From positions 2,480,001-2,544,000 of the forward strand of contig JBLDXI010000024.1 of the NCBI GenBank assembly GCA_047495785.1: 64,000 nt of DNA, in the 5' to 3' direction. Source of the stretch: Lepidodermella squamata. Taxonomy: Eukaryota > Animalia > Gastrotricha. The position numbers and the translations under genes were made by a program. Positions 1 to 64,000 of the stretch are shown here, piece after piece. The number at the start of each line of letters is the position of its first letter. Position 1 is the first letter of the stretch. The notes below the pieces were generated by a model, which had not been told where the DNA came from, did no database searches, and worked only from the letters and a program-made list of their open reading frames with translations.

Positions 1-11925: not shown

Positions 11926-14499
11926 TTATCGCCCAATTTCGATTTCGCAGATAAAGAAAACCTTCTGATTGCAGGGGCGATCATCCCATCTACCGGTGCC
12001 GACGTTAATGTATACATAACCGCATGTGTCGCCACCGTTCGGCTCTGATGCTTCCCACCACATGCCGGTAACAGGCTCTCCATTTTCCCACGTCGACTTG
12101 GGAACGTTACCGAAAACTCTCATTCCGATCCAATAACCGTTCGGTGTAAAATATTGGCCTGTAATAGGATTTTCCTGAATAATATTGGCGATAAGTTCAA
12201 GAAATCAACTCACCTCCAGCTCGTGCAGCAATCGATCGAACAAACATGTGCTCATCGTAGTTGTTCAGTGTTACCAAATGCCACCCGTTCGACTTGCAGG
12301 CATCGCTTGCATCGTTGTAATTATATATTAGTTGATAATAACGATAGCAACTGCCTTTGTAGTAATAGGGACACCAGTCTTTCATCGACATGGAACATAA
12401 TGGATTTGCCGTAGCTGTGAGATATTCTGTCGTCCAGTCGTAGTTTTCAGATGCACCAGGGACCCTTGAAATGGCCGCATGGGGATACATAACATCGTAG
12501 AATATCTGGTTGTTAGCCCAGTCAGATTCCGCTATAAAAAATTAAGCTAGATCAAGAGGGTTGACAAATCCCTAAACCTACGACACATTGGAACATTGCA
12601 TCTTTCTGCCACTCCGTTATCGCTGCGGTAACACCAAACGCTGTCGTTAAACACGCCGGAATCCGGATTGCGGCAGTAAGATTGAATCTGGTACCATTCG
12701 GGGTATCGCTGCCAGTTACCGCGGTATGGATTGCTGGCATGGTCCCACGTTCTGCAAGCTACCCCACTAACAGTAGTACCCAACGTGCCGTAGTACTCAC
12801 GGCCATTTGGGGTGAATCGGCATTTGTCAGGCCATGACATTGTTATAGCTTTTGATTAACAAAAAGTTTATATCGGCTAAATCGATGTAGATTAGAGTTA
12901 TTACGTGTTTCGCAGACAGAATAGGCTGCACAGCCGTTGCAGTCACATGGGTAGTCGTGCATAGCCCAGAAGCCATAGCCGTCTACAGTAGTCACGCCCC
13001 AATCGTTCGGTATCCTGGCACAATTTTCTCCTGGAGAGTTAACAGCAGGCTGAGGAAAATTTCTACACACAAATCGGGGTAGTTAACAACAGAAAATTTT
13101 TCGAAGCTAGACATACATGTTATACCATTTCCATTGGTCGTAGAAAGGATCAGTTAGGTTTAGAGATTGATCGGCTGTGGTCCAGTAATTTTCGTGGCCT
13201 GTATCTTGAAAATCCACCCAATGTGCAGTGCCGAAGTTCATCGCCATCTGATTGCTGAGCATTTGCTTCATGAAACCTGTTGGACTCACGAGTTTCCCGC
13301 CCATTTTCCGGCAGTTATCCATCGCTGTTTGCATTTGCACACTGCTCCTGTAGGCTGTCAAGCAAACATCGCGGAATCTCACGCCGTGAGGGCACGGGCC
13401 ATCGTTTATATCACGAAAGTCGTAGGCGTACGTGGGCACGGTGTAACCAGTCGCTCGATTGGTGTCAAAGCAAGACCTATATTTGATCCAGCAATTTTTA
13501 TTGGTTTGCCAACTGTAAGAAACGCATCCTAGAGTGGTGCGGCAAGCTTGTTCGCACTCCCTACGAGTTAGCCCAGAAATCGAACGCATATCACCACCGT
13601 TACAGCCATAATTATCTGGTAATGCAGTAGGGGGTCGGTCTTGGTGGACCTTTTCATAAATCCAAACTTCGGCAACATTTACGTTACCAGGCTGGTCGCA
13701 AGATCTCAACTTTGGGCAACACATTGAGGTGAGTTTGTAATAGACGAAAGCCACGCATTGCCCGCCGAGTCGACGATTGCATAATTCAGCGCATTCTGTG
13801 GGGGTCTTAACTTGGCAAGGGCTCAAAATATCGCCACCGGTACACTCGCCACGTCGCTTTATGTAACCAGGGATCTCTTCAACAGCTCGAGGCCATAAGT
13901 TCGAGTCAAACAAAGCGTAGCCAGTCCACCATTTTGATATATCACTGAACTTTGAGTCCAAAATCTGCATCAAAAGAGGATATCTTGACTGATCCTTATA
14001 CAGATTAGGTCAAACTCACTGAGTAAAGCCCGGATCGTTGTTCTGCCGACTGGAACGTAACCAAAGATGAAAAATGCCTTCTTTCACAGGTCTGCCAGGC
14101 TTGATTTCGATTCACAGGGGTGTCATAACCCGTAGCGTAGTAACACATTTTGTTATCCATATCCATCTGCCAATCGCCGGGGCAGAAATTCCGTTTGTAA
14201 AACATTTGGTGCTGGAATTCGAGATCGGGTCTCAATTTCGGCAACGGGGTCAGCAAATCAGGGTGGCGGTAGATTTTGCATGACTGAAACTTCGCACTGT
14301 ACGCTACACTGTCGCAATTTTTGACCTGGCAGTAGTATAAACATTCGCCTTCTGTAGTCGTTTTCACCTCGTAAAGCGCCGTTAAATTAACGGGTAGGCG
14401 ATTAGCGAAATCCTGCGATTTTACCCAATCTTCGTTACCGCTATCCGAAAACACCACAGATAACAGGCTCAAAACTATCAAGCAAGTGGATAGAGCCAT
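11926..14499 (-). CDS. Secreted mosaic lectin, paralog A (same architecture); ~6 exons
   Basis: Signal MALSTCLIVLSLLSVVFS. Intron 13965-14019 (GT-AG, 55 nt). Terminal CTL with EPN/WDD ending FFICEIEIGR*. Confidence 0.87.
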
Positions 14500-14718
14500 G
14501 GTGCGCCCTGAAAAATTGAAACACTTTATGACTTTGTTTTCGAAGACTCAACATCTTCTTAAATATTCAAGGCGCAAATATGTAGCTATTGACGACATTC
14601 TTTTCGTGCTTCATCAAAGTTTAAAGAGTCAGTATTCAAACAGTCGCTTCATTGTTTCGAATTGACTTCTCTTTAAGGAAATGATTCATGTGGTAAAAAT
14701 TAGAATTTTTGGCGATTA

Positions 14719-16252
14719 TTAGGACATAACCGGAGAAGAGATCACTACAACACTGAATATTGCAAAAATGACTGCGAATAAAAAGCTATTTCGTTTAGTC
14801 GGTGATCCTCCACGTAGAGCCCAATCCACGGTTTCTTCATATTGCTCAGAAAGGAGGCCCTCAGTGTGCACGAAAATTGCTACAGGGGAACCAGTCCCGC
14901 CCTCAACGCGAAGATGCACCAGCAAGCATTTCGACACAGGGTTGACTTTCGGCTCGGTGAACAAGTTCGGCAGTCGATCGACCTGTCCGACATTTTCTAT
15001 GCCGACAAAGTCATCCTTCGCAAGAGCCACATGGGTGCCAAACCGCCTCGCACCTATCGAGCCGTCCGTACTTAACGTATCGATTCCAATGCCGTAAACT
15101 CTTCGATTCTATTGTTTCAAGTTATTAATCTTTTAAGACGGATTATTTTTAACTTACTGCAACCAGCCATCGCGCCGCATCTGGATCGATGCCCATGTAT
15201 TTGACTTCTTTTGTGTTCAAGTCCTGTGTGTACTCTGCCGCATTCGGCCACCGTCGATTCGTGCCTGTATCAACAAACACGTAAGAACCCTCCGGGATGT
15301 TGTAGCCAGTTCGAAATTCCCATTCTCGAAATACATTCACGCCAACTAGCATGTTAGGCGTTTGGTTGTACTGCTGAACCCGAATGCAGGGTACAAACAT
15401 GCGATCATCGGCTAGTTGTTCCGTAGTCGAGCCGTCCTCAGAAATGTGATAGGGTGCATCGATATGGGTGCCGTAGTGTTCGGGGAATCGGACAAAGCCA
15501 TCGCCTTTCAATTCAGGGGGTCTAATGCCAGGGTAGAGGGGTAAATTCTTCCCCATAAAGTCATGGTTCAGCAACTCCAATCGCCGCCCTGGTTTTCTAA
15601 TACACCTCTGAGTGTTTTTTCCGTGGTCTATCAACACCAGGTTAGCTAGAAGAGGAAGATCTCCAGAATATCGATTGAGTAATTCAAAGAGCAGCATGTA
15701 GCCGGAATAGGTAGCCGGCCTGTTACCTAACAACTCATGCGGAACGAGGTTGGAAATGATCATAATTTCCCGGGATAACAATTTCGCTTCGGCTGCTTTA
15801 GACAGGCCTCGTCCTACAAAAGTGCCAACGATAACTATTGACCTAGTGAATAGGTCCACCGTGTCCTGATCTAGGTCATCGACCGGGTTAGCAAATAGTA
15901 CAACTGTCCATTGCTCGCGGAGGTAAATCCAGCTTAAACTACGTCTCGTTATAAAAGGCTGGTTATCGGGCACGAAAAAAACCGGCATGCAGCCTTTAGC
16001 TGAGAATGGAATGATGTCTTTGTACTTGATAATCGTAGCATTCGATCGTTGTAGATGCACGGATAGGTAATTGGTTTTCACGCGTAATTTAGGACTGTCG
16101 CCTAATTGATAGCCGTCGTGGATTGTTGGCTCGATGGCGACGAAATCGCCTGGCCTTATCACCCGGCCTAATTCGATTACACGATAGTCCAGTGCGAGGG
16201 TGTCATAAAAAAATGCGATGGCTAATAAAATCACAATCGCAAGTTGTGCCAT
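14719..16252 (-). CDS. Secreted, probably GPI-anchored cyclase-family metallohydrolase (kynurenine formamidase KynB/isatin hydrolase-like) with a degenerate N-terminal repeat; 2 exons (intron 15109-15157)
   Basis: HYGTHIDAPYH fits the HxGTHxDxPxH metal motif. GIGIDTLS, IEN and GTGSP motifs are in exon 2. N-terminal signal MAQLAIVILLAIAFF and a hydrophobic C-terminal tail. Confidence 0.85.
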
Positions 16253-16377
16253 TCGATGGCCTGACAAGATAACTCACATAATTTCCTATTTGAGAAAGAA
16301 AATTTACACATCTAAATATGAATGGAAATGCGCCCTAATTAAATGTTAATAATTAAAATATCATTAATAAGCCTATA

Positions 16378-16565
16378 CAGGGTGGCCAAAAAATTCCGCA
16401 GAAGGCGAATTCGATGCGCATCAATTTAATTCAAATTTAATTTAATTCAAGAAATTGAGGAGTTCCATTGGAAAAAGAATGCTTGAAATTCTTCAACTTC
16501 TTAAAACTCCTCATTAAATTGATGCGCATCGAATTTGCCTTCTGCGGAATTTTTTGGCCACCATG
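16378..16565. mobile_element. Tc1/mariner-type MITE, 188 bp, TA target-site duplication
   Basis: TA|cagggtggccaaaaaattccgcagaagg...ccttctgcggaattttttggccaccatg|TA, with ~52-bp near-perfect TIRs. Confidence 0.85.
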
Positions 16566-18699
16566 TAAAATAAGCCTACAATATAATATTGAAATTTAGG
16601 GTGGATGACATGAATATAAAAATTAAAAAAAAGCGAATTTTATCTCAAAAATTAGTGTATAAAATTTGATGCTTCAAATTTTAAAACTAATTTGCCTACG
16701 AAGCCATTGTGAAATTTAAGGGCATTTTATGTGAAAAATCGAAATTTTTTGACTTGCAGTCAAAAAGATGAAATAGTTTGGAAAATTGGAATTTTCTCAT
16801 ATTTTCTGTCTTCAAAAATGGAGAAAGCATTCAGTTAACGGATATTGTGGATTGTTATTTTTGAGGAGTTTTCAATTTCCGTTTCCGGAAATGACCAAGT
16901 CTGAATTAACCTCAAATTTGTACTCTCAGAGCCTTATTTATTGAGGCTGGTTTGAAAGATTATGAGAAATGAAAGATAGAAAAAAAGAAAATTATCACTT
17001 CAAATTAAGAAATTAAAAGGGGAAACTAGGTCATCCGAATTTTCGCGCGTTCTATTATTTCGAGCAAATGATATTGCAAGGCGATATCATGGTGGGTAAG
17101 GAAGAGCGAAAGGAGCCCGCGAGGCGCCGCCGTCAAACATTGCCAGCCGCCAGCATTATAGGCACTTATTGCATTAGCGACATAATACGCGGCCGTGTTA
17201 TGTTGTATAACATAATTTATACACAATTGGGACCGCGCGACGCGTGTAATAGCTATCTAGCACTTCAGCGAAAGCGGCTTTTCGCCAATAAACTTTGCCA
17301 TTTGCGAGGCAAGAGCCCCGGAGAGCGGCGCGGCGCAGCTACAGTAATAGCCGGCTCGTGTGTTGTAATTTGATTTGAGCGCGCATCTTGAATTTTTAAT
17401 AATTTCTCTTATCTTTTTTGCGGCTGATGCCCGCGTGCTATGTAAATTTTAGTGGCTCCGATGATACCGTCATCATCGTGTATTATAGAAGTTGTCGCTG
17501 CCGTCGCCGGCTATAATCTGTTAATTGCTTACTTACTAAGAAATGAGTGCAAAAGGCTACAACATATATTATGCGACCTTAAAATCACTGCGCCGTGCTG
17601 CTCGACTTAATCAAGCTTGCGAAATTTTTACCTGGGGCTACAATGTATGAGAATGACATCAAAAAACATGATTTTTTTTAGTCTATCGTAGGGCAAAGCA
17701 ATAAACGTATCGATCAGCTAATGTTGTGTGAAACCGGAAGAAAACAAATAAAGGCGAGAAAATTGCTCTTTTCTAAGAAAACGCAAATGGGTCATTTTCG
17801 CAGGTTCAATTAGGCTGTCCTTTCTAGGACAAATCTAATGCTGACCCCCTTGCGCCACAGACGTACCAGGACGCAGCGGCTTCGAAGCTCCCGTTATCCG
17901 GGTTTGCGTAGAAAATCACGTGATGTGTTTAGCATAAGTGTGCATAATAATTACTTTCGATGGCAAATTTTTGTTTTTATTAAAAAATAAAATTGCCATC
18001 GATAGAGAAAACCTTTTATTGGTATACTGTGTTATATACAAACTATAACATTGCCTTTTATAATATATAATTTTATAATTATAATTGAAAACAGAATAAC
18101 TGATATTTTCGCGGCCCGCCGTTTTCTTGAAGATCGAGATCTTCATGCCGCTGCAAAAAAGCTGATCTTTGCGTAAATACGTGATTTTCATGAATGAGAT
18201 TTTTTGCTGGTCGCAGAAGAAAAATAACGTTCGCTACTAATGAGGTTATTTTTAGCTACAACGACCTTCGGACCTTATTGAAAAATAACACAAAAATCAG
18301 GCATTTATATCGAGGCGCTGCGTCCTGCCTTACGAGAAATATACCGGAAATCGTGATAAAAAAGTTAAAAAAAAAATGGATTTAAAAAAATTATTATTAT
18401 TAGGTCTAATTACGATGACGTAATAAACCGCATGAAGTTTGTGCAAATGTAACCCGTGTTACCTGGGTTAAAGTTATAGTGTCTCTGTCAAGGTTGTTTA
18501 CATTTATGTAGGTACATGTAAGTGGCAGAACTTGCCCTTTGTATTATAATCCATTTTCCTCAATGATTGTTAACCTTAAATTCTGTAATTATTTTTGATT
18601 GAATTTGGAAAATAAAATACAATACAATACAATACAGTTGTAAGCTACAACAAGACTACTCTTTTCAAGTCCTTATAATATTTATTCTCAATCTATATA

Positions 18700-19393
18700 C
18701 CGTAACGAGTGGTAACTTTGGACAAAACGTGTTTTTCGAACATTAAAAATCAGCCTTTGCTCCTAAATTTCAGAAATTTTTACCAAAGGTGGGGACGGTG
18801 ATTCTTGAATTTACTGCAAATTCTAGAAATTTTTAGAATTCTACCTGACCTTTGGCTAATTAATATGTGTTCCGGTAACTTTGGACAATTAGAGGGTAGT
18901 TTTGGACACTCATTTGCATATGCAATTTCATTGCAATTTCATTGTGAATTATCTATTATTCATGGTTTTTTATTTAATCTTGGGTCAGATTTCGGAAAAA
19001 ATTATGAACAGATGGCGCATCATCTGTTTCTCGGAAGTCCAATAAAAATACGTTTCTGCGCAGCAGCATACTTAACCCGTCCAAAACTGTCCAAAATTAC
19101 CCCAATTTTCACCTGTTTTTCAGGTAAATGTCCTGCTAAAACGCGTCGACGGATTGTCATTTTTTCTTCGATTATAGGGAGAGTAAATATAGGAGAATGC
19201 TCGTGCTTGCAACTTTTTCTGAAATCCGATTTCAGCTCCAATCGTCTTGATTTTTATTTCAAACGAAAGCTGAGGAGACGGAGAATTTTATGCAAAAACC
19301 CCCATGATTTAAACGTTCAAGCCTGAAAAGCTAAACACCTGCAAAGCCGAAAGTGTCCAAAGTTACCGTGTCCACAATCACCACACGTTACGG
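18700..19393. mobile_element. Non-autonomous Tc1/pogo-type DNA transposon, 694 bp, TA TSD
   Basis: TA|ccgtaacgagtggtaactttggaca ... tgtccacaatcaccacacgttacgg|TA. Internal copies of the ggtaactttggaca motif occur in both orientations (~18874, ~19089, ~19355). Confidence 0.8.
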
Positions 19394-20362
19394 TATCTGG
19401 AGAAAAACAGAGCACTGCCTGATAATTCCTATCGACAGGAGCATGCAGTCGATTTCCTTTATTAAATCGAGATGATAATTACGGTGGGCTACCTGCGCTC
19501 AACCGGATCTAAACGCTTGTCAGATTAAATCACAAGTGCGCGCGGTTAATGATAAATCGATCATTAACGTTGGTAGCCGCGATAAACAGGTTGGTAATAA
19601 AACATGCATTAAGGTGGTTACTGAGTGGCTGCGCCTAAGCACGCCGCTACACAAACTTTTCGCGAATTGTTGTTACTATTAGAAATTTTTAAGGCGAATT
19701 TTGCAATATAGGTAGGCATTTGGTGTGTAGACGAGTTTCCTGGAAAGGTCCTCCTTTTAACGATACCGAATTAATTGTGAGAGGAAGCTAAGTTATCAAT
19801 TTTCTAGGGGCCTGAAATCACTTTTCAAATACTTTTTTGCGGGTCAAGATTGGCAGCAGCATTAAATCTAAAAATTCCCCAGTAAATTCAGCGTGAAATT
19901 CTCTATAAATCGACCAAGTTCGAATCAACCTCAAATTTTTCCTCACAGGGCCATATTTATTCAATTCAGAACTCATGCTTCGTCTTAGTTATTCTTAGAG
20001 GGAAAAATTTTGGTAGGAAAACCTGGGTTCAGGGTTCCAGGTATGAGCTAAAATAACAATTACCCCGAGGCTGTATTAGGGCGCATCCAGAAAGGAAGAA
20101 ATGCCAGAAAAAAGGAAAGCAAGTCGAAAAATTCGCTTTAATGCTCAGAATCAGCGCTTAGTTTAAAATGCAACATTTAAAAAAATTCTCTGAATAATAT
20201 GAACGACAATTTTTATTCTAATTGGTTGAAAAGTAGCCAAAGTGACAGAAAATTACAGACTAATCAAAACAACGGCATTCATAAATATTTATACCAGGCA
20301 AAAAAACATGTCTCATTTTTACAAAAAAACTGCGCATTTTTCGTCACATGATTGGTAAAAAA

Positions 20363-22705
20363 TTAATTACTCCGAATGATCGATAGCGCCTTCTCGATGG
20401 ACAATCTAGCTGTGAGCATTTGTACCATGGCTATCGACAGACCTGAGCTAAGTAATAAGCCAAATGAAGCAACAATGTCTTGAACTCGTGGATTTCTAGC
20501 TACAATCAGCGCTAGAATCACTGCTACCAGAAGAGTCGCTTGATTAACAACTGTCAGCCTAATGCCCTTCAAACCCGGTACATCAGTCACCTTGCGCAAC
20601 TCGTAGATGTACATGGCGCTTCCGATAAGGAGGATTGCATTTAGCGCGGCTATAATTGCTTGGTAAATCATGTCATTATCCGAGTAGCAAATGCCGACGG
20701 CGTAGTCAAGAATCGTGTCGGTTTCATCGAAAAACACGCGGTTTCTCTCGACAGTGATTTCAGAATAGTACGGCGGGTCGCGAATCAGCCAAACCCCAAG
20801 GACAAGGCTCATTAACATTGTGAAAATCAAACTGAAAATCACTGCTTTGACACTTGACTTCTCATAATTTGGCTCTTTCGCAGGCGGATTCGAAGTTCGA
20901 TGCAGATCACTCTTACGATGCGACTGAAGATTACTCCCATCACTATTTCGGTGGGAGCTTGACCTTTTCTTCACAGCCTTTTCCGATCTGGCCGTTTCCA
21001 AAGCCCTGAGTCGAAAGAATAAAAACGAGTGGAGTAGTGTTATTCCAATAGCTGCGAAGGCATATCTTGCCAGGCATAACGAATTCTGATTCAGAACATC
21101 CCTCTTCGAGGTGGAAGATAAAACTGAAGATAAGTTCATCGAAATCACTCCTGGGGTGAAGACGAGAACCTTAGCGAATGGCAATTCCTTGGCAATGCTC
21201 GCATCTTTTCTACCCATTACCTGAGCTTTAGAGACGAAGCAAGTGACCAGCGAGAATATAACGGCTAATATCAGAGAAATCGCGAAACAAACTGTTGGCA
21301 CATCGTAAAATTCCGATAGGATCGTTATGCCATCATTCGGCGGTTTCCCATTGTAGGTAGGCCAATTGATCGATTTCAGTTCCCGGTAGTTGTAGTCGGA
21401 CATTTTGTAGCTCGTCGCGTTCCTCTTACGAGTTATCTCTGCAAACACTTCGTAGTTGTTTATTTTCCTTGACCAACGAAAAACGTAACTCGGTTCGAAA
21501 TCCATTTCCAAGCGTTGGGAGTATACTACAGGACCCACCCTCATACCAGTGAAAGAAACCTTCCCAGCTGAGGCGTTCACAATAGGAATGACTTGTTTAG
21601 GTTTGTCTTTGTAGTCTCTTAGTGTTAAGTTGTTTTCCTTCAGCTTTCGATCAGCCAGGTCTAGAGTAAGGATACCCTGTAGTGCTACGTCATAACAAAG
21701 ATGGCGCCGGTCGTAGTCACCCCTTCTCGACCCATTCATCGCTACATCAGCAGCTACCTCCAGCTGATCAACATCTAACCCGAGATATGACGAGGGACCG
21801 TGATTCTTCACAGCTATAAAGGCCTGTCCTACTACAAAAACATGCTCCATGGTCGATCGGAACATCTCAGGGGTACAACCGGTTGGTAGGGCTGGTAATG
21901 GGTCCATAACCGGTTGAACCCTGGCGTCTATTACTATCACATATTTCGGCCCTGTGAGACCGAATTGGTTCAACAGGCAAATAAACTTGAGGGTAGGCCC
22001 CAACTCGGAAAATTCCCCGGTTATGATTCGAGCCCCGCTGTCTTTCAACATTTGCATTGAAACTTCGTCAGGGTCGATGAAAGCGTTGTAGAAAATTAGC
22101 TCGAACCCCGCTTCAGGGCTGATTTGGTAGAAGACATTGCCGAGGAAGAAGTTGAAAATGTTGCCGGCATGCATGAATACGGCAATCTTCTTCCAAACGG
22201 GTTGTTTTGCCATGAAGATCGCACGTTGAATGGATGTAACCTCGCCGGGACTCCGGACTCGGTAGAAATTGGGATATACCTTCCGATTTCCCGTTATCTC
22301 AGGGACCAAACAAGCTAGGGCGATAGTTATCATATCAAGATGATGAACAGTTTTGCCGTAGCTCATACATCCCCCGGTATAGGTTGGTCCTAGAGTCACA
22401 GGCGACTGGTAAACGAAAGGGGCGGAGTCGAAGGTTCGGTTGAATCTCACGGCATTCCCAACAGTTTGAGCACCTCCAGTTGTTTCGTCCTGGAAATCGA
22501 ACTCGAGGTGATAGTCCGGCAGTAGATCAGTTCGGTTGTTGGCCATATTAGCGACTATTTCCATGACAGCTCGACAGTGCTTGCCGTCCCTCGGCGCGCC
22601 ACCTGTGAAAGGAATTGTCGCCAACATTCGCATACGATACGGCTTGATCTGTTGCTGCCCAACACACAGACCAAAGAGGACGAAAGCCTCAATTTTCAAA
22701 AGCAT
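20363..22705 (-). CDS. Divergent class C GPCR (GABA-B-like: Venus flytrap + 7TM, no Cys-rich domain), intronless
   Basis: 780-aa ORF with a signal peptide, ANNRTDLLPDYHL, YPNFYR, LKDSGARII and GLTGPKYV flytrap motifs, and seven hydrophobic segments. Confidence 0.9.
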   Translation of the reverse strand: MLLKIEAFVLFGLCVGQQQIKPYRMRMLATIPFTGGAPRDGKHCRAVMEIVANMANNRTDLLPDYHLEFDFQDETTGGAQTVGNAVRFNRTFDSAPFVYQSPVTLGPTYTGGCMSYGKTVHHLDMITIALACLVPEITGNRKVYPNFYRVRSPGEVTSIQRAIFMAKQPVWKKIAVFMHAGNIFNFFLGNVFYQISPEAGFELIFYNAFIDPDEVSMQMLKDSGARIITGEFSELGPTLKFICLLNQFGLTGPKYVIVIDARVQPVMDPLPALPTGCTPEMFRSTMEHVFVVGQAFIAVKNHGPSSYLGLDVDQLEVAADVAMNGSRRGDYDRRHLCYDVALQGILTLDLADRKLKENNLTLRDYKDKPKQVIPIVNASAGKVSFTGMRVGPVVYSQRLEMDFEPSYVFRWSRKINNYEVFAEITRKRNATSYKMSDYNYRELKSINWPTYNGKPPNDGITILSEFYDVPTVCFAISLILAVIFSLVTCFVSKAQVMGRKDASIAKELPFAKVLVFTPGVISMNLSSVLSSTSKRDVLNQNSLCLARYAFAAIGITLLHSFLFFRLRALETARSEKAVKKRSSSHRNSDGSNLQSHRKSDLHRTSNPPAKEPNYEKSSVKAVIFSLIFTMLMSLVLGVWLIRDPPYYSEITVERNRVFFDETDTILDYAVGICYSDNDMIYQAIIAALNAILLIGSAMYIYELRKVTDVPGLKGIRLTVVNQATLLVAVILALIVARNPRVQDIVASFGLLLSSGLSIAMVQMLTARLSIEKALSIIRSN

Positions 22706-24635
22706 TGCTATTACAATTTTTGATCCAGACGAGTTTAAGTGTAGAGCGATGTGCGATACCTTCGATGTGCATTTGTGGGGAATGCTGGACTGATTTGTTT
22801 AATGGGTTGTTAAGTTTAATCGCGTGATGCTCTTTCGAGTAATTAGGATTTTCGCTGGGACGCCTTGATTGCTTCTTATTCGATCGCATTTTTTGTGGAC
22901 TATTTTATCCCAAATCCTAATAAATAAAGATGTTCACCTGCTAGGAAAGTCTCAGTTTGAAAGCTGAAAGATGATTAAATGGATATGTAATGTAGCCTCT
23001 GTCAAGGCATAGTTTTTACTTCTATCATTGTAAATTTATCCAACTAAAAGCGCGGCTTTATCGTCCAGGCCTATCCTACAAAGTCAAAATGTTCTCCGTC
23101 CGGTTTAACTGTCGTTAGCAGGCAAGTATCACGCATCGCCACTTGCATAGCGGAAAAATGAAGATACAATAACCCATAGAATTGAATGCCACACTAGGCG
23201 AAATTAACTACAAATTTGCAGTAACCTTAAAACGATCTAAATTCAGCAAAAAGTCGCATGCAGATTGATCAGCCGACCGCGACCAATACTCCGCCTTGCT
23301 TCATAAATATTTTGACCAATAAGCTTTTTGAATAAATAATGATATGCCACAGGACTTTTTTTAACGGGAGTGACTGAACCAGAACCACATGACAAGCAAA
23401 AGGCGGCTAAAATATGTTGAATCGCAGCAAGGTTTTGGTTACGGCCATCTGTCTAATCAGCAAGTGACTTTTCGCTGAACTAAAAACTCAATTTTAATAA
23501 CAACTGTTTTTGCAACTCTTAACTGGTCAAATATCGTCTGTCGTTTTTGTCATCCGCCAGCAAGAAGTCCTCATTAACTTAAATTTTCCATCAATCAACA
23601 TCGCAACAGTACGTTGAAATTAAGGCTCACCGAAATCTGACAGGTATACGCTTCATGACAAAGCGTCATCAGGGTTGGACCGCACACAAAATCAGGTCCT
23701 CATTTCAATGAAAGTGAACAGTCGATATAACCTATATATGTAATGAATTGGACGCTGGCCATCTTCATTTCTTGCTTTTGCTTGATCTTAAACAATAGAG
23801 TAGCAGCTACAATAGATGTTAATTCCGTGCATTTCATTGAAATGAGTGAGTTTTTCTTGCATATCAGAGCTTTCGTTCAACGACTTTTCCTTTCGCAGAG
23901 AACTACGTCAGATGGCTGATAGTTCGCAATGACTTCAAAGCGCTAAGCGGGATTGCCCGATCAGTAAGAGATGGTGTTCTACGTCGCCGCATGGAAAGGT
24001 GCATCGCCCAGCTTGGATCGAGGGCCGTTTGCGATAACAACGTTGCCTTCTACATCTGGGCTCAAATGCTTGCTCGAAGAATTATGGCTGGGGAATGAAA
24101 ACTGCTGCCAAAACAAATCAATTTTAATCGCGTTGATTCGCTGCACAATGTTAAAGAGTCAATAGTGAATGTTAGAGCTGGACTCTCTTGATCAGTAACA
24201 CGTAACACTTTAAGCTGTAGCATTCTTCGGAATTCAGTTCGTGTAAATTGATCAAGTTCATCTGAAATTAAAATTCTTCACCTTTCGTTTTCTCACAAAA
24301 AAAATTATATTCAATCTCCATGATGGACAAATTGGCATTTTATCTGAAGTGTTTTGGTATTTGTTGTGCTTTATTCTAATCTCTGATCTCTGAGAATTCA
24401 TGCTGATTAAAATACAATCTGATAGCTTAATGCTGATTTTGTTCATCGAGTAGAGTCGACAATTTTTCCGGTCAAAATGTAATGTATGGGACATAAAAAC
24501 AATTCCATTAATCCAATTACTGTAAATTGTACTGAACTTCTGATCAACACGCGTGGGTTTATATGCGTGATACGTGGTTGTCATAATATGAACATACAAT
24601 TATCTGCGGTATTGTAGATTGTAGATATGTAGGTC

Positions 24636-27038
24636 TCAAGGTAGATTGATTGTGACTTCAAGGTCAGGATTTAGGATATAAAATGCCTCTTTTACACCTG
24701 TTAAATGCATGAGCAGACTTGTCGTGCCCGAGCTGATAAGTAACGCGAAAGCCATTATTATGTCTTGATTCAGAGGATTTACTGTCACCAGGAGCGCCAA
24801 AATCCCACCCACGAGTAACGTGGCTTGATTTAGAATGGCGATGCGAAGGAACTTGAGAACGCTTATTGTGTTGATCCTCCGCAACTCATAAGCCATCACG
24901 GCTGCAAGCAAGAGGAAAAGAGCATTTGCCGCGAGAAGCACGCCTTCGAAGGTGATGTCGTCACTAGACTGGCAGACACCAACAACCGAGTCAATTATGA
25001 GATCATTTTCGTTATCGAAAATGCGATCGTTGATCAAAGTGACTTCGTCATAAGTTGGTGGGGATACTCCTAGCCAAACAGCGATCACTATGACATTGAT
25101 GAGAACAACAGGAAAGGAAAAGATGAAAATGCTCTTCCCGTTACGGCTGAAGGATTCTCGCTTCGCAGCCGGATTCGAGACTTGAATTGACGCAACATTC
25201 GAGTCCCTTTTAGCCACGGAAACAAAACTACGAGTTCTCGAGACTCGTCGACCAGTTTTAGTACCAGTCAATTCAGAACCAACGGCTGACGTATGTCTGG
25301 GAGATTTGATTGCCCCGCTGTGTTTAAGCCCACGGAAAACTCTGATCCGACTGAACAGAAACGCATGAAGCATAGCTAGACCAAGGGCGGCGAGAATCGA
25401 TCGAGATTTACAAAGCGAATCCGGGTCTTTTTGGCTGCGTTTCGCAGTCGCAAACAAGACAGCTGCTGCATTCATCAACAAGCATCCAATGGTTAATATT
25501 GCAGTCTTTGCCCAGGGTAATTCAATAGCCATATGGACACCCTTTCGAAAATGTAATTGAAAAGCTGCCGCAATGATATTTCCGATCGATGATGCAACAC
25601 TCAGGAACAGGACGATTCCAAAACAAGCCATAGGAATATCTTTGAATGTCTTGATAAGCTTGATAGAGTCATTAGGTGGTAACCGATTTTTCGTCGACCA
25701 AGGAATAGGTTTTATCACTTGATACTCATAGTCCGAATATCCAACCCCGCTCGCATTCTTCCTTTGAACAACTTGAGCGAATGTCTCGTACCCATTGGCC
25801 TTCCGCGACCATCTCAAGATGAAATTTGGTTCGCTATCAAATTCAACCCGTGGGGTGAACTTGACAGGCCCGACCCGGACTCCGTTGTAGGTAACGAGGG
25901 TTGTGCTTTCATTCACAGCAGCTAAAACAGCCTTCTTATTCTTACTATAGTCCTTCAGGGTCATATTTTTCCGATTCAAAATTTTCTCAGCTAGATCGAG
26001 TGTTAGCACTGTCCGAAGGCCGATGTCGTAACAAATGTGACGACGGTCGTAGTCGCCAGTTCGTGAGTTATTCATGATAGAGTCAGCCATTTTCTCGATT
26101 TGGTCTACATCGAGACCAAAAAGAGAAGAAGGTCCGTTATTCGCGACTGCAACCAAGGCCTGCCCCGAGACAATGGTGTGCTCCATTTGGTTTTTGAACA
26201 TGTCTTGCGTACAACCTGCCGGTAGGCTAGGCAACGGATCCATAATTGGCTGAACCCTCGTGTCGAGGATGATGACGTATTTTGGACCAGTCATACCCAT
26301 GCGATAGGCCATGCATAGGAATCTAAGAGTTTGGGCCGGATCCGAAATTTCAGCAAGAATAATTCTAGCCCCGCTGTCTTTCAACATGCCCATAGATACA
26401 TCGTCGATGTCCATAAAAGCGTTGAAGAAACTAAGCTCAAGCCCAGCAATTTGACTGATGTCGTAGAACGCCATTCCGAGGTTGAAGTTAAAGATGTTAG
26501 TTGCATGCATGAAAACAGCGACCTTATTCCAACCCGGCTGGCTTTTGATAAATTTAACTCTTGCAATCTCCATGGTCTCGCCAGGGCCTCTTTCTCGATA
26601 GAAAGTCGGGTAGATCGACCGGCTGTTAGTGAACATTGGTGATAGACAGGCAAATGCGACTGTTACCATGTCGAGATGATGAACAACTCTGCTGTAGCTT
26701 AGACACCCTGGGGTATAGGTCGGGCCTATCGAGAAAGGAGCTTGATAGTAAGGGAGGTTGCCTTCTTCAAACATGCGACTGAATCTCACTGCTTTCCCAA
26801 CGGTGAAGTCGCTATTGCGACCCTCGTCCTCGAATACAGGCTCGATGTGATAGTCGGGTAATATATCGGATCGGTTGTTCGCAAGTGACATTACCAGTTC
26901 CATCATGACTTTGCAGTGTTTTCCATCCCTAGGTTCAGCGCCAGTGAAAGGAATAATCGCAAGAAATTTCAGCCGATTCGGCTTTTGGATGGCAGATACA
27001 CGGCACAAAAGAAGGGCAAGGATAGTCGCCTTAAGCAT
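24636..27038 (-). CDS. Divergent class C GPCR (GABA-B-like), intronless paralog
   Basis: 800-aa ORF sharing PFTGAEPRDGKHC, GPTYTPGC and GDYDRRHICYD with its neighbours, plus a 7TM C-terminal half. Confidence 0.9.
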   Translation of the reverse strand: MLKATILALLLCRVSAIQKPNRLKFLAIIPFTGAEPRDGKHCKVMMELVMSLANNRSDILPDYHIEPVFEDEGRNSDFTVGKAVRFSRMFEEGNLPYYQAPFSIGPTYTPGCLSYSRVVHHLDMVTVAFACLSPMFTNSRSIYPTFYRERGPGETMEIARVKFIKSQPGWNKVAVFMHATNIFNFNLGMAFYDISQIAGLELSFFNAFMDIDDVSMGMLKDSGARIILAEISDPAQTLRFLCMAYRMGMTGPKYVIILDTRVQPIMDPLPSLPAGCTQDMFKNQMEHTIVSGQALVAVANNGPSSLFGLDVDQIEKMADSIMNNSRTGDYDRRHICYDIGLRTVLTLDLAEKILNRKNMTLKDYSKNKKAVLAAVNESTTLVTYNGVRVGPVKFTPRVEFDSEPNFILRWSRKANGYETFAQVVQRKNASGVGYSDYEYQVIKPIPWSTKNRLPPNDSIKLIKTFKDIPMACFGIVLFLSVASSIGNIIAAAFQLHFRKGVHMAIELPWAKTAILTIGCLLMNAAAVLFATAKRSQKDPDSLCKSRSILAALGLAMLHAFLFSRIRVFRGLKHSGAIKSPRHTSAVGSELTGTKTGRRVSRTRSFVSVAKRDSNVASIQVSNPAAKRESFSRNGKSIFIFSFPVVLINVIVIAVWLGVSPPTYDEVTLINDRIFDNENDLIIDSVVGVCQSSDDITFEGVLLAANALFLLLAAVMAYELRRINTISVLKFLRIAILNQATLLVGGILALLVTVNPLNQDIIMAFALLISSGTTSLLMHLTGVKEAFYILNPDLEVTINLP

Positions 27039-27986
27039 GTTTGTATTTTACTCGTTTGTTTTTCTTGAAGTACTAAGGTATCTTGGTACAAAATGGTAAT
27101 GTTTTAGGTGAAATTGAGTGCGTGGTGACCTCGAATCACTTAAGCGAATGGAATCACGGAATTCTGAAAGTAGGATTTTTTGAATGCAATCAAGTTGATG
27201 GAGCCTTTTTGAACTCTGGGATAGTCTTTCGCTGGAGACGCAATTATATCATCCCCCTCTTCATTTCGTGCGCCGCCGTCGTTTCTCACAACCGGAAACG
27301 TTAATTAAGACGCTTGTGAAGTAGCCTACAAGTGACATGTGTCAGCGTACATTTGCCTCTAAAGACTTTCGCACTGAGATCCCGATATGGCGGAACGTCG
27401 AAGATTAGTTATGAAAGATTTCAATTAATTAAAGTGTTAATAAAGGTTTTTCCTATAGAATTGTCTTTTGAATATAGATCTAAACTCCATACTTTGCAAG
27501 GGCTAATGTGGAAAATCTATGTTTTATCGTTTTGTTCCTTCAGCGCATATTTTCCATAACCAAACTAACACGCAAGCTTGAAGACTAGAAGAAGAACGGA
27601 TATGTCGGCATTTTTAAGATAGTCTTTCATCAGTCGATGAGATATGGTTGCAAGTTTTCATCGAAATTTTCACACGGCAAACGAGAAAATTCTGAACGAG
27701 AAATGTATTGCTTCTATCTGTAAATAAATGAATTTTGCGTTACACACGTGAAAACACTATTTTTTGTTATCTCAGCTGGAAGAGTGCAAGCATATGATCG
27801 ACTCTGCCGATGAATAAGTGCTTAATTGTTTTCACTCATCGCGATGATGCCCGGGCGCGGTTGAAGCAGTTGTTTAAGCAAGCATTGTCTAAATCGAGAG
27901 CAAGTTCATCTTTAAAGAGTCGCAGACGATTTTCGAAACTGCATTTTCCACTCGATCATTTCAAAGTTAAACTTATTAATTTTATC

Positions 27987-28590
27987 ATGGCGCGAGCATT
28001 TTTTCTGTTATTTGCCGCTCTCTTCGTCGTTCCTACTTCTGGTCAAGACGCGCTATGGGTCGAGGAAGTTCCATCAAGTCGCACCGATTTCGTGTCAGTT
28101 AGCTACGCTTGTGGTAATATCTACAACATTACAGGCGCTTATGATATCTGCGCATGTAAAAACCTCTGCATTTGGGAAGGCTCTCGGTGCCAATCTATTG
28201 CTTACAACCCGTACGACCGCTCCTGTCGTCTGCAATCTGCCTGCCCGGAATCGTCTTTGACATACCCGCCAACCTACGCTATGTTGAAAAAAGATTCAAG
28301 TAATCACAGAAAAGCTTTCATCGAGGTATTTTATCGATTTCATTTTCGCAGCTCTTGGTCGATTCAGCCGCGTCGATTTTGACTGTGGTAACGTGATGGG
28401 GACATATTCCAGACCCACAATATCCGACTGCGCTGCTGTGTGCTATAGCGACGGTTCTTGCCGCGCTTTCACGTACTCCCCATCTTTTTCGAAGTGCATC
28501 ATCAGCTCGGCTTGTGTCAATACTGGTAAATTGCTCACTGCAGACTACTGGGCATTCCAGGCTAATTATCCAGCCTTCGGTCGCCGTTGA
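27987..28590 (+). CDS. Small secreted tandem PAN/Apple-domain protein; 2 exons (intron 28300-28351)
   Basis: Signal MARAFFLLFAALFVVPTSG. Two PAN Cys patterns (CKNLC...CQSIAY...C and CAAVC...CRAFTY...C). The 52-nt GT-AG intron keeps the frame, and the protein ends AFGRR*. Confidence 0.82.
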
Positions 28591-29013
28591 GCTTGATCGC
28601 AGGAACCTTGCGGAGAGAGGATAGTTTCATTGCTATTGATATTTATTTGAGTGAGGCGGAGGTGTGAGGAAGGATTGCTGGATTGTAATGCGATGTGTCG
28701 AAATAAAACGATGTGAGGAAACCTAGTTTAGACTGTTCATCGATAAACAGAAGAATTCGGTGGACATACTCGAAAATAATTCGTGCAGCCTTTCAGCTAG
28801 ATTTCTCCAGAATAAATATGATTTTCTTTCACTTCGAATTATTTCGGTGAAGTGCCGACAATGGCCCCGCCAAGACAGCAGACTACGACCGCTTATACGT
28901 TCTCAAGTGGTTATCAGCTAGTTAACTAGCTAACTTGTGGAGACTTTCTTCAATGATCGGTTTCCAACGACGAGAGTCCACATTTGACGTCAACTTGGCA
29001 TACACTTGTTATG

Positions 29014-29361
29014 GCATGTGAAAAACCTCTGCATTTGGGAAGGCTCTCGGTGCCAAACTATTGCCTACAACCCGTACGATCGCTACTGCCGTCTGCAATC
29101 TACTTATCCGGTATCATTGTTGACGTAACCGCCGACGTACGCTATGTTGAAGTAATTATGAACATTTATTTTCCGCGCTATTTTATCGGTTTCATTTTCG
29201 CAGCTCTTGGTCGATTCAGTCGCGTCGACTTTGACCGCGGCACATATTCCAGGCCGACGATAGCCAACTGTGTCTCCGAGTGTTACAGCGTCGCTGCTTG
29301 CCGCGCTTTCACGTACTCCTCATCTTTTTCGAAGTGTATTCTCAGCTCGGCTGAAACGTGA
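29014..29361 (+). pseudogene. Decayed tandem duplicate of the PAN-PAN gene
   Basis: High nucleotide similarity to 28152-28512 including the intron. Signal exon lost, a small indel, a 9-nt deletion and an early stop. Confidence 0.8.
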
Positions 29362-29662
29362 AAAAATCTACCTGAGATTGTTCACCGTTCAGAGGAAGTG
29401 ACTATTGACTATCTTTCACCTTGAAAAGTTCTTCTTTCCCGGTCTTTAATTTCAAGTTGTTTATTTTCGAATCCTCCTGAAGCCTAAAGTCTGAAATAGG
29501 TCTTGCTTCTGAACAAAATATTTATCAATTTTTGCAAATATCGTTACGCCCCAGAATATACTTTTATTTGTTAATTTCGTTCCAGCGGCTGGTAAAATAT
29601 CAAATTATCAACTAGCAATCATATTTCTCATACAGCAAATTACGTGCGTTATACGTCTTGAT

Positions 29663-30256
29663 TTAGGGGCCGACGTTTATACAAAATTGCGCCATCGCTG
29701 CTTGTACCAGAGCGCATTTATGCGATTCCGGCAGCGCCAAGTATGATGCCAAATTTAGAGGAGTATTGCTGGACGGACCATTGGATCCTTGAAAGGCAAA
29801 CATCGGCTGGAGCGTAGATTGAACATTTGGAATGTAGGGAGTTCTCACTCCACAGTAAGGAACTCCGTTGCAGTAGGCCGTAGTACAACCGCAAGAACCC
29901 TGAAAATTAGGCTTTTAGTTGAAGAAACCGTAAAGTAACTTTGGAATGCAAACTTGTTCGCCAGTTCGGGCCTTTGCTGTTTGAATCGCTTGCGCGCCCG
30001 CCGCAGACTGGCCTGTTTCGGATTTAAAGCAGGAAAAGGTAATTGTAGCATTTTTAGCAGGAAGTCTATTTATTATCCAATTTAAACCGCAATTGTCACA
30101 ATCGCCTATCGCTTTGACAGTTGCCGAGTGTTGCCCCGGATCGAATGATATAGTATCAACGCCGATAACTTGCGCCGTGCCATTGAAGCATTGAATTTTC
30201 GTCAATGCTGGACTGAGGCCGAAAGCAGCGATAATCAAAGCAAGCAGCGTTAACAT
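29663..30256 (-). CDS. Novel secreted Cys-rich protein, three-finger/LU-like core plus C-terminal extension (intron 29900-29953; possible second in-frame intron 29807-29848)
   Basis: Signal MLTLLALIIAAFGLSPALT, then IQCFNG, CDNC, TFSC and CGCTTAYCN (LU-type CxCx4CN end), followed by YCG...C-x9-C. Confidence 0.7.
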
Positions 30257-30952
30257 TTTCAGGAGAAGCAAGCAGGATAAAATAGCCAGTGAAGGTGAAA
30301 CAATTTTGTTGGGCGAGAAGCCGGATGTTTTTCTGAAAAGATCTTCCTCGAAGGCAAATTTTAACGTTGTTTAATTTCAACGATAAGCCGACAGTGCTTC
30401 CAGCTTATCTGCTTGAATCGCATTAGCCGCCTGCGAATTGCACGTGATTTATGTATACGGCGACATTTTTTCAGCCTTTCTTAAGCCAGCAATGGCGTAC
30501 GAAATCTTTTTAAATGTCTCCAACTTCCTATTATTCATCACCATGAAAACAAATGAGGGGCTTCTTGGGGAGCATTAAATATTTATGGAGGAATATTATT
30601 TCAAACCTAACCGTAAATTTAGGGTGTAAGGCACGGAATCGAACTTAAAATCTTGGAGTTTTCTTCCTAATTACTTGGTCGAATTAGTATCGATCTCAAT
30701 ATTTTCATCTTCCGTCTTTCAGTATCATTTATCTTTATATAATATATGAAATTATACAGTTAAATGCAAGCAACATCGCTGCAATATGCTCCAGACTCAC
30801 AATTATGAGGGTTTTTGTAAACCTTTTTGTAAATCCAAAACCGTTGACATTGAATGTGGCCTGAAACCGAAGTACATTTCCCGATGTCGTTTACCAATAT
30901 AAGATTATCATAGAGCGATTATTGTCGCATATTATTGTATTCAGACTTAGAT

Positions 30953-31588
30953 ATGCCCTGGATTGTGTCAGCCTTTGCTGTCACCTTGATTGCAGCTTCC
31001 ACCTTTAACGAATGCTTGGGTTCGATGAATCGTCCTTATTTTACACATGTGTTATATATCACGTTTCCTTTCCGCATGAACAGGCGTATCTTGCTACGTC
31101 GGGAGTATAATTGAAACCGTAATTTACGGCGGATCATCGGATCCAGTCGCTTATAACCTAACGATTCAAACAAGGTGCAGCTATTGCCAGCGATCAGAGG
31201 CAATAGGTGGCGGCCAGGCGCGAGTTACTTTTGGATGCACGTCGCCTGGAAACGAAATGGATAATTTCATTCAATTTGCTGTAGGAGTAAATGGTGCAGT
31301 TAGTGGAAGCCAGGTATTACAGTTAGTAGACTTCGTGAGCGCTTCAGTTGTCGGTATGTTTTATAGCTGTCCTGCAGCTGCACATATGATAATTGCAATC
31401 GAGACCGCTTCTGTGGCCAAATTTCACTCATGCCAGAACCGGTAAGGCTGCCGCCCGGGCAAGACCCGACTGTTGGTATCAACCGCAAGGTGGCTACGAC
31501 TATCCGCGACAGGTGCCAGGCTTTAGCCACAGCTGTTGCGCTGATTTGCCAAAACGTTATTGCGAATGAAAATATGATTCAGAGCTAA
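30953..31588 (+). CDS. Paralog of the 29663-30256 Cys-rich protein (172 aa); exons 30953-31019, 31084-31313, 31367-31588
   Basis: Manually assembled: MPWIVSAFAVTLIAASTFNECLG-VSCYVG...DP...CSYC...ARVTFGC...SQ|LSCSCTYDNCN..FCG...CQALATAVALIC. It has the same Cys pattern and the same phase-0 intron position as its neighbour, and is only partly seen by the ORF track. Confidence 0.8.
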
Positions 31589-32132
31589 ACCACGAGCAAT
31601 AAGGTGGATCTGCATTCCACGTAAATCCAATCGATATATATCAGACTTTGCTCGCTATAAATAACTTCTAGCTAGCAAATTATCCGAAATAAAAACACCG
31701 CTGGCCTTATTTCTAATGTTCTTGTAGACACTATCAGGGCGGATGAACGATTTCGGAACTCGCTTTGACGACAGTTGCTATGTTTTAGCGTTTATTTCAG
31801 TTTTGAATTTACCAGGCTCACATCAAGAACATAATCGAAAGTATCAAATCTATCAAATTACGTCGAATTCCCCTAGGTGAACATTATACAGTAGAATGTC
31901 AAAGAAATTCATCGATTTGATACCATGTACTGGGCATTACAGGCAGGATGGAATAAAGGTGAACAATTTATTTTCCACCGTTCATCTGATAAAAAGTGTC
32001 GGCTATATTATTGCCTGATGAACGAAATAAGCAGTGGCTGACACATTCACGCGACATATGAAGCTAGTTTCGTTGCTTTTACCATGTATCATTCTTTAAT
32101 CAAAGTGATTGATCGCTGTCGAGTACGTGTCC

Positions 32133-33407
32133 TGTAACGGTGACGGGTACTCGCGATCACGGGATCATGACCGACGACCCGACTTGTATTTAGGCAAAAA
32201 CAATTCCCGACAAACTAAGAAACTAGGCGGTTTTATTAAGGCTAAGGCTAGGCTAATTCATGATCTCCAAAACGGAAGATGATAATTTCATGTAAAATTG
32301 GGCTTTTTATAGCCAGTTTGTGAAACAGGTGGAGCGCGCGCTGCCAAGCAGCACGCGCCGAACATATGTTGCTAGAAATAGTAAACAGGGCGGTGGCGTC
32401 ACCGCCACACTCTCCCCCACTCAATCAAGCGAAAGCTATCAGTATTTTACTACACGCGGTAAAAGAGATGAATCACGGAAATGAATGATCACTGATAGTC
32501 TTAATAAAGTGTTCACATTTGACGGCGGCAGTTGAAAGATGAAGGCCAGAGATTCCAGTCGGTCGGGACTTGCTTGATCGGACAGTTTGCCACGCGGGGT
32601 TTTCACAGGCGCAGATGCTAACCAGGCTACCAGAGTGCTGACGGGCGAACAGCGGCGGTCGAGTGCACACGTCGACAACGGGTCGGAAAGGCACAAGACG
32701 GGCCACACGGGCGCAGGTCGCCTGTTGATTCCGTTGAAACCAGGTAGACGACCGACTCCATCGAACAGACGGCGGACACGGAAAGCCAGGCGAAGAACAG
32801 ACGGTACGGGTTCGAAGCGCAAGACGGCAATTCGAGCCAGACAGGCTGACGGTACCAGAAGACAGGCAGGCAACGGAAGACGGCGGAGTCGACGGACCCT
32901 CAAAGACTGAACCGAGGCGGATGACGGCGCGACCAGCGGACGGAAGGCAGGACGGAACGGAAAGGAGGTGTCGGCGGAAGCGCGGTCAAGACGGACGGGC
33001 GGCTGTCGTTTCCAGGCAAGCGTTCGAGCGAGGACGGCGTTCACAGGTTGCAGGGTTGCCACAGTCCCTGATTCCAGGCCAACGGGTTGTAGCGACTGCC
33101 ACGATCACTACTTCCCGGCCGATGCACCAGTGTAACGGTGACGGGTACTCGCGATCACGGGATCATGACCGACGACCCGACTTGTATTTAGGCAAAAACA
33201 ATTCCCGACAAACTAAGAAACTAGGCGGTTTTATTAAGGCTAAGGCTAGGCTAATTCATGATCTCCAAAACGGAAGATGATAATTTCATGTAAAATTGGG
33301 CTTTTTATAGCCAGTTTGTGAAACAGGTGGAGCGCGCGCTGCCAAGCAGCACGCGCCGAACATATGTTGCTAGAAATAGTAAACAGGGCGGTGGCGTCAC
33401 CGCCACA
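32133..33407 (-). mobile_element. Non-autonomous LTR retrotransposon (TRIM-like), 1275 bp, LTRs 32133-32409 and 33131-33407
   Basis: Two 277-bp TG...CA direct repeats, identical by eye. 5-bp TSD TGTCC (32128-32132 and 33408-33412). Minus-strand PBS TGGTGCATCGGCCGGGAA is complementary to the tRNA-Gly 3' end, and PPT AGTGGGGGAGAG abuts the other LTR. No gag/pol motifs inside. Confidence 0.93.
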
Positions 33408-33738
33408 TGTCCCCTAAATGATTGGCTTTAACCTTCAATTGAAGACGGTCTACTTCAGTGGTAAACACAATCATGTTTATGACGTTAACCTTGAGCATAC
33501 TGAATTATGAATGTTGTTAGCAATAGCTCAACATTACAGCTTTACCGTTTCCAAAAATCAAACCAGCCGGAAATGAACTAGAAACAAGAAAGAACGAGCC
33601 TCAGCCTATCTAAGCCAATAATTGGCTCGAACGTGATTTGACGCATGTCTCGCCCGCGCAACTTTGCATGGATGTGGACAGATTCTTAATTTCACGATCA
33701 AAGCCAAAACTGGTTTATTGATTTATTTAAAATTTTTA

Positions 33739-34251
33739 TCAAATATTGAAAACATGTTCACATACAGCGCCGAAGTTTTTCAGTGAATTGCAGTCAACGT
33801 CATGCCACAACCCTTGAGGCATCAGAGCCGCGCATTTTTCAACGCCGCCTTTATTGTCGTTCTGACCAGGTGCCCAGCCGGAGAATTCTTTCGTAGGCTC
33901 AAAACACGACCCGTCAACCCACTGCCACATATCCCGAGGACACCCAGTGGTATTGCGATGCAGCCCAATCCAACCATTTTCGGTACCAACGCTGTCGACA
34001 AGTAGCTCGATATCCAACTGCTGTTGCTCGGTTTTGACCACAGCGAGGCGAGCGTCCATCTGGGAGCAAGTTACATTCGCCTCGAACCATGTAAGGGGTG
34101 GAGCAATCAGGAAATATCGCTCTGCCCTCGTGTGCTTGTAAATTGATGTAACAACGCCATTGTTGAGTGTCACCGATTCAACATCGATCTCGAGTTCAAC
34201 GCAATGAGCAAACGAGAGTAATGCAGCGAGAAAAGAATAAAGGACTAACAT
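33739..34251 (-). CDS. Secreted single-domain C-type lectin, intronless
   Basis: Signal peptide, WFEANVTC, GWIGL, WAPGQNDN...EKC...WHDVDC...AVCE. Confidence 0.9.
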   Translation of the reverse strand: MLVLYSFLAALLSFAHCVELEIDVESVTLNNGVVTSIYKHTRAERYFLIAPPLTWFEANVTCSQMDARLAVVKTEQQQLDIELLVDSVGTENGWIGLHRNTTGCPRDMWQWVDGSCFEPTKEFSGWAPGQNDNKGGVEKCAALMPQGLWHDVDCNSLKNFGAVCEHVFNI

Positions 34252-34367
34252 TTTCTATTCCTGCAATCTATGGAATAAGGAACAGTATAAACAGCCAAGT
34301 CTTCGTAATCAACGAGTGCGAGATAAGGCAAAGCGTGGTTGTATATGTGCTGAAAGCTAATTTAGCG

Positions 34368-34939
34368 TCAAACATTCATGTTTCCTAAGCGTCTCTGCTG
34401 ACTACGCCATTGATTATAGTCCCAACGCTTGACTTGCGCTATGACATTGCCACAGTTGGAGCACCTATTGCGATAACAAGAGTAACAATGACTGCAGCTT
34501 TAAGCGCTTTACCTGTGTTCACAGTCTTTAAACCAATTTATCCTGAAAAATTACGAGATGACTCGTTGAAATTGAGACAATGATACTGGCTTACACGCAT
34601 GGCAGGAAGCTGAGTATTACGCCGAAGATGAAAAGGAAAATTGTTGCTGCGAGAGCGTAGTACCCAAATGTGTATTTGACTGTGGTTTCAGCCATCACGC
34701 GACACTGAGGGCATGAAACGGTGACCGGTTCGAAGCCAAAATACAGTGAATTACTTATTGGTGTTGTAAGTCGGGGCGTATCCGCAGCATGACCTTTTGA
34801 TAAGTGTTTTTGTTACTGAGACGTTAAATTAGGAATGTTTACCTGCTGGAGTTTGAATCGCAGAGTAAGGAGGAGGCTCACTGTTAGCGCCGTTTCCATT
34901 TTGGTTACCAGTAGAAAGTATCCGTGCTTTTTCTTCCAT
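34368..34939 (-). CDS. LITAF-domain protein; 4 exons
   Basis: Manual assembly: MEEKARIL...EPPPYS...FGFEPVTVSCPQCRVMAETTVKYTFG-hydrophobic-PCVINWFKDCEHRCSNCGNVIAQVKR. It has a PPxY motif and split CxxC/HxCxxC knuckles, with three short GT-AG introns (first at 34794-34842). Missed by the ORF track. Confidence 0.88.
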
Positions 34940-35924
34940 TTTGACACTAACGAATAATATTTCCCATTATTCATGCTGGTTGCTCTCTGTATTTTAAGTT
35001 GATTGATAAAGCCCTTATCTAACTGCTTCGGTTTATCTATGCATTATCGGCGTAAAACAAGTAATCCCTCAGCGCAAAGCGTATTTTTAGGAAAAGGACG
35101 AACATTTCAAGCCGAAAAAACAGATAGCGATATGGAAAAATCATCCCTGCGCCTTCATCTCCTCTCGACAATTCCAAAAAGGGGAAATACAAATCTGATA
35201 TGGGAAACCCCCATTATTAGGGACAAGGTGATTGTGCAAATGCAATGCTTGGTTTTTAACTATACTACCCAATACTTCACCAGCAAAGTAACATCATTTT
35301 GCTTAGAAAATCTTCTTGAATCACCTTTGAATGTCTGTAACCCGGATATATTGCTTATTAGCTTTAAATCTCACCAGAAACTGTTTATACTCTATCTCTT
35401 AAATTAACAAAGAAAATAATCTGGGTCATGCTACTTATCGCTTATGAAAGTACGAAATAAGAAAACCGAACATTTATTCCTTTAACCCTCGACTGAAACG
35501 TCTTGTACTCTTTCAGGTAAAAGACAAAGTGAAGAAAATTAAAATTAGCCTTCCACCTACGTTTTATCCCTTATTGCTTGTCATTTTCGCATTATTTTTG
35601 TTTTAACAGCAGAGATTAGAGTAGACATGGCAGCCGTTTAAAAATCGACATCATTCAGATAACTTTAGATAAATTTGCCAGTTAAAATTACGCCATTACC
35701 CTGTGAAGCTAATTTTAGTGTCGGGAACGTGCGTCGGGAACGTGCGAAATCAACATCCTCGCGATCGAGGCTGGAGGGCATGTTATTTCGAGCTTCATTA
35801 GAAATAAGTAAAACGGCACCAGACATTAAGAACGTATTTTCAATTACGTGATTGATATTTCCGGGATAAATTCAACACATCGCATCCCAGAAGGGGACAT
35901 ACGCGAACCTCATAATTCTGAATC

Positions 35925-38252
35925 ATGAGAACATCAACATTCCTGCTATTAGCTGGTTTCTTTGCTAACGTTGGTCGTGGCCAGAAGCCGCTGAAGCTTC
36001 AAGTTCTTGCTTTGGTTCCATTCACTGGGGCTGAGCCGAGAGATGGCAAGCATTGCCGGGCGGTGTTCCAAATGGTGGCCGATCTAGCGAACAAGCGGAG
36101 TGACATTCTCCCTTTCTACCAAATCGAGCCTGTATTCGAGGACGATGGACCTGGAAGCAACCTAGCTCTGGCTAAATCTGTTAAATTTTCTCGAAGCTTC
36201 GACAGAAACCCAGCGGATACCTTCCAAGCTCCGATATCTTTGGGGCCAACCTACACCCCTGGATGTGTGAGTTACGGCAGGGCTTCTCGTTACCTGGAAA
36301 CAACAACTCTAGCTTTTGGCTGCCTCTCGCCGGTTCATTCCGGGAATCGAGTTACCTTCGCCAATTTCTACAGATCCCGCAGTTCAGGTGAGATCATCGC
36401 GATGGCCCGTGCGCACTTCATTAGAAACCAGGCTATCTGGTCGAAAATAGCTGTCTTCATCCACGCAACGAATTTCTACAACTTTCAAATCGCAATGCAG
36501 TTCTACGACATCAACAAAGTAACTAAATTCGATTTGTCCTTCTTCAACGCTTTCCCTGATGTCGATGACGTATCGATGGCTATGTTGAAAGACAGTGGGG
36601 CTCGAATAATATCTGGAGAATTCAGCGAACCAGGGCCGGCGCTAAAATTTCTGTGTATGACTCAAAAATACGGCATGACCGGGTCGAAATACGTGATTTT
36701 GCTGCCTACTCCAGTTCAACCTGTTATGGAACAGTTGCCACCTCTCCCCGCAGGTTGTACCATGGCGATGTTCCTAGCCCAGATGGAAATCACGTTCTTC
36801 ATCGGCGGAACTTCAAGCGCTCTGAAGAACCATGGGCCAAGTACGCTTCTCAACTTGAATGTTGACCAAGTTGAAGCTCTTGCGGATGAGAGAACCAACA
36901 GCTCGAGAGCCGGGGACTACGACCGGCGACATTTGTGCTACGATAATTTCCTCCAAGTCGTGCTCATTCTTGACAGAGCTGAGCGAAAACTGAATTCATT
37001 CAACATGAGCCTGAAAGATTACCGAGATAATAAAGGCGTAGTTCTGGACGCGGTGAATTCTAGTTACGGCGAGGTACAGTTCAACGGAATTCGGGTTGGA
37101 AAGGTAGCTTACTCGTCGCGTCTAGAACTTGACCAAGAGCCCCAGTACGTTCTCAGGTGGTCGAAAAAGTTGAAAACATTTGAAGTTTTCGCTGAAATCA
37201 ATCGAAAAACAAACTCTACCGACTTTGATTATCAATCTTACGTGTATAGTAGGATCAAGCCTATAACGTGGGACAATCCTTTAGGAATGGCTCCGAAAGA
37301 CTCCATAACACTAGTTTACACTTTCAATGAAGTTCCTCAGCCAGTTCTTATTGCAGTTTCAATAATTGGAGGGATGCTTTCTCTTGGCAATGCGATCTTA
37401 TTCGGCAGACGCTATATCAAGCATAGGTTCGAAGTTGGTGGTCAGTTGGAATACTACGGCGTCCTTTGTTTCTCCAACATTCTTTTGAACCTCGCTAGCA
37501 TTTCATTCACAATAACAAAGAAAAACGACACAGCAACCGCTATTTGCTGTACGAGGACTCTACTTCTTGTCGCCGGTCTCTCAATTTTACACGCTATTTA
37601 TTTCCGATGGCTTCGCAGCTACAAAGATCGCGTGATTTTCACGAAGCGGCGGGAGACAACTGTGAAGTCGACAACAAGCCGCTATCGTCGGAAAAGTTCG
37701 GTAATCAGCGAGACAGCCTGCACTTCGAAACAGCGACACGACAGTCACGCCCCGTCGATGGATATTCAGCTTAGCCCTGATTCGGCGGACAGCACTCCAT
37801 CAGCTAAGTGTTCACTCATTTTCGCTATCATTTTCGTCGCCATTAACGGAGCTGTAGTCGAGTTTTGGTTAGCTAAAGACACGCCGTACTACAAAGATAT
37901 CCGGTTTCCAACCGAGCAAATTCTTGATGAAATAAGTGATACTGTTTACGAGCCTGTCGAAGGTGCATGTCACTCGGGCGATGAGTTCATTTACGTGGCT
38001 GTACTAATTCCGCTGAATTTCCTTCTCCTCCTTATGTGTGCGTCCACAGCGTATACACTACGACGTTTTGATGATAAGCTAGCATTGAAGGCATTGAAGA
38101 TCGATGTCATCAAGCATATTAGCTTATTTGGAATGGCTGTTCTCGCTGTAGTATGCATTGCACATCCGGTCATTCAGGAAATACTGATTGCATTCGCTCT
38201 GCTAGTTTGCTCGGCATCTTCGACAGTGATTTTCTATTGGCCAAGTAGTTGA
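35925..38252 (+). CDS. Divergent class C GPCR (GABA-B-like), intronless paralog
   Basis: 775-aa ORF with PFTGAEPRDGKHC, GPTYTPGC, LKDSGARII, GDYDRRHLCYD and 7TM. Confidence 0.9.
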   Translation: MRTSTFLLLAGFFANVGRGQKPLKLQVLALVPFTGAEPRDGKHCRAVFQMVADLANKRSDILPFYQIEPVFEDDGPGSNLALAKSVKFSRSFDRNPADTFQAPISLGPTYTPGCVSYGRASRYLETTTLAFGCLSPVHSGNRVTFANFYRSRSSGEIIAMARAHFIRNQAIWSKIAVFIHATNFYNFQIAMQFYDINKVTKFDLSFFNAFPDVDDVSMAMLKDSGARIISGEFSEPGPALKFLCMTQKYGMTGSKYVILLPTPVQPVMEQLPPLPAGCTMAMFLAQMEITFFIGGTSSALKNHGPSTLLNLNVDQVEALADERTNSSRAGDYDRRHLCYDNFLQVVLILDRAERKLNSFNMSLKDYRDNKGVVLDAVNSSYGEVQFNGIRVGKVAYSSRLELDQEPQYVLRWSKKLKTFEVFAEINRKTNSTDFDYQSYVYSRIKPITWDNPLGMAPKDSITLVYTFNEVPQPVLIAVSIIGGMLSLGNAILFGRRYIKHRFEVGGQLEYYGVLCFSNILLNLASISFTITKKNDTATAICCTRTLLLVAGLSILHAIYFRWLRSYKDRVIFTKRRETTVKSTTSRYRRKSSVISETACTSKQRHDSHAPSMDIQLSPDSADSTPSAKCSLIFAIIFVAINGAVVEFWLAKDTPYYKDIRFPTEQILDEISDTVYEPVEGACHSGDEFIYVAVLIPLNFLLLLMCASTAYTLRRFDDKLALKALKIDVIKHISLFGMAVLAVVCIAHPVIQEILIAFALLVCSASSTVIFYWPSS

Positions 38253-38549
38253 AAGTCTTGAGAATAAGATTCAACAGACCATTTTATTAGTACTCATGTT
38301 TTGTTACGTAGTGTTCAGCTTGTAGCACGCCTATATTAAGTTCCTTTATCAAACCTAGAAATTGATTAAACCTAGGCATTTTGAATTCATTATCCATGGT
38401 TCCTCAATCTAATTGTATTAAATTTTGGTTTGTCCGTTTGCGACATCATGTACTCGTTTGATTAATAAAATCAGAGCTTGGCTCTTTTAAATAAAGTGGG
38501 TATTTAGGTAGCTCTTTGGTGCTAGCCTCAACTGTTAGAATTGGGACTT

Positions 38550-40971
38550 TCAGACCCCGCGCAGTTTCGCGACGAAATTTGCGGTGAAATGGTGCGGATG
38601 AGTCTCCAGGTATTTGACGCTCGCAATGCGTAAAAGAAGCTTAAAATCCCGTGCAGTGAAGAGAATAACGTTGGCAACAGCGGAACAGATGAGAGCGAAT
38701 ACATAAATGCCACTTTGAACCACGGGGCTAGACGCTATCAGTAAAGCAATAAGCGTAACAAAGAAGATTGTCGATTGATTAAGAGTTGCTAGTCGGACGT
38801 AACGAAGATCCGGGGGCTGAGTCATTTTTCTCAACTCGAACGATAAGAACATGGCAATTGTGAGGATAATGAAATGAATAGAGGCCAGGGCCAGTTGCCA
38901 AGCAATGAGATAGTTTGACTCGCAGATTGTAGAAACTCTCTCCACTACTAAATCTGTGTCAGCGCTATACTTTCCAGTATTGGTAACGTGTGTCTCAGCC
39001 CTGAAGCTGCCAAAGCCGGACCAAAACGCGAATATGGCAACGTTCAATGCCAGAAAAGCTAACGTCGATACGAATATAAGATAGGACCTTCCTTCGCATG
39101 AGCCGATTGGTTGCTTCGTGGGATCGGGCGTGCGATGCCTTTGATTGGGCTCTAGAAAAGTAGTGTTGTAATAGTAGAGTCGTCTTATTGCTTTGTCTGT
39201 AGCTTGTCGGCTTAGCTCATTGCGCAATCGATATATCGTGGTGAGCCGACCAATCAGAAAGCCGTGAATCAATGAAAGGCCTATTATGCAGGTCAATGGC
39301 TGCAATACGCATAAGTAGGTAGAATTTTGTAGCGAATAAACAATTGAACAGATGGATAAAACGATTGCGCCTAACGATACTATAAACCGGTCTTTTACAC
39401 CAAACTTGGTGACTTCCTGGTCGGATCTGACGTAGAGCCACAGGATGGTCGTCTTTAGATTGAACAATCCTATTAGGACTAGGAAAACATAGGCCACAAT
39501 CGATACTTCGTGTGGTACATAGTCATCGAGCTTGGATTGCAGCCGGATATCTGCAGGCGGCTTCCCGTCTGCCGTTGTCCATCGAACTCTAGAGAGAAGT
39601 TTCCTTTCGAAATCAGAGAATCCGAACCCCGAGCTACCCTTTCGCCGTCTTACTTCAGCAAAGTTCTGTAGAGTGTCGTCTTTTGACCAATAAGCAACAT
39701 AGAGCGGTTCATCGTCGATTTCTAACCTCTGCGAATATTTCGTTGGACCGGAACGTAATCCAGAGAATTCGACCTCCTGAAGGCTAGATTTTATCGCTGC
39801 AACTACTTTCATGGGATTTTCGCTCCAATCACGAAGAGATAAGCTCGAATTTTGAAGTTTCCGATCTGCTTCGTTCAGAACTAGAAGCGCTTGGATCAGA
39901 GTGTCGTAGCAAGTTTCTCTTCGATCAAAATCTCCAGTTTTCGACCGATTCGTTACTTCATCAGCTTTGCGATGGAAAGTATCAAGGTCCCAGCCTAATA
40001 TACTAGTTGGTCCGTTGTTTTGAGGGACAACGTTAGATGGACCGATCCAGTATGAAATCGTCAGTTGGTGTTCCACAATCGACTTGTTACAGCCCCCAGT
40101 CAACGGCGGGAGGTTATTCAAGGAAACCTGGGCTAAAGTTAAAGCGATGAAAACGTATTTCGGCCCAGTAATCCCCACCCTGTGGGCAAAACAAAAAAAT
40201 TGAACAACTTTAGCGATCTCTGCGATCTCTAGCGAAATGATCCTCGCATCGCTGGCTTTCAGCGACAACACAGCATTTTCGTCTATTTCGGAAAAAGCGT
40301 TAAAATACACTAATTCAATCCCGGCTTTTGGAGCCTCACGATAGAATGCCAAGCCAGTCATTACGTTGAAGCTGTTAGCGGCATTGATGAAAAGGGCTAC
40401 CTTCTTCCACTGGCCAATACTCCTCACGAAATGCAGTTTCGCAATTGAGATCATCTCTCCACTTATCCGCGTTCGGTACATGTTAGGATATTCGAGCCTT
40501 TTCGCCGTAAATTGAGGCCCAAGGCAGAAAAATGTCAGGGCAACCATGTTTAAGTGATGAACCATTCGACCGTAAGATTGGCATCCTGGTGTTGACGTTG
40601 CGCCCAAAATCAATGTGGATGGGAAAACGGTCAGACTTTGACTATCTTCGAAACTCCTGGCGAAATTGATCGATTTCTCGGGAGCTAGAGCGCTGTTCCC
40701 AGCATCGTCTTTGTAATCAATTTCAACGTTATAGTCGGTTAAAATATCATTCCGTTCGTTGACTAGTTTTACAACCATCTCCATCACTGCCTTGCCTACA
40801 AGAAAATCAGGTATATTTAGGAACACATTTAGCAAACAAATTACACTGCATCCCGTTTCTCGGTTCGTTCTGCGTGAACGGAACTAAAGCCAGCATTCTT
40901 AATGTGTAGTTCTTCGCATCCGAATGAATGGTAAGAGCCGACAAAATCAAGAGAGTGAGTGAACAATTCAT
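38550..40971 (-). CDS. Divergent class C GPCR (GABA-B-like); 2 exons (intron 40796-40844)
   Basis: Upstream exon MNCSLTLLILSALTIHSDAKNYTLRMLALVPFTQNEPRNGMQ splices through a 49-nt GT-AG intron to CKAVMEM. GDFDRRETCYD and 7TM are present. Confidence 0.88.
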
Positions 40972-41635
40972 CTTTGCAGCAATAGTGAATACTGAGAATT
41001 TGCTACATGTTAGTACCTCGCCATCTTAAAAAGCCGGAAAGGTCCGGTGAGGCTCGTGATAACCCATGTGACTTTTCCCGAGTCTTCCGAGTTGGATACA
41101 TAAAATAACAACTTCCCGCTTCATTAGCTGCAATTCAAAACTGTAAGAGTACCATTTCCTTTCCACTGCAATAAAGTGCTAGTCACGTGGGATATATTTA
41201 GTCGACATTAACGTCTACCTACGTCAACCTCTAGTGCAAACCTACTCTACCGGTTCGATGTCCACATCCAAGAGAGGGCCTCAGATTTCAGTCAAGTCTC
41301 TTTTGTTTTGATAAATCATCGATTTGAGACATTGAAATACTTGTCTTCCTACATTATCCCCATTCTCTGGGACAGGCCTTCACTTATGCCTTTTAAATGC
41401 TACTGTTTTATGCTGCTGCCATTTTTCAGAAATTGATGCACGTGAGCTGACACACAGAACAAAGTTCCGGCATTTCAATGCAATAGTGCTTCCAGTAAGG
41501 ATGTTTGCTCAATGTACAATTTCATGCTACAACTCATTTCCATTATCGAAATATAATTTTAGCTTTAAAGTGTAAACTAACTCAGGAATTGTGCGGCTTT
41601 ATTTACAGAGTTTGACTCCTGTTAACAAACAATCG

Positions 41636-42760
41636 CTACTGAATAGAGTTAACAATTGCTGCAGCTGCAACCAAATTCATTGCAGCGAAAGCACAAACAG
41701 CAACACCCATAGCAATTGAATCAATAAAAACAGCCGCCTTAATGTTAGTACGGCCAAAAACATTCAGACAACGTTCAGCTGATTTTTTGTAATTATTCAC
41801 ATAATGGCACATAACTGCAGAATAGCCAGTAACTAGCATTGTATACAGCATCTCTGCCGCAACATAGTACTCAAGAATGATAGGATTCGGCGTCTTCGGT
41901 ATTGCCGAAACAAGCTGTTGTTGCAGGATCGTAAAGGCCAGTAATAGTGTCATGCAAAACGAAGATCTATCCGGCATCCTCGCTGGAATGAAGAACGACG
42001 CGAGAACGACTATACAAAACACAAAACTGGGCACAATGAGGTTTAAAATGTGCCAATGTGGTTTTCGCTTGAATTCAAAGTAGAAGATTGCCTCGGAGAA
42101 TTCGAACAGTTCAATGTCGGCCGTCTTCAGTGTCATCCAATAGTCAACCAGCGACCAGCCAGCATTTTTCGGCATGAACTTTGGATGCGAAAGGATCTTC
42201 GTCCTCGTAATATTGACGTACTCGATTGGCAATAGCACCATTATGTTAATCGCGCAAATTTGCGTGTCGAACGGGTATCTCAGGAAGTTCAAGTCGCAAT
42301 ACACGTCATAACGGCCGAGGTAAACAGCTACAAATACGCTCATCGATGGAAAAGCAGCCATTCTCACCGAAAATCGGTCCTGGGAGAGCGAAAAGTCCGA
42401 CAGCGTGTTTCTTACATTGATTTTAGGCCGCCAAATTGAAGCAGGATCGAGCTCGAGGACTGGCGTGTTAGCTGGCCATTTTGTGCTGTTGACTTGTTTA
42501 GAAAGCTCTCGAAGGCATGGTATGGCCCAATACGTTTCTATTCCGCTTATGCTTGAAAACTGCTCGTAAAGCTCGTCGATTTCGAGGAATCGGTCCATTC
42601 GCGCAATTATTTGAAGGCTTAAAGGCGCTGAGGTGCCGAGCGAAGGCGCTGTTATGTCCGGCGATACTGTTGGGCATTGCTCTGCTATGAATTCTGTAAC
42701 TGTTTGCGAGATAACAAGCGCATGTTGGCACACAATTAGTATGAGATAAATTGTTAACAT
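41636..42760 (-). CDS. Divergent Cys-loop (pentameric) ligand-gated ion channel subunit, intronless, ~374 aa
   Basis: Signal MLTIYLILIVCQHALVIS, IWRPKI, Cys-loop CDLNFLRYPFDTQIC, FKRKP-M1, M2 and PKT-M3, short loop, then M4. Confidence 0.9.
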   Translation of the reverse strand: MLTIYLILIVCQHALVISQTVTEFIAEQCPTVSPDITAPSLGTSAPLSLQIIARMDRFLEIDELYEQFSSISGIETYWAIPCLRELSKQVNSTKWPANTPVLELDPASIWRPKINVRNTLSDFSLSQDRFSVRMAAFPSMSVFVAVYLGRYDVYCDLNFLRYPFDTQICAINIMVLLPIEYVNITRTKILSHPKFMPKNAGWSLVDYWMTLKTADIELFEFSEAIFYFEFKRKPHWHILNLIVPSFVFCIVVLASFFIPARMPDRSSFCMTLLLAFTILQQQLVSAIPKTPNPIILEYYVAAEMLYTMLVTGYSAVMCHYVNNYKKSAERCLNVFGRTNIKAAVFIDSIAMGVAVCAFAAMNLVAAAAIVNSIQ

Positions 42761-43096
42761 TTTGCATTTTAAAATTCGAAAAATGAAGCAAGGGTGTGGT
42801 CTATTATATTTTGTCGCGATTTTTATTTGCTTAGCCATTAGCGATAGCAAATTTGAGAACCAAAATCAACAATCACTGTCACAATTAGTTCATATCATAG
42901 TAGTCACCTTACGCTGTTCCTTCGACTTTGTTTTTTCCCCGATTCCCCTTTGATGTGTACCGACAGAATCGGATATTTTAAAATGTCGCCCACAACAAGT
43001 GTAAAGCGTGTGCAACTCGAGTTGTCTATTTCCGGCACCAGGCAAAAATTCCTCTAACCCTAATTTTTCTTCCGAAAGCTTACTTCAGTTTGTTTC

Positions 43097-43480
43097 CTCG
43101 AAAGCGCCTAGACATCCTACACCATGATTTCCCCACCATGAATGAATCGCCCAACTTGGGTTGATGAAAAATCGGGTTGTTATCTCGTGAAATCCCCTCA
43201 ATTAGGAATTAGAGCCTTATTGAGCAACCTAATTCACCGATTTTTCAAAAAATTTCTGAATTCATGATTTCGGTTGACGAGTTAAGAGTTAGGATGATTT
43301 TTTCGTTTGCTGACTCATGATTCATAACTCAGATATATTTTGAAAGTCGGTGAATTAGGATGCTCAATCAGGCTCCAATTCCTAATTGAGGGGATTTCAC
43401 AAGATAATAACCAGATTTTTCATCAACCCAAGTTGGGCGATTCATTCCTGGTGGAAATTAGATGCCTTGGCGCTTTCGAG
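43097..43480. mobile_element. Foldback (long inverted repeat) MITE-like element
   Basis: ctcgaaagcgcc...gaatcgcccaacttgggttgatgaaaaatc...cccctcaattaggaatt is mirrored by aattcctaattgagggg...tttttcatcaacccaagttgggcgattc...ggcgctttcgag, with arms of ~165 bp. Confidence 0.8.
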
Positions 43481-43557
43481 ATACCAAATGAGAAGCTATA
43501 GAGAAGTGTTAGATAATTGAACGGTTTATAAAATTTGTTTTATTTTATGACGTCTGA

Positions 43558-45852
43558 TCATTTCCTAGTTTCTACTAGTTTCAATGTCTTGAGACGGTAC
43601 GGCCTTCTCACTCTATTCGACCTAGGTTGAATCCGTTTTCGCTTCAAACTCGGCATCATCCAAGCTGCACTAAGAATACTCGCCGTGATGAGAACACTGA
43701 ACGAGTCCAAAATCTGTTGAATAATAGGATGGCTCTCAGTTGCGAGATGAATCATCACGGCTGCTGGCAGTAACGTGGCAGAACACCCAGCAGCAACTGT
43801 AGCCGACCGGAATTCACGAAATTTCGTACCAAAGCCTTTGATTCGCCCGAGATCGTAAGCGACAAAACAAGCCAATAGAAGCAGCGCCATGTGAATAGCT
43901 CCGATAATTATAGGAATTGCATAATTTGCGACGTTAAATGAATTGCTTGGATAGCAGTTAACAGCCCATTCCTCGAACTGAGTGTCCTGGATTTCATCAG
44001 ATAGTTTGGAAACTAATTTTTCATAGCAAGTGAAGCCGCTTATTGAGATCCAAACAATACTCAAAATCCCGCAAATCGCTGACGAAATTGAAGCCCAGAG
44101 AACATTGGCTACGTCCAACCACCTCCAAGTCGTGCTAGTGACTGTTATTCTGAAAGCAACTTCTTTCTTTTCGAGATTGTTCTCGTCGTCATGGGGCTTT
44201 TGGCCCTGTAGAGCAAGGTATAGGGGTAGAAGTCTGAAACAAACTACCCCAATCGCTAAAAGACCTCCAATTAGGATGAAAAATATCGGAATTTTGAAAT
44301 GCTCAGATTTTTCAATCGTCATCAATCCGGATGAGATTGCTAAAATGAAACACCCTGTCAAGCTGAGTAATTTCGATAGCCAAAAATTTCGGATAAATTT
44401 TCGATCTCTCAAGTAATTTGCGATGAAGACGAGTTGACTTAGACATATAATTGCAACTAAAACTCGAATGATTACAATTACGCTGATGGGTATGCTTAGC
44501 AAGGTCTTAATTAACAAAGGACCATCTTTGGGCGGACTTCCTAACGGCCAATCGATAGCCCGAATCGCTGTAAATTCGTAGTTATCGATTTCGCTAATTT
44601 CATCCGATAAATTGGTCGTTTTTTGAGATGTTAATAGGGCAGTTAGGGATATGCCCTGTTGCGGTCTATAGTAAGAAATTCCCTGAGTTCTGCCTTGTAA
44701 TAGACTATTTTTATCATACCATTTCTCGCCAAGACTAACGCCGTAGTATCTGAGATTCAAAACCGATTCGTTAGCGACTGAAGCAACAAGACTGGGGAAC
44801 TTTTCATAGTCCCTCAGCGTCAAGTTAAACCTTGTTTTCAGTCGATTTTCTGTGTCATTAAGGGCGAGAATTACGGCTAAAGCACTGTCATAGGCTACCT
44901 GAAGACCTGCCCCAATTTCGCCCCCAACTGATTTTATCACATCGGCATATTCAAAGTTTGAAAGGCCTAGTTCGCTAGTCTGGGTGTAATTTTCAGGATT
45001 AGCCCCGCCAAAGTACAAAGTCTGCACCATTTGCTCGATAAAGTCAGTCTTACTGCAGTTTGCTAATGAAGCATCTAAGCTGAAAGCCCCAGTTTGGATG
45101 AGAAAAACGAATTTTGGCCCTCTGAGGCCGACTTTAAACGCCTCGCATAGGAAAGGATTTGCGAGGGCGGGCTGAGACGTGCTGAAAACAATGACCCTTA
45201 ACCCACTTTCTCGCAATGAAATTAGGTCATCGTGGCGAATTTCTGAGACCAGGCTGAACCAGGGCACGGAGAATCCTGATAGCAATGCCTGGCTATGAAG
45301 GATGAAAGCTGACTGGTAGTCGTTAACATTGGCTGAATTTGTCAACAGGGCGAATTTCGACCATTTCCCTACATCCCTCATGTAGCGAAGTAATGCAATG
45401 ACTGGAGATCGTAGCGTCAAGTAGGAAATGTATAGATTAGGGTATAAAGCGTGGTTCTCGAATAAAATCCCAGCGCAAGCACTGGCGACCGCGATTGAAT
45501 GGACCTGAGTTAGTATCGGGCCAATTGCCTTGCATCCACTTGAAAAACCAGGACCGAGAATGATAGGCGATTGAATTTCGCTGCTTGTTTTGTTTCGTTT
45601 GAAGTCGATTAGAATTCGAGCTGCTGCGTTGCCTAAAGCTTCGTTTTCTGCGACATTTTCAATCCAGTAGTCGGGTAGAATGTCGCGCCTGGCATTAGCG
45701 CTGTCGATCGCGAGGTCTGAAGCTAATCGAAGTGCTCGTCTGTTCGGCGAATCAAGGTGGACTATGTTCAGCAGACGTAGTGTAAACGACTTCGTCGCAT
45801 AATTTGAAGGTAAGGATTCACTCAAAAGCCAGAATAAAAGTGCTAGCTTCAT
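43558..45852 (-). CDS. More distant class C GPCR (GABA-B-like), intronless
   Basis: 764-aa ORF with ANARRDILPDY, ILGPGFSSGC, YPNLY, GLRGPKFVF and 7TM. It lacks the GDYDRR motif of the other four. Confidence 0.87.
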   Translation of the reverse strand: MKLALLFWLLSESLPSNYATKSFTLRLLNIVHLDSPNRRALRLASDLAIDSANARRDILPDYWIENVAENEALGNAAARILIDFKRNKTSSEIQSPIILGPGFSSGCKAIGPILTQVHSIAVASACAGILFENHALYPNLYISYLTLRSPVIALLRYMRDVGKWSKFALLTNSANVNDYQSAFILHSQALLSGFSVPWFSLVSEIRHDDLISLRESGLRVIVFSTSQPALANPFLCEAFKVGLRGPKFVFLIQTGAFSLDASLANCSKTDFIEQMVQTLYFGGANPENYTQTSELGLSNFEYADVIKSVGGEIGAGLQVAYDSALAVILALNDTENRLKTRFNLTLRDYEKFPSLVASVANESVLNLRYYGVSLGEKWYDKNSLLQGRTQGISYYRPQQGISLTALLTSQKTTNLSDEISEIDNYEFTAIRAIDWPLGSPPKDGPLLIKTLLSIPISVIVIIRVLVAIICLSQLVFIANYLRDRKFIRNFWLSKLLSLTGCFILAISSGLMTIEKSEHFKIPIFFILIGGLLAIGVVCFRLLPLYLALQGQKPHDDENNLEKKEVAFRITVTSTTWRWLDVANVLWASISSAICGILSIVWISISGFTCYEKLVSKLSDEIQDTQFEEWAVNCYPSNSFNVANYAIPIIIGAIHMALLLLACFVAYDLGRIKGFGTKFREFRSATVAAGCSATLLPAAVMIHLATESHPIIQQILDSFSVLITASILSAAWMMPSLKRKRIQPRSNRVRRPYRLKTLKLVETRK

Positions 45853-46351
45853 TTAATGGACAGTTTTACCTATTCACGAATAATTTCTGTATGTCTGATG
45901 GCTTTCTCGAAGCTTCTTCACGAAATTAAATTTCCCATTCAATTTCAATCAAGGACTAATCAGGCAAAACTTAAGTGAGTTTGTTTTTCCTTCAGCACGT
46001 GGGATCAACGTTGTCTTATATAGTTCTAAATATGATTGAAAATTGATGTCAATTTTGCTGATTGCGCTCCTTAATTTATGCTAAAATCCATAGGTACAGT
46101 TTCCGGTTTCACAAACTAAGTTACTTATCGATCGCGGATGATCGAAGGCGCGAAAAATTATGCGTCATCAATATAGCAAATAAACATGAATTATTGTATT
46201 ATTTGATGTTCGTAAACATTGATTTTGCGTCTAGCCAATCGCGTCGCGTCTAGACTGTGCTGTTTCTCGCGACTTTTGAGCTTCAAGTGAGGGAAAACAA
46301 TAAAACGGGTCAAAGTAATAAAGCGCACTTTTTGATGCGAAATAAATTATA

Positions 46352-49300
46352 ATGGATGCAATAAAATCAGCACTCATCTTCTGCATTTTCATCATTTCAA
46401 AAGGTAACCATATACTCTAACCTCTCGAGATTATTGCCAAAGTAATTTTATCTTTCATGAAAGCTGGAGCTGATTGCGGACTTGGCTGCAAAAATGATGG
46501 AATATGCGTTGCTAGTATGCGAAGATGAAAGCTGAACTAACGTTCTAAAATTCGGTTATTTTTAAATTTAAGATCAGTCCTGCAGTTGCCCCAACTCATG
46601 GACCGGCGATTGCACCAGAGGTAAGTTTCTTATGTTCTGCTATTATCCATATTAAAAATGCTGATGTAGTGGACAGCTTCGTTTACCCTGGAAATGAATT
46701 TTCGAGACCTCTGATCGAATGGACTGCGCGTAAGGATAAAGATGCGAACTGGTTGTGATTCATCATTCACAATTTATTCTAGAAGAATTGGACAACCAAT
46801 TGAACCCAGATCCGGACGAAATACCAGATGGCTTTGTCGAGCAAAGTTCGTCAAAATGAACATGGTTTATAGTAATTTAATTGATAATTTGTTCCAGCCC
46901 AAGATCCTACGAGTTGTTGCCCATGTGGTTCTTTTATTCAAAACAATCGCTGCTATTTTGTGGCCACCCAAGATTCGCTAGAGTAAAATTAATCGGTCCT
47001 GAACTGAAATCCAGTTCAAATTTTATTTTTAGCTCATCTTCAATACAAACTTGCTCGAAACTTGGCGGAACCTTGGCTACTTTTGAACAAAACAATGTTA
47101 CCTCGTTCCTATCCTGGCTGGCCTTGAATGACGATTACGAAGCCTCAGACTGTTTGATAGTCGGAATTCATCAATCATCTAAAGACTCGGCCTGGTATTG
47201 GAATGTTGATCCTCCGATCAAAGTGACTTCCTACCTGGCCCCTTTGGATTCATCTGAAAGAACATGGCCCTGTGTCGTCCGGGTATAGGAAGGTTCCAAT
47301 GCCTGAACTACTGAAATTTTTCATATTTTCTAGGATAAATCTGCGAACATGATCGCCATGACTGACGATGCAAGTCAAGCGATTTGCATGATAACTGATC
47401 CATGTAAAAGAGCCTGCAAATCAACTGATCTGTCAACCAATTCTCAGGAAGGTTTCAAGCTGAACGATCGATGCACATCATTCAGCAATCAGCCAGTTGA
47501 GCAGCGCGAAGCTAGCCAGACGTGTCGATACCAAGGCGGATTTCTGTCCACATATCGTTACGAATATGACGCTGGCTTATTTTACGAATCTTTACCATGG
47601 AAAGATTCTGTTGTGACTATTCAAACTGGGCTATGGACAGGCCTGAACCACCTTAAAAGTTCGAAATTTTGTCTATAAATTTCCAAAAATAATAGAAATA
47701 TACTTTTAAGGTGGCTACAAGTGGAATTCGACAAATATGCCTCTTGAATATCCTTTTCATACGAACTGGAATGCCTTTGAAGGAGCTCCAAGGGACCCTG
47801 ATACGAACCTGTGCACGGCTATTGGAGAGAACGGATGGATTGATTCGAAATGTGACTCGACGTTTCTGTATGGCTGTGAATCTGGGTTGCAAAGTTACAC
47901 GTATTCGCCAGCCAATCTTACATGTCCCCAGGTTCGATGTAAAATTTGCCAAAACATAATTGTAATAAGGCTTTTTGACAGAATGGTTGTTGCCCTTGTG
48001 ATTGGATTCCCTGGATCTCCGCGAATGGAACCGAGTTTTGTTTCAAATTTTTCGAGATCTCAAAAACTTGGTCCGAATCTCAATTCTCATGCCACGCAGC
48101 TGGTTCGTACCTTGTCACACCGGACTTCGATGCGAAAGCTCAATTCCTTCTCAATTTACCACAATTCATCTCGAATTCGTATTGGATATCTCTCTCCCAG
48201 AGTAAAATTGTTGATGAATGCTGAATGATGATTATTAAAATCTAATCTATCGCAGATTCCCGAAAAGTTTGGAGGCGGCCCCAGGGTTCATACTTCACTG
48301 AAAATTCGATAAGCGCGAGCCAATCAACGAATATGATCGAATGGCTTGGGGGAGTTCTTGGAAAATCAGACGGAAAGATTCATTTTATTCAAGACCTCAA
48401 CTATGAGGTGATTCAACGCGGAAGTTATCAGTTCAATGTCTCGAAGCCAGTAATGACTAACCCTTACATTTGCGAGATGATGGTGTCTACTTCAAACAAT
48501 GGCCAGTGTCTGAGCTGCAAGAGAAGCGTCTCGAACAGCTTACTATTACCGAATCCTATTCGAGTTTCCCCCGACAAATGCATTTGGCTTTTCAGTGAGG
48601 CTGGATTTAAGGCTGAGAATGATCAATTTTGCGCGCTGAATAGAATGGAACCTGTCAATCTACAGGAATCTTACGAAAATCAGCTGGTTCAGAGTGTTCT
48701 AAAATCAGTGAATATATCGATTTGGATAGATCTAGTCAATTCCGCCGTTAAAAGTGAGTTTCGATTCCTTTCAAGTTTTCAGAGTGACTAAATATTATTT
48801 TCAAGCTGATTACGTTTGGGACGGCGAGCCGTCAAATTTCACGCGATTTTCCTGTCCTAGTAACAATTCATGGCATTACCCATGCAGCTATCTCAATTCA
48901 TCAGGTTCAATCAACTGTGACAATTGTGCAACGAAGCGTCACTTCACCTGTACCCTACCTTCGGCAAGAACCTGTTCCGACCTATGCCTGGTAGGGTTCG
49001 ACCCGGTATCAGGGTCTTGTATTAAAGTGGTGCCGACCCAATTCGTGACTCCAACTCTAGCTCGGCAGTTCTGCTTGAATGAACACGAAACCTACAACCT
49101 TGCCACCTTAACAACAGTAGATAAAATCGCTGAACTTGAAATCCTGTTGAAATCGAGAAATGTTGAACCCGGTGCCAAGTTTTGGATAGGCCACTTCAAT
49201 TTATCGTTCTGGCAAACAGATTCGGGTGAAGAGATAGCTGATTTCAGCCGATGGTCGAATGTCCCTCAAGTCGGGTCAAATTTCGGTCTAGCAACCTGGA

Positions 49301-52300
49301 ACGGCTCAAATCTGATCCTAAGTTCGGTCTCAAGTGGTATCGCCGGGGTTTTCTGTGAACGACCCAGCCCATGTTTGAGATGCCGTCATGGTTGGACATT
49401 TTTCAACGGAAAATGTTACCTGGTCAATGAATTTGAACCCGAAACTTCTTATCACCGCCAACTGCAAGGCTATTGTGACTATTTTGGGCAATCAAGTCTA
49501 ATCACCTTGGAAACTGCTATCGAACAAAGTTTTGTCAGCTTTCTTGCCCGAAATCAAACAATTCCCCTCAATTTATACCGGAGAGAGACATTTTCAGCCC
49601 TTTCGATATCAGGGCCTTTTGAGTGGGGCTATGGAGCCACCTTAAACCAGCAGCGAAACACATTTTGGGCCTCTGACCAACCAAATGACGGCGATGGCTC
49701 TCAGGTTATCGTAGCAATGTACAGTGACTCAACCTGGTTCGACACCTGGCCCGGCTACGACGGTTTCACAGCTGTTGTATGCGAAAGCCCGGCATTTGTG
49801 ACCACCCTGCAGTGTCCGAACAAAAAATCCTCGACTGGTTTTGAAAATTTAGTCGATTCGATCTACCTTAATAGCTCGACCTTAACTGCTTCATCGTCCG
49901 ACCCGGCTTACCCGGTCGCAAATCTACTGACTGGCTCGTTTTGGGCCCCGGCTACAACGGCTAATTCTTGGCTAAATATTGACCTGAGACCGAATGGAAA
50001 ATTCATTAGAGCAATTTCAACGAAAGGTTCAAGTTCAGGATTTGTGACGAACTACAAGCTCAGCTTCACCTCCACATCGATTTCGTCCTCTTTCTCTTAT
50101 TTCATGACACCGAAACTAGCGTCTCGTTTCGGGAAATCGGCTCCAATATTGCTTGCTGGTAATGCCATCGGAAATTTGTGGGCCTCGCAAAATTTTTACA
50201 ATCGCCTTATCGCTTTCCAACTTAAAATGGAAATCGCTTCATTCAATGCCGTGCCTTATGTTCAAATCAAAATTGTCGGCGGTAATTTGACCTCAAATCT
50301 CTCGGCTGCTGATTTCAGCGAATGTTGGATTGAGATTTTTGACGGATATAGCGGGGTAGAATACCCATTTTGGGTCAACACCGCCTCGGCTGATTCATCC
50401 TTATCATCCGATCATCGAGCTATAGCAGCTTTGACTCAATTTAAAGATGGAGAAGTGCCGCCGGATAGTTTGAATCGACCCCTCGGCTGGACACCGGGCA
50501 TTGTCGACAGCGCGAATTGGTGGCGAGTTGATTTTGCAACGCTGAGATTGATAACCGGCTTAGTCATGGCTGGCGATAGCTTGTCGAATTTCATCACTAG
50601 TTACTACGTCACATGGTCGCATACTGGCTATGATTACGCGTTCTCCTACTATCAAAACTCTGATGGCAGCAATAAGGTTGACCTGATTTGAATTAAATGA
50701 AATTGGCATTAGTGCGCGCACGTGATTTATGAGTGTCTAATTTGATTGGCTGGCGCTAAAAATGCGCGCACGCTGATTGGCCAGCATTTTCTTTTGCGCG
50801 CGCACACGTTTCACGTCCTATTAACCGCGTCCTACTTACGAACTTCAGTCAGTCAAGTATGCAAACCATTCAAGAAAATTTAAATAATTTATTTGCTCGG
50901 TTTTTCTTCGAGGAACGTCAATTTCTTTAATATTAATAGCCTTTTAAATTATTAATTATGTTTTGTTAGCTTTTTGCCGGTCCTTACGACGCGACTCTGC
51001 CTACACAGCAAACATTCTGCCCGCCTATGAAAGCAAAAGCCGTCAAAATATTGCCCAACACTCACTCTTCAAGCCCGGGTCTCGTCGTCTCTCTGTTCGG
51101 CTGCACTGCGCGCCGGCGGCGTTGTGAGTCTTCAAGACTATTTGATCATAAAACATTAATGGTTTTCCCGCTAGGTATTGATTGTTGCGACGATGCAGGC
51201 ATTTGTGCTTGCCATTGCCCCGCTGGTTGGACAGGAACGACATGTGAAATGCCGATTTCTGAAATATACAACAAAATTACTGAAAAGCCAGGTTACATTC
51301 CGAAATAAGAGAAAAATGGAAATGAAATATTTTAAGGAGGATTTTTATTTAATTGTTTATAGTTTGCTCGGAAGAACTTCTTCAGTATTTGCCGGAATGG
51401 GGAGGTTCAATGACAGCGTCTTCAAATGCAGACCAAGCCTATCTCGCTGCCGGGTTCTCTGCCGGGACATTTTGGTCACCCTCATTAACCGACCTCGCCC
51501 CTTACCTACAAATCAATTTCAACCGCGAAGTTCATATTTCGGCCATCAAAATTGCTGGCTCATCAGGGGCCTGGGTGTCTCAATACGCAATTTCGTTCAG
51601 AACCCGATTCGCGTTTTACTACCCGATCCTTACCAATCAATCGAACCCTGCCAGCTCGGAATTTTCATCAAATGGAGCTAGGGATGACGATGAAAATAAC
51701 TTTGCGACTAATTACTTTTGCCCAACTATCAAAACTGATTCGATCAAGTTGAAGCCATTTGCTTTCGTCGGATCTCCGCCGCGTATCAGGCTGATAATCG
51801 CAGGGTGTCTAACTCACACAGGTTGCGGATCATGCTGCACGAGTCAGGGCGGCTGTCAGTGCAAATGCGCGATTGGCTACGGCGGGGTAGATTGTTCGAA
51901 ATGGATTCTAGCCCCGATTGATTGCGAAGATGTCGCAATGCGACCGCCGGCTAAAAGTGGAATCTATACCTTATCCCCGCCTCTGGCCAACCCCTTTCCA
52001 GCTTATTGTGAGATGGACCTATTAGGAGGCGGCTGGACTGTTTTCCTTAATCGCCTTAGTAGCGATTTAATCGATTTCCACCGAACTTGGGTTGAATATC
52101 GGAACGGCTTCGGAAATCTTTCTTCAGCCTTCTGGCTTGGCAATGAGCCGATTTACAAGATGACAAAACAAATATTCCACACTTATAACTTGGCGGTATT
52201 TCTCGAAGCCAATGATAGTCAGCATTCAGTTGCGCTGTTTGAGAACTTCAATTTGGAGAACGAAGCGTCGCGTTACATGTTGAAAATTGCCAAGCCGTTC

Positions 52301-55300
52301 TTCAGTAATTCTGGGGCGAGTTTGATGTCGCATGTTGGATTCAGGTTTTACACGAAAGATCGAGATACATCGGCGAACTGTTCGAAGGTTTATACGGGTG
52401 GATGGTGGTACTTCACCAATGCTGAATGCTACCGTGCGAAATTAACAGGGTCAGTGAAAATTATTGAAAATCGAAAATTTCAAAATTTAATTCAATTTTA
52501 ATTTTGAAATTTGATTTTTGATAAAATTGGAAAATTCAAAATTTATTTCAATTTCAAATTTCAAATTTCACAAATTTCACAAATTAAAATAAAAAAATGT
52601 GGGTTTAAAAAATTTAAAGTTCACAATTTAAGTTGTGTTTCTGTTGCTCGCTGTAGAATGCAACTTCTGAATTCTTCGACCAAGGGAATCATATCCCGAG
52701 ATTTTCGAGATTTCCAACCACTATCTATCGCTAAAATGATGCTGAGAAGATCGAATCCGACAACTGAGCTACCTTTGAAACGCCCTTCAAATGCCTTCCC
52801 AGTTGATTGCCAAGATATTTTGAATTCAAATCCATCTGCTTCGAATGGAATTTATCAAATTTATCCAGTTGGAACTGTCAATTCTATCGATGTTTACTGC
52901 GATATGGCAGCCTTAGGTGGGGGCTGGATTGTGATTCAGCGACGAATTTTCGAAAATCCCAATGAAGACTTCAACAAAACTTGGGCAGAATACGAAAATG
53001 GCTTTGGGTCGATTAGCGGATCATTCTATCTTGGAAATTCAAAAATCTTTGACCTAACTTCCTCAGCAAGTGGGAGCGTTACTTATCAATTAGCTGTCAA
53101 ACTTGAAAGACAAAGTGGGGAGAAAATCGCAAATATTTACTCGAAATTTCGACTGGGAAATCGCCAAAATTACTCAATTGAAATATCAGGGTTTCAGAAC
53201 TTTTCAAATATCGCTGGAGATGGCTTATCTGAATTGAACGGATCAGCTTTCGAAACCTGGGATAAAGGTGGCAATTGCGCAAAAATTCGATCAGGCGGCT
53301 GGTGGTTCCGCTCTGGATCTAACTCCTGCTCGAATTCAAACTTGAACGGTGACTTTGAGGCTACTACGGCGACGAATGGCATGTTATGGCCGGGGATAAC
53401 AGGAAATTATCAAGCTTACCGATCTGTGACAATGATGATAAAGCCTTCGAGTATGAAGCTTTCTTAAAATACAATAAATAAGGGACATTTCTATTCCATA
53501 GGTCTAGTCAAGCCTATAGATTGCAGCCAGATATTGGAAACGTGTCCCGGCAGCATTTCAGTGGCATATTGGATTTTCCCTTTTGGTACTCGGCCTATTC
53601 AAACCTACTGCGATATGACAAGCAACATCGGAAGCCTGGGAAAAGGCTGGACGGTAAGGTCAGGTTTCTTCATTCTTCGAGAGACACTTAATCAGGAAAT
53701 TTTAGACTATTGTTCGAAGCAATAGTAGCTTCAGAAAAACTTGGTTAGATTTCGAAACAGGTTTCTCGGACCTTCTTATCGATAATCAGGGAAATTTGTG
53801 GCTTGGAAATTTGAATCTTCATACAATCACCAAGTACTCGAGTTATTCCCTGCTAATTCGAGTCAAAGATCTTGCCAATACGCTGAAATCAGTTGTGTAC
53901 TCGAATTTCGCTGTAGCTGGTTCAAATCGGAAATATTTGATCACTGTATCAAACTTTACGGATATCGGAGCCGGAGATTTGTTGAGTGGAGTTGACCAGC
54001 AACCATTTTCAGCTTTCGATCAACCATCTTTCGAGTGTTACTTACTGAAAAATCTTCAAGGTGGTTGGTGGTTTGATCAAAACTGCACAAATTCGAGTCC
54101 CATGAGCGGTATTCCAAGTCTATATCTATCTATTGAAATGCTAATCAAGCGAACAAGTAATAAATTGAAAAAATTCTGTGAAGCCAATTATTTAATTTGA
54201 CTTTTAGACACTCTGTCCTTTGATAAATTTACGGGGCAATCCATCGATTCTACTGAACTTTTATCATCACCTATTCGGTTGATTGAGAACAAGTGTAGAG
54301 AAGGCTATTCGAAAAGTTCCGGCGATTCCCTCCAACTAAGCGACTTGAATTTTGTCGGAAAATGGCTTTGGGAACCTTTGGAATGTGAAGGTAAGGACTT
54401 CATCATAACTCATTTCATTTTTCACGGAAACTTTTCCAGCCTCTTGTTACAGTATTGGCGATTGTGCAAATAATGGAACCTGTTTGAAGCCTAATCAGTG
54501 CGTTTGCCCGTCTGGTTGGGCTGGATCGAATTGTTCGATTCCTAGCTGTCTCATGATCGGAAACTGTCAGAATGCAGGCACATGCAATGGCCCTAATAAC
54601 TGCTCATGTACAGCTGACTGGATCGGAACAAACTGCTCCGAACCTAACTGCAACGGCATTGGTGGTTGTAACAACAACGGGACCTGTATCTCTCCAAACC
54701 ATTGCCTTTGCCCTCAAGGCTGGTCAGGGTCCAATTGCTCGATAGGTGAATTTTATAAGTACCTCAACATTGGATGATCTGTCATTTTTTAATTATTTTT
54801 TCAGCTAATTGTACAACCATTGGGGATTGCCAAAATGGGGGATTTTGTGCGAAGCCGGATTCCTGTGAATGTTCAGACGGCTGGTTTGGTCTCAACTGCC
54901 AGCTTGCGAATTGTTCTGGTATCGGAACTTGCCTTAATGGCGGCAACTGTACGGCACCAAATACTTGTGAATGCCCAGAAGGTTGGTTAGGTCCTAATTG
55001 TGGCGAAGCTGATTGTTCAAACATCGGAAATTGCCAAAATGGAGGTAGTTGTATCGGCCCATCGTCCTGCCAATGCCCGAGTCACTCAACCGGAACGAAT
55101 TGTTCGATTTTGATTGAAACTACTACTACTTCTACAACTGATACTACTACTACCACTACTACAACTACTACTGCTGCTGCTACTACTACTGAGCCTACAA
55201 CCTTCCCTGTAACTTCAACCATAGGTTACGGGACTACTTTGGCTTCAGCTAATACTACTGAATCGACGCTTGGAACTCCACCTAATTTTAGCCTCGAATT

Positions 55301-58300
55301 AAGCACTCAGATTGCTTCAAGTGGAGCGACTGCTGCTCACATTGTTCCGACTACCCCGCCGGCCTCTAGTTCCATCAAGAGGAATCCTGTTCTAACAATG
55401 AAAGAGGCCATTGCTTTATCCGATCTGAACTTCAGCGATTCAATCGATGCTATCAATTCAATGGTCGCCTCGACATCAAAGCAAATTCTAATCAAACCAG
55501 CTACATCCTCAGATTTGATTAAATCGATGGTAAGCTTTTCTGATATGATATCAGAATTTTAGGTGGATAGGTAATTTTTCAGGTCGAATTCATGGCAGAG
55601 CTTAGCAAGATATCATATCGAGCCCTTCAACTTACAAATGACTATTCTGAAGCTCAGGCGAAAAATATCACTGAAGGTACTTTCAACCGTCCTAATTTTA
55701 AAATTATATCCTAATTTCTTTAGGATACCTATCTGCTGCGGATGAAGTAATGGCTATTGCATGCAATGGAACGAGCTTCGAATCTGCTACAGTTGGAATT
55801 GGAATCCCGAAGAATTGCGTCAAACCTGAACCTCTTGACGAGCTGGAGAGTGTAGCCCTAAAGCTCACCCTTTCACAGTCCGATGCTTTGAACTCAAATT
55901 TAACCGCCATTGTCGAGAATTTGTCGAATCTCCTACGTCCTAAGCTTTCCATTGGCCAAAGTTTCGAGTTCAATGGGAAATTCATGTCAGCTTCGATAAG
56001 GTCCATTAGCTTGAAAGCAGTTCCCGGGCTTCGTATTCAGACGAATCTTGTCGGGGTTGAGTTTCCGATGATTCAAGGTCCGTTATTTCTGATAACTGCC
56101 CAACAAAGGTCATCAATGAGTTCTGAATCTAAGGTTACCGTAATTCTGGTCGGATTTATTGCTAATGTCCTCCAGACCACTAATCCTTTCAACTTGCCCA
56201 CGATATCGGTAAAGATTCTGAATGAAAATGGAACCAAATTAATCCTGAACCCAATCAAACCAATTCGATTGATTGGAAGGCCTGATATGAGAAAAGCTCG
56301 CTCGTTGTCATCGGAGGTTATCGAAGCTCAGTGTGACATTAGCACCGTGAAATGTGACCTTGAAACAAATGCTGATCGCTTGGCTCTGTTGACTACGTTT
56401 CAAATTTTGCCAAAATACGGCGATTTTCTGCTGAACTTTCCAAGAAGTGATCTGGCTTACGAGGTTTACCTATCTTTCCGGATAGTTCCAACTCCGCGGA
56501 ATTTCAGCTGGAAGTTTCGGGTAGAAAAGTCCAACTTCTCTGCGATATCTATGAATCTGACCCATGAAAATCCGATTTCGAGTTACGAGAATTCTACTGG
56601 AAAGTTTCGCCTGCTATTCCAACGATCGATTTTCGAAAAGCTCTCAAAATCGATTTTGAAACTCTACGTGGTCACGAAACCTGTCTTGACCCAATTTTCG
56701 CCAATCGACGACCTTCCAAGCTCAGCTTGTCGACCAATCAGTTGCTATGGATTTCATGTGAAAATCAACCAAGCTGTAATACCTGATGATCTTCGGCGTA
56801 AACGAGAGGTTGACCTATCATCAGATGCTTCGAAAGAAGGCTTCGAGCTGGAACCTAACTCTTCAGAATCGGAGATAGCCTTCAAATCGAAATATTTCGG
56901 CGATTTCGGAATGGACCTAGTCATTTTGCCGAATACTATCGAATTTTCTTATGTTTTCGCAAATTTCACATCATTGGTCGCCAATAATTATGCAGTTCTT
57001 GCTGCTCAAGTAACGGCCGTCGCTTTCTTCATCATTGCAGTTGGATTCACGATAAAGTTCGATAAAGCTGATCTGAAAGCGGTAATTTCAAGCTGTATTC
57101 CGATGTCCACGCCATTATTTTTTATTTTTAGTGGGCTTTTCTACCACTGAAAGGGAATCTAGCGAGCCACACAGCGAAGTACCTGGTTTCAATTACTCAT
57201 TATGGGGTCAAGAAATATCATCTCAAGCCAACAATTTGTTTGAGAATAGTTGGAGATACTCACGAGACGAAATGGTTGGTACTTGATGACGGTGAACGGA
57301 AGGTTGGAAGAATTAATTTCCAATTATTTTTGTAAAGCTGATTTCTTTTAAGAATTTCGATGGAAAAAGACCGGCAAATTTTGCTGTTACGAGCTTGCTG
57401 AATTTAGGCCGGCTTGAGAGTTCAGAAATTACCTTGATCGAACCTGCGAATCAAGATGGGATGAAAGATCGATTTGAGATGGTTCTTGATAGAATTATCA
57501 TCCTAGATACGCAAACTGGCGATAAGTAAGGAATACAGAATTTCGAATAACCCAAGCCTTACTCATTTATTAAAATTTCAGGTTCACTTTTTTAGGAAAT
57601 CGACGTCTCAAAACTGGGGATTCCGTCACCTTGTCACTTGCTAAGGAGGATGAGGTTAAAGGGTTCCGATATTTGTTGATCAGCCACTCTCGGGGTGGCA
57701 TTTACGAATCTCATCCATGGCTATCTATCGCCAGTCGACCCTTGCCTAGCAACTGGACCCGAACAGAGCGTTTAGCTTGTGTTGTATCCGCCTTATATCT
57801 CGCTATGTTAGTAAACGCAATGTTCTACGGCCTCGAATCGAATTCACCAAGAGTTGGAGTGAAAGTTGGGACATTCTTCCGAATATCTTGGTTCACTCTA
57901 TGGACAAGTGTCATCGGTTCAGCAATCATCATTCCGCCGACTGCGATTATGGCTTTGATTTTCAAAAGGGTGAAACGACGATCGGCTGAGCTCAGCGAAT
58001 GGGAAACTGCTTTGAAGCTGAACTTGGAAAAGTGCCAAAAAGCAGATCCTGAAGCTAAGAAGAAACCATTCCAACTACCTTGGCCTTGCGTTTTCATCGG
58101 ATGGTTTCGTAAGTTCCTTTCTAAACTACTAAATACTAAATATTTCATTACTATGGAATTTAGTCGTCGGTTTTTGTATCACGGTCTCTTGCGTATTCAT
58201 AACACTGTACAGCTTATCATGGGGGAAGGAGAAGTCTCTTCAGTGGCTCACTGGAATCGTCATACACGTCATTCAAGACATCATCCTAATTCAATCAATC

Positions 58301-60523
58301 AAAGTTGGCTTCCTATCTCTGTTCAGCTCCGGTCTTCTCAAACTACCAGATGATGGCTTGAATGTTGGGAAGCAAGTGTTTTCTGAGAGCAGCGATAAAC
58401 CTCGGACTGAACTGTTCCTGCGATGCCGAGGGATGTTCTTAGGGCTGTTTCACCACTTTCTTCTGGTTACAGCTTTCGCTTTGGTCATCAACACAATTCA
58501 AAATCCTTACGCCAATCTCCAAGTGAAAGCCCTTCAACCAATTCTTAAAGTCAAAGGCGTGAAGATGTTTGACGATGTGGTAAGGGTTCAGTATCTAATA
58601 TCATGCTACACCTCTTCCATTGAATCCCCCGCTATAGATATTAGATCATGGACAGATATTTGACTGGCTCAACTCTACTTTGCTACCAAACTTAACAGAT
58701 GGCAATCAACTCGCTTACGGGGGCGCTTTCAGAAGTAGGCACCGATGAAGATGTTACTTTTAGTTTTTAGTTTGGATTTCGGTCTATTTTTAGGGCGGAA
58801 CTTTTACAAAATATGGAATCACGAGGTAGCTCTATTGGGCCCTATCCGACTTCGACAACAGCGACTACGAAATGGTTTGTAAAACTTCATCATCATAGCC
58901 AATCTATCTCAACTTTAATTTTAATAATTCATAGCAACCTGTCCAGTCCTCGAATCGGTCAATAAAAAAGCCATTCCAAAAAATCTAATGAACATATTGG
59001 CTTCTGAGACGAAGTGCCACGCTGCAAGACAAGGAAGTAACCAAGCCTTGGAAAGAGGATCCTATCAATCGAGCTGGTCTGCCCCCAGCTCGAAAGATTT
59101 CACCTTTCTGAAGCAAAACCTCTCAATCGAAGAGGCGCCTTGGGTCTACAGAGGAGCCGAGGGAATTCCATACATGGGGCAAGAATCTGACTATTCCACC
59201 GGCGGTTACTACATCGATTTACCATTCAAGCTGTCAGATGCAAGAGCGGTGGTTCAAAGTCTAAAGAAGTCACGTTGGATCGATGAGATGACGTTGGCCG
59301 TTTTTATCGATTTGGTAGTGTACAACGCTCAGACAAATTTATTCGTCACGGTGAAGGTGGCTTTCGAGGCCTTAGAAACCGGTGGCATGACGTATCACAC
59401 GAGAATCAGTCCTTTGAATATGTACGTATATTCAGGCGCTAGTTCCTTGCCAGCTTTTGTAATACAAGGGCTGTGGATCGTGGTCCTCATGGCTACGATT
59501 GGTAAATTGGCTTACAAAATCAAAAAGCAAGGCCTCTCGAACTTCAAGAACGATGGTTGGAACTTGCTTGAAGTCTGTCAGGTTGTCATCTCACTGTTAA
59601 TTGTCGCTCTCTTCGCTGCTAGACTTGAGATCATCATAAAAACCATTACGAAATATCAAAATGACAAGTCCAGTTTCCTGAACTTGGATCTTTTAGCCAA
59701 TTGGGAGGAATTGATGGCCAATCTGTATGGCATCGCGTTTTTTCTCACTATGATGCTATTTTTCCGGCATTTAACCTCCAACAAACATTGGGCTATCGTT
59801 GTCGGGACTCTGTCAAAAGGGAAACAAGATTTGATCTCATTCATGGGCATTTTTCTTACTTTGACTCTGATATTTTCCACGGTCGGGTATTTGGCGATTG
59901 GGTCGAGGTTGGTGGAATTTAAATCTTTCACAGCTTCAGTACTGACACTGCTTCAAAACACGCTGGGAGTTTCGAGGGAATTATTGGGCCTTGGAGCTAC
60001 TTCTCGTTTTGTTTTGATTTTCAGCCTAGGCTACTCATCCCTTGTCATGTTTTTGTCAGTTCAAATGTTCATGACCATCATTGCGGTAACATATGGGTTG
60101 GTGGGCAGTGACATTGAGACATATACAGAGTGGGATGAAGAGCTAGCAAACTACATGTCTGAAGAGTGGTCTGAATTCAAGAAAGGATTCAACCGGACCG
60201 AATCAAAGGTTCATGAAGAAATAGATCGTAAAGAATCGGGTGACACATTCCATCGGCTGGATAAAGTCGTGGATCGATTGGTCAACTCTGAAACTAAGGA
60301 ATGTGCGAAGAACGAGCGATTTGTCAAGGCGATGGAGGAACAGGTTGTTGTCAAGCCGAAAGTAGGCTCGAAAGATGGAAATTTCTTCGGCCAAACGTAT
60401 GCGTGGACGACACAGCGAATAACAAATGCCGTTCTCGTCAAAAAGTCCATATACAGAACCCATCAAAAACTGGAACTACGCAAATCAGTCTATTCGGATG
60501 TTCTGTCTCCTTATCAAGCCTGA
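46352..60523 (+). CDS. Giant polycystin-1-like (PKD1L/REJ-type) receptor-channel, ~30 exons, roughly 4,000 aa: SP-EGF-6xCTL-2xF5/8C-EGF-F5/8C-EGF-3xFReD-6xEGF-Thr-rich stalk-GAIN/GPS-like-TM-PLAT-TMs-TOP-channel
   Basis: The reading frame was followed by eye across consecutive GT-AG introns with no stop. Polycystin hallmarks include PNTIEF before TM1, PLAT, HPWLSI..RP..SNWTRTERL, LLGPIRLRQQR and SRWIDEMTLAVF. FReD motifs include YCEMD..GGGWT, FWLGNE and GGWW. Confidence 0.85.
55118..55190 (+). repeat. (ACT)n-rich coding microsatellite encoding a poly-Thr mucin-like stalk
   Basis: actactactact... encodes ETTTTSTTDTTTTTTTTTTAAATTT. Confidence 0.8.
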
Positions 60524-61030
60524 AGGCTGAAATTTATAGTCCGTAATTTTAACACTGGACATAATTTGCGGAAATGAACATAGCTTGAATGCTTTTGTCA
60601 TTATTAGTCCATTAATCATTTATTAAACTTGGAATTTCTCGGAAAGGGAAGGTCACATGTATGCGAAGTTTGGCTTTTGTGTAATGAATAAGTTATAAGA
60701 CTTACGGGCTTTTTTTTTAGCAGTGGTTCTTTGGTTCTTTACTGGCTTTGACCCGGAAATGTTCCTTATTGACTTTCTTGCAACAGCTTTCACTCGATCG
60801 AAGATCTAACAGCTACTAAACGTTTCTAGAGGTGTTAAATTATGGCCTTCTACGCCGTAAAAATGCGCTCCCTCACACGGTTATAACAATGGAACAAAAT
60901 TGACGGAAACGTTAAATTTTCACACCTTTTCTTTGCGTTGAAGGGTTTTCTAGGAGTGCTGGCTTCGATAGGAAAACCAGCAGAATCTAACAAATTTCAT
61001 CGCTTCATAATAGACCAACATTTTTTTGCT

Positions 61031-64000
61031 ATGGAAGCAATAAAGTGCCTTCTATGGCTTTGCCTTTTGATCGCACCGACAGGTAAAGATTTTGAAAATT
61101 CAACGTGAATATTCTTCAATTTGTTGTTTTTCTAGCTTCTGTCAACTGTAAGCTATAAGCTATTCAAGCACATATCATTGGAATAAGTTTGCAAATTTTT
61201 AGTTTGCGAGAGTGATGACCTTTTAGCACTTTCCACCACTTGGGGTGGATCTGTGGCCATGTCCTCTACTGGGATCGTGAACACGTCAACGAGCTCATTT
61301 TCCTTTCTCAGCACTGATCCTAGTCCATATCTGGAGATCAGATTCGGAAATGAAGTTACGGTTTCGATGATCAGAATGACGTCTACAGACACTACGAAGT
61401 TCGTCTCGCAGTATACTTTAAGCTTTCTAGTGAAGCAAGGGCTGGGCAATTTCTTCTATCCTTACCTGGATTCAACTGCCTCAGGCCAGTTGCAAGCAAC
61501 GGTGAGTGATTACGTAGTTGAAAGTAGCTGCAATTCTCTAGTTTTTTTACAGCGTTTTAATGGAGGCGCTTCTGGACCGTCTTATTATACAGATACTCGA
61601 CTTTGCCCCAACGTTAGAAGTGCAGCTATTCGGATCATTCCGAACTCGCTATTTGGTACGGGATTGATTACTATGCTCGTTAAGATCATCGGATGCCCTT
61701 CTCATGCTGGTTGCGTCATTTCGGGGCCTGACAACGAAGGATGCGGTGCGGCATGCAAATGCCCGCAAGGTTACACAAGCAGCCTCAATAATCGATGTGG
61801 TAAGGTGTCAGCAGAAGTTACTCAATGTTTTCTATTTCAGCGATTTCAACATAGATGTTTGGGCGTATCCACCAATTGACTGCGAAGACCATGTTTCGAG
61901 AAATCCTTACCTAGCCTCTGGTACTTACTTGATTTCTGCCCCGACAAATCCGAATATCACCGTATACTGCCAAAACAAGTTCATGGGATCTGGATGGACC
62001 ACGTTAATGCAAAGAACAGATTCGACGCAATCTTTCAACATGACATACCTATCCTATAAAACTGGCTTTGGCCTCCTGACTGGCAACCACTGGCTTGGCA
62101 ACGATTTCATCTCGCTGATTACCAACAACTACAACCCTTATTACATCATGTTTTACATGACAGCTGTCGATGAAACCGTTGGTTTTGCGATCTACTCAGG
62201 CTTTTCAATCGACAGTGATGAAACTGGAAATTTCACGTTGAGATTAGGGCCATACGTCAAAGGAAACGCTGGAGATGCTATGAGCTATTCGAACCTTCAA
62301 AAATTCTCCACCTACGACAAGCAGTTTGACGGAGCAAACTGCGCGTCTCTTTCTGGAGCTGCTTGGTGGTTCAAAGGGCCAGACTGCGCAAAAGCTGCTT
62401 TTACAGGGTAACAAACCTTCAAAAAATATGTTTAATTCTCGTACGATTTCTTGTAGCACTTACGGGTTGAGGCTATACGGTAAAGGACCGTTTTGGAGCA
62501 CATGGCGATCTGATACCTTGAAGACGATCCGAATTCTGATTAGACGAAACTTACCTGAAGTTTTCTCCCCTAGTAAGAAAGATTCATTTTGACTGTATTC
62601 TATCAAATGTTTGCTCCATCTTATTCTCTCCAGCTACTCCTCATCCAAAACCAACTGACTGCAAGGACATACGTAACCACAAACCTTACGCTCTGAGTGG
62701 GATCTACACGATTTTCCCTACGGAAAACTCAAGCGCCCCTTTACAGGTCTATTGTGAAATGGCAGCTCATGGTGGCGGTTGGACTGTCATTCAGCGCCAA
62801 GACTGTAACAATCCTGTGCTTACAAATAAAACCTGGGCGGAATACGAAGCTGGCTTTGGCTTGTTGGATGGATCGCATTATCTTGGCAACAGTCAGATCA
62901 ATCTAATGACGACAAATTCACGACCAAATGCCGCCTATGAGTTGATGGTAGTTCTTCAAGACGTCAAGCTGCTTCAACAGTCGTTTCACTATAGCACGTT
63001 TGAGCTTAAAGGCAGCACTTACCAACTCAGCATAGGGACTTTCAATCCGTTATCTTACAATACGACTACAGCCGATGCCTTGGCAACCTCGAACAACCAG
63101 CCTTTCTCAACCCCGGATGTCCCTAATAGTATCTCATGTGCTGCGACAAAAACAGAGGGCTGGTGGTTTTCATCGACCTGCAGTGCCACAAATCTCAATC
63201 CTCGTTGCAGCAGTAGTAGTCCAACATCCTATCCGATCATCTGGAATGGATGGGGTGCGAATGCAATTGTGTTGGCGACTATGATGATTCGTCCAAAAAC
63301 GGCGAAACCGAGGGATTGCCAAGATTTGTACCAAGCTGGGTCAACCACTAGTGGTCTCTACGTCATATATCCGACTGGTGCCGGAGCGATCAAAGTTTAC
63401 TGTGATATGTCGAACAACCTCGGCACTGGTGAGATAGGATGGACGGTGAGAAATTCATGTTTTGAATAGGATAATTTAGGAATTTTCTATAATTTCTAGG
63501 TTATTCAAAATCGGCAGGCAATAAACGTTGAATTCCGGCGGAACTGGGCAACATACAGGGCAGGATTCGGGCTGACGGCAAATAACAGCGATCACTGGCT
63601 TGGGAATGAAAATATACACCTCATGACATACAATGCCACTTACTCGCTACTCGTAACACTCACAACTACAGGCGGTTCGACCATTAGAGCTTACTACAAC
63701 AACTTCAAAATCGGCCCAGAGTCTGACAAATACAGACTGATAATATCAGGCTACCAAAGTAATAGATCATCTGCATCAGACTATCTAGACGATTACCACA
63801 ACAATAGAATGTTCTCCACGTATGACTATGGTCCAGCGAGTGGCTATTACGGCGACATCATAACGTCTCGCTCAGGCGGCTGGTGGCATGAATCAGCAAT
63901 GAACTCGAATTTAAACAACATGGCCAACGCAACGTCGTATTACGAAGCTTTTATTGCGTGGGGTAGCAGGATGGCTAAAACTCGAATGGCCATTCGCAGA
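61031..64000 (+). CDS. Secreted or surface F5/8C-EGF-3x fibrinogen-related-domain protein, incomplete at the window end
   Basis: Signal exon MEAIKCLLWLCLLIAPT, a 12-nt micro-exon at 61136-61147, a discoidin domain (PYLEIRFG), EGF and three FReDs (HWLGND, HYLGNS, HWLGNE). No stop before 64000. Confidence 0.82.

Follow-up and report, generated by a model that had tools for sequence, protein, structure and literature searches.

The analyzed window, a 64,000-nucleotide stretch of a Lepidodermella squamata contig (JBLDXI010000024.1), carries on its + strand one open frame running from an ATG at 46352 to a stop codon at 60521-60523, exactly the coordinates given in a previous reading of the DNA without database searches (hereafter the sequence-only reading). 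The independently rebuilt chain comprised 28 exons with a coding sequence of 12,210 nt (4,069 codons) that was stop-free in every exon and split codon, confirming the earlier claim of a continuous spliced frame from signal peptide to channel. All 27 introns were of the GT-AG type, with lengths of 47-60 nt in 23 of the 27 and of 71, 162, 207, and 293 nt in the remaining four. This structure is an in-silico splice model in which the small 5' exons were placed by splice scores alone; just eight in-frame GT-AG paths led from the ATG to exon 6, all of them sharing exon 1, and the donor of exon 12 is ambiguous (51175 or 51292, either in frame). An ATTAAA was found 3' of the stop codon at 60622. The domains follow the order of signal peptide, EGF-like module, six C-type-lectin-like domains (CTL1-CTL6), three discoidin domains, three FReDs, six EGFs, Thr-rich stalk, and GAIN domain, and then TM1, PLAT, TM2-6, TOP domain, and channel (TM7-TM11), as detailed below, where the Pfam searches employed single-exon peptides.

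46352-46403, +, exon 1, ATG and hydrophobic N-terminus resembling a signal peptide, MDAIKSALIFCIFIISK (exon paths, peptide)
46464-46845, +, exons 2-4, EGF-like Cys pattern (exons 2 and 3) and linker (motif only, no Pfam match)
46898-47393, +, C-type-lectin-like domain 1, exons 5, 6, and start of 7 (Pfam Lectin_C E 0.013, motif)
47466-47880, +, C-type-lectin-like domain 2, end of exon 7 and exon 8 (motif reading alone)
47982-48500, +, C-type-lectin-like domain 3, exons 9 and 10 (first half of the latter) (ESM Atlas, junction motif)
48567-48960, +, C-type-lectin-like domain 4, end of exon 10 and start of 11 (Lectin_C E 0.1, Atlas)
48961-49365, +, C-type-lectin-like domain 5, exon 11 (ESM Atlas features)
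49366-49797, +, C-type lectin domain 6, exon 11 (Pfam Lectin_C 6.6e-7)
49807-50283, +, discoidin (F5/8 type C) domain 1, exon 11 (Pfam F5_F8_type_C 1.9e-12, two stretches in the exon)
50314-51104, +, discoidin domain 2, interrupted by the 293-nt intron 50677-50969 (second F5_F8_type_C stretch, junction)
51111-51290, +, RRRR motif (51111-51122) and EGF-like module (51183-51245), exon 12 (translation)
51365-51808, +, discoidin domain 3, exon 13 (Pfam F5_F8_type_C 6e-7)
51917-52750, +, FReD1, exon 13 and start of 14, interrupted by the 207-nt intron 52450-52656 (Fibrinogen_C 1.5e-39)
52799-53449, +, FReD2, exon 14 (Pfam Fibrinogen_C 3e-40)
53502-54156, +, FReD3, exons 15 and 16 (Pfam Fibrinogen_C 2.1e-17)
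54208-54390, +, exon 17, module of ~60 aa without Pfam match, in frame and stop-free (translation)
54440-55103, +, six tenascin/teneurin-type EGF repeats, exons 18 and 19 (Pfam EGF_2, EGF_TEN, hEGF, EGF)
55119-55300, +, Thr/Ser-rich mucin-like stalk (translation)
55301-56928, +, GAIN-fold region, tail of exon 19 and exons 20 and 21 (AF2 model and structure search)
56794-56805, +, RRKR furin-type motif, insert of the GAIN domain (alignment)
56875-56901, +, GPS-motif position, IAFKSKYFG (alignment)
56929-57048, +, post-GPS stalk (PNTIEFSYVF) and TM1 (alignment, hydropathy 2.33)
57132-57650, +, PLAT over exons 22, 23, and start of 24 (family HMM, tblastn colinearity)
57772-58489, +, TM2-TM6, five hydrophobic segments, exons 24 and 25 (hydropathy, phmmer)
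58490-59440, +, TOP/polycystin domain, end of exon 25, exons 26 and 27, and start of 28 (Polycystin_dom 1.2e-22)
59441-60094, +, PKD_channel, TM7-TM11 and pore helix (Pfam PKD_channel 8.8e-22)
60095-60523, +, cytoplasmic tail and stop (translation, hydropathy)

Because the 27 junctions were all in-frame GT-AG sites, the gaps from FReD3 to GAIN were intron-sized, and the 11 hydrophobic segments (all 3' of 56992, none in exons 2-20) appeared only after the ectodomain, 46352-60523 is one intact gene joining a lectin-type head to a complete PKD1-type 11-TM module. This was further supported by a tblastn comparison, in which the C-terminal half (55855-60313) was colinear with one uninterrupted protein of a relative (P0002); on the same strand of that relative's DNA, ~50 nt upstream, is an ORF encoding EGF, a Thr/Ser stalk, and a Sushi-like module. 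A search of public sequencing runs for this DNA returned a single genomic match, probably the assembly's own source, whose contigs were colinear and showed no joints.

The three discoidin domains, three FReDs, EGF run, Thr stalk, and polycystin module proposed in the sequence-only reading were recovered by Pfam and translation in agreement, and its PLAT/TOP/channel module proved complete. Its failure to recognize PKD repeats or a clear long REJ module was also borne out, since REJ, PKD repeat, and GPS all gave zero Pfam matches in the gene's exon peptides. Its count of six lectin domains was borne out firmly for CTL6, the sole one above the Pfam cut-off (30.5 bits against 22.6), whereas the other five are candidates: CTL1 and CTL4 gave weak Lectin_C matches under the threshold, CTL5 and exon 10 (CTL3/CTL4) were indicated by the language model only, and CTL2 by motif reading only. 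The ESM Atlas scores were 0.95 for CTL5, which had 174 features in common with its matches, and 0.94 for exon 10, and Lectin_C made up 28 of the 30 nearest clusters in both cases. The sole PDB match of CTL5 was the mannose receptor (E 0.52), and no significant similarity was detected when the six domains were compared with one another.

The FReDs were closest in the PDB to ficolin-3 and ficolin-1 (FReD1, ~1e-32), tachylectin-5A (FReD2, 1.4e-31), and FGL1 and ficolin-2 (FReD3, ~7e-12). FReD1 retained the ficolin-like Asp pair of the Ca site (D-R-D); FReD2 had lost the whole Ca loop, and its residues at the acetyl pocket differed from those of tachylectin-5A; FReD3 had DQP where DQD was expected. 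Considering this loss of canonical Ca-site or acetyl-pocket residues in FReD2 and FReD3, ficolin-style sugar binding may be absent from two or more of the three FReDs. All three share the full FReD fold with ficolins, tachylectin-5A, and FREPs; unlike those secreted oligomeric lectins, they are embedded within the chain of a membrane protein, and FReD3 is degenerate. The six EGFs form two triplets 50% identical to each other, an internal duplication, and are followed by a Thr run at 55119-55190 within a flagged repeat (55115-55196).

In an AF2 model of positions 55726-57081 (pLDDT 70.8), the 452-aa exon 21 folded as a GAIN domain. A Foldseek search with this model gave the GAIN domains of BAI2 and BAI3 as top matches (E 3e-4), and VIA-align Z values over model residues 46-401 were 12.4 for BAI2, 12.2 for CD97, and 10.4 for latrophilin. 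The region from the tail of exon 19 to exon 21 is read as a GAIN fold without an upstream REJ. At the GPS site, IAFKSKYFG replaces the C-x-C-x-H-L-T-x-F-G of kin P0014, P0015, P0053, P0099, P0108, and P0124, both Cys residues and HLT being gone, which leaves the self-cleavage motif dead. The RRKR insert aligned with RRKRR in P0002 and RRKKR in P0007 and fell in a low-confidence loop (pLDDT <50, model residues 351-369). The dead GPS and the basic insert are common to the window gene and its ENA relatives. In the post-GPS stalk, P, N, I, and V were invariant among 18 kin.

Pfam found no match for PLAT on its three exon pieces. When 49 kin were used to build a family HMM, however, exon 22 matched profile positions 4-44 and exon 23 positions 53-96, which are consecutive parts, and the same HMM scored 42 bits on residues 543-656 of the colinear P0002. 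The TM2-TM6 region gave phmmer matches to 56-59 PKD1-like kin, and the exon 28 peptide matched polycystin-2 (4e-31), PKD2L1 (3e-29), PKD1L3 (1e-22), and PC-1 (4e-6) in the PDB, while the channel filter read LGV (59960-59974) against LGD in polycystin-2. On the basis of the Polycystin_dom and PKD_channel matches, the PDB matches, the PLAT HMM, the GAIN fold, the post-GPS stalk, and the tree described below, the predicted protein of ~4,069 aa is assigned to the PKD1L2/PKD1L3-type branch of the TRPP family and is polycystin-1-like. It has in common with vertebrate PKD1L3/PKD2L1 and PC-1/PC-2 (PDB 7D7E, 6A70) the 11-TM layout, GAIN, PLAT, TOP, and six-helix channel-like half; in contrast, vertebrate PKD1L3 and PC-1 keep the HL/T self-cleavage site, and their heads consist of LRR, WSC, CTL, and PKD repeats in PC-1 and a single CTL in PKD1L3, a protein that also lacks REJ (PMC1934368).

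The tree grouped the window sequence with ENA fragments (support 100/100); next came two REJ-less proteins, a 'PKD1-like 2' from Lingula and a protein from Owenia. The named full-length proteins closest to the channel half (Lingula anatina XP_013386761.2, P0052; Lingula P0073; Owenia fusiformis P0021; support 87/96) share PLAT, TOP, channel, the absence of REJ, and a short lectin- or adhesion-type head (CTL, CUB/fn3, or PAN), but differ in having far smaller heads without FReD or discoidin domains and a PLAT visible to Pfam; one of the spiralian PKD1-like 2 proteins carries a C-terminal Death domain. The sea urchin receptors SpREJ1 and SpREJ3 likewise belong to the PKD1 family and bear lectin-type heads (CTL, EGF, SUEL) (PMC1934368), yet the sea urchin REJ proteins are defined by the ~600-aa REJ domain absent here and have neither FReD nor discoidin domains. 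The PKD1 family of sea urchin has expanded to 10 genes, among which SpREJ10 lacks a GPS (PMC1934368).

The architecture had been described in the sequence-only reading as unrecognized among known proteins, but it is not unprecedented, because the Branchiostoma lanceolatum 'PKD1L3' models P0162 (CAH1271105.1 / A0A8K0F1Z3), P0165, P0166, and P0167, with discoidin/FReD heads on a PKD1-like chain, combine the same domain types. P0162 and related models carry F5/8C, Fibrinogen_C, EGF_CA, Lectin_C, GPS, PLAT, Polycystin_dom, and PKD_channel; like the window gene, they have discoidin domains (two), a GAIN-sized region, and no REJ. They differ in having one FReD rather than three, one CTL rather than six, another order, an intact GPS, and a length of 2,000-2,300 aa against 4,069, with a channel only ~25% identical. 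In a careful tree they fell beside Pecten PKD1L2, outside the clade of the window gene, although an AU test did not reject joining them with it (p 0.64). Amphioxus PKDREJ (P0014/P0151) has heads with F5/8C and CTL. A FReD/discoidin/CTL/EGF head on a PKD1-like chain is thus rare, yet already present in databases. The B. lanceolatum proteins are predicted models of which we found no study, and our literature searches, as far as they reached, found no description of this domain combination.

The next gene starts at ~61211, ~700 nt downstream, beyond a gap holding poly(A)-like signals. It opens with a discoidin-FReD-FReD-FReD core 27-40% identical to exons 13-16 (27% between discoidin domain 3 and its first domain). 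The window gene belongs to a tandem family, within which it is divergent, and is distinguished from its FReD-headed neighbor by the additional N-terminal six lectin-like domains and two more discoidin domains.

Taken as a whole, these observations are probably best explained by an intact PKD1-like gene encoding a subunit of a predicted complex with PKD2-like proteins, whose lectin head may sense a ligand. By analogy with the solved PC-1/PC-2 and PKD1L3/PKD2L1 complexes, the protein would form no channel alone but would be a single member of a four-subunit assembly, the other three subunits being PKD2-like. We propose, tentatively, that the multivalent head may bind an extracellular glycan-bearing ligand of environmental, conspecific, or microbial origin and thereby alter gating. 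A lectin head acting as a glycan sensor on a PKD1 protein is already known from SpREJ1, which binds fucose sulfate polymer (a sulfated fucan) to elicit Ca2+ entry (PMC1934368), and in a comparable manner the effect of a ligand would be passed to gating via the stalk, TOP domain, and membrane core. With self-cleavage lost, separation of head and core would need an outside protease, putatively acting at RRKR. The 'glycan or microbe sensor' of the sequence-only reading was purely inferential and does not stand as worded, both in view of FReD2 and FReD3 and because the head may instead act on glycans of a partner channel, as the CTL of PC-1 does (PMC7728438).

In the latter case, which we consider unlikely though worth weighing, the head would mainly be a built-in regulator that binds TOP-domain glycans of partner PKD2-like subunits or neighboring complexes and switches the channel on or holds it ready, with external ligands at most competing. 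The CTL of PC-1 is necessary and sufficient for PC-1/PC-2 activation and depends on the glycan at N375 in the TOP domain of PC-2 (PMC7728438), the window gene keeps a full TOP domain, and its long flexible Thr stalk would allow the head to reach back to the membrane; however, a large divergent tandem family with neighboring heads as dissimilar as noted above is more typical of receptors for varied outside ligands. The same gene model is compatible with such a regulator, the role of the head alone being different.

A REJ-type receptor that recognizes gametes or conspecifics, serving sperm-egg coat recognition or mate sensing rather than environmental or immune functions, appears improbable. Such a role is classic for invertebrate PKD1-like proteins, as exemplified by SpREJ1 and SpREJ3 in sperm (PMC1934368) and by LOV-1/PKD-2 in male sensory cilia of C. 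elegans (PMC11968823). Fast-evolving families are also frequent among reproductive proteins. L. squamata, however, reproduces mainly by parthenogenesis, which fits poorly with a family of intact sperm receptors.

It is very improbable that the gene is an unexpressed or decaying family copy, a young pseudogene still free of stops: no RNA run among the public runs searched matched the stretch, and the lectin-like domains, FReD2, and FReD3 are degenerate at canonical ligand sites, but the 12.2-kb coding sequence stays free of stops through all 28 exons, every splice site is intact, and an open frame at such low identity to the neighbor argues that it was kept over a long divergence. Least probable of all is an in-silico merger of a secreted multi-lectin protein with a separate PKD1-like gene, since, although the sole matching run is genomic and lacks joints linking the halves, the frame is nowhere interrupted by a stop, just 47-59 nt with good GT-AG sites separate the exons of FReD3, EGF, stalk, and GAIN, leaving no space for a terminator, promoter, or second signal peptide, the downstream half lacks a separate signal peptide and would begin within an extracellular region, and the true intergenic gap is that of ~700 nt with poly(A)-like signals.

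Judged from its sequence, the gene encodes a giant polycystin-1-type channel subunit with a lectin-type head of putative function, an unusual variant within an established receptor family, though not the only one of its sort.

The gene structure of the locus was rebuilt from the DNA alone. The window has a G+C content of ~43% and the character of compact eukaryotic DNA, and long open frames are chained on the forward strand between 46.3 and 60.5 kb. Frame-keeping GT-AG introns were listed, a weight matrix was derived from the clear introns, and all in-frame paths were searched, with the ambiguous junctions of the exon chain inspected by eye. This independent reconstruction gave 28 exons from the ATG at 46352 to the stop codon at 60521-60523, comprising 12,210 coding bases (4,069 codons), in exact agreement with the coordinates 46352-60523 proposed by the sequence-only reading. 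All 27 introns were of the GT-AG type, 23 being 47-60 nt long and the others 71, 162, 207, and 293 nt, and neither the exons nor the split codons contained a stop. From the ATG to exon 6, only eight in-frame paths existed, which were nearly identical to each other, and the donor of exon 12 was ambiguous between 51175 and 51292, each in frame. In a search for RNA-type runs, the sole public run holding the window DNA was found to be genomic, its contigs being colinear and crossing introns without joints; it is probably the assembly's own source. Two of the long introns, 50677-50969 (293 nt) and 52450-52656 (207 nt), differed from the others, the former carrying GC-rich gcgcgc stretches and the latter a low-complexity "caaatttca" repeat, and either could be an inserted element.

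To judge from its sequence, this locus is a real, intact single gene, since the frame runs over 12.2 kb without a stop, the gaps between the exons for the third fibrinogen-related domain (FReD3), the EGF modules, the stalk, and the GAIN fold are only intron-sized (47-59 nt), no second signal peptide or membrane segment lies between the head and the GAIN exons, and a real intergenic gap of ~700 nt, containing poly(A)-like signals, occurs only downstream, before the next gene. Outside support was lent by the nearest-relative protein P0002 (38% identical), which is encoded on an ENA MEGAHIT contig (ENA ERZ27333047 k141_63249) as one continuous protein colinear with 55855-60313. On that contig, an upstream ORF on the same strand (L001:1-1445) encodes an EGF module, a domain of ~230 aa resembling LamG or pentraxin, a long Thr/Ser stalk, and a Sushi-like module; the gap to the PKD1-like ORF is ~50 nt, and the Met called as the start of P0002 is probably an internal residue. 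The metagenome contigs of P0002 and P0007, the other nearest relative, end just upstream, before the head domains, which places their heads beyond reach.

Apart from the N-terminus encoded by exon 1, the following features were assigned by Pfam scans run on the single open frames or exons, one by one.

Features of the gene at 46352-60523 (forward strand)
Exon 1: short hydrophobic N-terminus, MDAIKSALIFCIFIISK
48736-50688, +: open frame with Lectin_C (6.6e-7) and two F5_F8_type_C stretches (1.9e-12)
51353-52498, +: open frame with F5_F8_type_C (6e-7) and Fibrinogen_C (1.5e-39)
52508-53464, +: open frame with Fibrinogen_C (3e-40)
53706-54197, +: open frame with Fibrinogen_C (2e-17)
54409-55559, +: open frame with EGF runs
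58928-60520, +: open frame with Polycystin_dom (1.2e-22) and PKD_channel (8.8e-22); PDB matches also obtained

The domain survey thus bore out the earlier description of a head of lectin, discoidin, FReD, and EGF domains joined to a polycystin module, with neither REJ domain nor PKD repeats. Within the head, the three discoidins and three FReDs are firm assignments by profile score, the discoidins scoring 47.9 bits (two stretches in exon 11) and 30.1 bits (exon 13) against an F5_F8_type_C cut-off of 28.2. The six C-type-lectin-like domains (CTL1-6) were read from Cys and WIGL-type motifs across exons 5-11, and their support was uneven: CTL6 exceeded the Lectin_C cut-off of Pfam (30.5 versus 22.6 bits), CTL1 (E 0.013) and CTL4 (E 0.1) fell below it, and CTL2 had motif support alone, with no database match. 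For CTL5 (0.95) and exon 10 (CTL3/4; 0.94), a feature search of the ESM Atlas, which is language-model support only, returned neighbors of which 28 of 30 were Lectin_C clusters (LY75, MRC1). No significant mutual similarity was found among CTL1-6, and an HMM iterated from CTL6 gave no significant internal repeats; aligning the lectin-like pieces into a MAFFT profile was uninformative, an AF2 model of 48808-49800 built without an alignment was unusable (pLDDT 35), and exon 11 (623 aa) matched no homologous protein in the homolog search. On the 3' side of the FReDs, six tenascin-type EGFs form two triplets in exons 18 and 19 (54440-55103) that are 50% identical, a likeness that points to internal exon duplication, and a Thr-rich stalk follows at 55119-55300. 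A second polybasic motif of the gene, RRRR at 51111-51122, follows discoidin 2 and precedes an EGF-like module; it is a possible further furin-type site, inside the head.

The putative ligand sites of the FReDs were compared with R186, D198, D200, Y210, H220, and Y236 of tachylectin-5A (TL5A), the residues of its Ca2+ site and acetyl-group pocket, the numbering having been checked against an alignment with 1JC9. FReD1 was ficolin-like, retaining the D-R-D Ca site along with the Tyr that follows the first Cys. FReD2 had E, G, a deleted loop, R, S, and A at the TL5A positions and had lost both the Ca loop and the pocket residues, and FReD3 was degenerate, with DQP. Because of these losses in FReD2 and FReD3, it is not likely that all three are canonical acetyl-sugar binders. 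All three belong to the Fibrinogen_C fold by Pfam; however, ficolin and tachylectin-5A are secreted lectins that oligomerize via collagen-like or coiled-coil parts and carry the FReD at the C-terminus, whereas the FReDs here are internal in an 11-TM protein, which is not a secreted oligomer of that kind.

The membrane part was compared with the PKD1 family. Hydropathy analysis identified exactly 11 membrane-length segments, all past 56992, with one in exon 21, two in exon 24, three in exon 25, and five in exon 28, and none in exons 2-20; they follow the family layout of TM1, then five helices, then a six-helix channel-like half (TM6 counted in both). Pfam did not detect PLAT on the three exon pieces, even at E 10, or on P0002. 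A PLAT HMM derived from 49 PKD1-like kin that did not include the lineage of the window gave about 42 bits for P0002 (residues 543-656) and P0007, and it placed exons 22 and 23 at the consecutive profile positions 4-44 and 53-96, the domain being split over three exons. The gene presents PLAT directly after TM1, a TOP/polycystin domain, and PKD_channel, as PKD1-family members do. The pore filter reads LGV where polycystin-2 has LGD, which is more in keeping with a PKD1-type than with a pore-forming PKD2-type subunit, and no gene for a PKD2-like partner was found within the 64-kb window.

Exon 21 (452 aa) had no Pfam match even at E 10, and a PDB sequence search yielded just noise. An AF2 model based on an 18-sequence alignment was usable (pLDDT 70.8), and Foldseek returned the GAIN domains of BAI2 and BAI3 as its best hits (E about 3e-4). 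VIA-align over model residues 46-401 gave Z values of 12.4 for BAI2, 12.2 for CD97, 10.4 for latrophilin, and 10.3 for both CELSR1 and BAI3. The best structural matches were all GAIN domains, and the modeled exon 21 region is accordingly assigned to the GAIN fold. At the GPS self-cleavage motif, alignment with canonical kin revealed IAFKSKYFG in place of C-x-C-x-HLT-x-FG, with both Cys residues and the HLT changed, and Pfam found no GPS on the exons of the gene; the post-cleavage stalk PNTIxFxxVF and TM1 were conserved in the same alignment. Just 5' of the altered site, a basic RRKR insert (56794-56805) lies in a low-confidence loop of the model. Both the GPS loss and the basic insert are common to the two nearest relatives, and SpREJ10 has been counted in the PKD1 family without a GPS (PMC1934368). 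No REJ domain (~450-600 aa) was matched by Pfam on any exon, even at E 10, while the kin P0014, P0015, P0053, P0064, and P0124 scored 1e-38 to 1e-98; the space from the stalk to TM1 is occupied by the GAIN fold. PKD repeats were likewise not found in the Pfam exon scans.

The surroundings of the gene are as follows.

Neighboring genes in the window
20363-22705, -: class C GPCR open frame
24636-27038, -: class C GPCR open frame
35925-38252, +: class C GPCR open frame
38550-40835, -: class C GPCR open frame
43558-45852, -: class C GPCR open frame
~61211-64000, continuing past the window, +: next family member, a discoidin and then at least three Fibrinogen_C domains

The five genes lying directly on the 5' side are intronless, encode ~760-800 aa each with ANF_receptor and 7tm_3 domains, and are by these domains class C (taste/glutamate-type) GPCRs in a tandem array (20363-45852). 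On the 3' side, the discoidin-FReD-FReD-FReD core of the gene at ~61211 is 27-40% identical to exons 13-16; compared with its family, the studied gene stands out by an added block, with six lectin-like domains and two discoidins.

Fibrinogen-related domains are best known from soluble immune lectins. When the channel exon was compared with 1.84 billion representative proteins, 2,861 matches were obtained, none closer than 38-44% identity, the nearest five being ENA metagenome fragments. Phmmer searches with the three FReD exons of the window, which recovered amphioxus FReDs as a positive control, found no FReD in the best 150 of the 2,861 matches. The more distant full-length kin were ordinary PKD1-like/REJ proteins headed by F5/8C, CTL, PAN, and fn3 domains, by EGF_CA and PKD repeats, or by WSC and PKD repeats. 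A survey of long proteins whose word content overlapped that of the amphioxus PKDREJ channel part brought up P0162, a "PKD1L3" model of Branchiostoma lanceolatum (CAH1271105.1, A0A8K0F1Z3), in which Pfam recognized two F5/8C domains, Fibrinogen_C (6e-55), EGF_CA, Lectin_C, GPS, PLAT, Polycystin_dom, and PKD_channel, and no REJ. Three more B. lanceolatum models were similar, and a second survey, seeded with the FReD of P0162, found the combination among long proteins in Branchiostoma only. No report of a FReD-bearing polycystin came up in the literature searched (polycystin/PKD1L with fibrinogen, FReD, or amphioxus), and polycystins and fibrinogen domains both go unmentioned in the L. squamata genome paper (PMC11660948). 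The earlier remark that this architecture was not recognized from described proteins consequently holds for the literature searched but not for public databases, where the Branchiostoma models were already present, and the value of the finding is limited to that extent. FReD heads on signaling receptors seem common in the amphioxus lineage; gene models P0168-P0172 (Branchiostoma belcheri and B. lanceolatum) carry Fibrinogen_C on receptor tyrosine kinases and phosphatases.

In the careful tree, the clade of the studied protein received 100/100, and its grouping with two Lingula proteins, one of them the CTL-headed, REJ-less "PKD1-like 2", and with an Owenia protein received 87/96, which is not strong. 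The amphioxus FReD-bearing proteins grouped apart, with Pecten PKD1L2, which makes independent gain of the FReD head in the gastrotrich and amphioxus lineages the simpler reading of the sequences. Since the tree backbone was unresolved and an AU test did not reject a joint clade of the two FReD-bearing groups (p 0.64), we make no claim either way; the constrained joint-clade tree was even ahead of the quick free tree by 8.8 log units. One Lingula anatina PKD1-like protein (P0073, XP_013384714.1) has a C-terminal Death domain (residues 2405-2452, Pfam 8.9e-6), which would tie a polycystin-type receptor to death-domain signaling.

Taken together, the predicted product is a PKD1L2/PKD1L3-like subunit that combines a rare, multi-FReD lectin head with a GAIN domain that does not self-cleave, and it represents a new version of a known receptor type. 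Polycystin-1-like proteins are medically important, and both the ligands of their large outer parts and the route from these to the channel are poorly understood. By analogy with PDB 6A70 and 7D7E, a PKD1-type subunit would assemble 1:3 with PKD2-type subunits. SpREJ1 is a PKD1 protein with a lectin head; its ligand is the fucose sulfate polymer, and it raises Ca2+ (PMC1934368). The C-type lectin domain of PC-1 activates PC-1/PC-2 via a TOP-domain glycan (PMC7728438). On the model of these proteins and structures, we prefer to regard the product as a receptor subunit with a sensory, ligand-binding role, in which the multivalent lectin head would modulate a TRPP complex. The main rival is that the head acts on glycans of its own complex. 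A bolder and rather improbable proposal is that the gastrotrich family comprises diversified "ionotropic lectin receptors", in which each FReD/discoidin/CTL head would recognize a glycan pattern of its own, of microbial, food, or conspecific origin, and gate a TRPP channel directly, a furin-type cut replacing GAIN self-cleavage as the priming step. For a microbe-sensing role, as suggested by the sequence-only reading, there was no specific support.

If the proposal of ionotropic lectin receptors were true, ciliated sensory cells would read out pattern recognition as an ion current, with no need of soluble lectin cascades, and the head of the studied gene would be the broadest or most multivalent of the family. 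FReD-bearing PKD1-like receptors are thus present in at least two widely separated animal lineages: amphioxus and a gastrotrich-like spiralian. The tandem family of intact genes described here, with an outer part almost wholly of lectin-type domains and a self-cleavage site predicted to be swapped for a protease motif, would offer a natural set of variants for asking how the head affects TRPP channels.

What the first reader, a model, noticed from the sequence alone, without database searches (positions are those of the whole stretch)
56740..56940. GPS autoproteolysis site appears dead and replaced by a furin site at the same place
Seen: just before PNTIEF and TM1 the sequence reads SCYGF...DDL-RRKR-EVDLSSDASKEGFELEPNSSESEIAFKSKYFGDFG. 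Established: the GPS consensus is C.(F/Y)W...W...GC...C.C.HL|(T/S).F. Here the spacing is recognisable, but the later Cys and Trp residues are gone and H-L-T/S is replaced by Y-F-G. An ideal R-X-K-R proprotein-convertase site (56794-56805) is inserted in the motif. Inference: self-cleavage has been swapped for furin cleavage, which would still release the ectodomain but expose a different, longer stalk peptide.
Basis: partly seen in the sequence, partly recalled or inferred. Interest (0 to 1): 0.75.

Follow-up and report, generated by a model that had tools for sequence, protein, structure and literature searches.

The report
Dead self-cleavage site, conserved furin motif
A polycystin-1-like receptor/channel gene of an unidentified invertebrate keeps the fold of its self-cutting juxtamembrane (GAIN) domain but cannot cut itself; a furin-type R-x-K/R-R motif is kept in a floppy loop two strands upstream in all 37 genome copies checked, so a secretory protease probably makes the cut, though no cleavage has been shown.

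Summary
The exon at 55724-57081 encodes a GAIN-like domain plus TM1 of a polycystin-1-like gene. RRKR is at 56794-56805. Y-F-G at 56893-56901 sits exactly where H-L-T sits in canonical relatives.

The domain is GAIN-like by fold: the top five PDB matches are all GAIN domains, Z 10.7-9.1. All GPS cysteines, tryptophans, the histidine and the nucleophile are gone.

The R-x-[KR]-R motif is the one invariant island in the most variable, low-confidence loop. It occurs once per exon, at the same place, in 37/37 paralogues and 4/4 foreign clusters. P4 and P1 are always Arg (five codons each), P2 is K or R, and P3 is free. Furin-type convertase genes exist in the genome, and other genes there keep canonical HLT sites.

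- The motif is not at the old site but 29 residues (two strands) upstream, next to a deleted W..W hairpin.
- HLT loss is older than this family. Lingula and Lineus relatives (F-F-G) carry RRLL, the optimal S1P motif, in the homologous loop.

Cleavage itself is untested. The scan noted the same thing repeatedly on paralogues in this genome.

The parts
55724..57081 (+). Exon encoding the GAIN-like domain (subdomain B with an inserted beta-sandwich), the stalk and TM1; in frame from 55726 (452 codons)
   Evidence: Splice sites read; translation; aligns to P0001 residues 118-526 by tblastn; fold
56743..56772 (+). Predicted beta-strand C340-Q349 that precedes the loop; G342 is invariant and Y/F343 and H344 nearly so
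   Evidence: DSSP of the model; conservation
56776..56841 (+). Variable, charged loop (residues 351-372), pLDDT under 50 for 352-369; it takes the place of the deleted C-x-[FY]-W..W..G-C hairpin
   Evidence: pLDDT; column entropy 1.3-2.8 bits except at the motif; deletion
56794..56805 (+). R357-R-K-R360, furin-type R-x-[KR]-R motif; predicted scissile bond after 56805 (R360|E361)
   Evidence: Invariant P4 and P1 Arg in 37/37 paralogues and 4/4 foreign clusters; P2 is K or R; P3 is free; five Arg codons each at P4 and P1
56842..56889 (+). Two predicted strands (F373-L375, I384-S388) that would stay on the C-terminal fragment
   Evidence: DSSP of the models
56893..56901 (+). Y390-F391-G392, the position of H-L-T/S in canonical GPS; no base and no nucleophile; G392 is invariant
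   Evidence: Gapless register with P0012, P0043 and P0045; invariance
56899..56946 (+). Last GAIN strand and stalk (G392...P402-N-T-I-E-F407), the equivalent of the polycystin-1 / aGPCR tethered-agonist strand
   Evidence: HMMER hits to PKD1-like stalks over residues 365-451; strands 392-399 and 403-408 in the model
56989..57078 (+). TM1 (predicted helix 422-451)
57082..57131 (+). 50-nt intron (GT...AG), phase 0
   Evidence: Read from the sequence; tblastn exon ends
57132..57302 (+). Start of the PLAT-like first cytoplasmic loop
   Evidence: tblastn to P0001 residues 529-585; P0001 500-700 aligns to the Pfam-PLAT region of Lingula P0008, E 3e-24; Pfam itself finds no PLAT in the window pieces
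58988..60520 (+). Polycystin domain and PKD cation-channel domain of the same gene
   Evidence: Pfam PF20519 1.7e-22 and PF08016 8.1e-22
53796..55559 (+). Upstream ectodomain exons: fibrinogen-C, EGF repeats, Thr-rich mucin-like stretch
   Evidence: Pfam PF00147 and EGF families; ORF translations

Best explanation
The gene encodes a polycystin-1-like 11-TM receptor/channel. Its juxtamembrane GAIN-type domain still folds but cannot cleave itself: Tyr replaces the His base, Gly replaces the Thr/Ser nucleophile, and both disulfides and both Trp of the GPS motif are gone. A furin-type proprotein-convertase site (R357-R-K-R360|E) is kept under purifying selection in a disordered, acidic and Ser-rich loop 29 residues upstream. 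The proposed mechanism is inferred, not shown. A furin-like convertase in the late secretory pathway would cut after R360. The lectin-rich N-terminal fragment and the membrane fragment would then stay joined non-covalently, because the membrane fragment contributes the last three strands of the GAIN sandwich. This would recreate the two-piece, force-separable state that canonical polycystin-1 reaches by autoproteolysis, but with a stalk about 31 residues longer. Shown here: the motif and its conservation pattern, the GAIN fold, the low-confidence loop, convertase genes in the genome, and canonical GPS sites elsewhere in the genome. Inferred: the cleavage, the association of the fragments, and any signalling role.
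For: Fold: the trimmed model (pLDDT 77.9, pTM 0.78) has GAIN domains as its top five matches among 48,161 chains: CD97 Z 10.7 and 9.9, CELSR1 9.9, Gpr126 9.9, BAI3 9.1. GPR110, latrophilin-3, GPR56 and GPR97 follow at Z 6.6-7.5. The full-exon model gives the same picture. Register: H-L-T corresponds to Y390-F391-G392. Motif: there is one R-x-[KR]-R per exon, always 25-30 residues before Y-F-G. P4 is R in 30/30 (5 codons), P1 is R in 30/30 (5 codons), P2 is K13/R17, P3 is K/R/L/S/Y/G, and P1' is D/S/E. Seven more divergent copies also have it, as do the foreign clusters P0001-P0004 at 24-38% identity. R357 and R360 have zero entropy inside a loop with 1.3-2.8 bits per column, across 10 lineages below 60% identity. 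Chance expectation is 0.0015 per loop. No Lys ever occurs at P1 or P4 while P2 swaps K and R, which matches the prototypical furin sequence R-X-(K/R)-R (PMC8310232). Loop 352-369 has pLDDT under 50 in both models. Enzyme: at least 8 P-domain loci exist; L031 has S8, P domain and a Cys-rich region, with best named hits PCSK5/6/furin. Control: 16 canonical GPS hits in the same genome keep C-x-C-x-H-L-T, and only 1 of 15 canonical sequences has R-x-[KR]-R within 120 residues upstream.
Against: The split-chain complex test gave no verdict. Loop exposure rests on low pLDDT, not on a solved structure. All copies descend from one ancestor, so the link between the dead GPS and the basic motif is a single evolutionary event, not repeated co-occurrence. 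The Foldseek matches were weak (BAI3 probability 0.96-0.98 but TM 0.21-0.25), so fold membership rests on the VIA-align Z-scores. Human PKD1L1 and PKDREJ lack H-L-T/S and are listed as the exceptions that are not GPS-cleaved (PMC9672506), so a dead GPS does not by itself call for a replacement cut.
Confidence: 0.55

Rival explanations
1. The motif is a real convertase site, but cleavage simply sheds the lectin-rich ectodomain or matures the protein. In this reading the ectodomain (fibrinogen, EGF and C-type lectin style) is released as a soluble factor, rather than forming a stable GAIN-type two-piece receptor.
For: The same motif and loop evidence as for the best explanation. The ectodomain has innate-immune-style binding domains (scan note s1-402002). 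The split-chain test gave no support for association, which is not evidence either way.
Against: In the models the residues after the cut form three strands that are part of the GAIN sandwich. Cleaved SEA and GAIN domains are known to stay associated after cleavage (PMC6954182). The stalk residues F394, G395, L398, P402, I405 and F407 are as conserved as in canonical polycystins.
Confidence: 0.2
2. The motif is not cleaved. It is kept for another reason, such as a basic patch that pairs with the acidic run that follows it, binds a sulfated glycan or partner, or is needed for folding or export of the degenerate GAIN domain.
For: There is no direct evidence of cleavage. The motif is always followed by an acidic, Ser-rich stretch. 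Uncleaved GAIN domains function in PKD1L1, PKDREJ and CELSR1 (PMC9672506; 8vy2).
Against: A charge patch would tolerate Lys at P1 and P4 and shifts of register. Instead P1 and P4 are Arg in 41 of 41 sequences, P2 swaps K and R, and P3 is free, which is the furin subsite pattern. The motif sits in the least ordered loop. Related proteins carry another convertase-family motif (RRLL) in the homologous loop.
Confidence: 0.2
3. The finding is chance or decay: the window copy is a degenerating paralogue and RRKR is a fortuitous basic run.
For: The window copy is the most divergent paralogue (34-41% identity to the others). Pfam finds no GPS, REJ or PLAT in it.
Against: The reading frame is open through all exons aligned to P0001 residues 118-1507. 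The motif is invariant in 41 sequences against an expectation of 0.0015 per loop. Synonymous codon turnover at the Arg positions shows selection at the protein level.
Confidence: 0.02

Closest known systems
Polycystin-1, PKD1L2, PKD1L3 and sea-urchin suREJ3 (GPS autoproteolysis in a GAIN domain before TM1)
   Same: Same family architecture: ectodomain, GAIN-type domain, stalk, TM1, PLAT-like loop, polycystin domain and PKD channel. The stalk aligns without gaps to canonical C-x-C-x-H-L-T-x-F-G...P-N-x-I-D-F sequences. Canonical copies exist in the same genome.
   Different: The His base, the Thr/Ser nucleophile, four Cys and two Trp are all absent, and about 22-27 residues of the GPS motif are deleted. 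A furin-type motif sits in the adjoining loop.
PKD1L1 and PKDREJ (polycystin-1 paralogues without the H-L-T/S tripeptide, not GPS-cleaved; PMC9672506)
   Same: They are polycystin-1 family members with a dead GPS.
   Different: The review describing them does not mention furin at all (0 occurrences). Here an invariant R-x-[KR]-R accompanies the dead site in every copy.
SEA-fold juxtamembrane domains: Mucin-1 (autoproteolysis) versus Notch-2 S1 and human GPR126 (furin) (PMC6954182)
   Same: This is the functional precedent: one fold cut either by itself or by furin, with the halves staying together until force separates them.
   Different: The fold is different (SEA alpha/beta sandwich versus GAIN). 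In SEA both cuts fall in the same loop; here the furin motif is two strands upstream of the old autoproteolytic turn. The source paper calls SEA and GAIN the only domains known to be proteolysed and stay associated, and describes furin cleavage for SEA only.
Cleavage-resistant adhesion-GPCR GAIN domains (CELSR1, ADGRB2, ADGRB3)
   Same: They have the GAIN fold without efficient self-cleavage, and flexible, poorly conserved flaps and loops around the GPS. CELSR1 and BAI3 are among the best structural matches.
   Different: Those keep the GPS disulfides and mostly the motif, and no convertase site in the GAIN loop is described. They are 7-TM receptors, not 11-TM polycystins.
Lophotrochozoan 'polycystic kidney disease protein 1-like 2' proteins with F-K-S-N-F-F-G (Lingula anatina XP_013397161.1 and XP_013386761.2; Lineus longissimus; Owenia fusiformis)
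   Same: These are the nearest named relatives. They too lack H-L-T and all GPS Cys. A branch with 100/99 support separates them, together with the window family, from H-L-T sequences. Six of nine carry R-R-L-L in the loop that aligns with the R-x-K-R loop.
   Different: They keep the W..W hairpin. Their motif is the S1P/SKI-1 type (R-X-aliphatic-Z, optimal RRLL; PMC8310232), not the furin type. Pfam recognises their PLAT.

Membership tests
Polycystin-1-like (PKD1-like, 11-TM TRPP-related) proteins | Polycystin domain plus PKD cation-channel domain at the C-terminal end | tested here: met
   PF20519 1.7e-22 and PF08016 8.1e-22 on window:58988-60520
Polycystin-1-like (PKD1-like, 11-TM TRPP-related) proteins | GAIN-type domain immediately before TM1 | tested here: met
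   The top five structural matches are all GAIN domains, Z 10.7-9.1, with 133-150 residues aligned; a TM helix follows at 422-451
Polycystin-1-like (PKD1-like, 11-TM TRPP-related) proteins | PLAT/LH2 domain in the first cytoplasmic loop | tested here: inconclusive
   Pfam PLAT was not detected in the window pieces or in P0001. However, P0001 500-700 aligns to the PLAT region of Lingula P0008 at E 3e-24, and the window exon 57132-57302 aligns to P0001 529-585
Autoproteolytic GAIN/GPS domain (PF01825 motif) | H-L-T/S triad (His base at -2, Thr/Ser/Cys nucleophile at +1) | tested here: not met
   Y390-F391-G392 in the gapless register with canonical sequences; G392 is invariant in 31/31
Autoproteolytic GAIN/GPS domain (PF01825 motif) | GPS sequence motif: four Cys (two disulfides) and two Trp; Pfam GPS match | tested here: not met
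   No PF01825 hit at E up to 0.1. The alignment shows that the C-x-[FY]-W..W..G-C hairpin is deleted and that C-x-C is replaced by F-K-S
Autoproteolytic GAIN/GPS domain (PF01825 motif) | GAIN subdomain-B beta-sandwich fold ending in the buried last strand | tested here: met
   strands 384-388 and 392-399 are separated by a 3-residue turn at K-Y-F
Furin / basic proprotein-convertase substrates | R-X-(K/R)-R consensus with Arg at P1 and P4 | tested here: met
   RRKR at 357-360; the pattern is conserved in 41/41 sequences; consensus as stated in PMC8310232
Furin / basic proprotein-convertase substrates | Site in an accessible, flexible segment on the luminal/extracellular side | tested here: inconclusive
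   pLDDT is under 50 for 352-369 in two models, and the site lies N-terminal to TM1 behind EGF and fibrinogen domains. This is a prediction only
Furin / basic proprotein-convertase substrates | A furin-type convertase is encoded by the organism | tested here: met
   At least 8 PF01483 loci over cut-off; L031 has S8 (1.2e-39) plus P domain (3.9e-28) plus a Cys-rich tail, with hits to PCSK5/6/furin
Furin / basic proprotein-convertase substrates | Demonstrated cleavage after P1 Arg | not testable with these tools

The most novel reading that the evidence does not exclude
A whole lophotrochozoan clade of polycystin-1-like proteins gave up GAIN autoproteolysis early and handed the cut to secretory-pathway convertases acting on one homologous loop. 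The protease then changed between lineages: an S1P/SKI-1-type R-R-L-L site in brachiopod and nemertean proteins, and a furin-type R-x-K/R-R site in the expanded family of this genome after deletion of the W..W hairpin. If so, GAIN would join SEA as a fold that works either as a self-cutting or as a protease-cut, force-separable joint.
Probability: 0.3. Interest if true: 0.75.

Novelty: new variant of a known kind. Interest (0 to 1): 0.6.

Why it matters
GAIN autoproteolysis is central to current models of polycystin-1 and adhesion-GPCR signalling: a two-piece receptor and a tethered agonist exposed when the pieces part. A natural family that keeps the fold and the stalk, has lost all catalytic residues and holds a convertase motif invariant in the adjoining loop poses a direct question. 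Is it the break in the chain, rather than the self-cutting chemistry, that selection preserves? The paper read on GPR126 describes furin cleavage for SEA domains only, not for GAIN (PMC6954182), and the full-text searches run here found no description of a furin-cut GAIN domain. The family also offers a construct in which cleavage could be switched on or off by an inhibitor or a point mutation without touching the GPS turn. That would help separate cleavage from folding effects. It also cautions annotators that 'GPS absent' does not mean 'single-chain'.

Tried and rejected
- **Pfam on the exon.** No family matched at E up to 0.1, and no PLAT was found in the short downstream exons.
- **Profile of the family against PDB sequences.** Only spurious MIF4G hits came back, at E 0.17.
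- **Foldseek against PDB.** It was uninformative for both models, apart from BAI3 GAIN at probability 0.96-0.98 with low TM. VIA-align gave the clear answer.
- **Word-index protein search with P0001 region 300-530.** It found only itself, so the family is nearly absent from named databases.
- **Complex prediction on the two would-be fragments (46-360 and 361-420).** No verdict: score 0.00, single-sequence folding, controls not run. This counts neither for nor against association.
- **Identity of the organism.** It was not established. The best named hits to its furin-like gene are only 36-57% identical and taxonomically scattered.
Rejected on the alignment.
- **Spliced protein model.** Exons were searched by reference only.
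Full report
**Context.** The window is eukaryotic DNA with introns of about 50 nt. The finding lies in a + strand exon, 55724-57081 (in frame from 55726; 452 codons).

The gene has this architecture:
- Upstream exons encode fibrinogen-C, EGF repeats and a Thr-rich stretch.
- The exon is followed by a 50-nt intron (57082-57131).
- Next comes a PLAT-like loop.
- A polycystin domain and PKD cation channel lie at 58988-60520 (Pfam 1.7e-22 and 8.1e-22).

tblastn of the full-length relative P0001 maps its residues 118-1507 onto 55855-60313 with open frames. The gene is therefore a polycystin-1-like 11-TM protein, not an adhesion GPCR.

**Observation.** RRKR is at 56794-56805, Y-F-G at 56893-56901 and PNTIEF at 56929-46, and a predicted TM helix spans 56989-57078.

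The register was tested rather than assumed. The exhaustive HMMER search returned PKD1-like stalks over residues 365-451. Among them is a canonical fragment, P0012, whose C-x-C-N-H-L-T-S-F-G...P-N-P-I-D-F aligns without gaps. This gives H-L-T = Y390-F391-G392. Without a His base or a hydroxyl/thiol nucleophile, the established cis-autoproteolysis mechanism cannot run. That last step is an inference from the known mechanism.

**What is lost.** I aligned the family with canonical relatives (Lineus P0043, Antedon P0045) and with F-F-G relatives. All four GPS Cys and both Trp are absent, and about 22-27 residues (the C-x-[FY]-W..W..G-C hairpin) are deleted. These alignments are at low identity and should be read with that caution.

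**The motif.**
- The genome (121 Mb) holds a large family. A six-frame search found 40 matches.
- In the 30 best loci there is exactly one R-x-[KR]-R per exon of roughly 400-450 codons, always 25-30 residues before Y-F-G (42 where an intron intervenes).
- P4 is Arg in 30/30 using 5 codons, and P1 is Arg in 30/30 using 5 codons.
- P2 is K13/R17. P3 is K, R, L, S, Y or G. P1' is D24/S4/E2.
- Seven further, more divergent or intron-split copies also carry it: RLKR, RKRR, RTKR, RYRR, RKRR, RSRR, RAKR.
- The only four foreign clusters with E below 1e-30 among 1.84 billion representatives have RRKRR, RKRR, RRKKR and KRRRR at the same place.
- In the 31-sequence alignment, R357 and R360 have zero entropy inside a loop whose other columns carry 1.3-2.8 bits, across ten lineages below 60% identity.
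- Composition predicts 0.0015 such motifs per loop.
- Never Lys at P1 or P4, free K/R at P2 and a free P3 is the prototypical furin pattern R-X-(K/R)-R (PMC8310232). It is not what a mere charge patch would give.

**Structure.** With the family alignment, AlphaFold2 gives pLDDT 73 and pTM 0.71 for the exon, and pLDDT 77.9 and pTM 0.78 for residues 75-420.

An all-against-48,161-chain structural search puts GAIN domains in the first five places for the trimmed model:
- CD97, Z 10.7 (134 residues aligned, rmsd 3.5) and 9.9
- CELSR1, Z 9.9
- Gpr126, Z 9.9
- BAI3, Z 9.1

GPR110, latrophilin-3, GPR56 and GPR97 follow at Z 6.6-7.5 (the same pattern appears). Foldseek was weak.

The only long low-confidence stretch inside the domain is 352-369, which holds the motif. 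After it come three strands (373-375, 384-388, 392-399) and the stalk. A cut after R360 would therefore leave three strands of the sandwich on the membrane fragment, and a stalk about 31 residues longer than after a GPS cut.

**Enzyme and controls.**
- The genome has at least eight convertase P-domain loci. One of them, L031, has the S8 catalytic domain, a P domain and a Cys-rich tail, and hits PCSK5/6/furin.
- The same genome keeps 16 canonical GPS motifs. Some are aGPCR-like (C-x-C-x-H-L-T-x-F-A-I-L-V) and some PKD1-like (C-F-C-N-H-L-T-S-F-G; C-L-C-T-H-L-T-S-F-G...P-N-A-I-D-F).
- Only 1 of 15 canonical sequences has R-x-[KR]-R within 120 residues upstream.
- The change is thus specific to this expanded family.

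**Wider context.** The nearest named relatives are 'polycystic kidney disease protein 1-like 2' proteins of Lingula, Lineus and Owenia.
- They too lack H-L-T and the Cys (F-K-S-N-F-F-G) but keep W..W.
- Six of nine carry R-R-L-L 46-50 residues before the turn, in the column block that aligns with R-x-K-R. The 20-odd residue difference in distance equals the deleted hairpin.
- R-R-L-L is the optimal SKI-1/S1P motif (PMC8310232).
- Two others have RVKR or RRRR further upstream.
- A 13-sequence tree (stalk to channel) separates the H-L-T sequences from F-F-G plus R-x-K-R sequences by a branch with 100/99 support. The root is unknown and branches are long.

Loss of H-L-T therefore seems older than the furin motif, and the loop may have been a convertase target throughout. 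This is inference.

**Mechanism proposed.** The domain folds without self-cleavage. A furin-type convertase cuts after R360 in the late secretory pathway. The fragments stay joined through the shared sandwich and separate under ligand-borne force. Only the sequence, fold, loop and enzyme-gene parts are shown; the rest is inferred.

**Known comparisons.**
- PKD1L1 and PKDREJ lack H-L-T/S and are listed as the family members that are not GPS-cleaved (PMC9672506).
- SEA domains are cut either by themselves (Mucin-1) or by furin (Notch-2, human GPR126), and the halves stay together. The same paper calls SEA and GAIN the only domains known to do so (PMC6954182).
- Cleavage-resistant aGPCR GAIN domains have flexible flaps and loops near the GPS (PMC13062082).
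- Full-text searches for polycystin + GPS + furin, and for GAIN domain + furin or proprotein convertase, found no description of a furin-cut GAIN domain.

**Limits.**
- The split-chain complex job gave no verdict.
- The organism is unidentified.
- Exons were never joined for any search.

**Earlier notes of the scan.** The same reading was noted many times on paralogues in this genome, and follow-up agents reached similar conclusions. One note (s1-430113) prompted me to look at paralogues. All claims above rest on my own calls. The parts added here are:
- the subsite and codon analysis;
- the canonical-GPS control in the same genome;
- the deleted hairpin and the corrected position of the motif;
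- the R-R-L-L motif in relatives;
- the tree.

Noticed in passing
P0008, P0015, P0016, P0017, P0038, P0040 (Lingula anatina, Lineus longissimus and one unnamed): Dead-GPS (F-F-G) PKD1L2-like proteins carry R-R-L-L, the optimal S1P/SKI-1 motif, 46-50 residues before the dead turn. It sits in the loop that aligns with the furin motif of the window family. Owenia P0018 has RVKR and P0039 has RRRR further upstream; P0042 has none.
   Followed up: partly
window 56306-56760 (about residues 195-345 of the exon): The GAIN subdomain B seems to carry an inserted beta-sandwich. This stretch matches SID1-family, pilin and tailspike sandwiches on its own (Z about 5.3-5.9), while the GAIN matches use the residues on either side of it.
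   Followed up: no
G000 contig C24, 4.17-4.64 Mb and 2.36-2.60 Mb (loci L002-L028); also contigs C9, C46, C66 and C3: The family has at least 37 copies, mostly in tandem arrays on the window's own contig. The window copy is the most divergent (34-41% identity to the rest).
   Followed up: partly
L059 (G000:C24:4273200-4273934, - strand); L029, L030, L062, L063: One copy has an in-frame stop just before the motif (K-V-*-F-A-K) and may be a pseudogene. Four other copies have a short intron inside or just after the loop, so intron positions differ between paralogues.
   Followed up: no
L036-L047 (G000 contigs C29, C12, C13, C15, C16, C103, C2, C9, C43): Canonical GPS motifs with H-L-T persist in the same genome, in adhesion-GPCR-like and PKD1-like genes. 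L036 (aGPCR-like) also has an RMKR within 120 residues upstream.
   Followed up: partly
L035 (ENA ERZ27333047, k141_63249), gene 1446-6344: The closest foreign relative, P0001 (1632 aa), is encoded by an uninterrupted 4899-nt ORF on a 14.6-kb assembly contig, next to an ankyrin-repeat gene. The window gene, by contrast, has several 50-nt introns.
   Followed up: no
model md1d38a52ccec (window 55948-56985): Besides GAIN domains, the fold search lists ZU5 domains (ankyrin, UNC5b; Z 6.7-7.4) and the Nup98 autoproteolytic domain (Z 5.1-5.3), along with axonemal doublet-microtubule proteins (Z 7.0-8.3).
   Followed up: no
window 56899-56910: G392 (the position of the lost nucleophile) and G395 are invariant in all 31 aligned sequences. 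This suggests that the tight turn and the first stalk residues are still structurally constrained.
   Followed up: no
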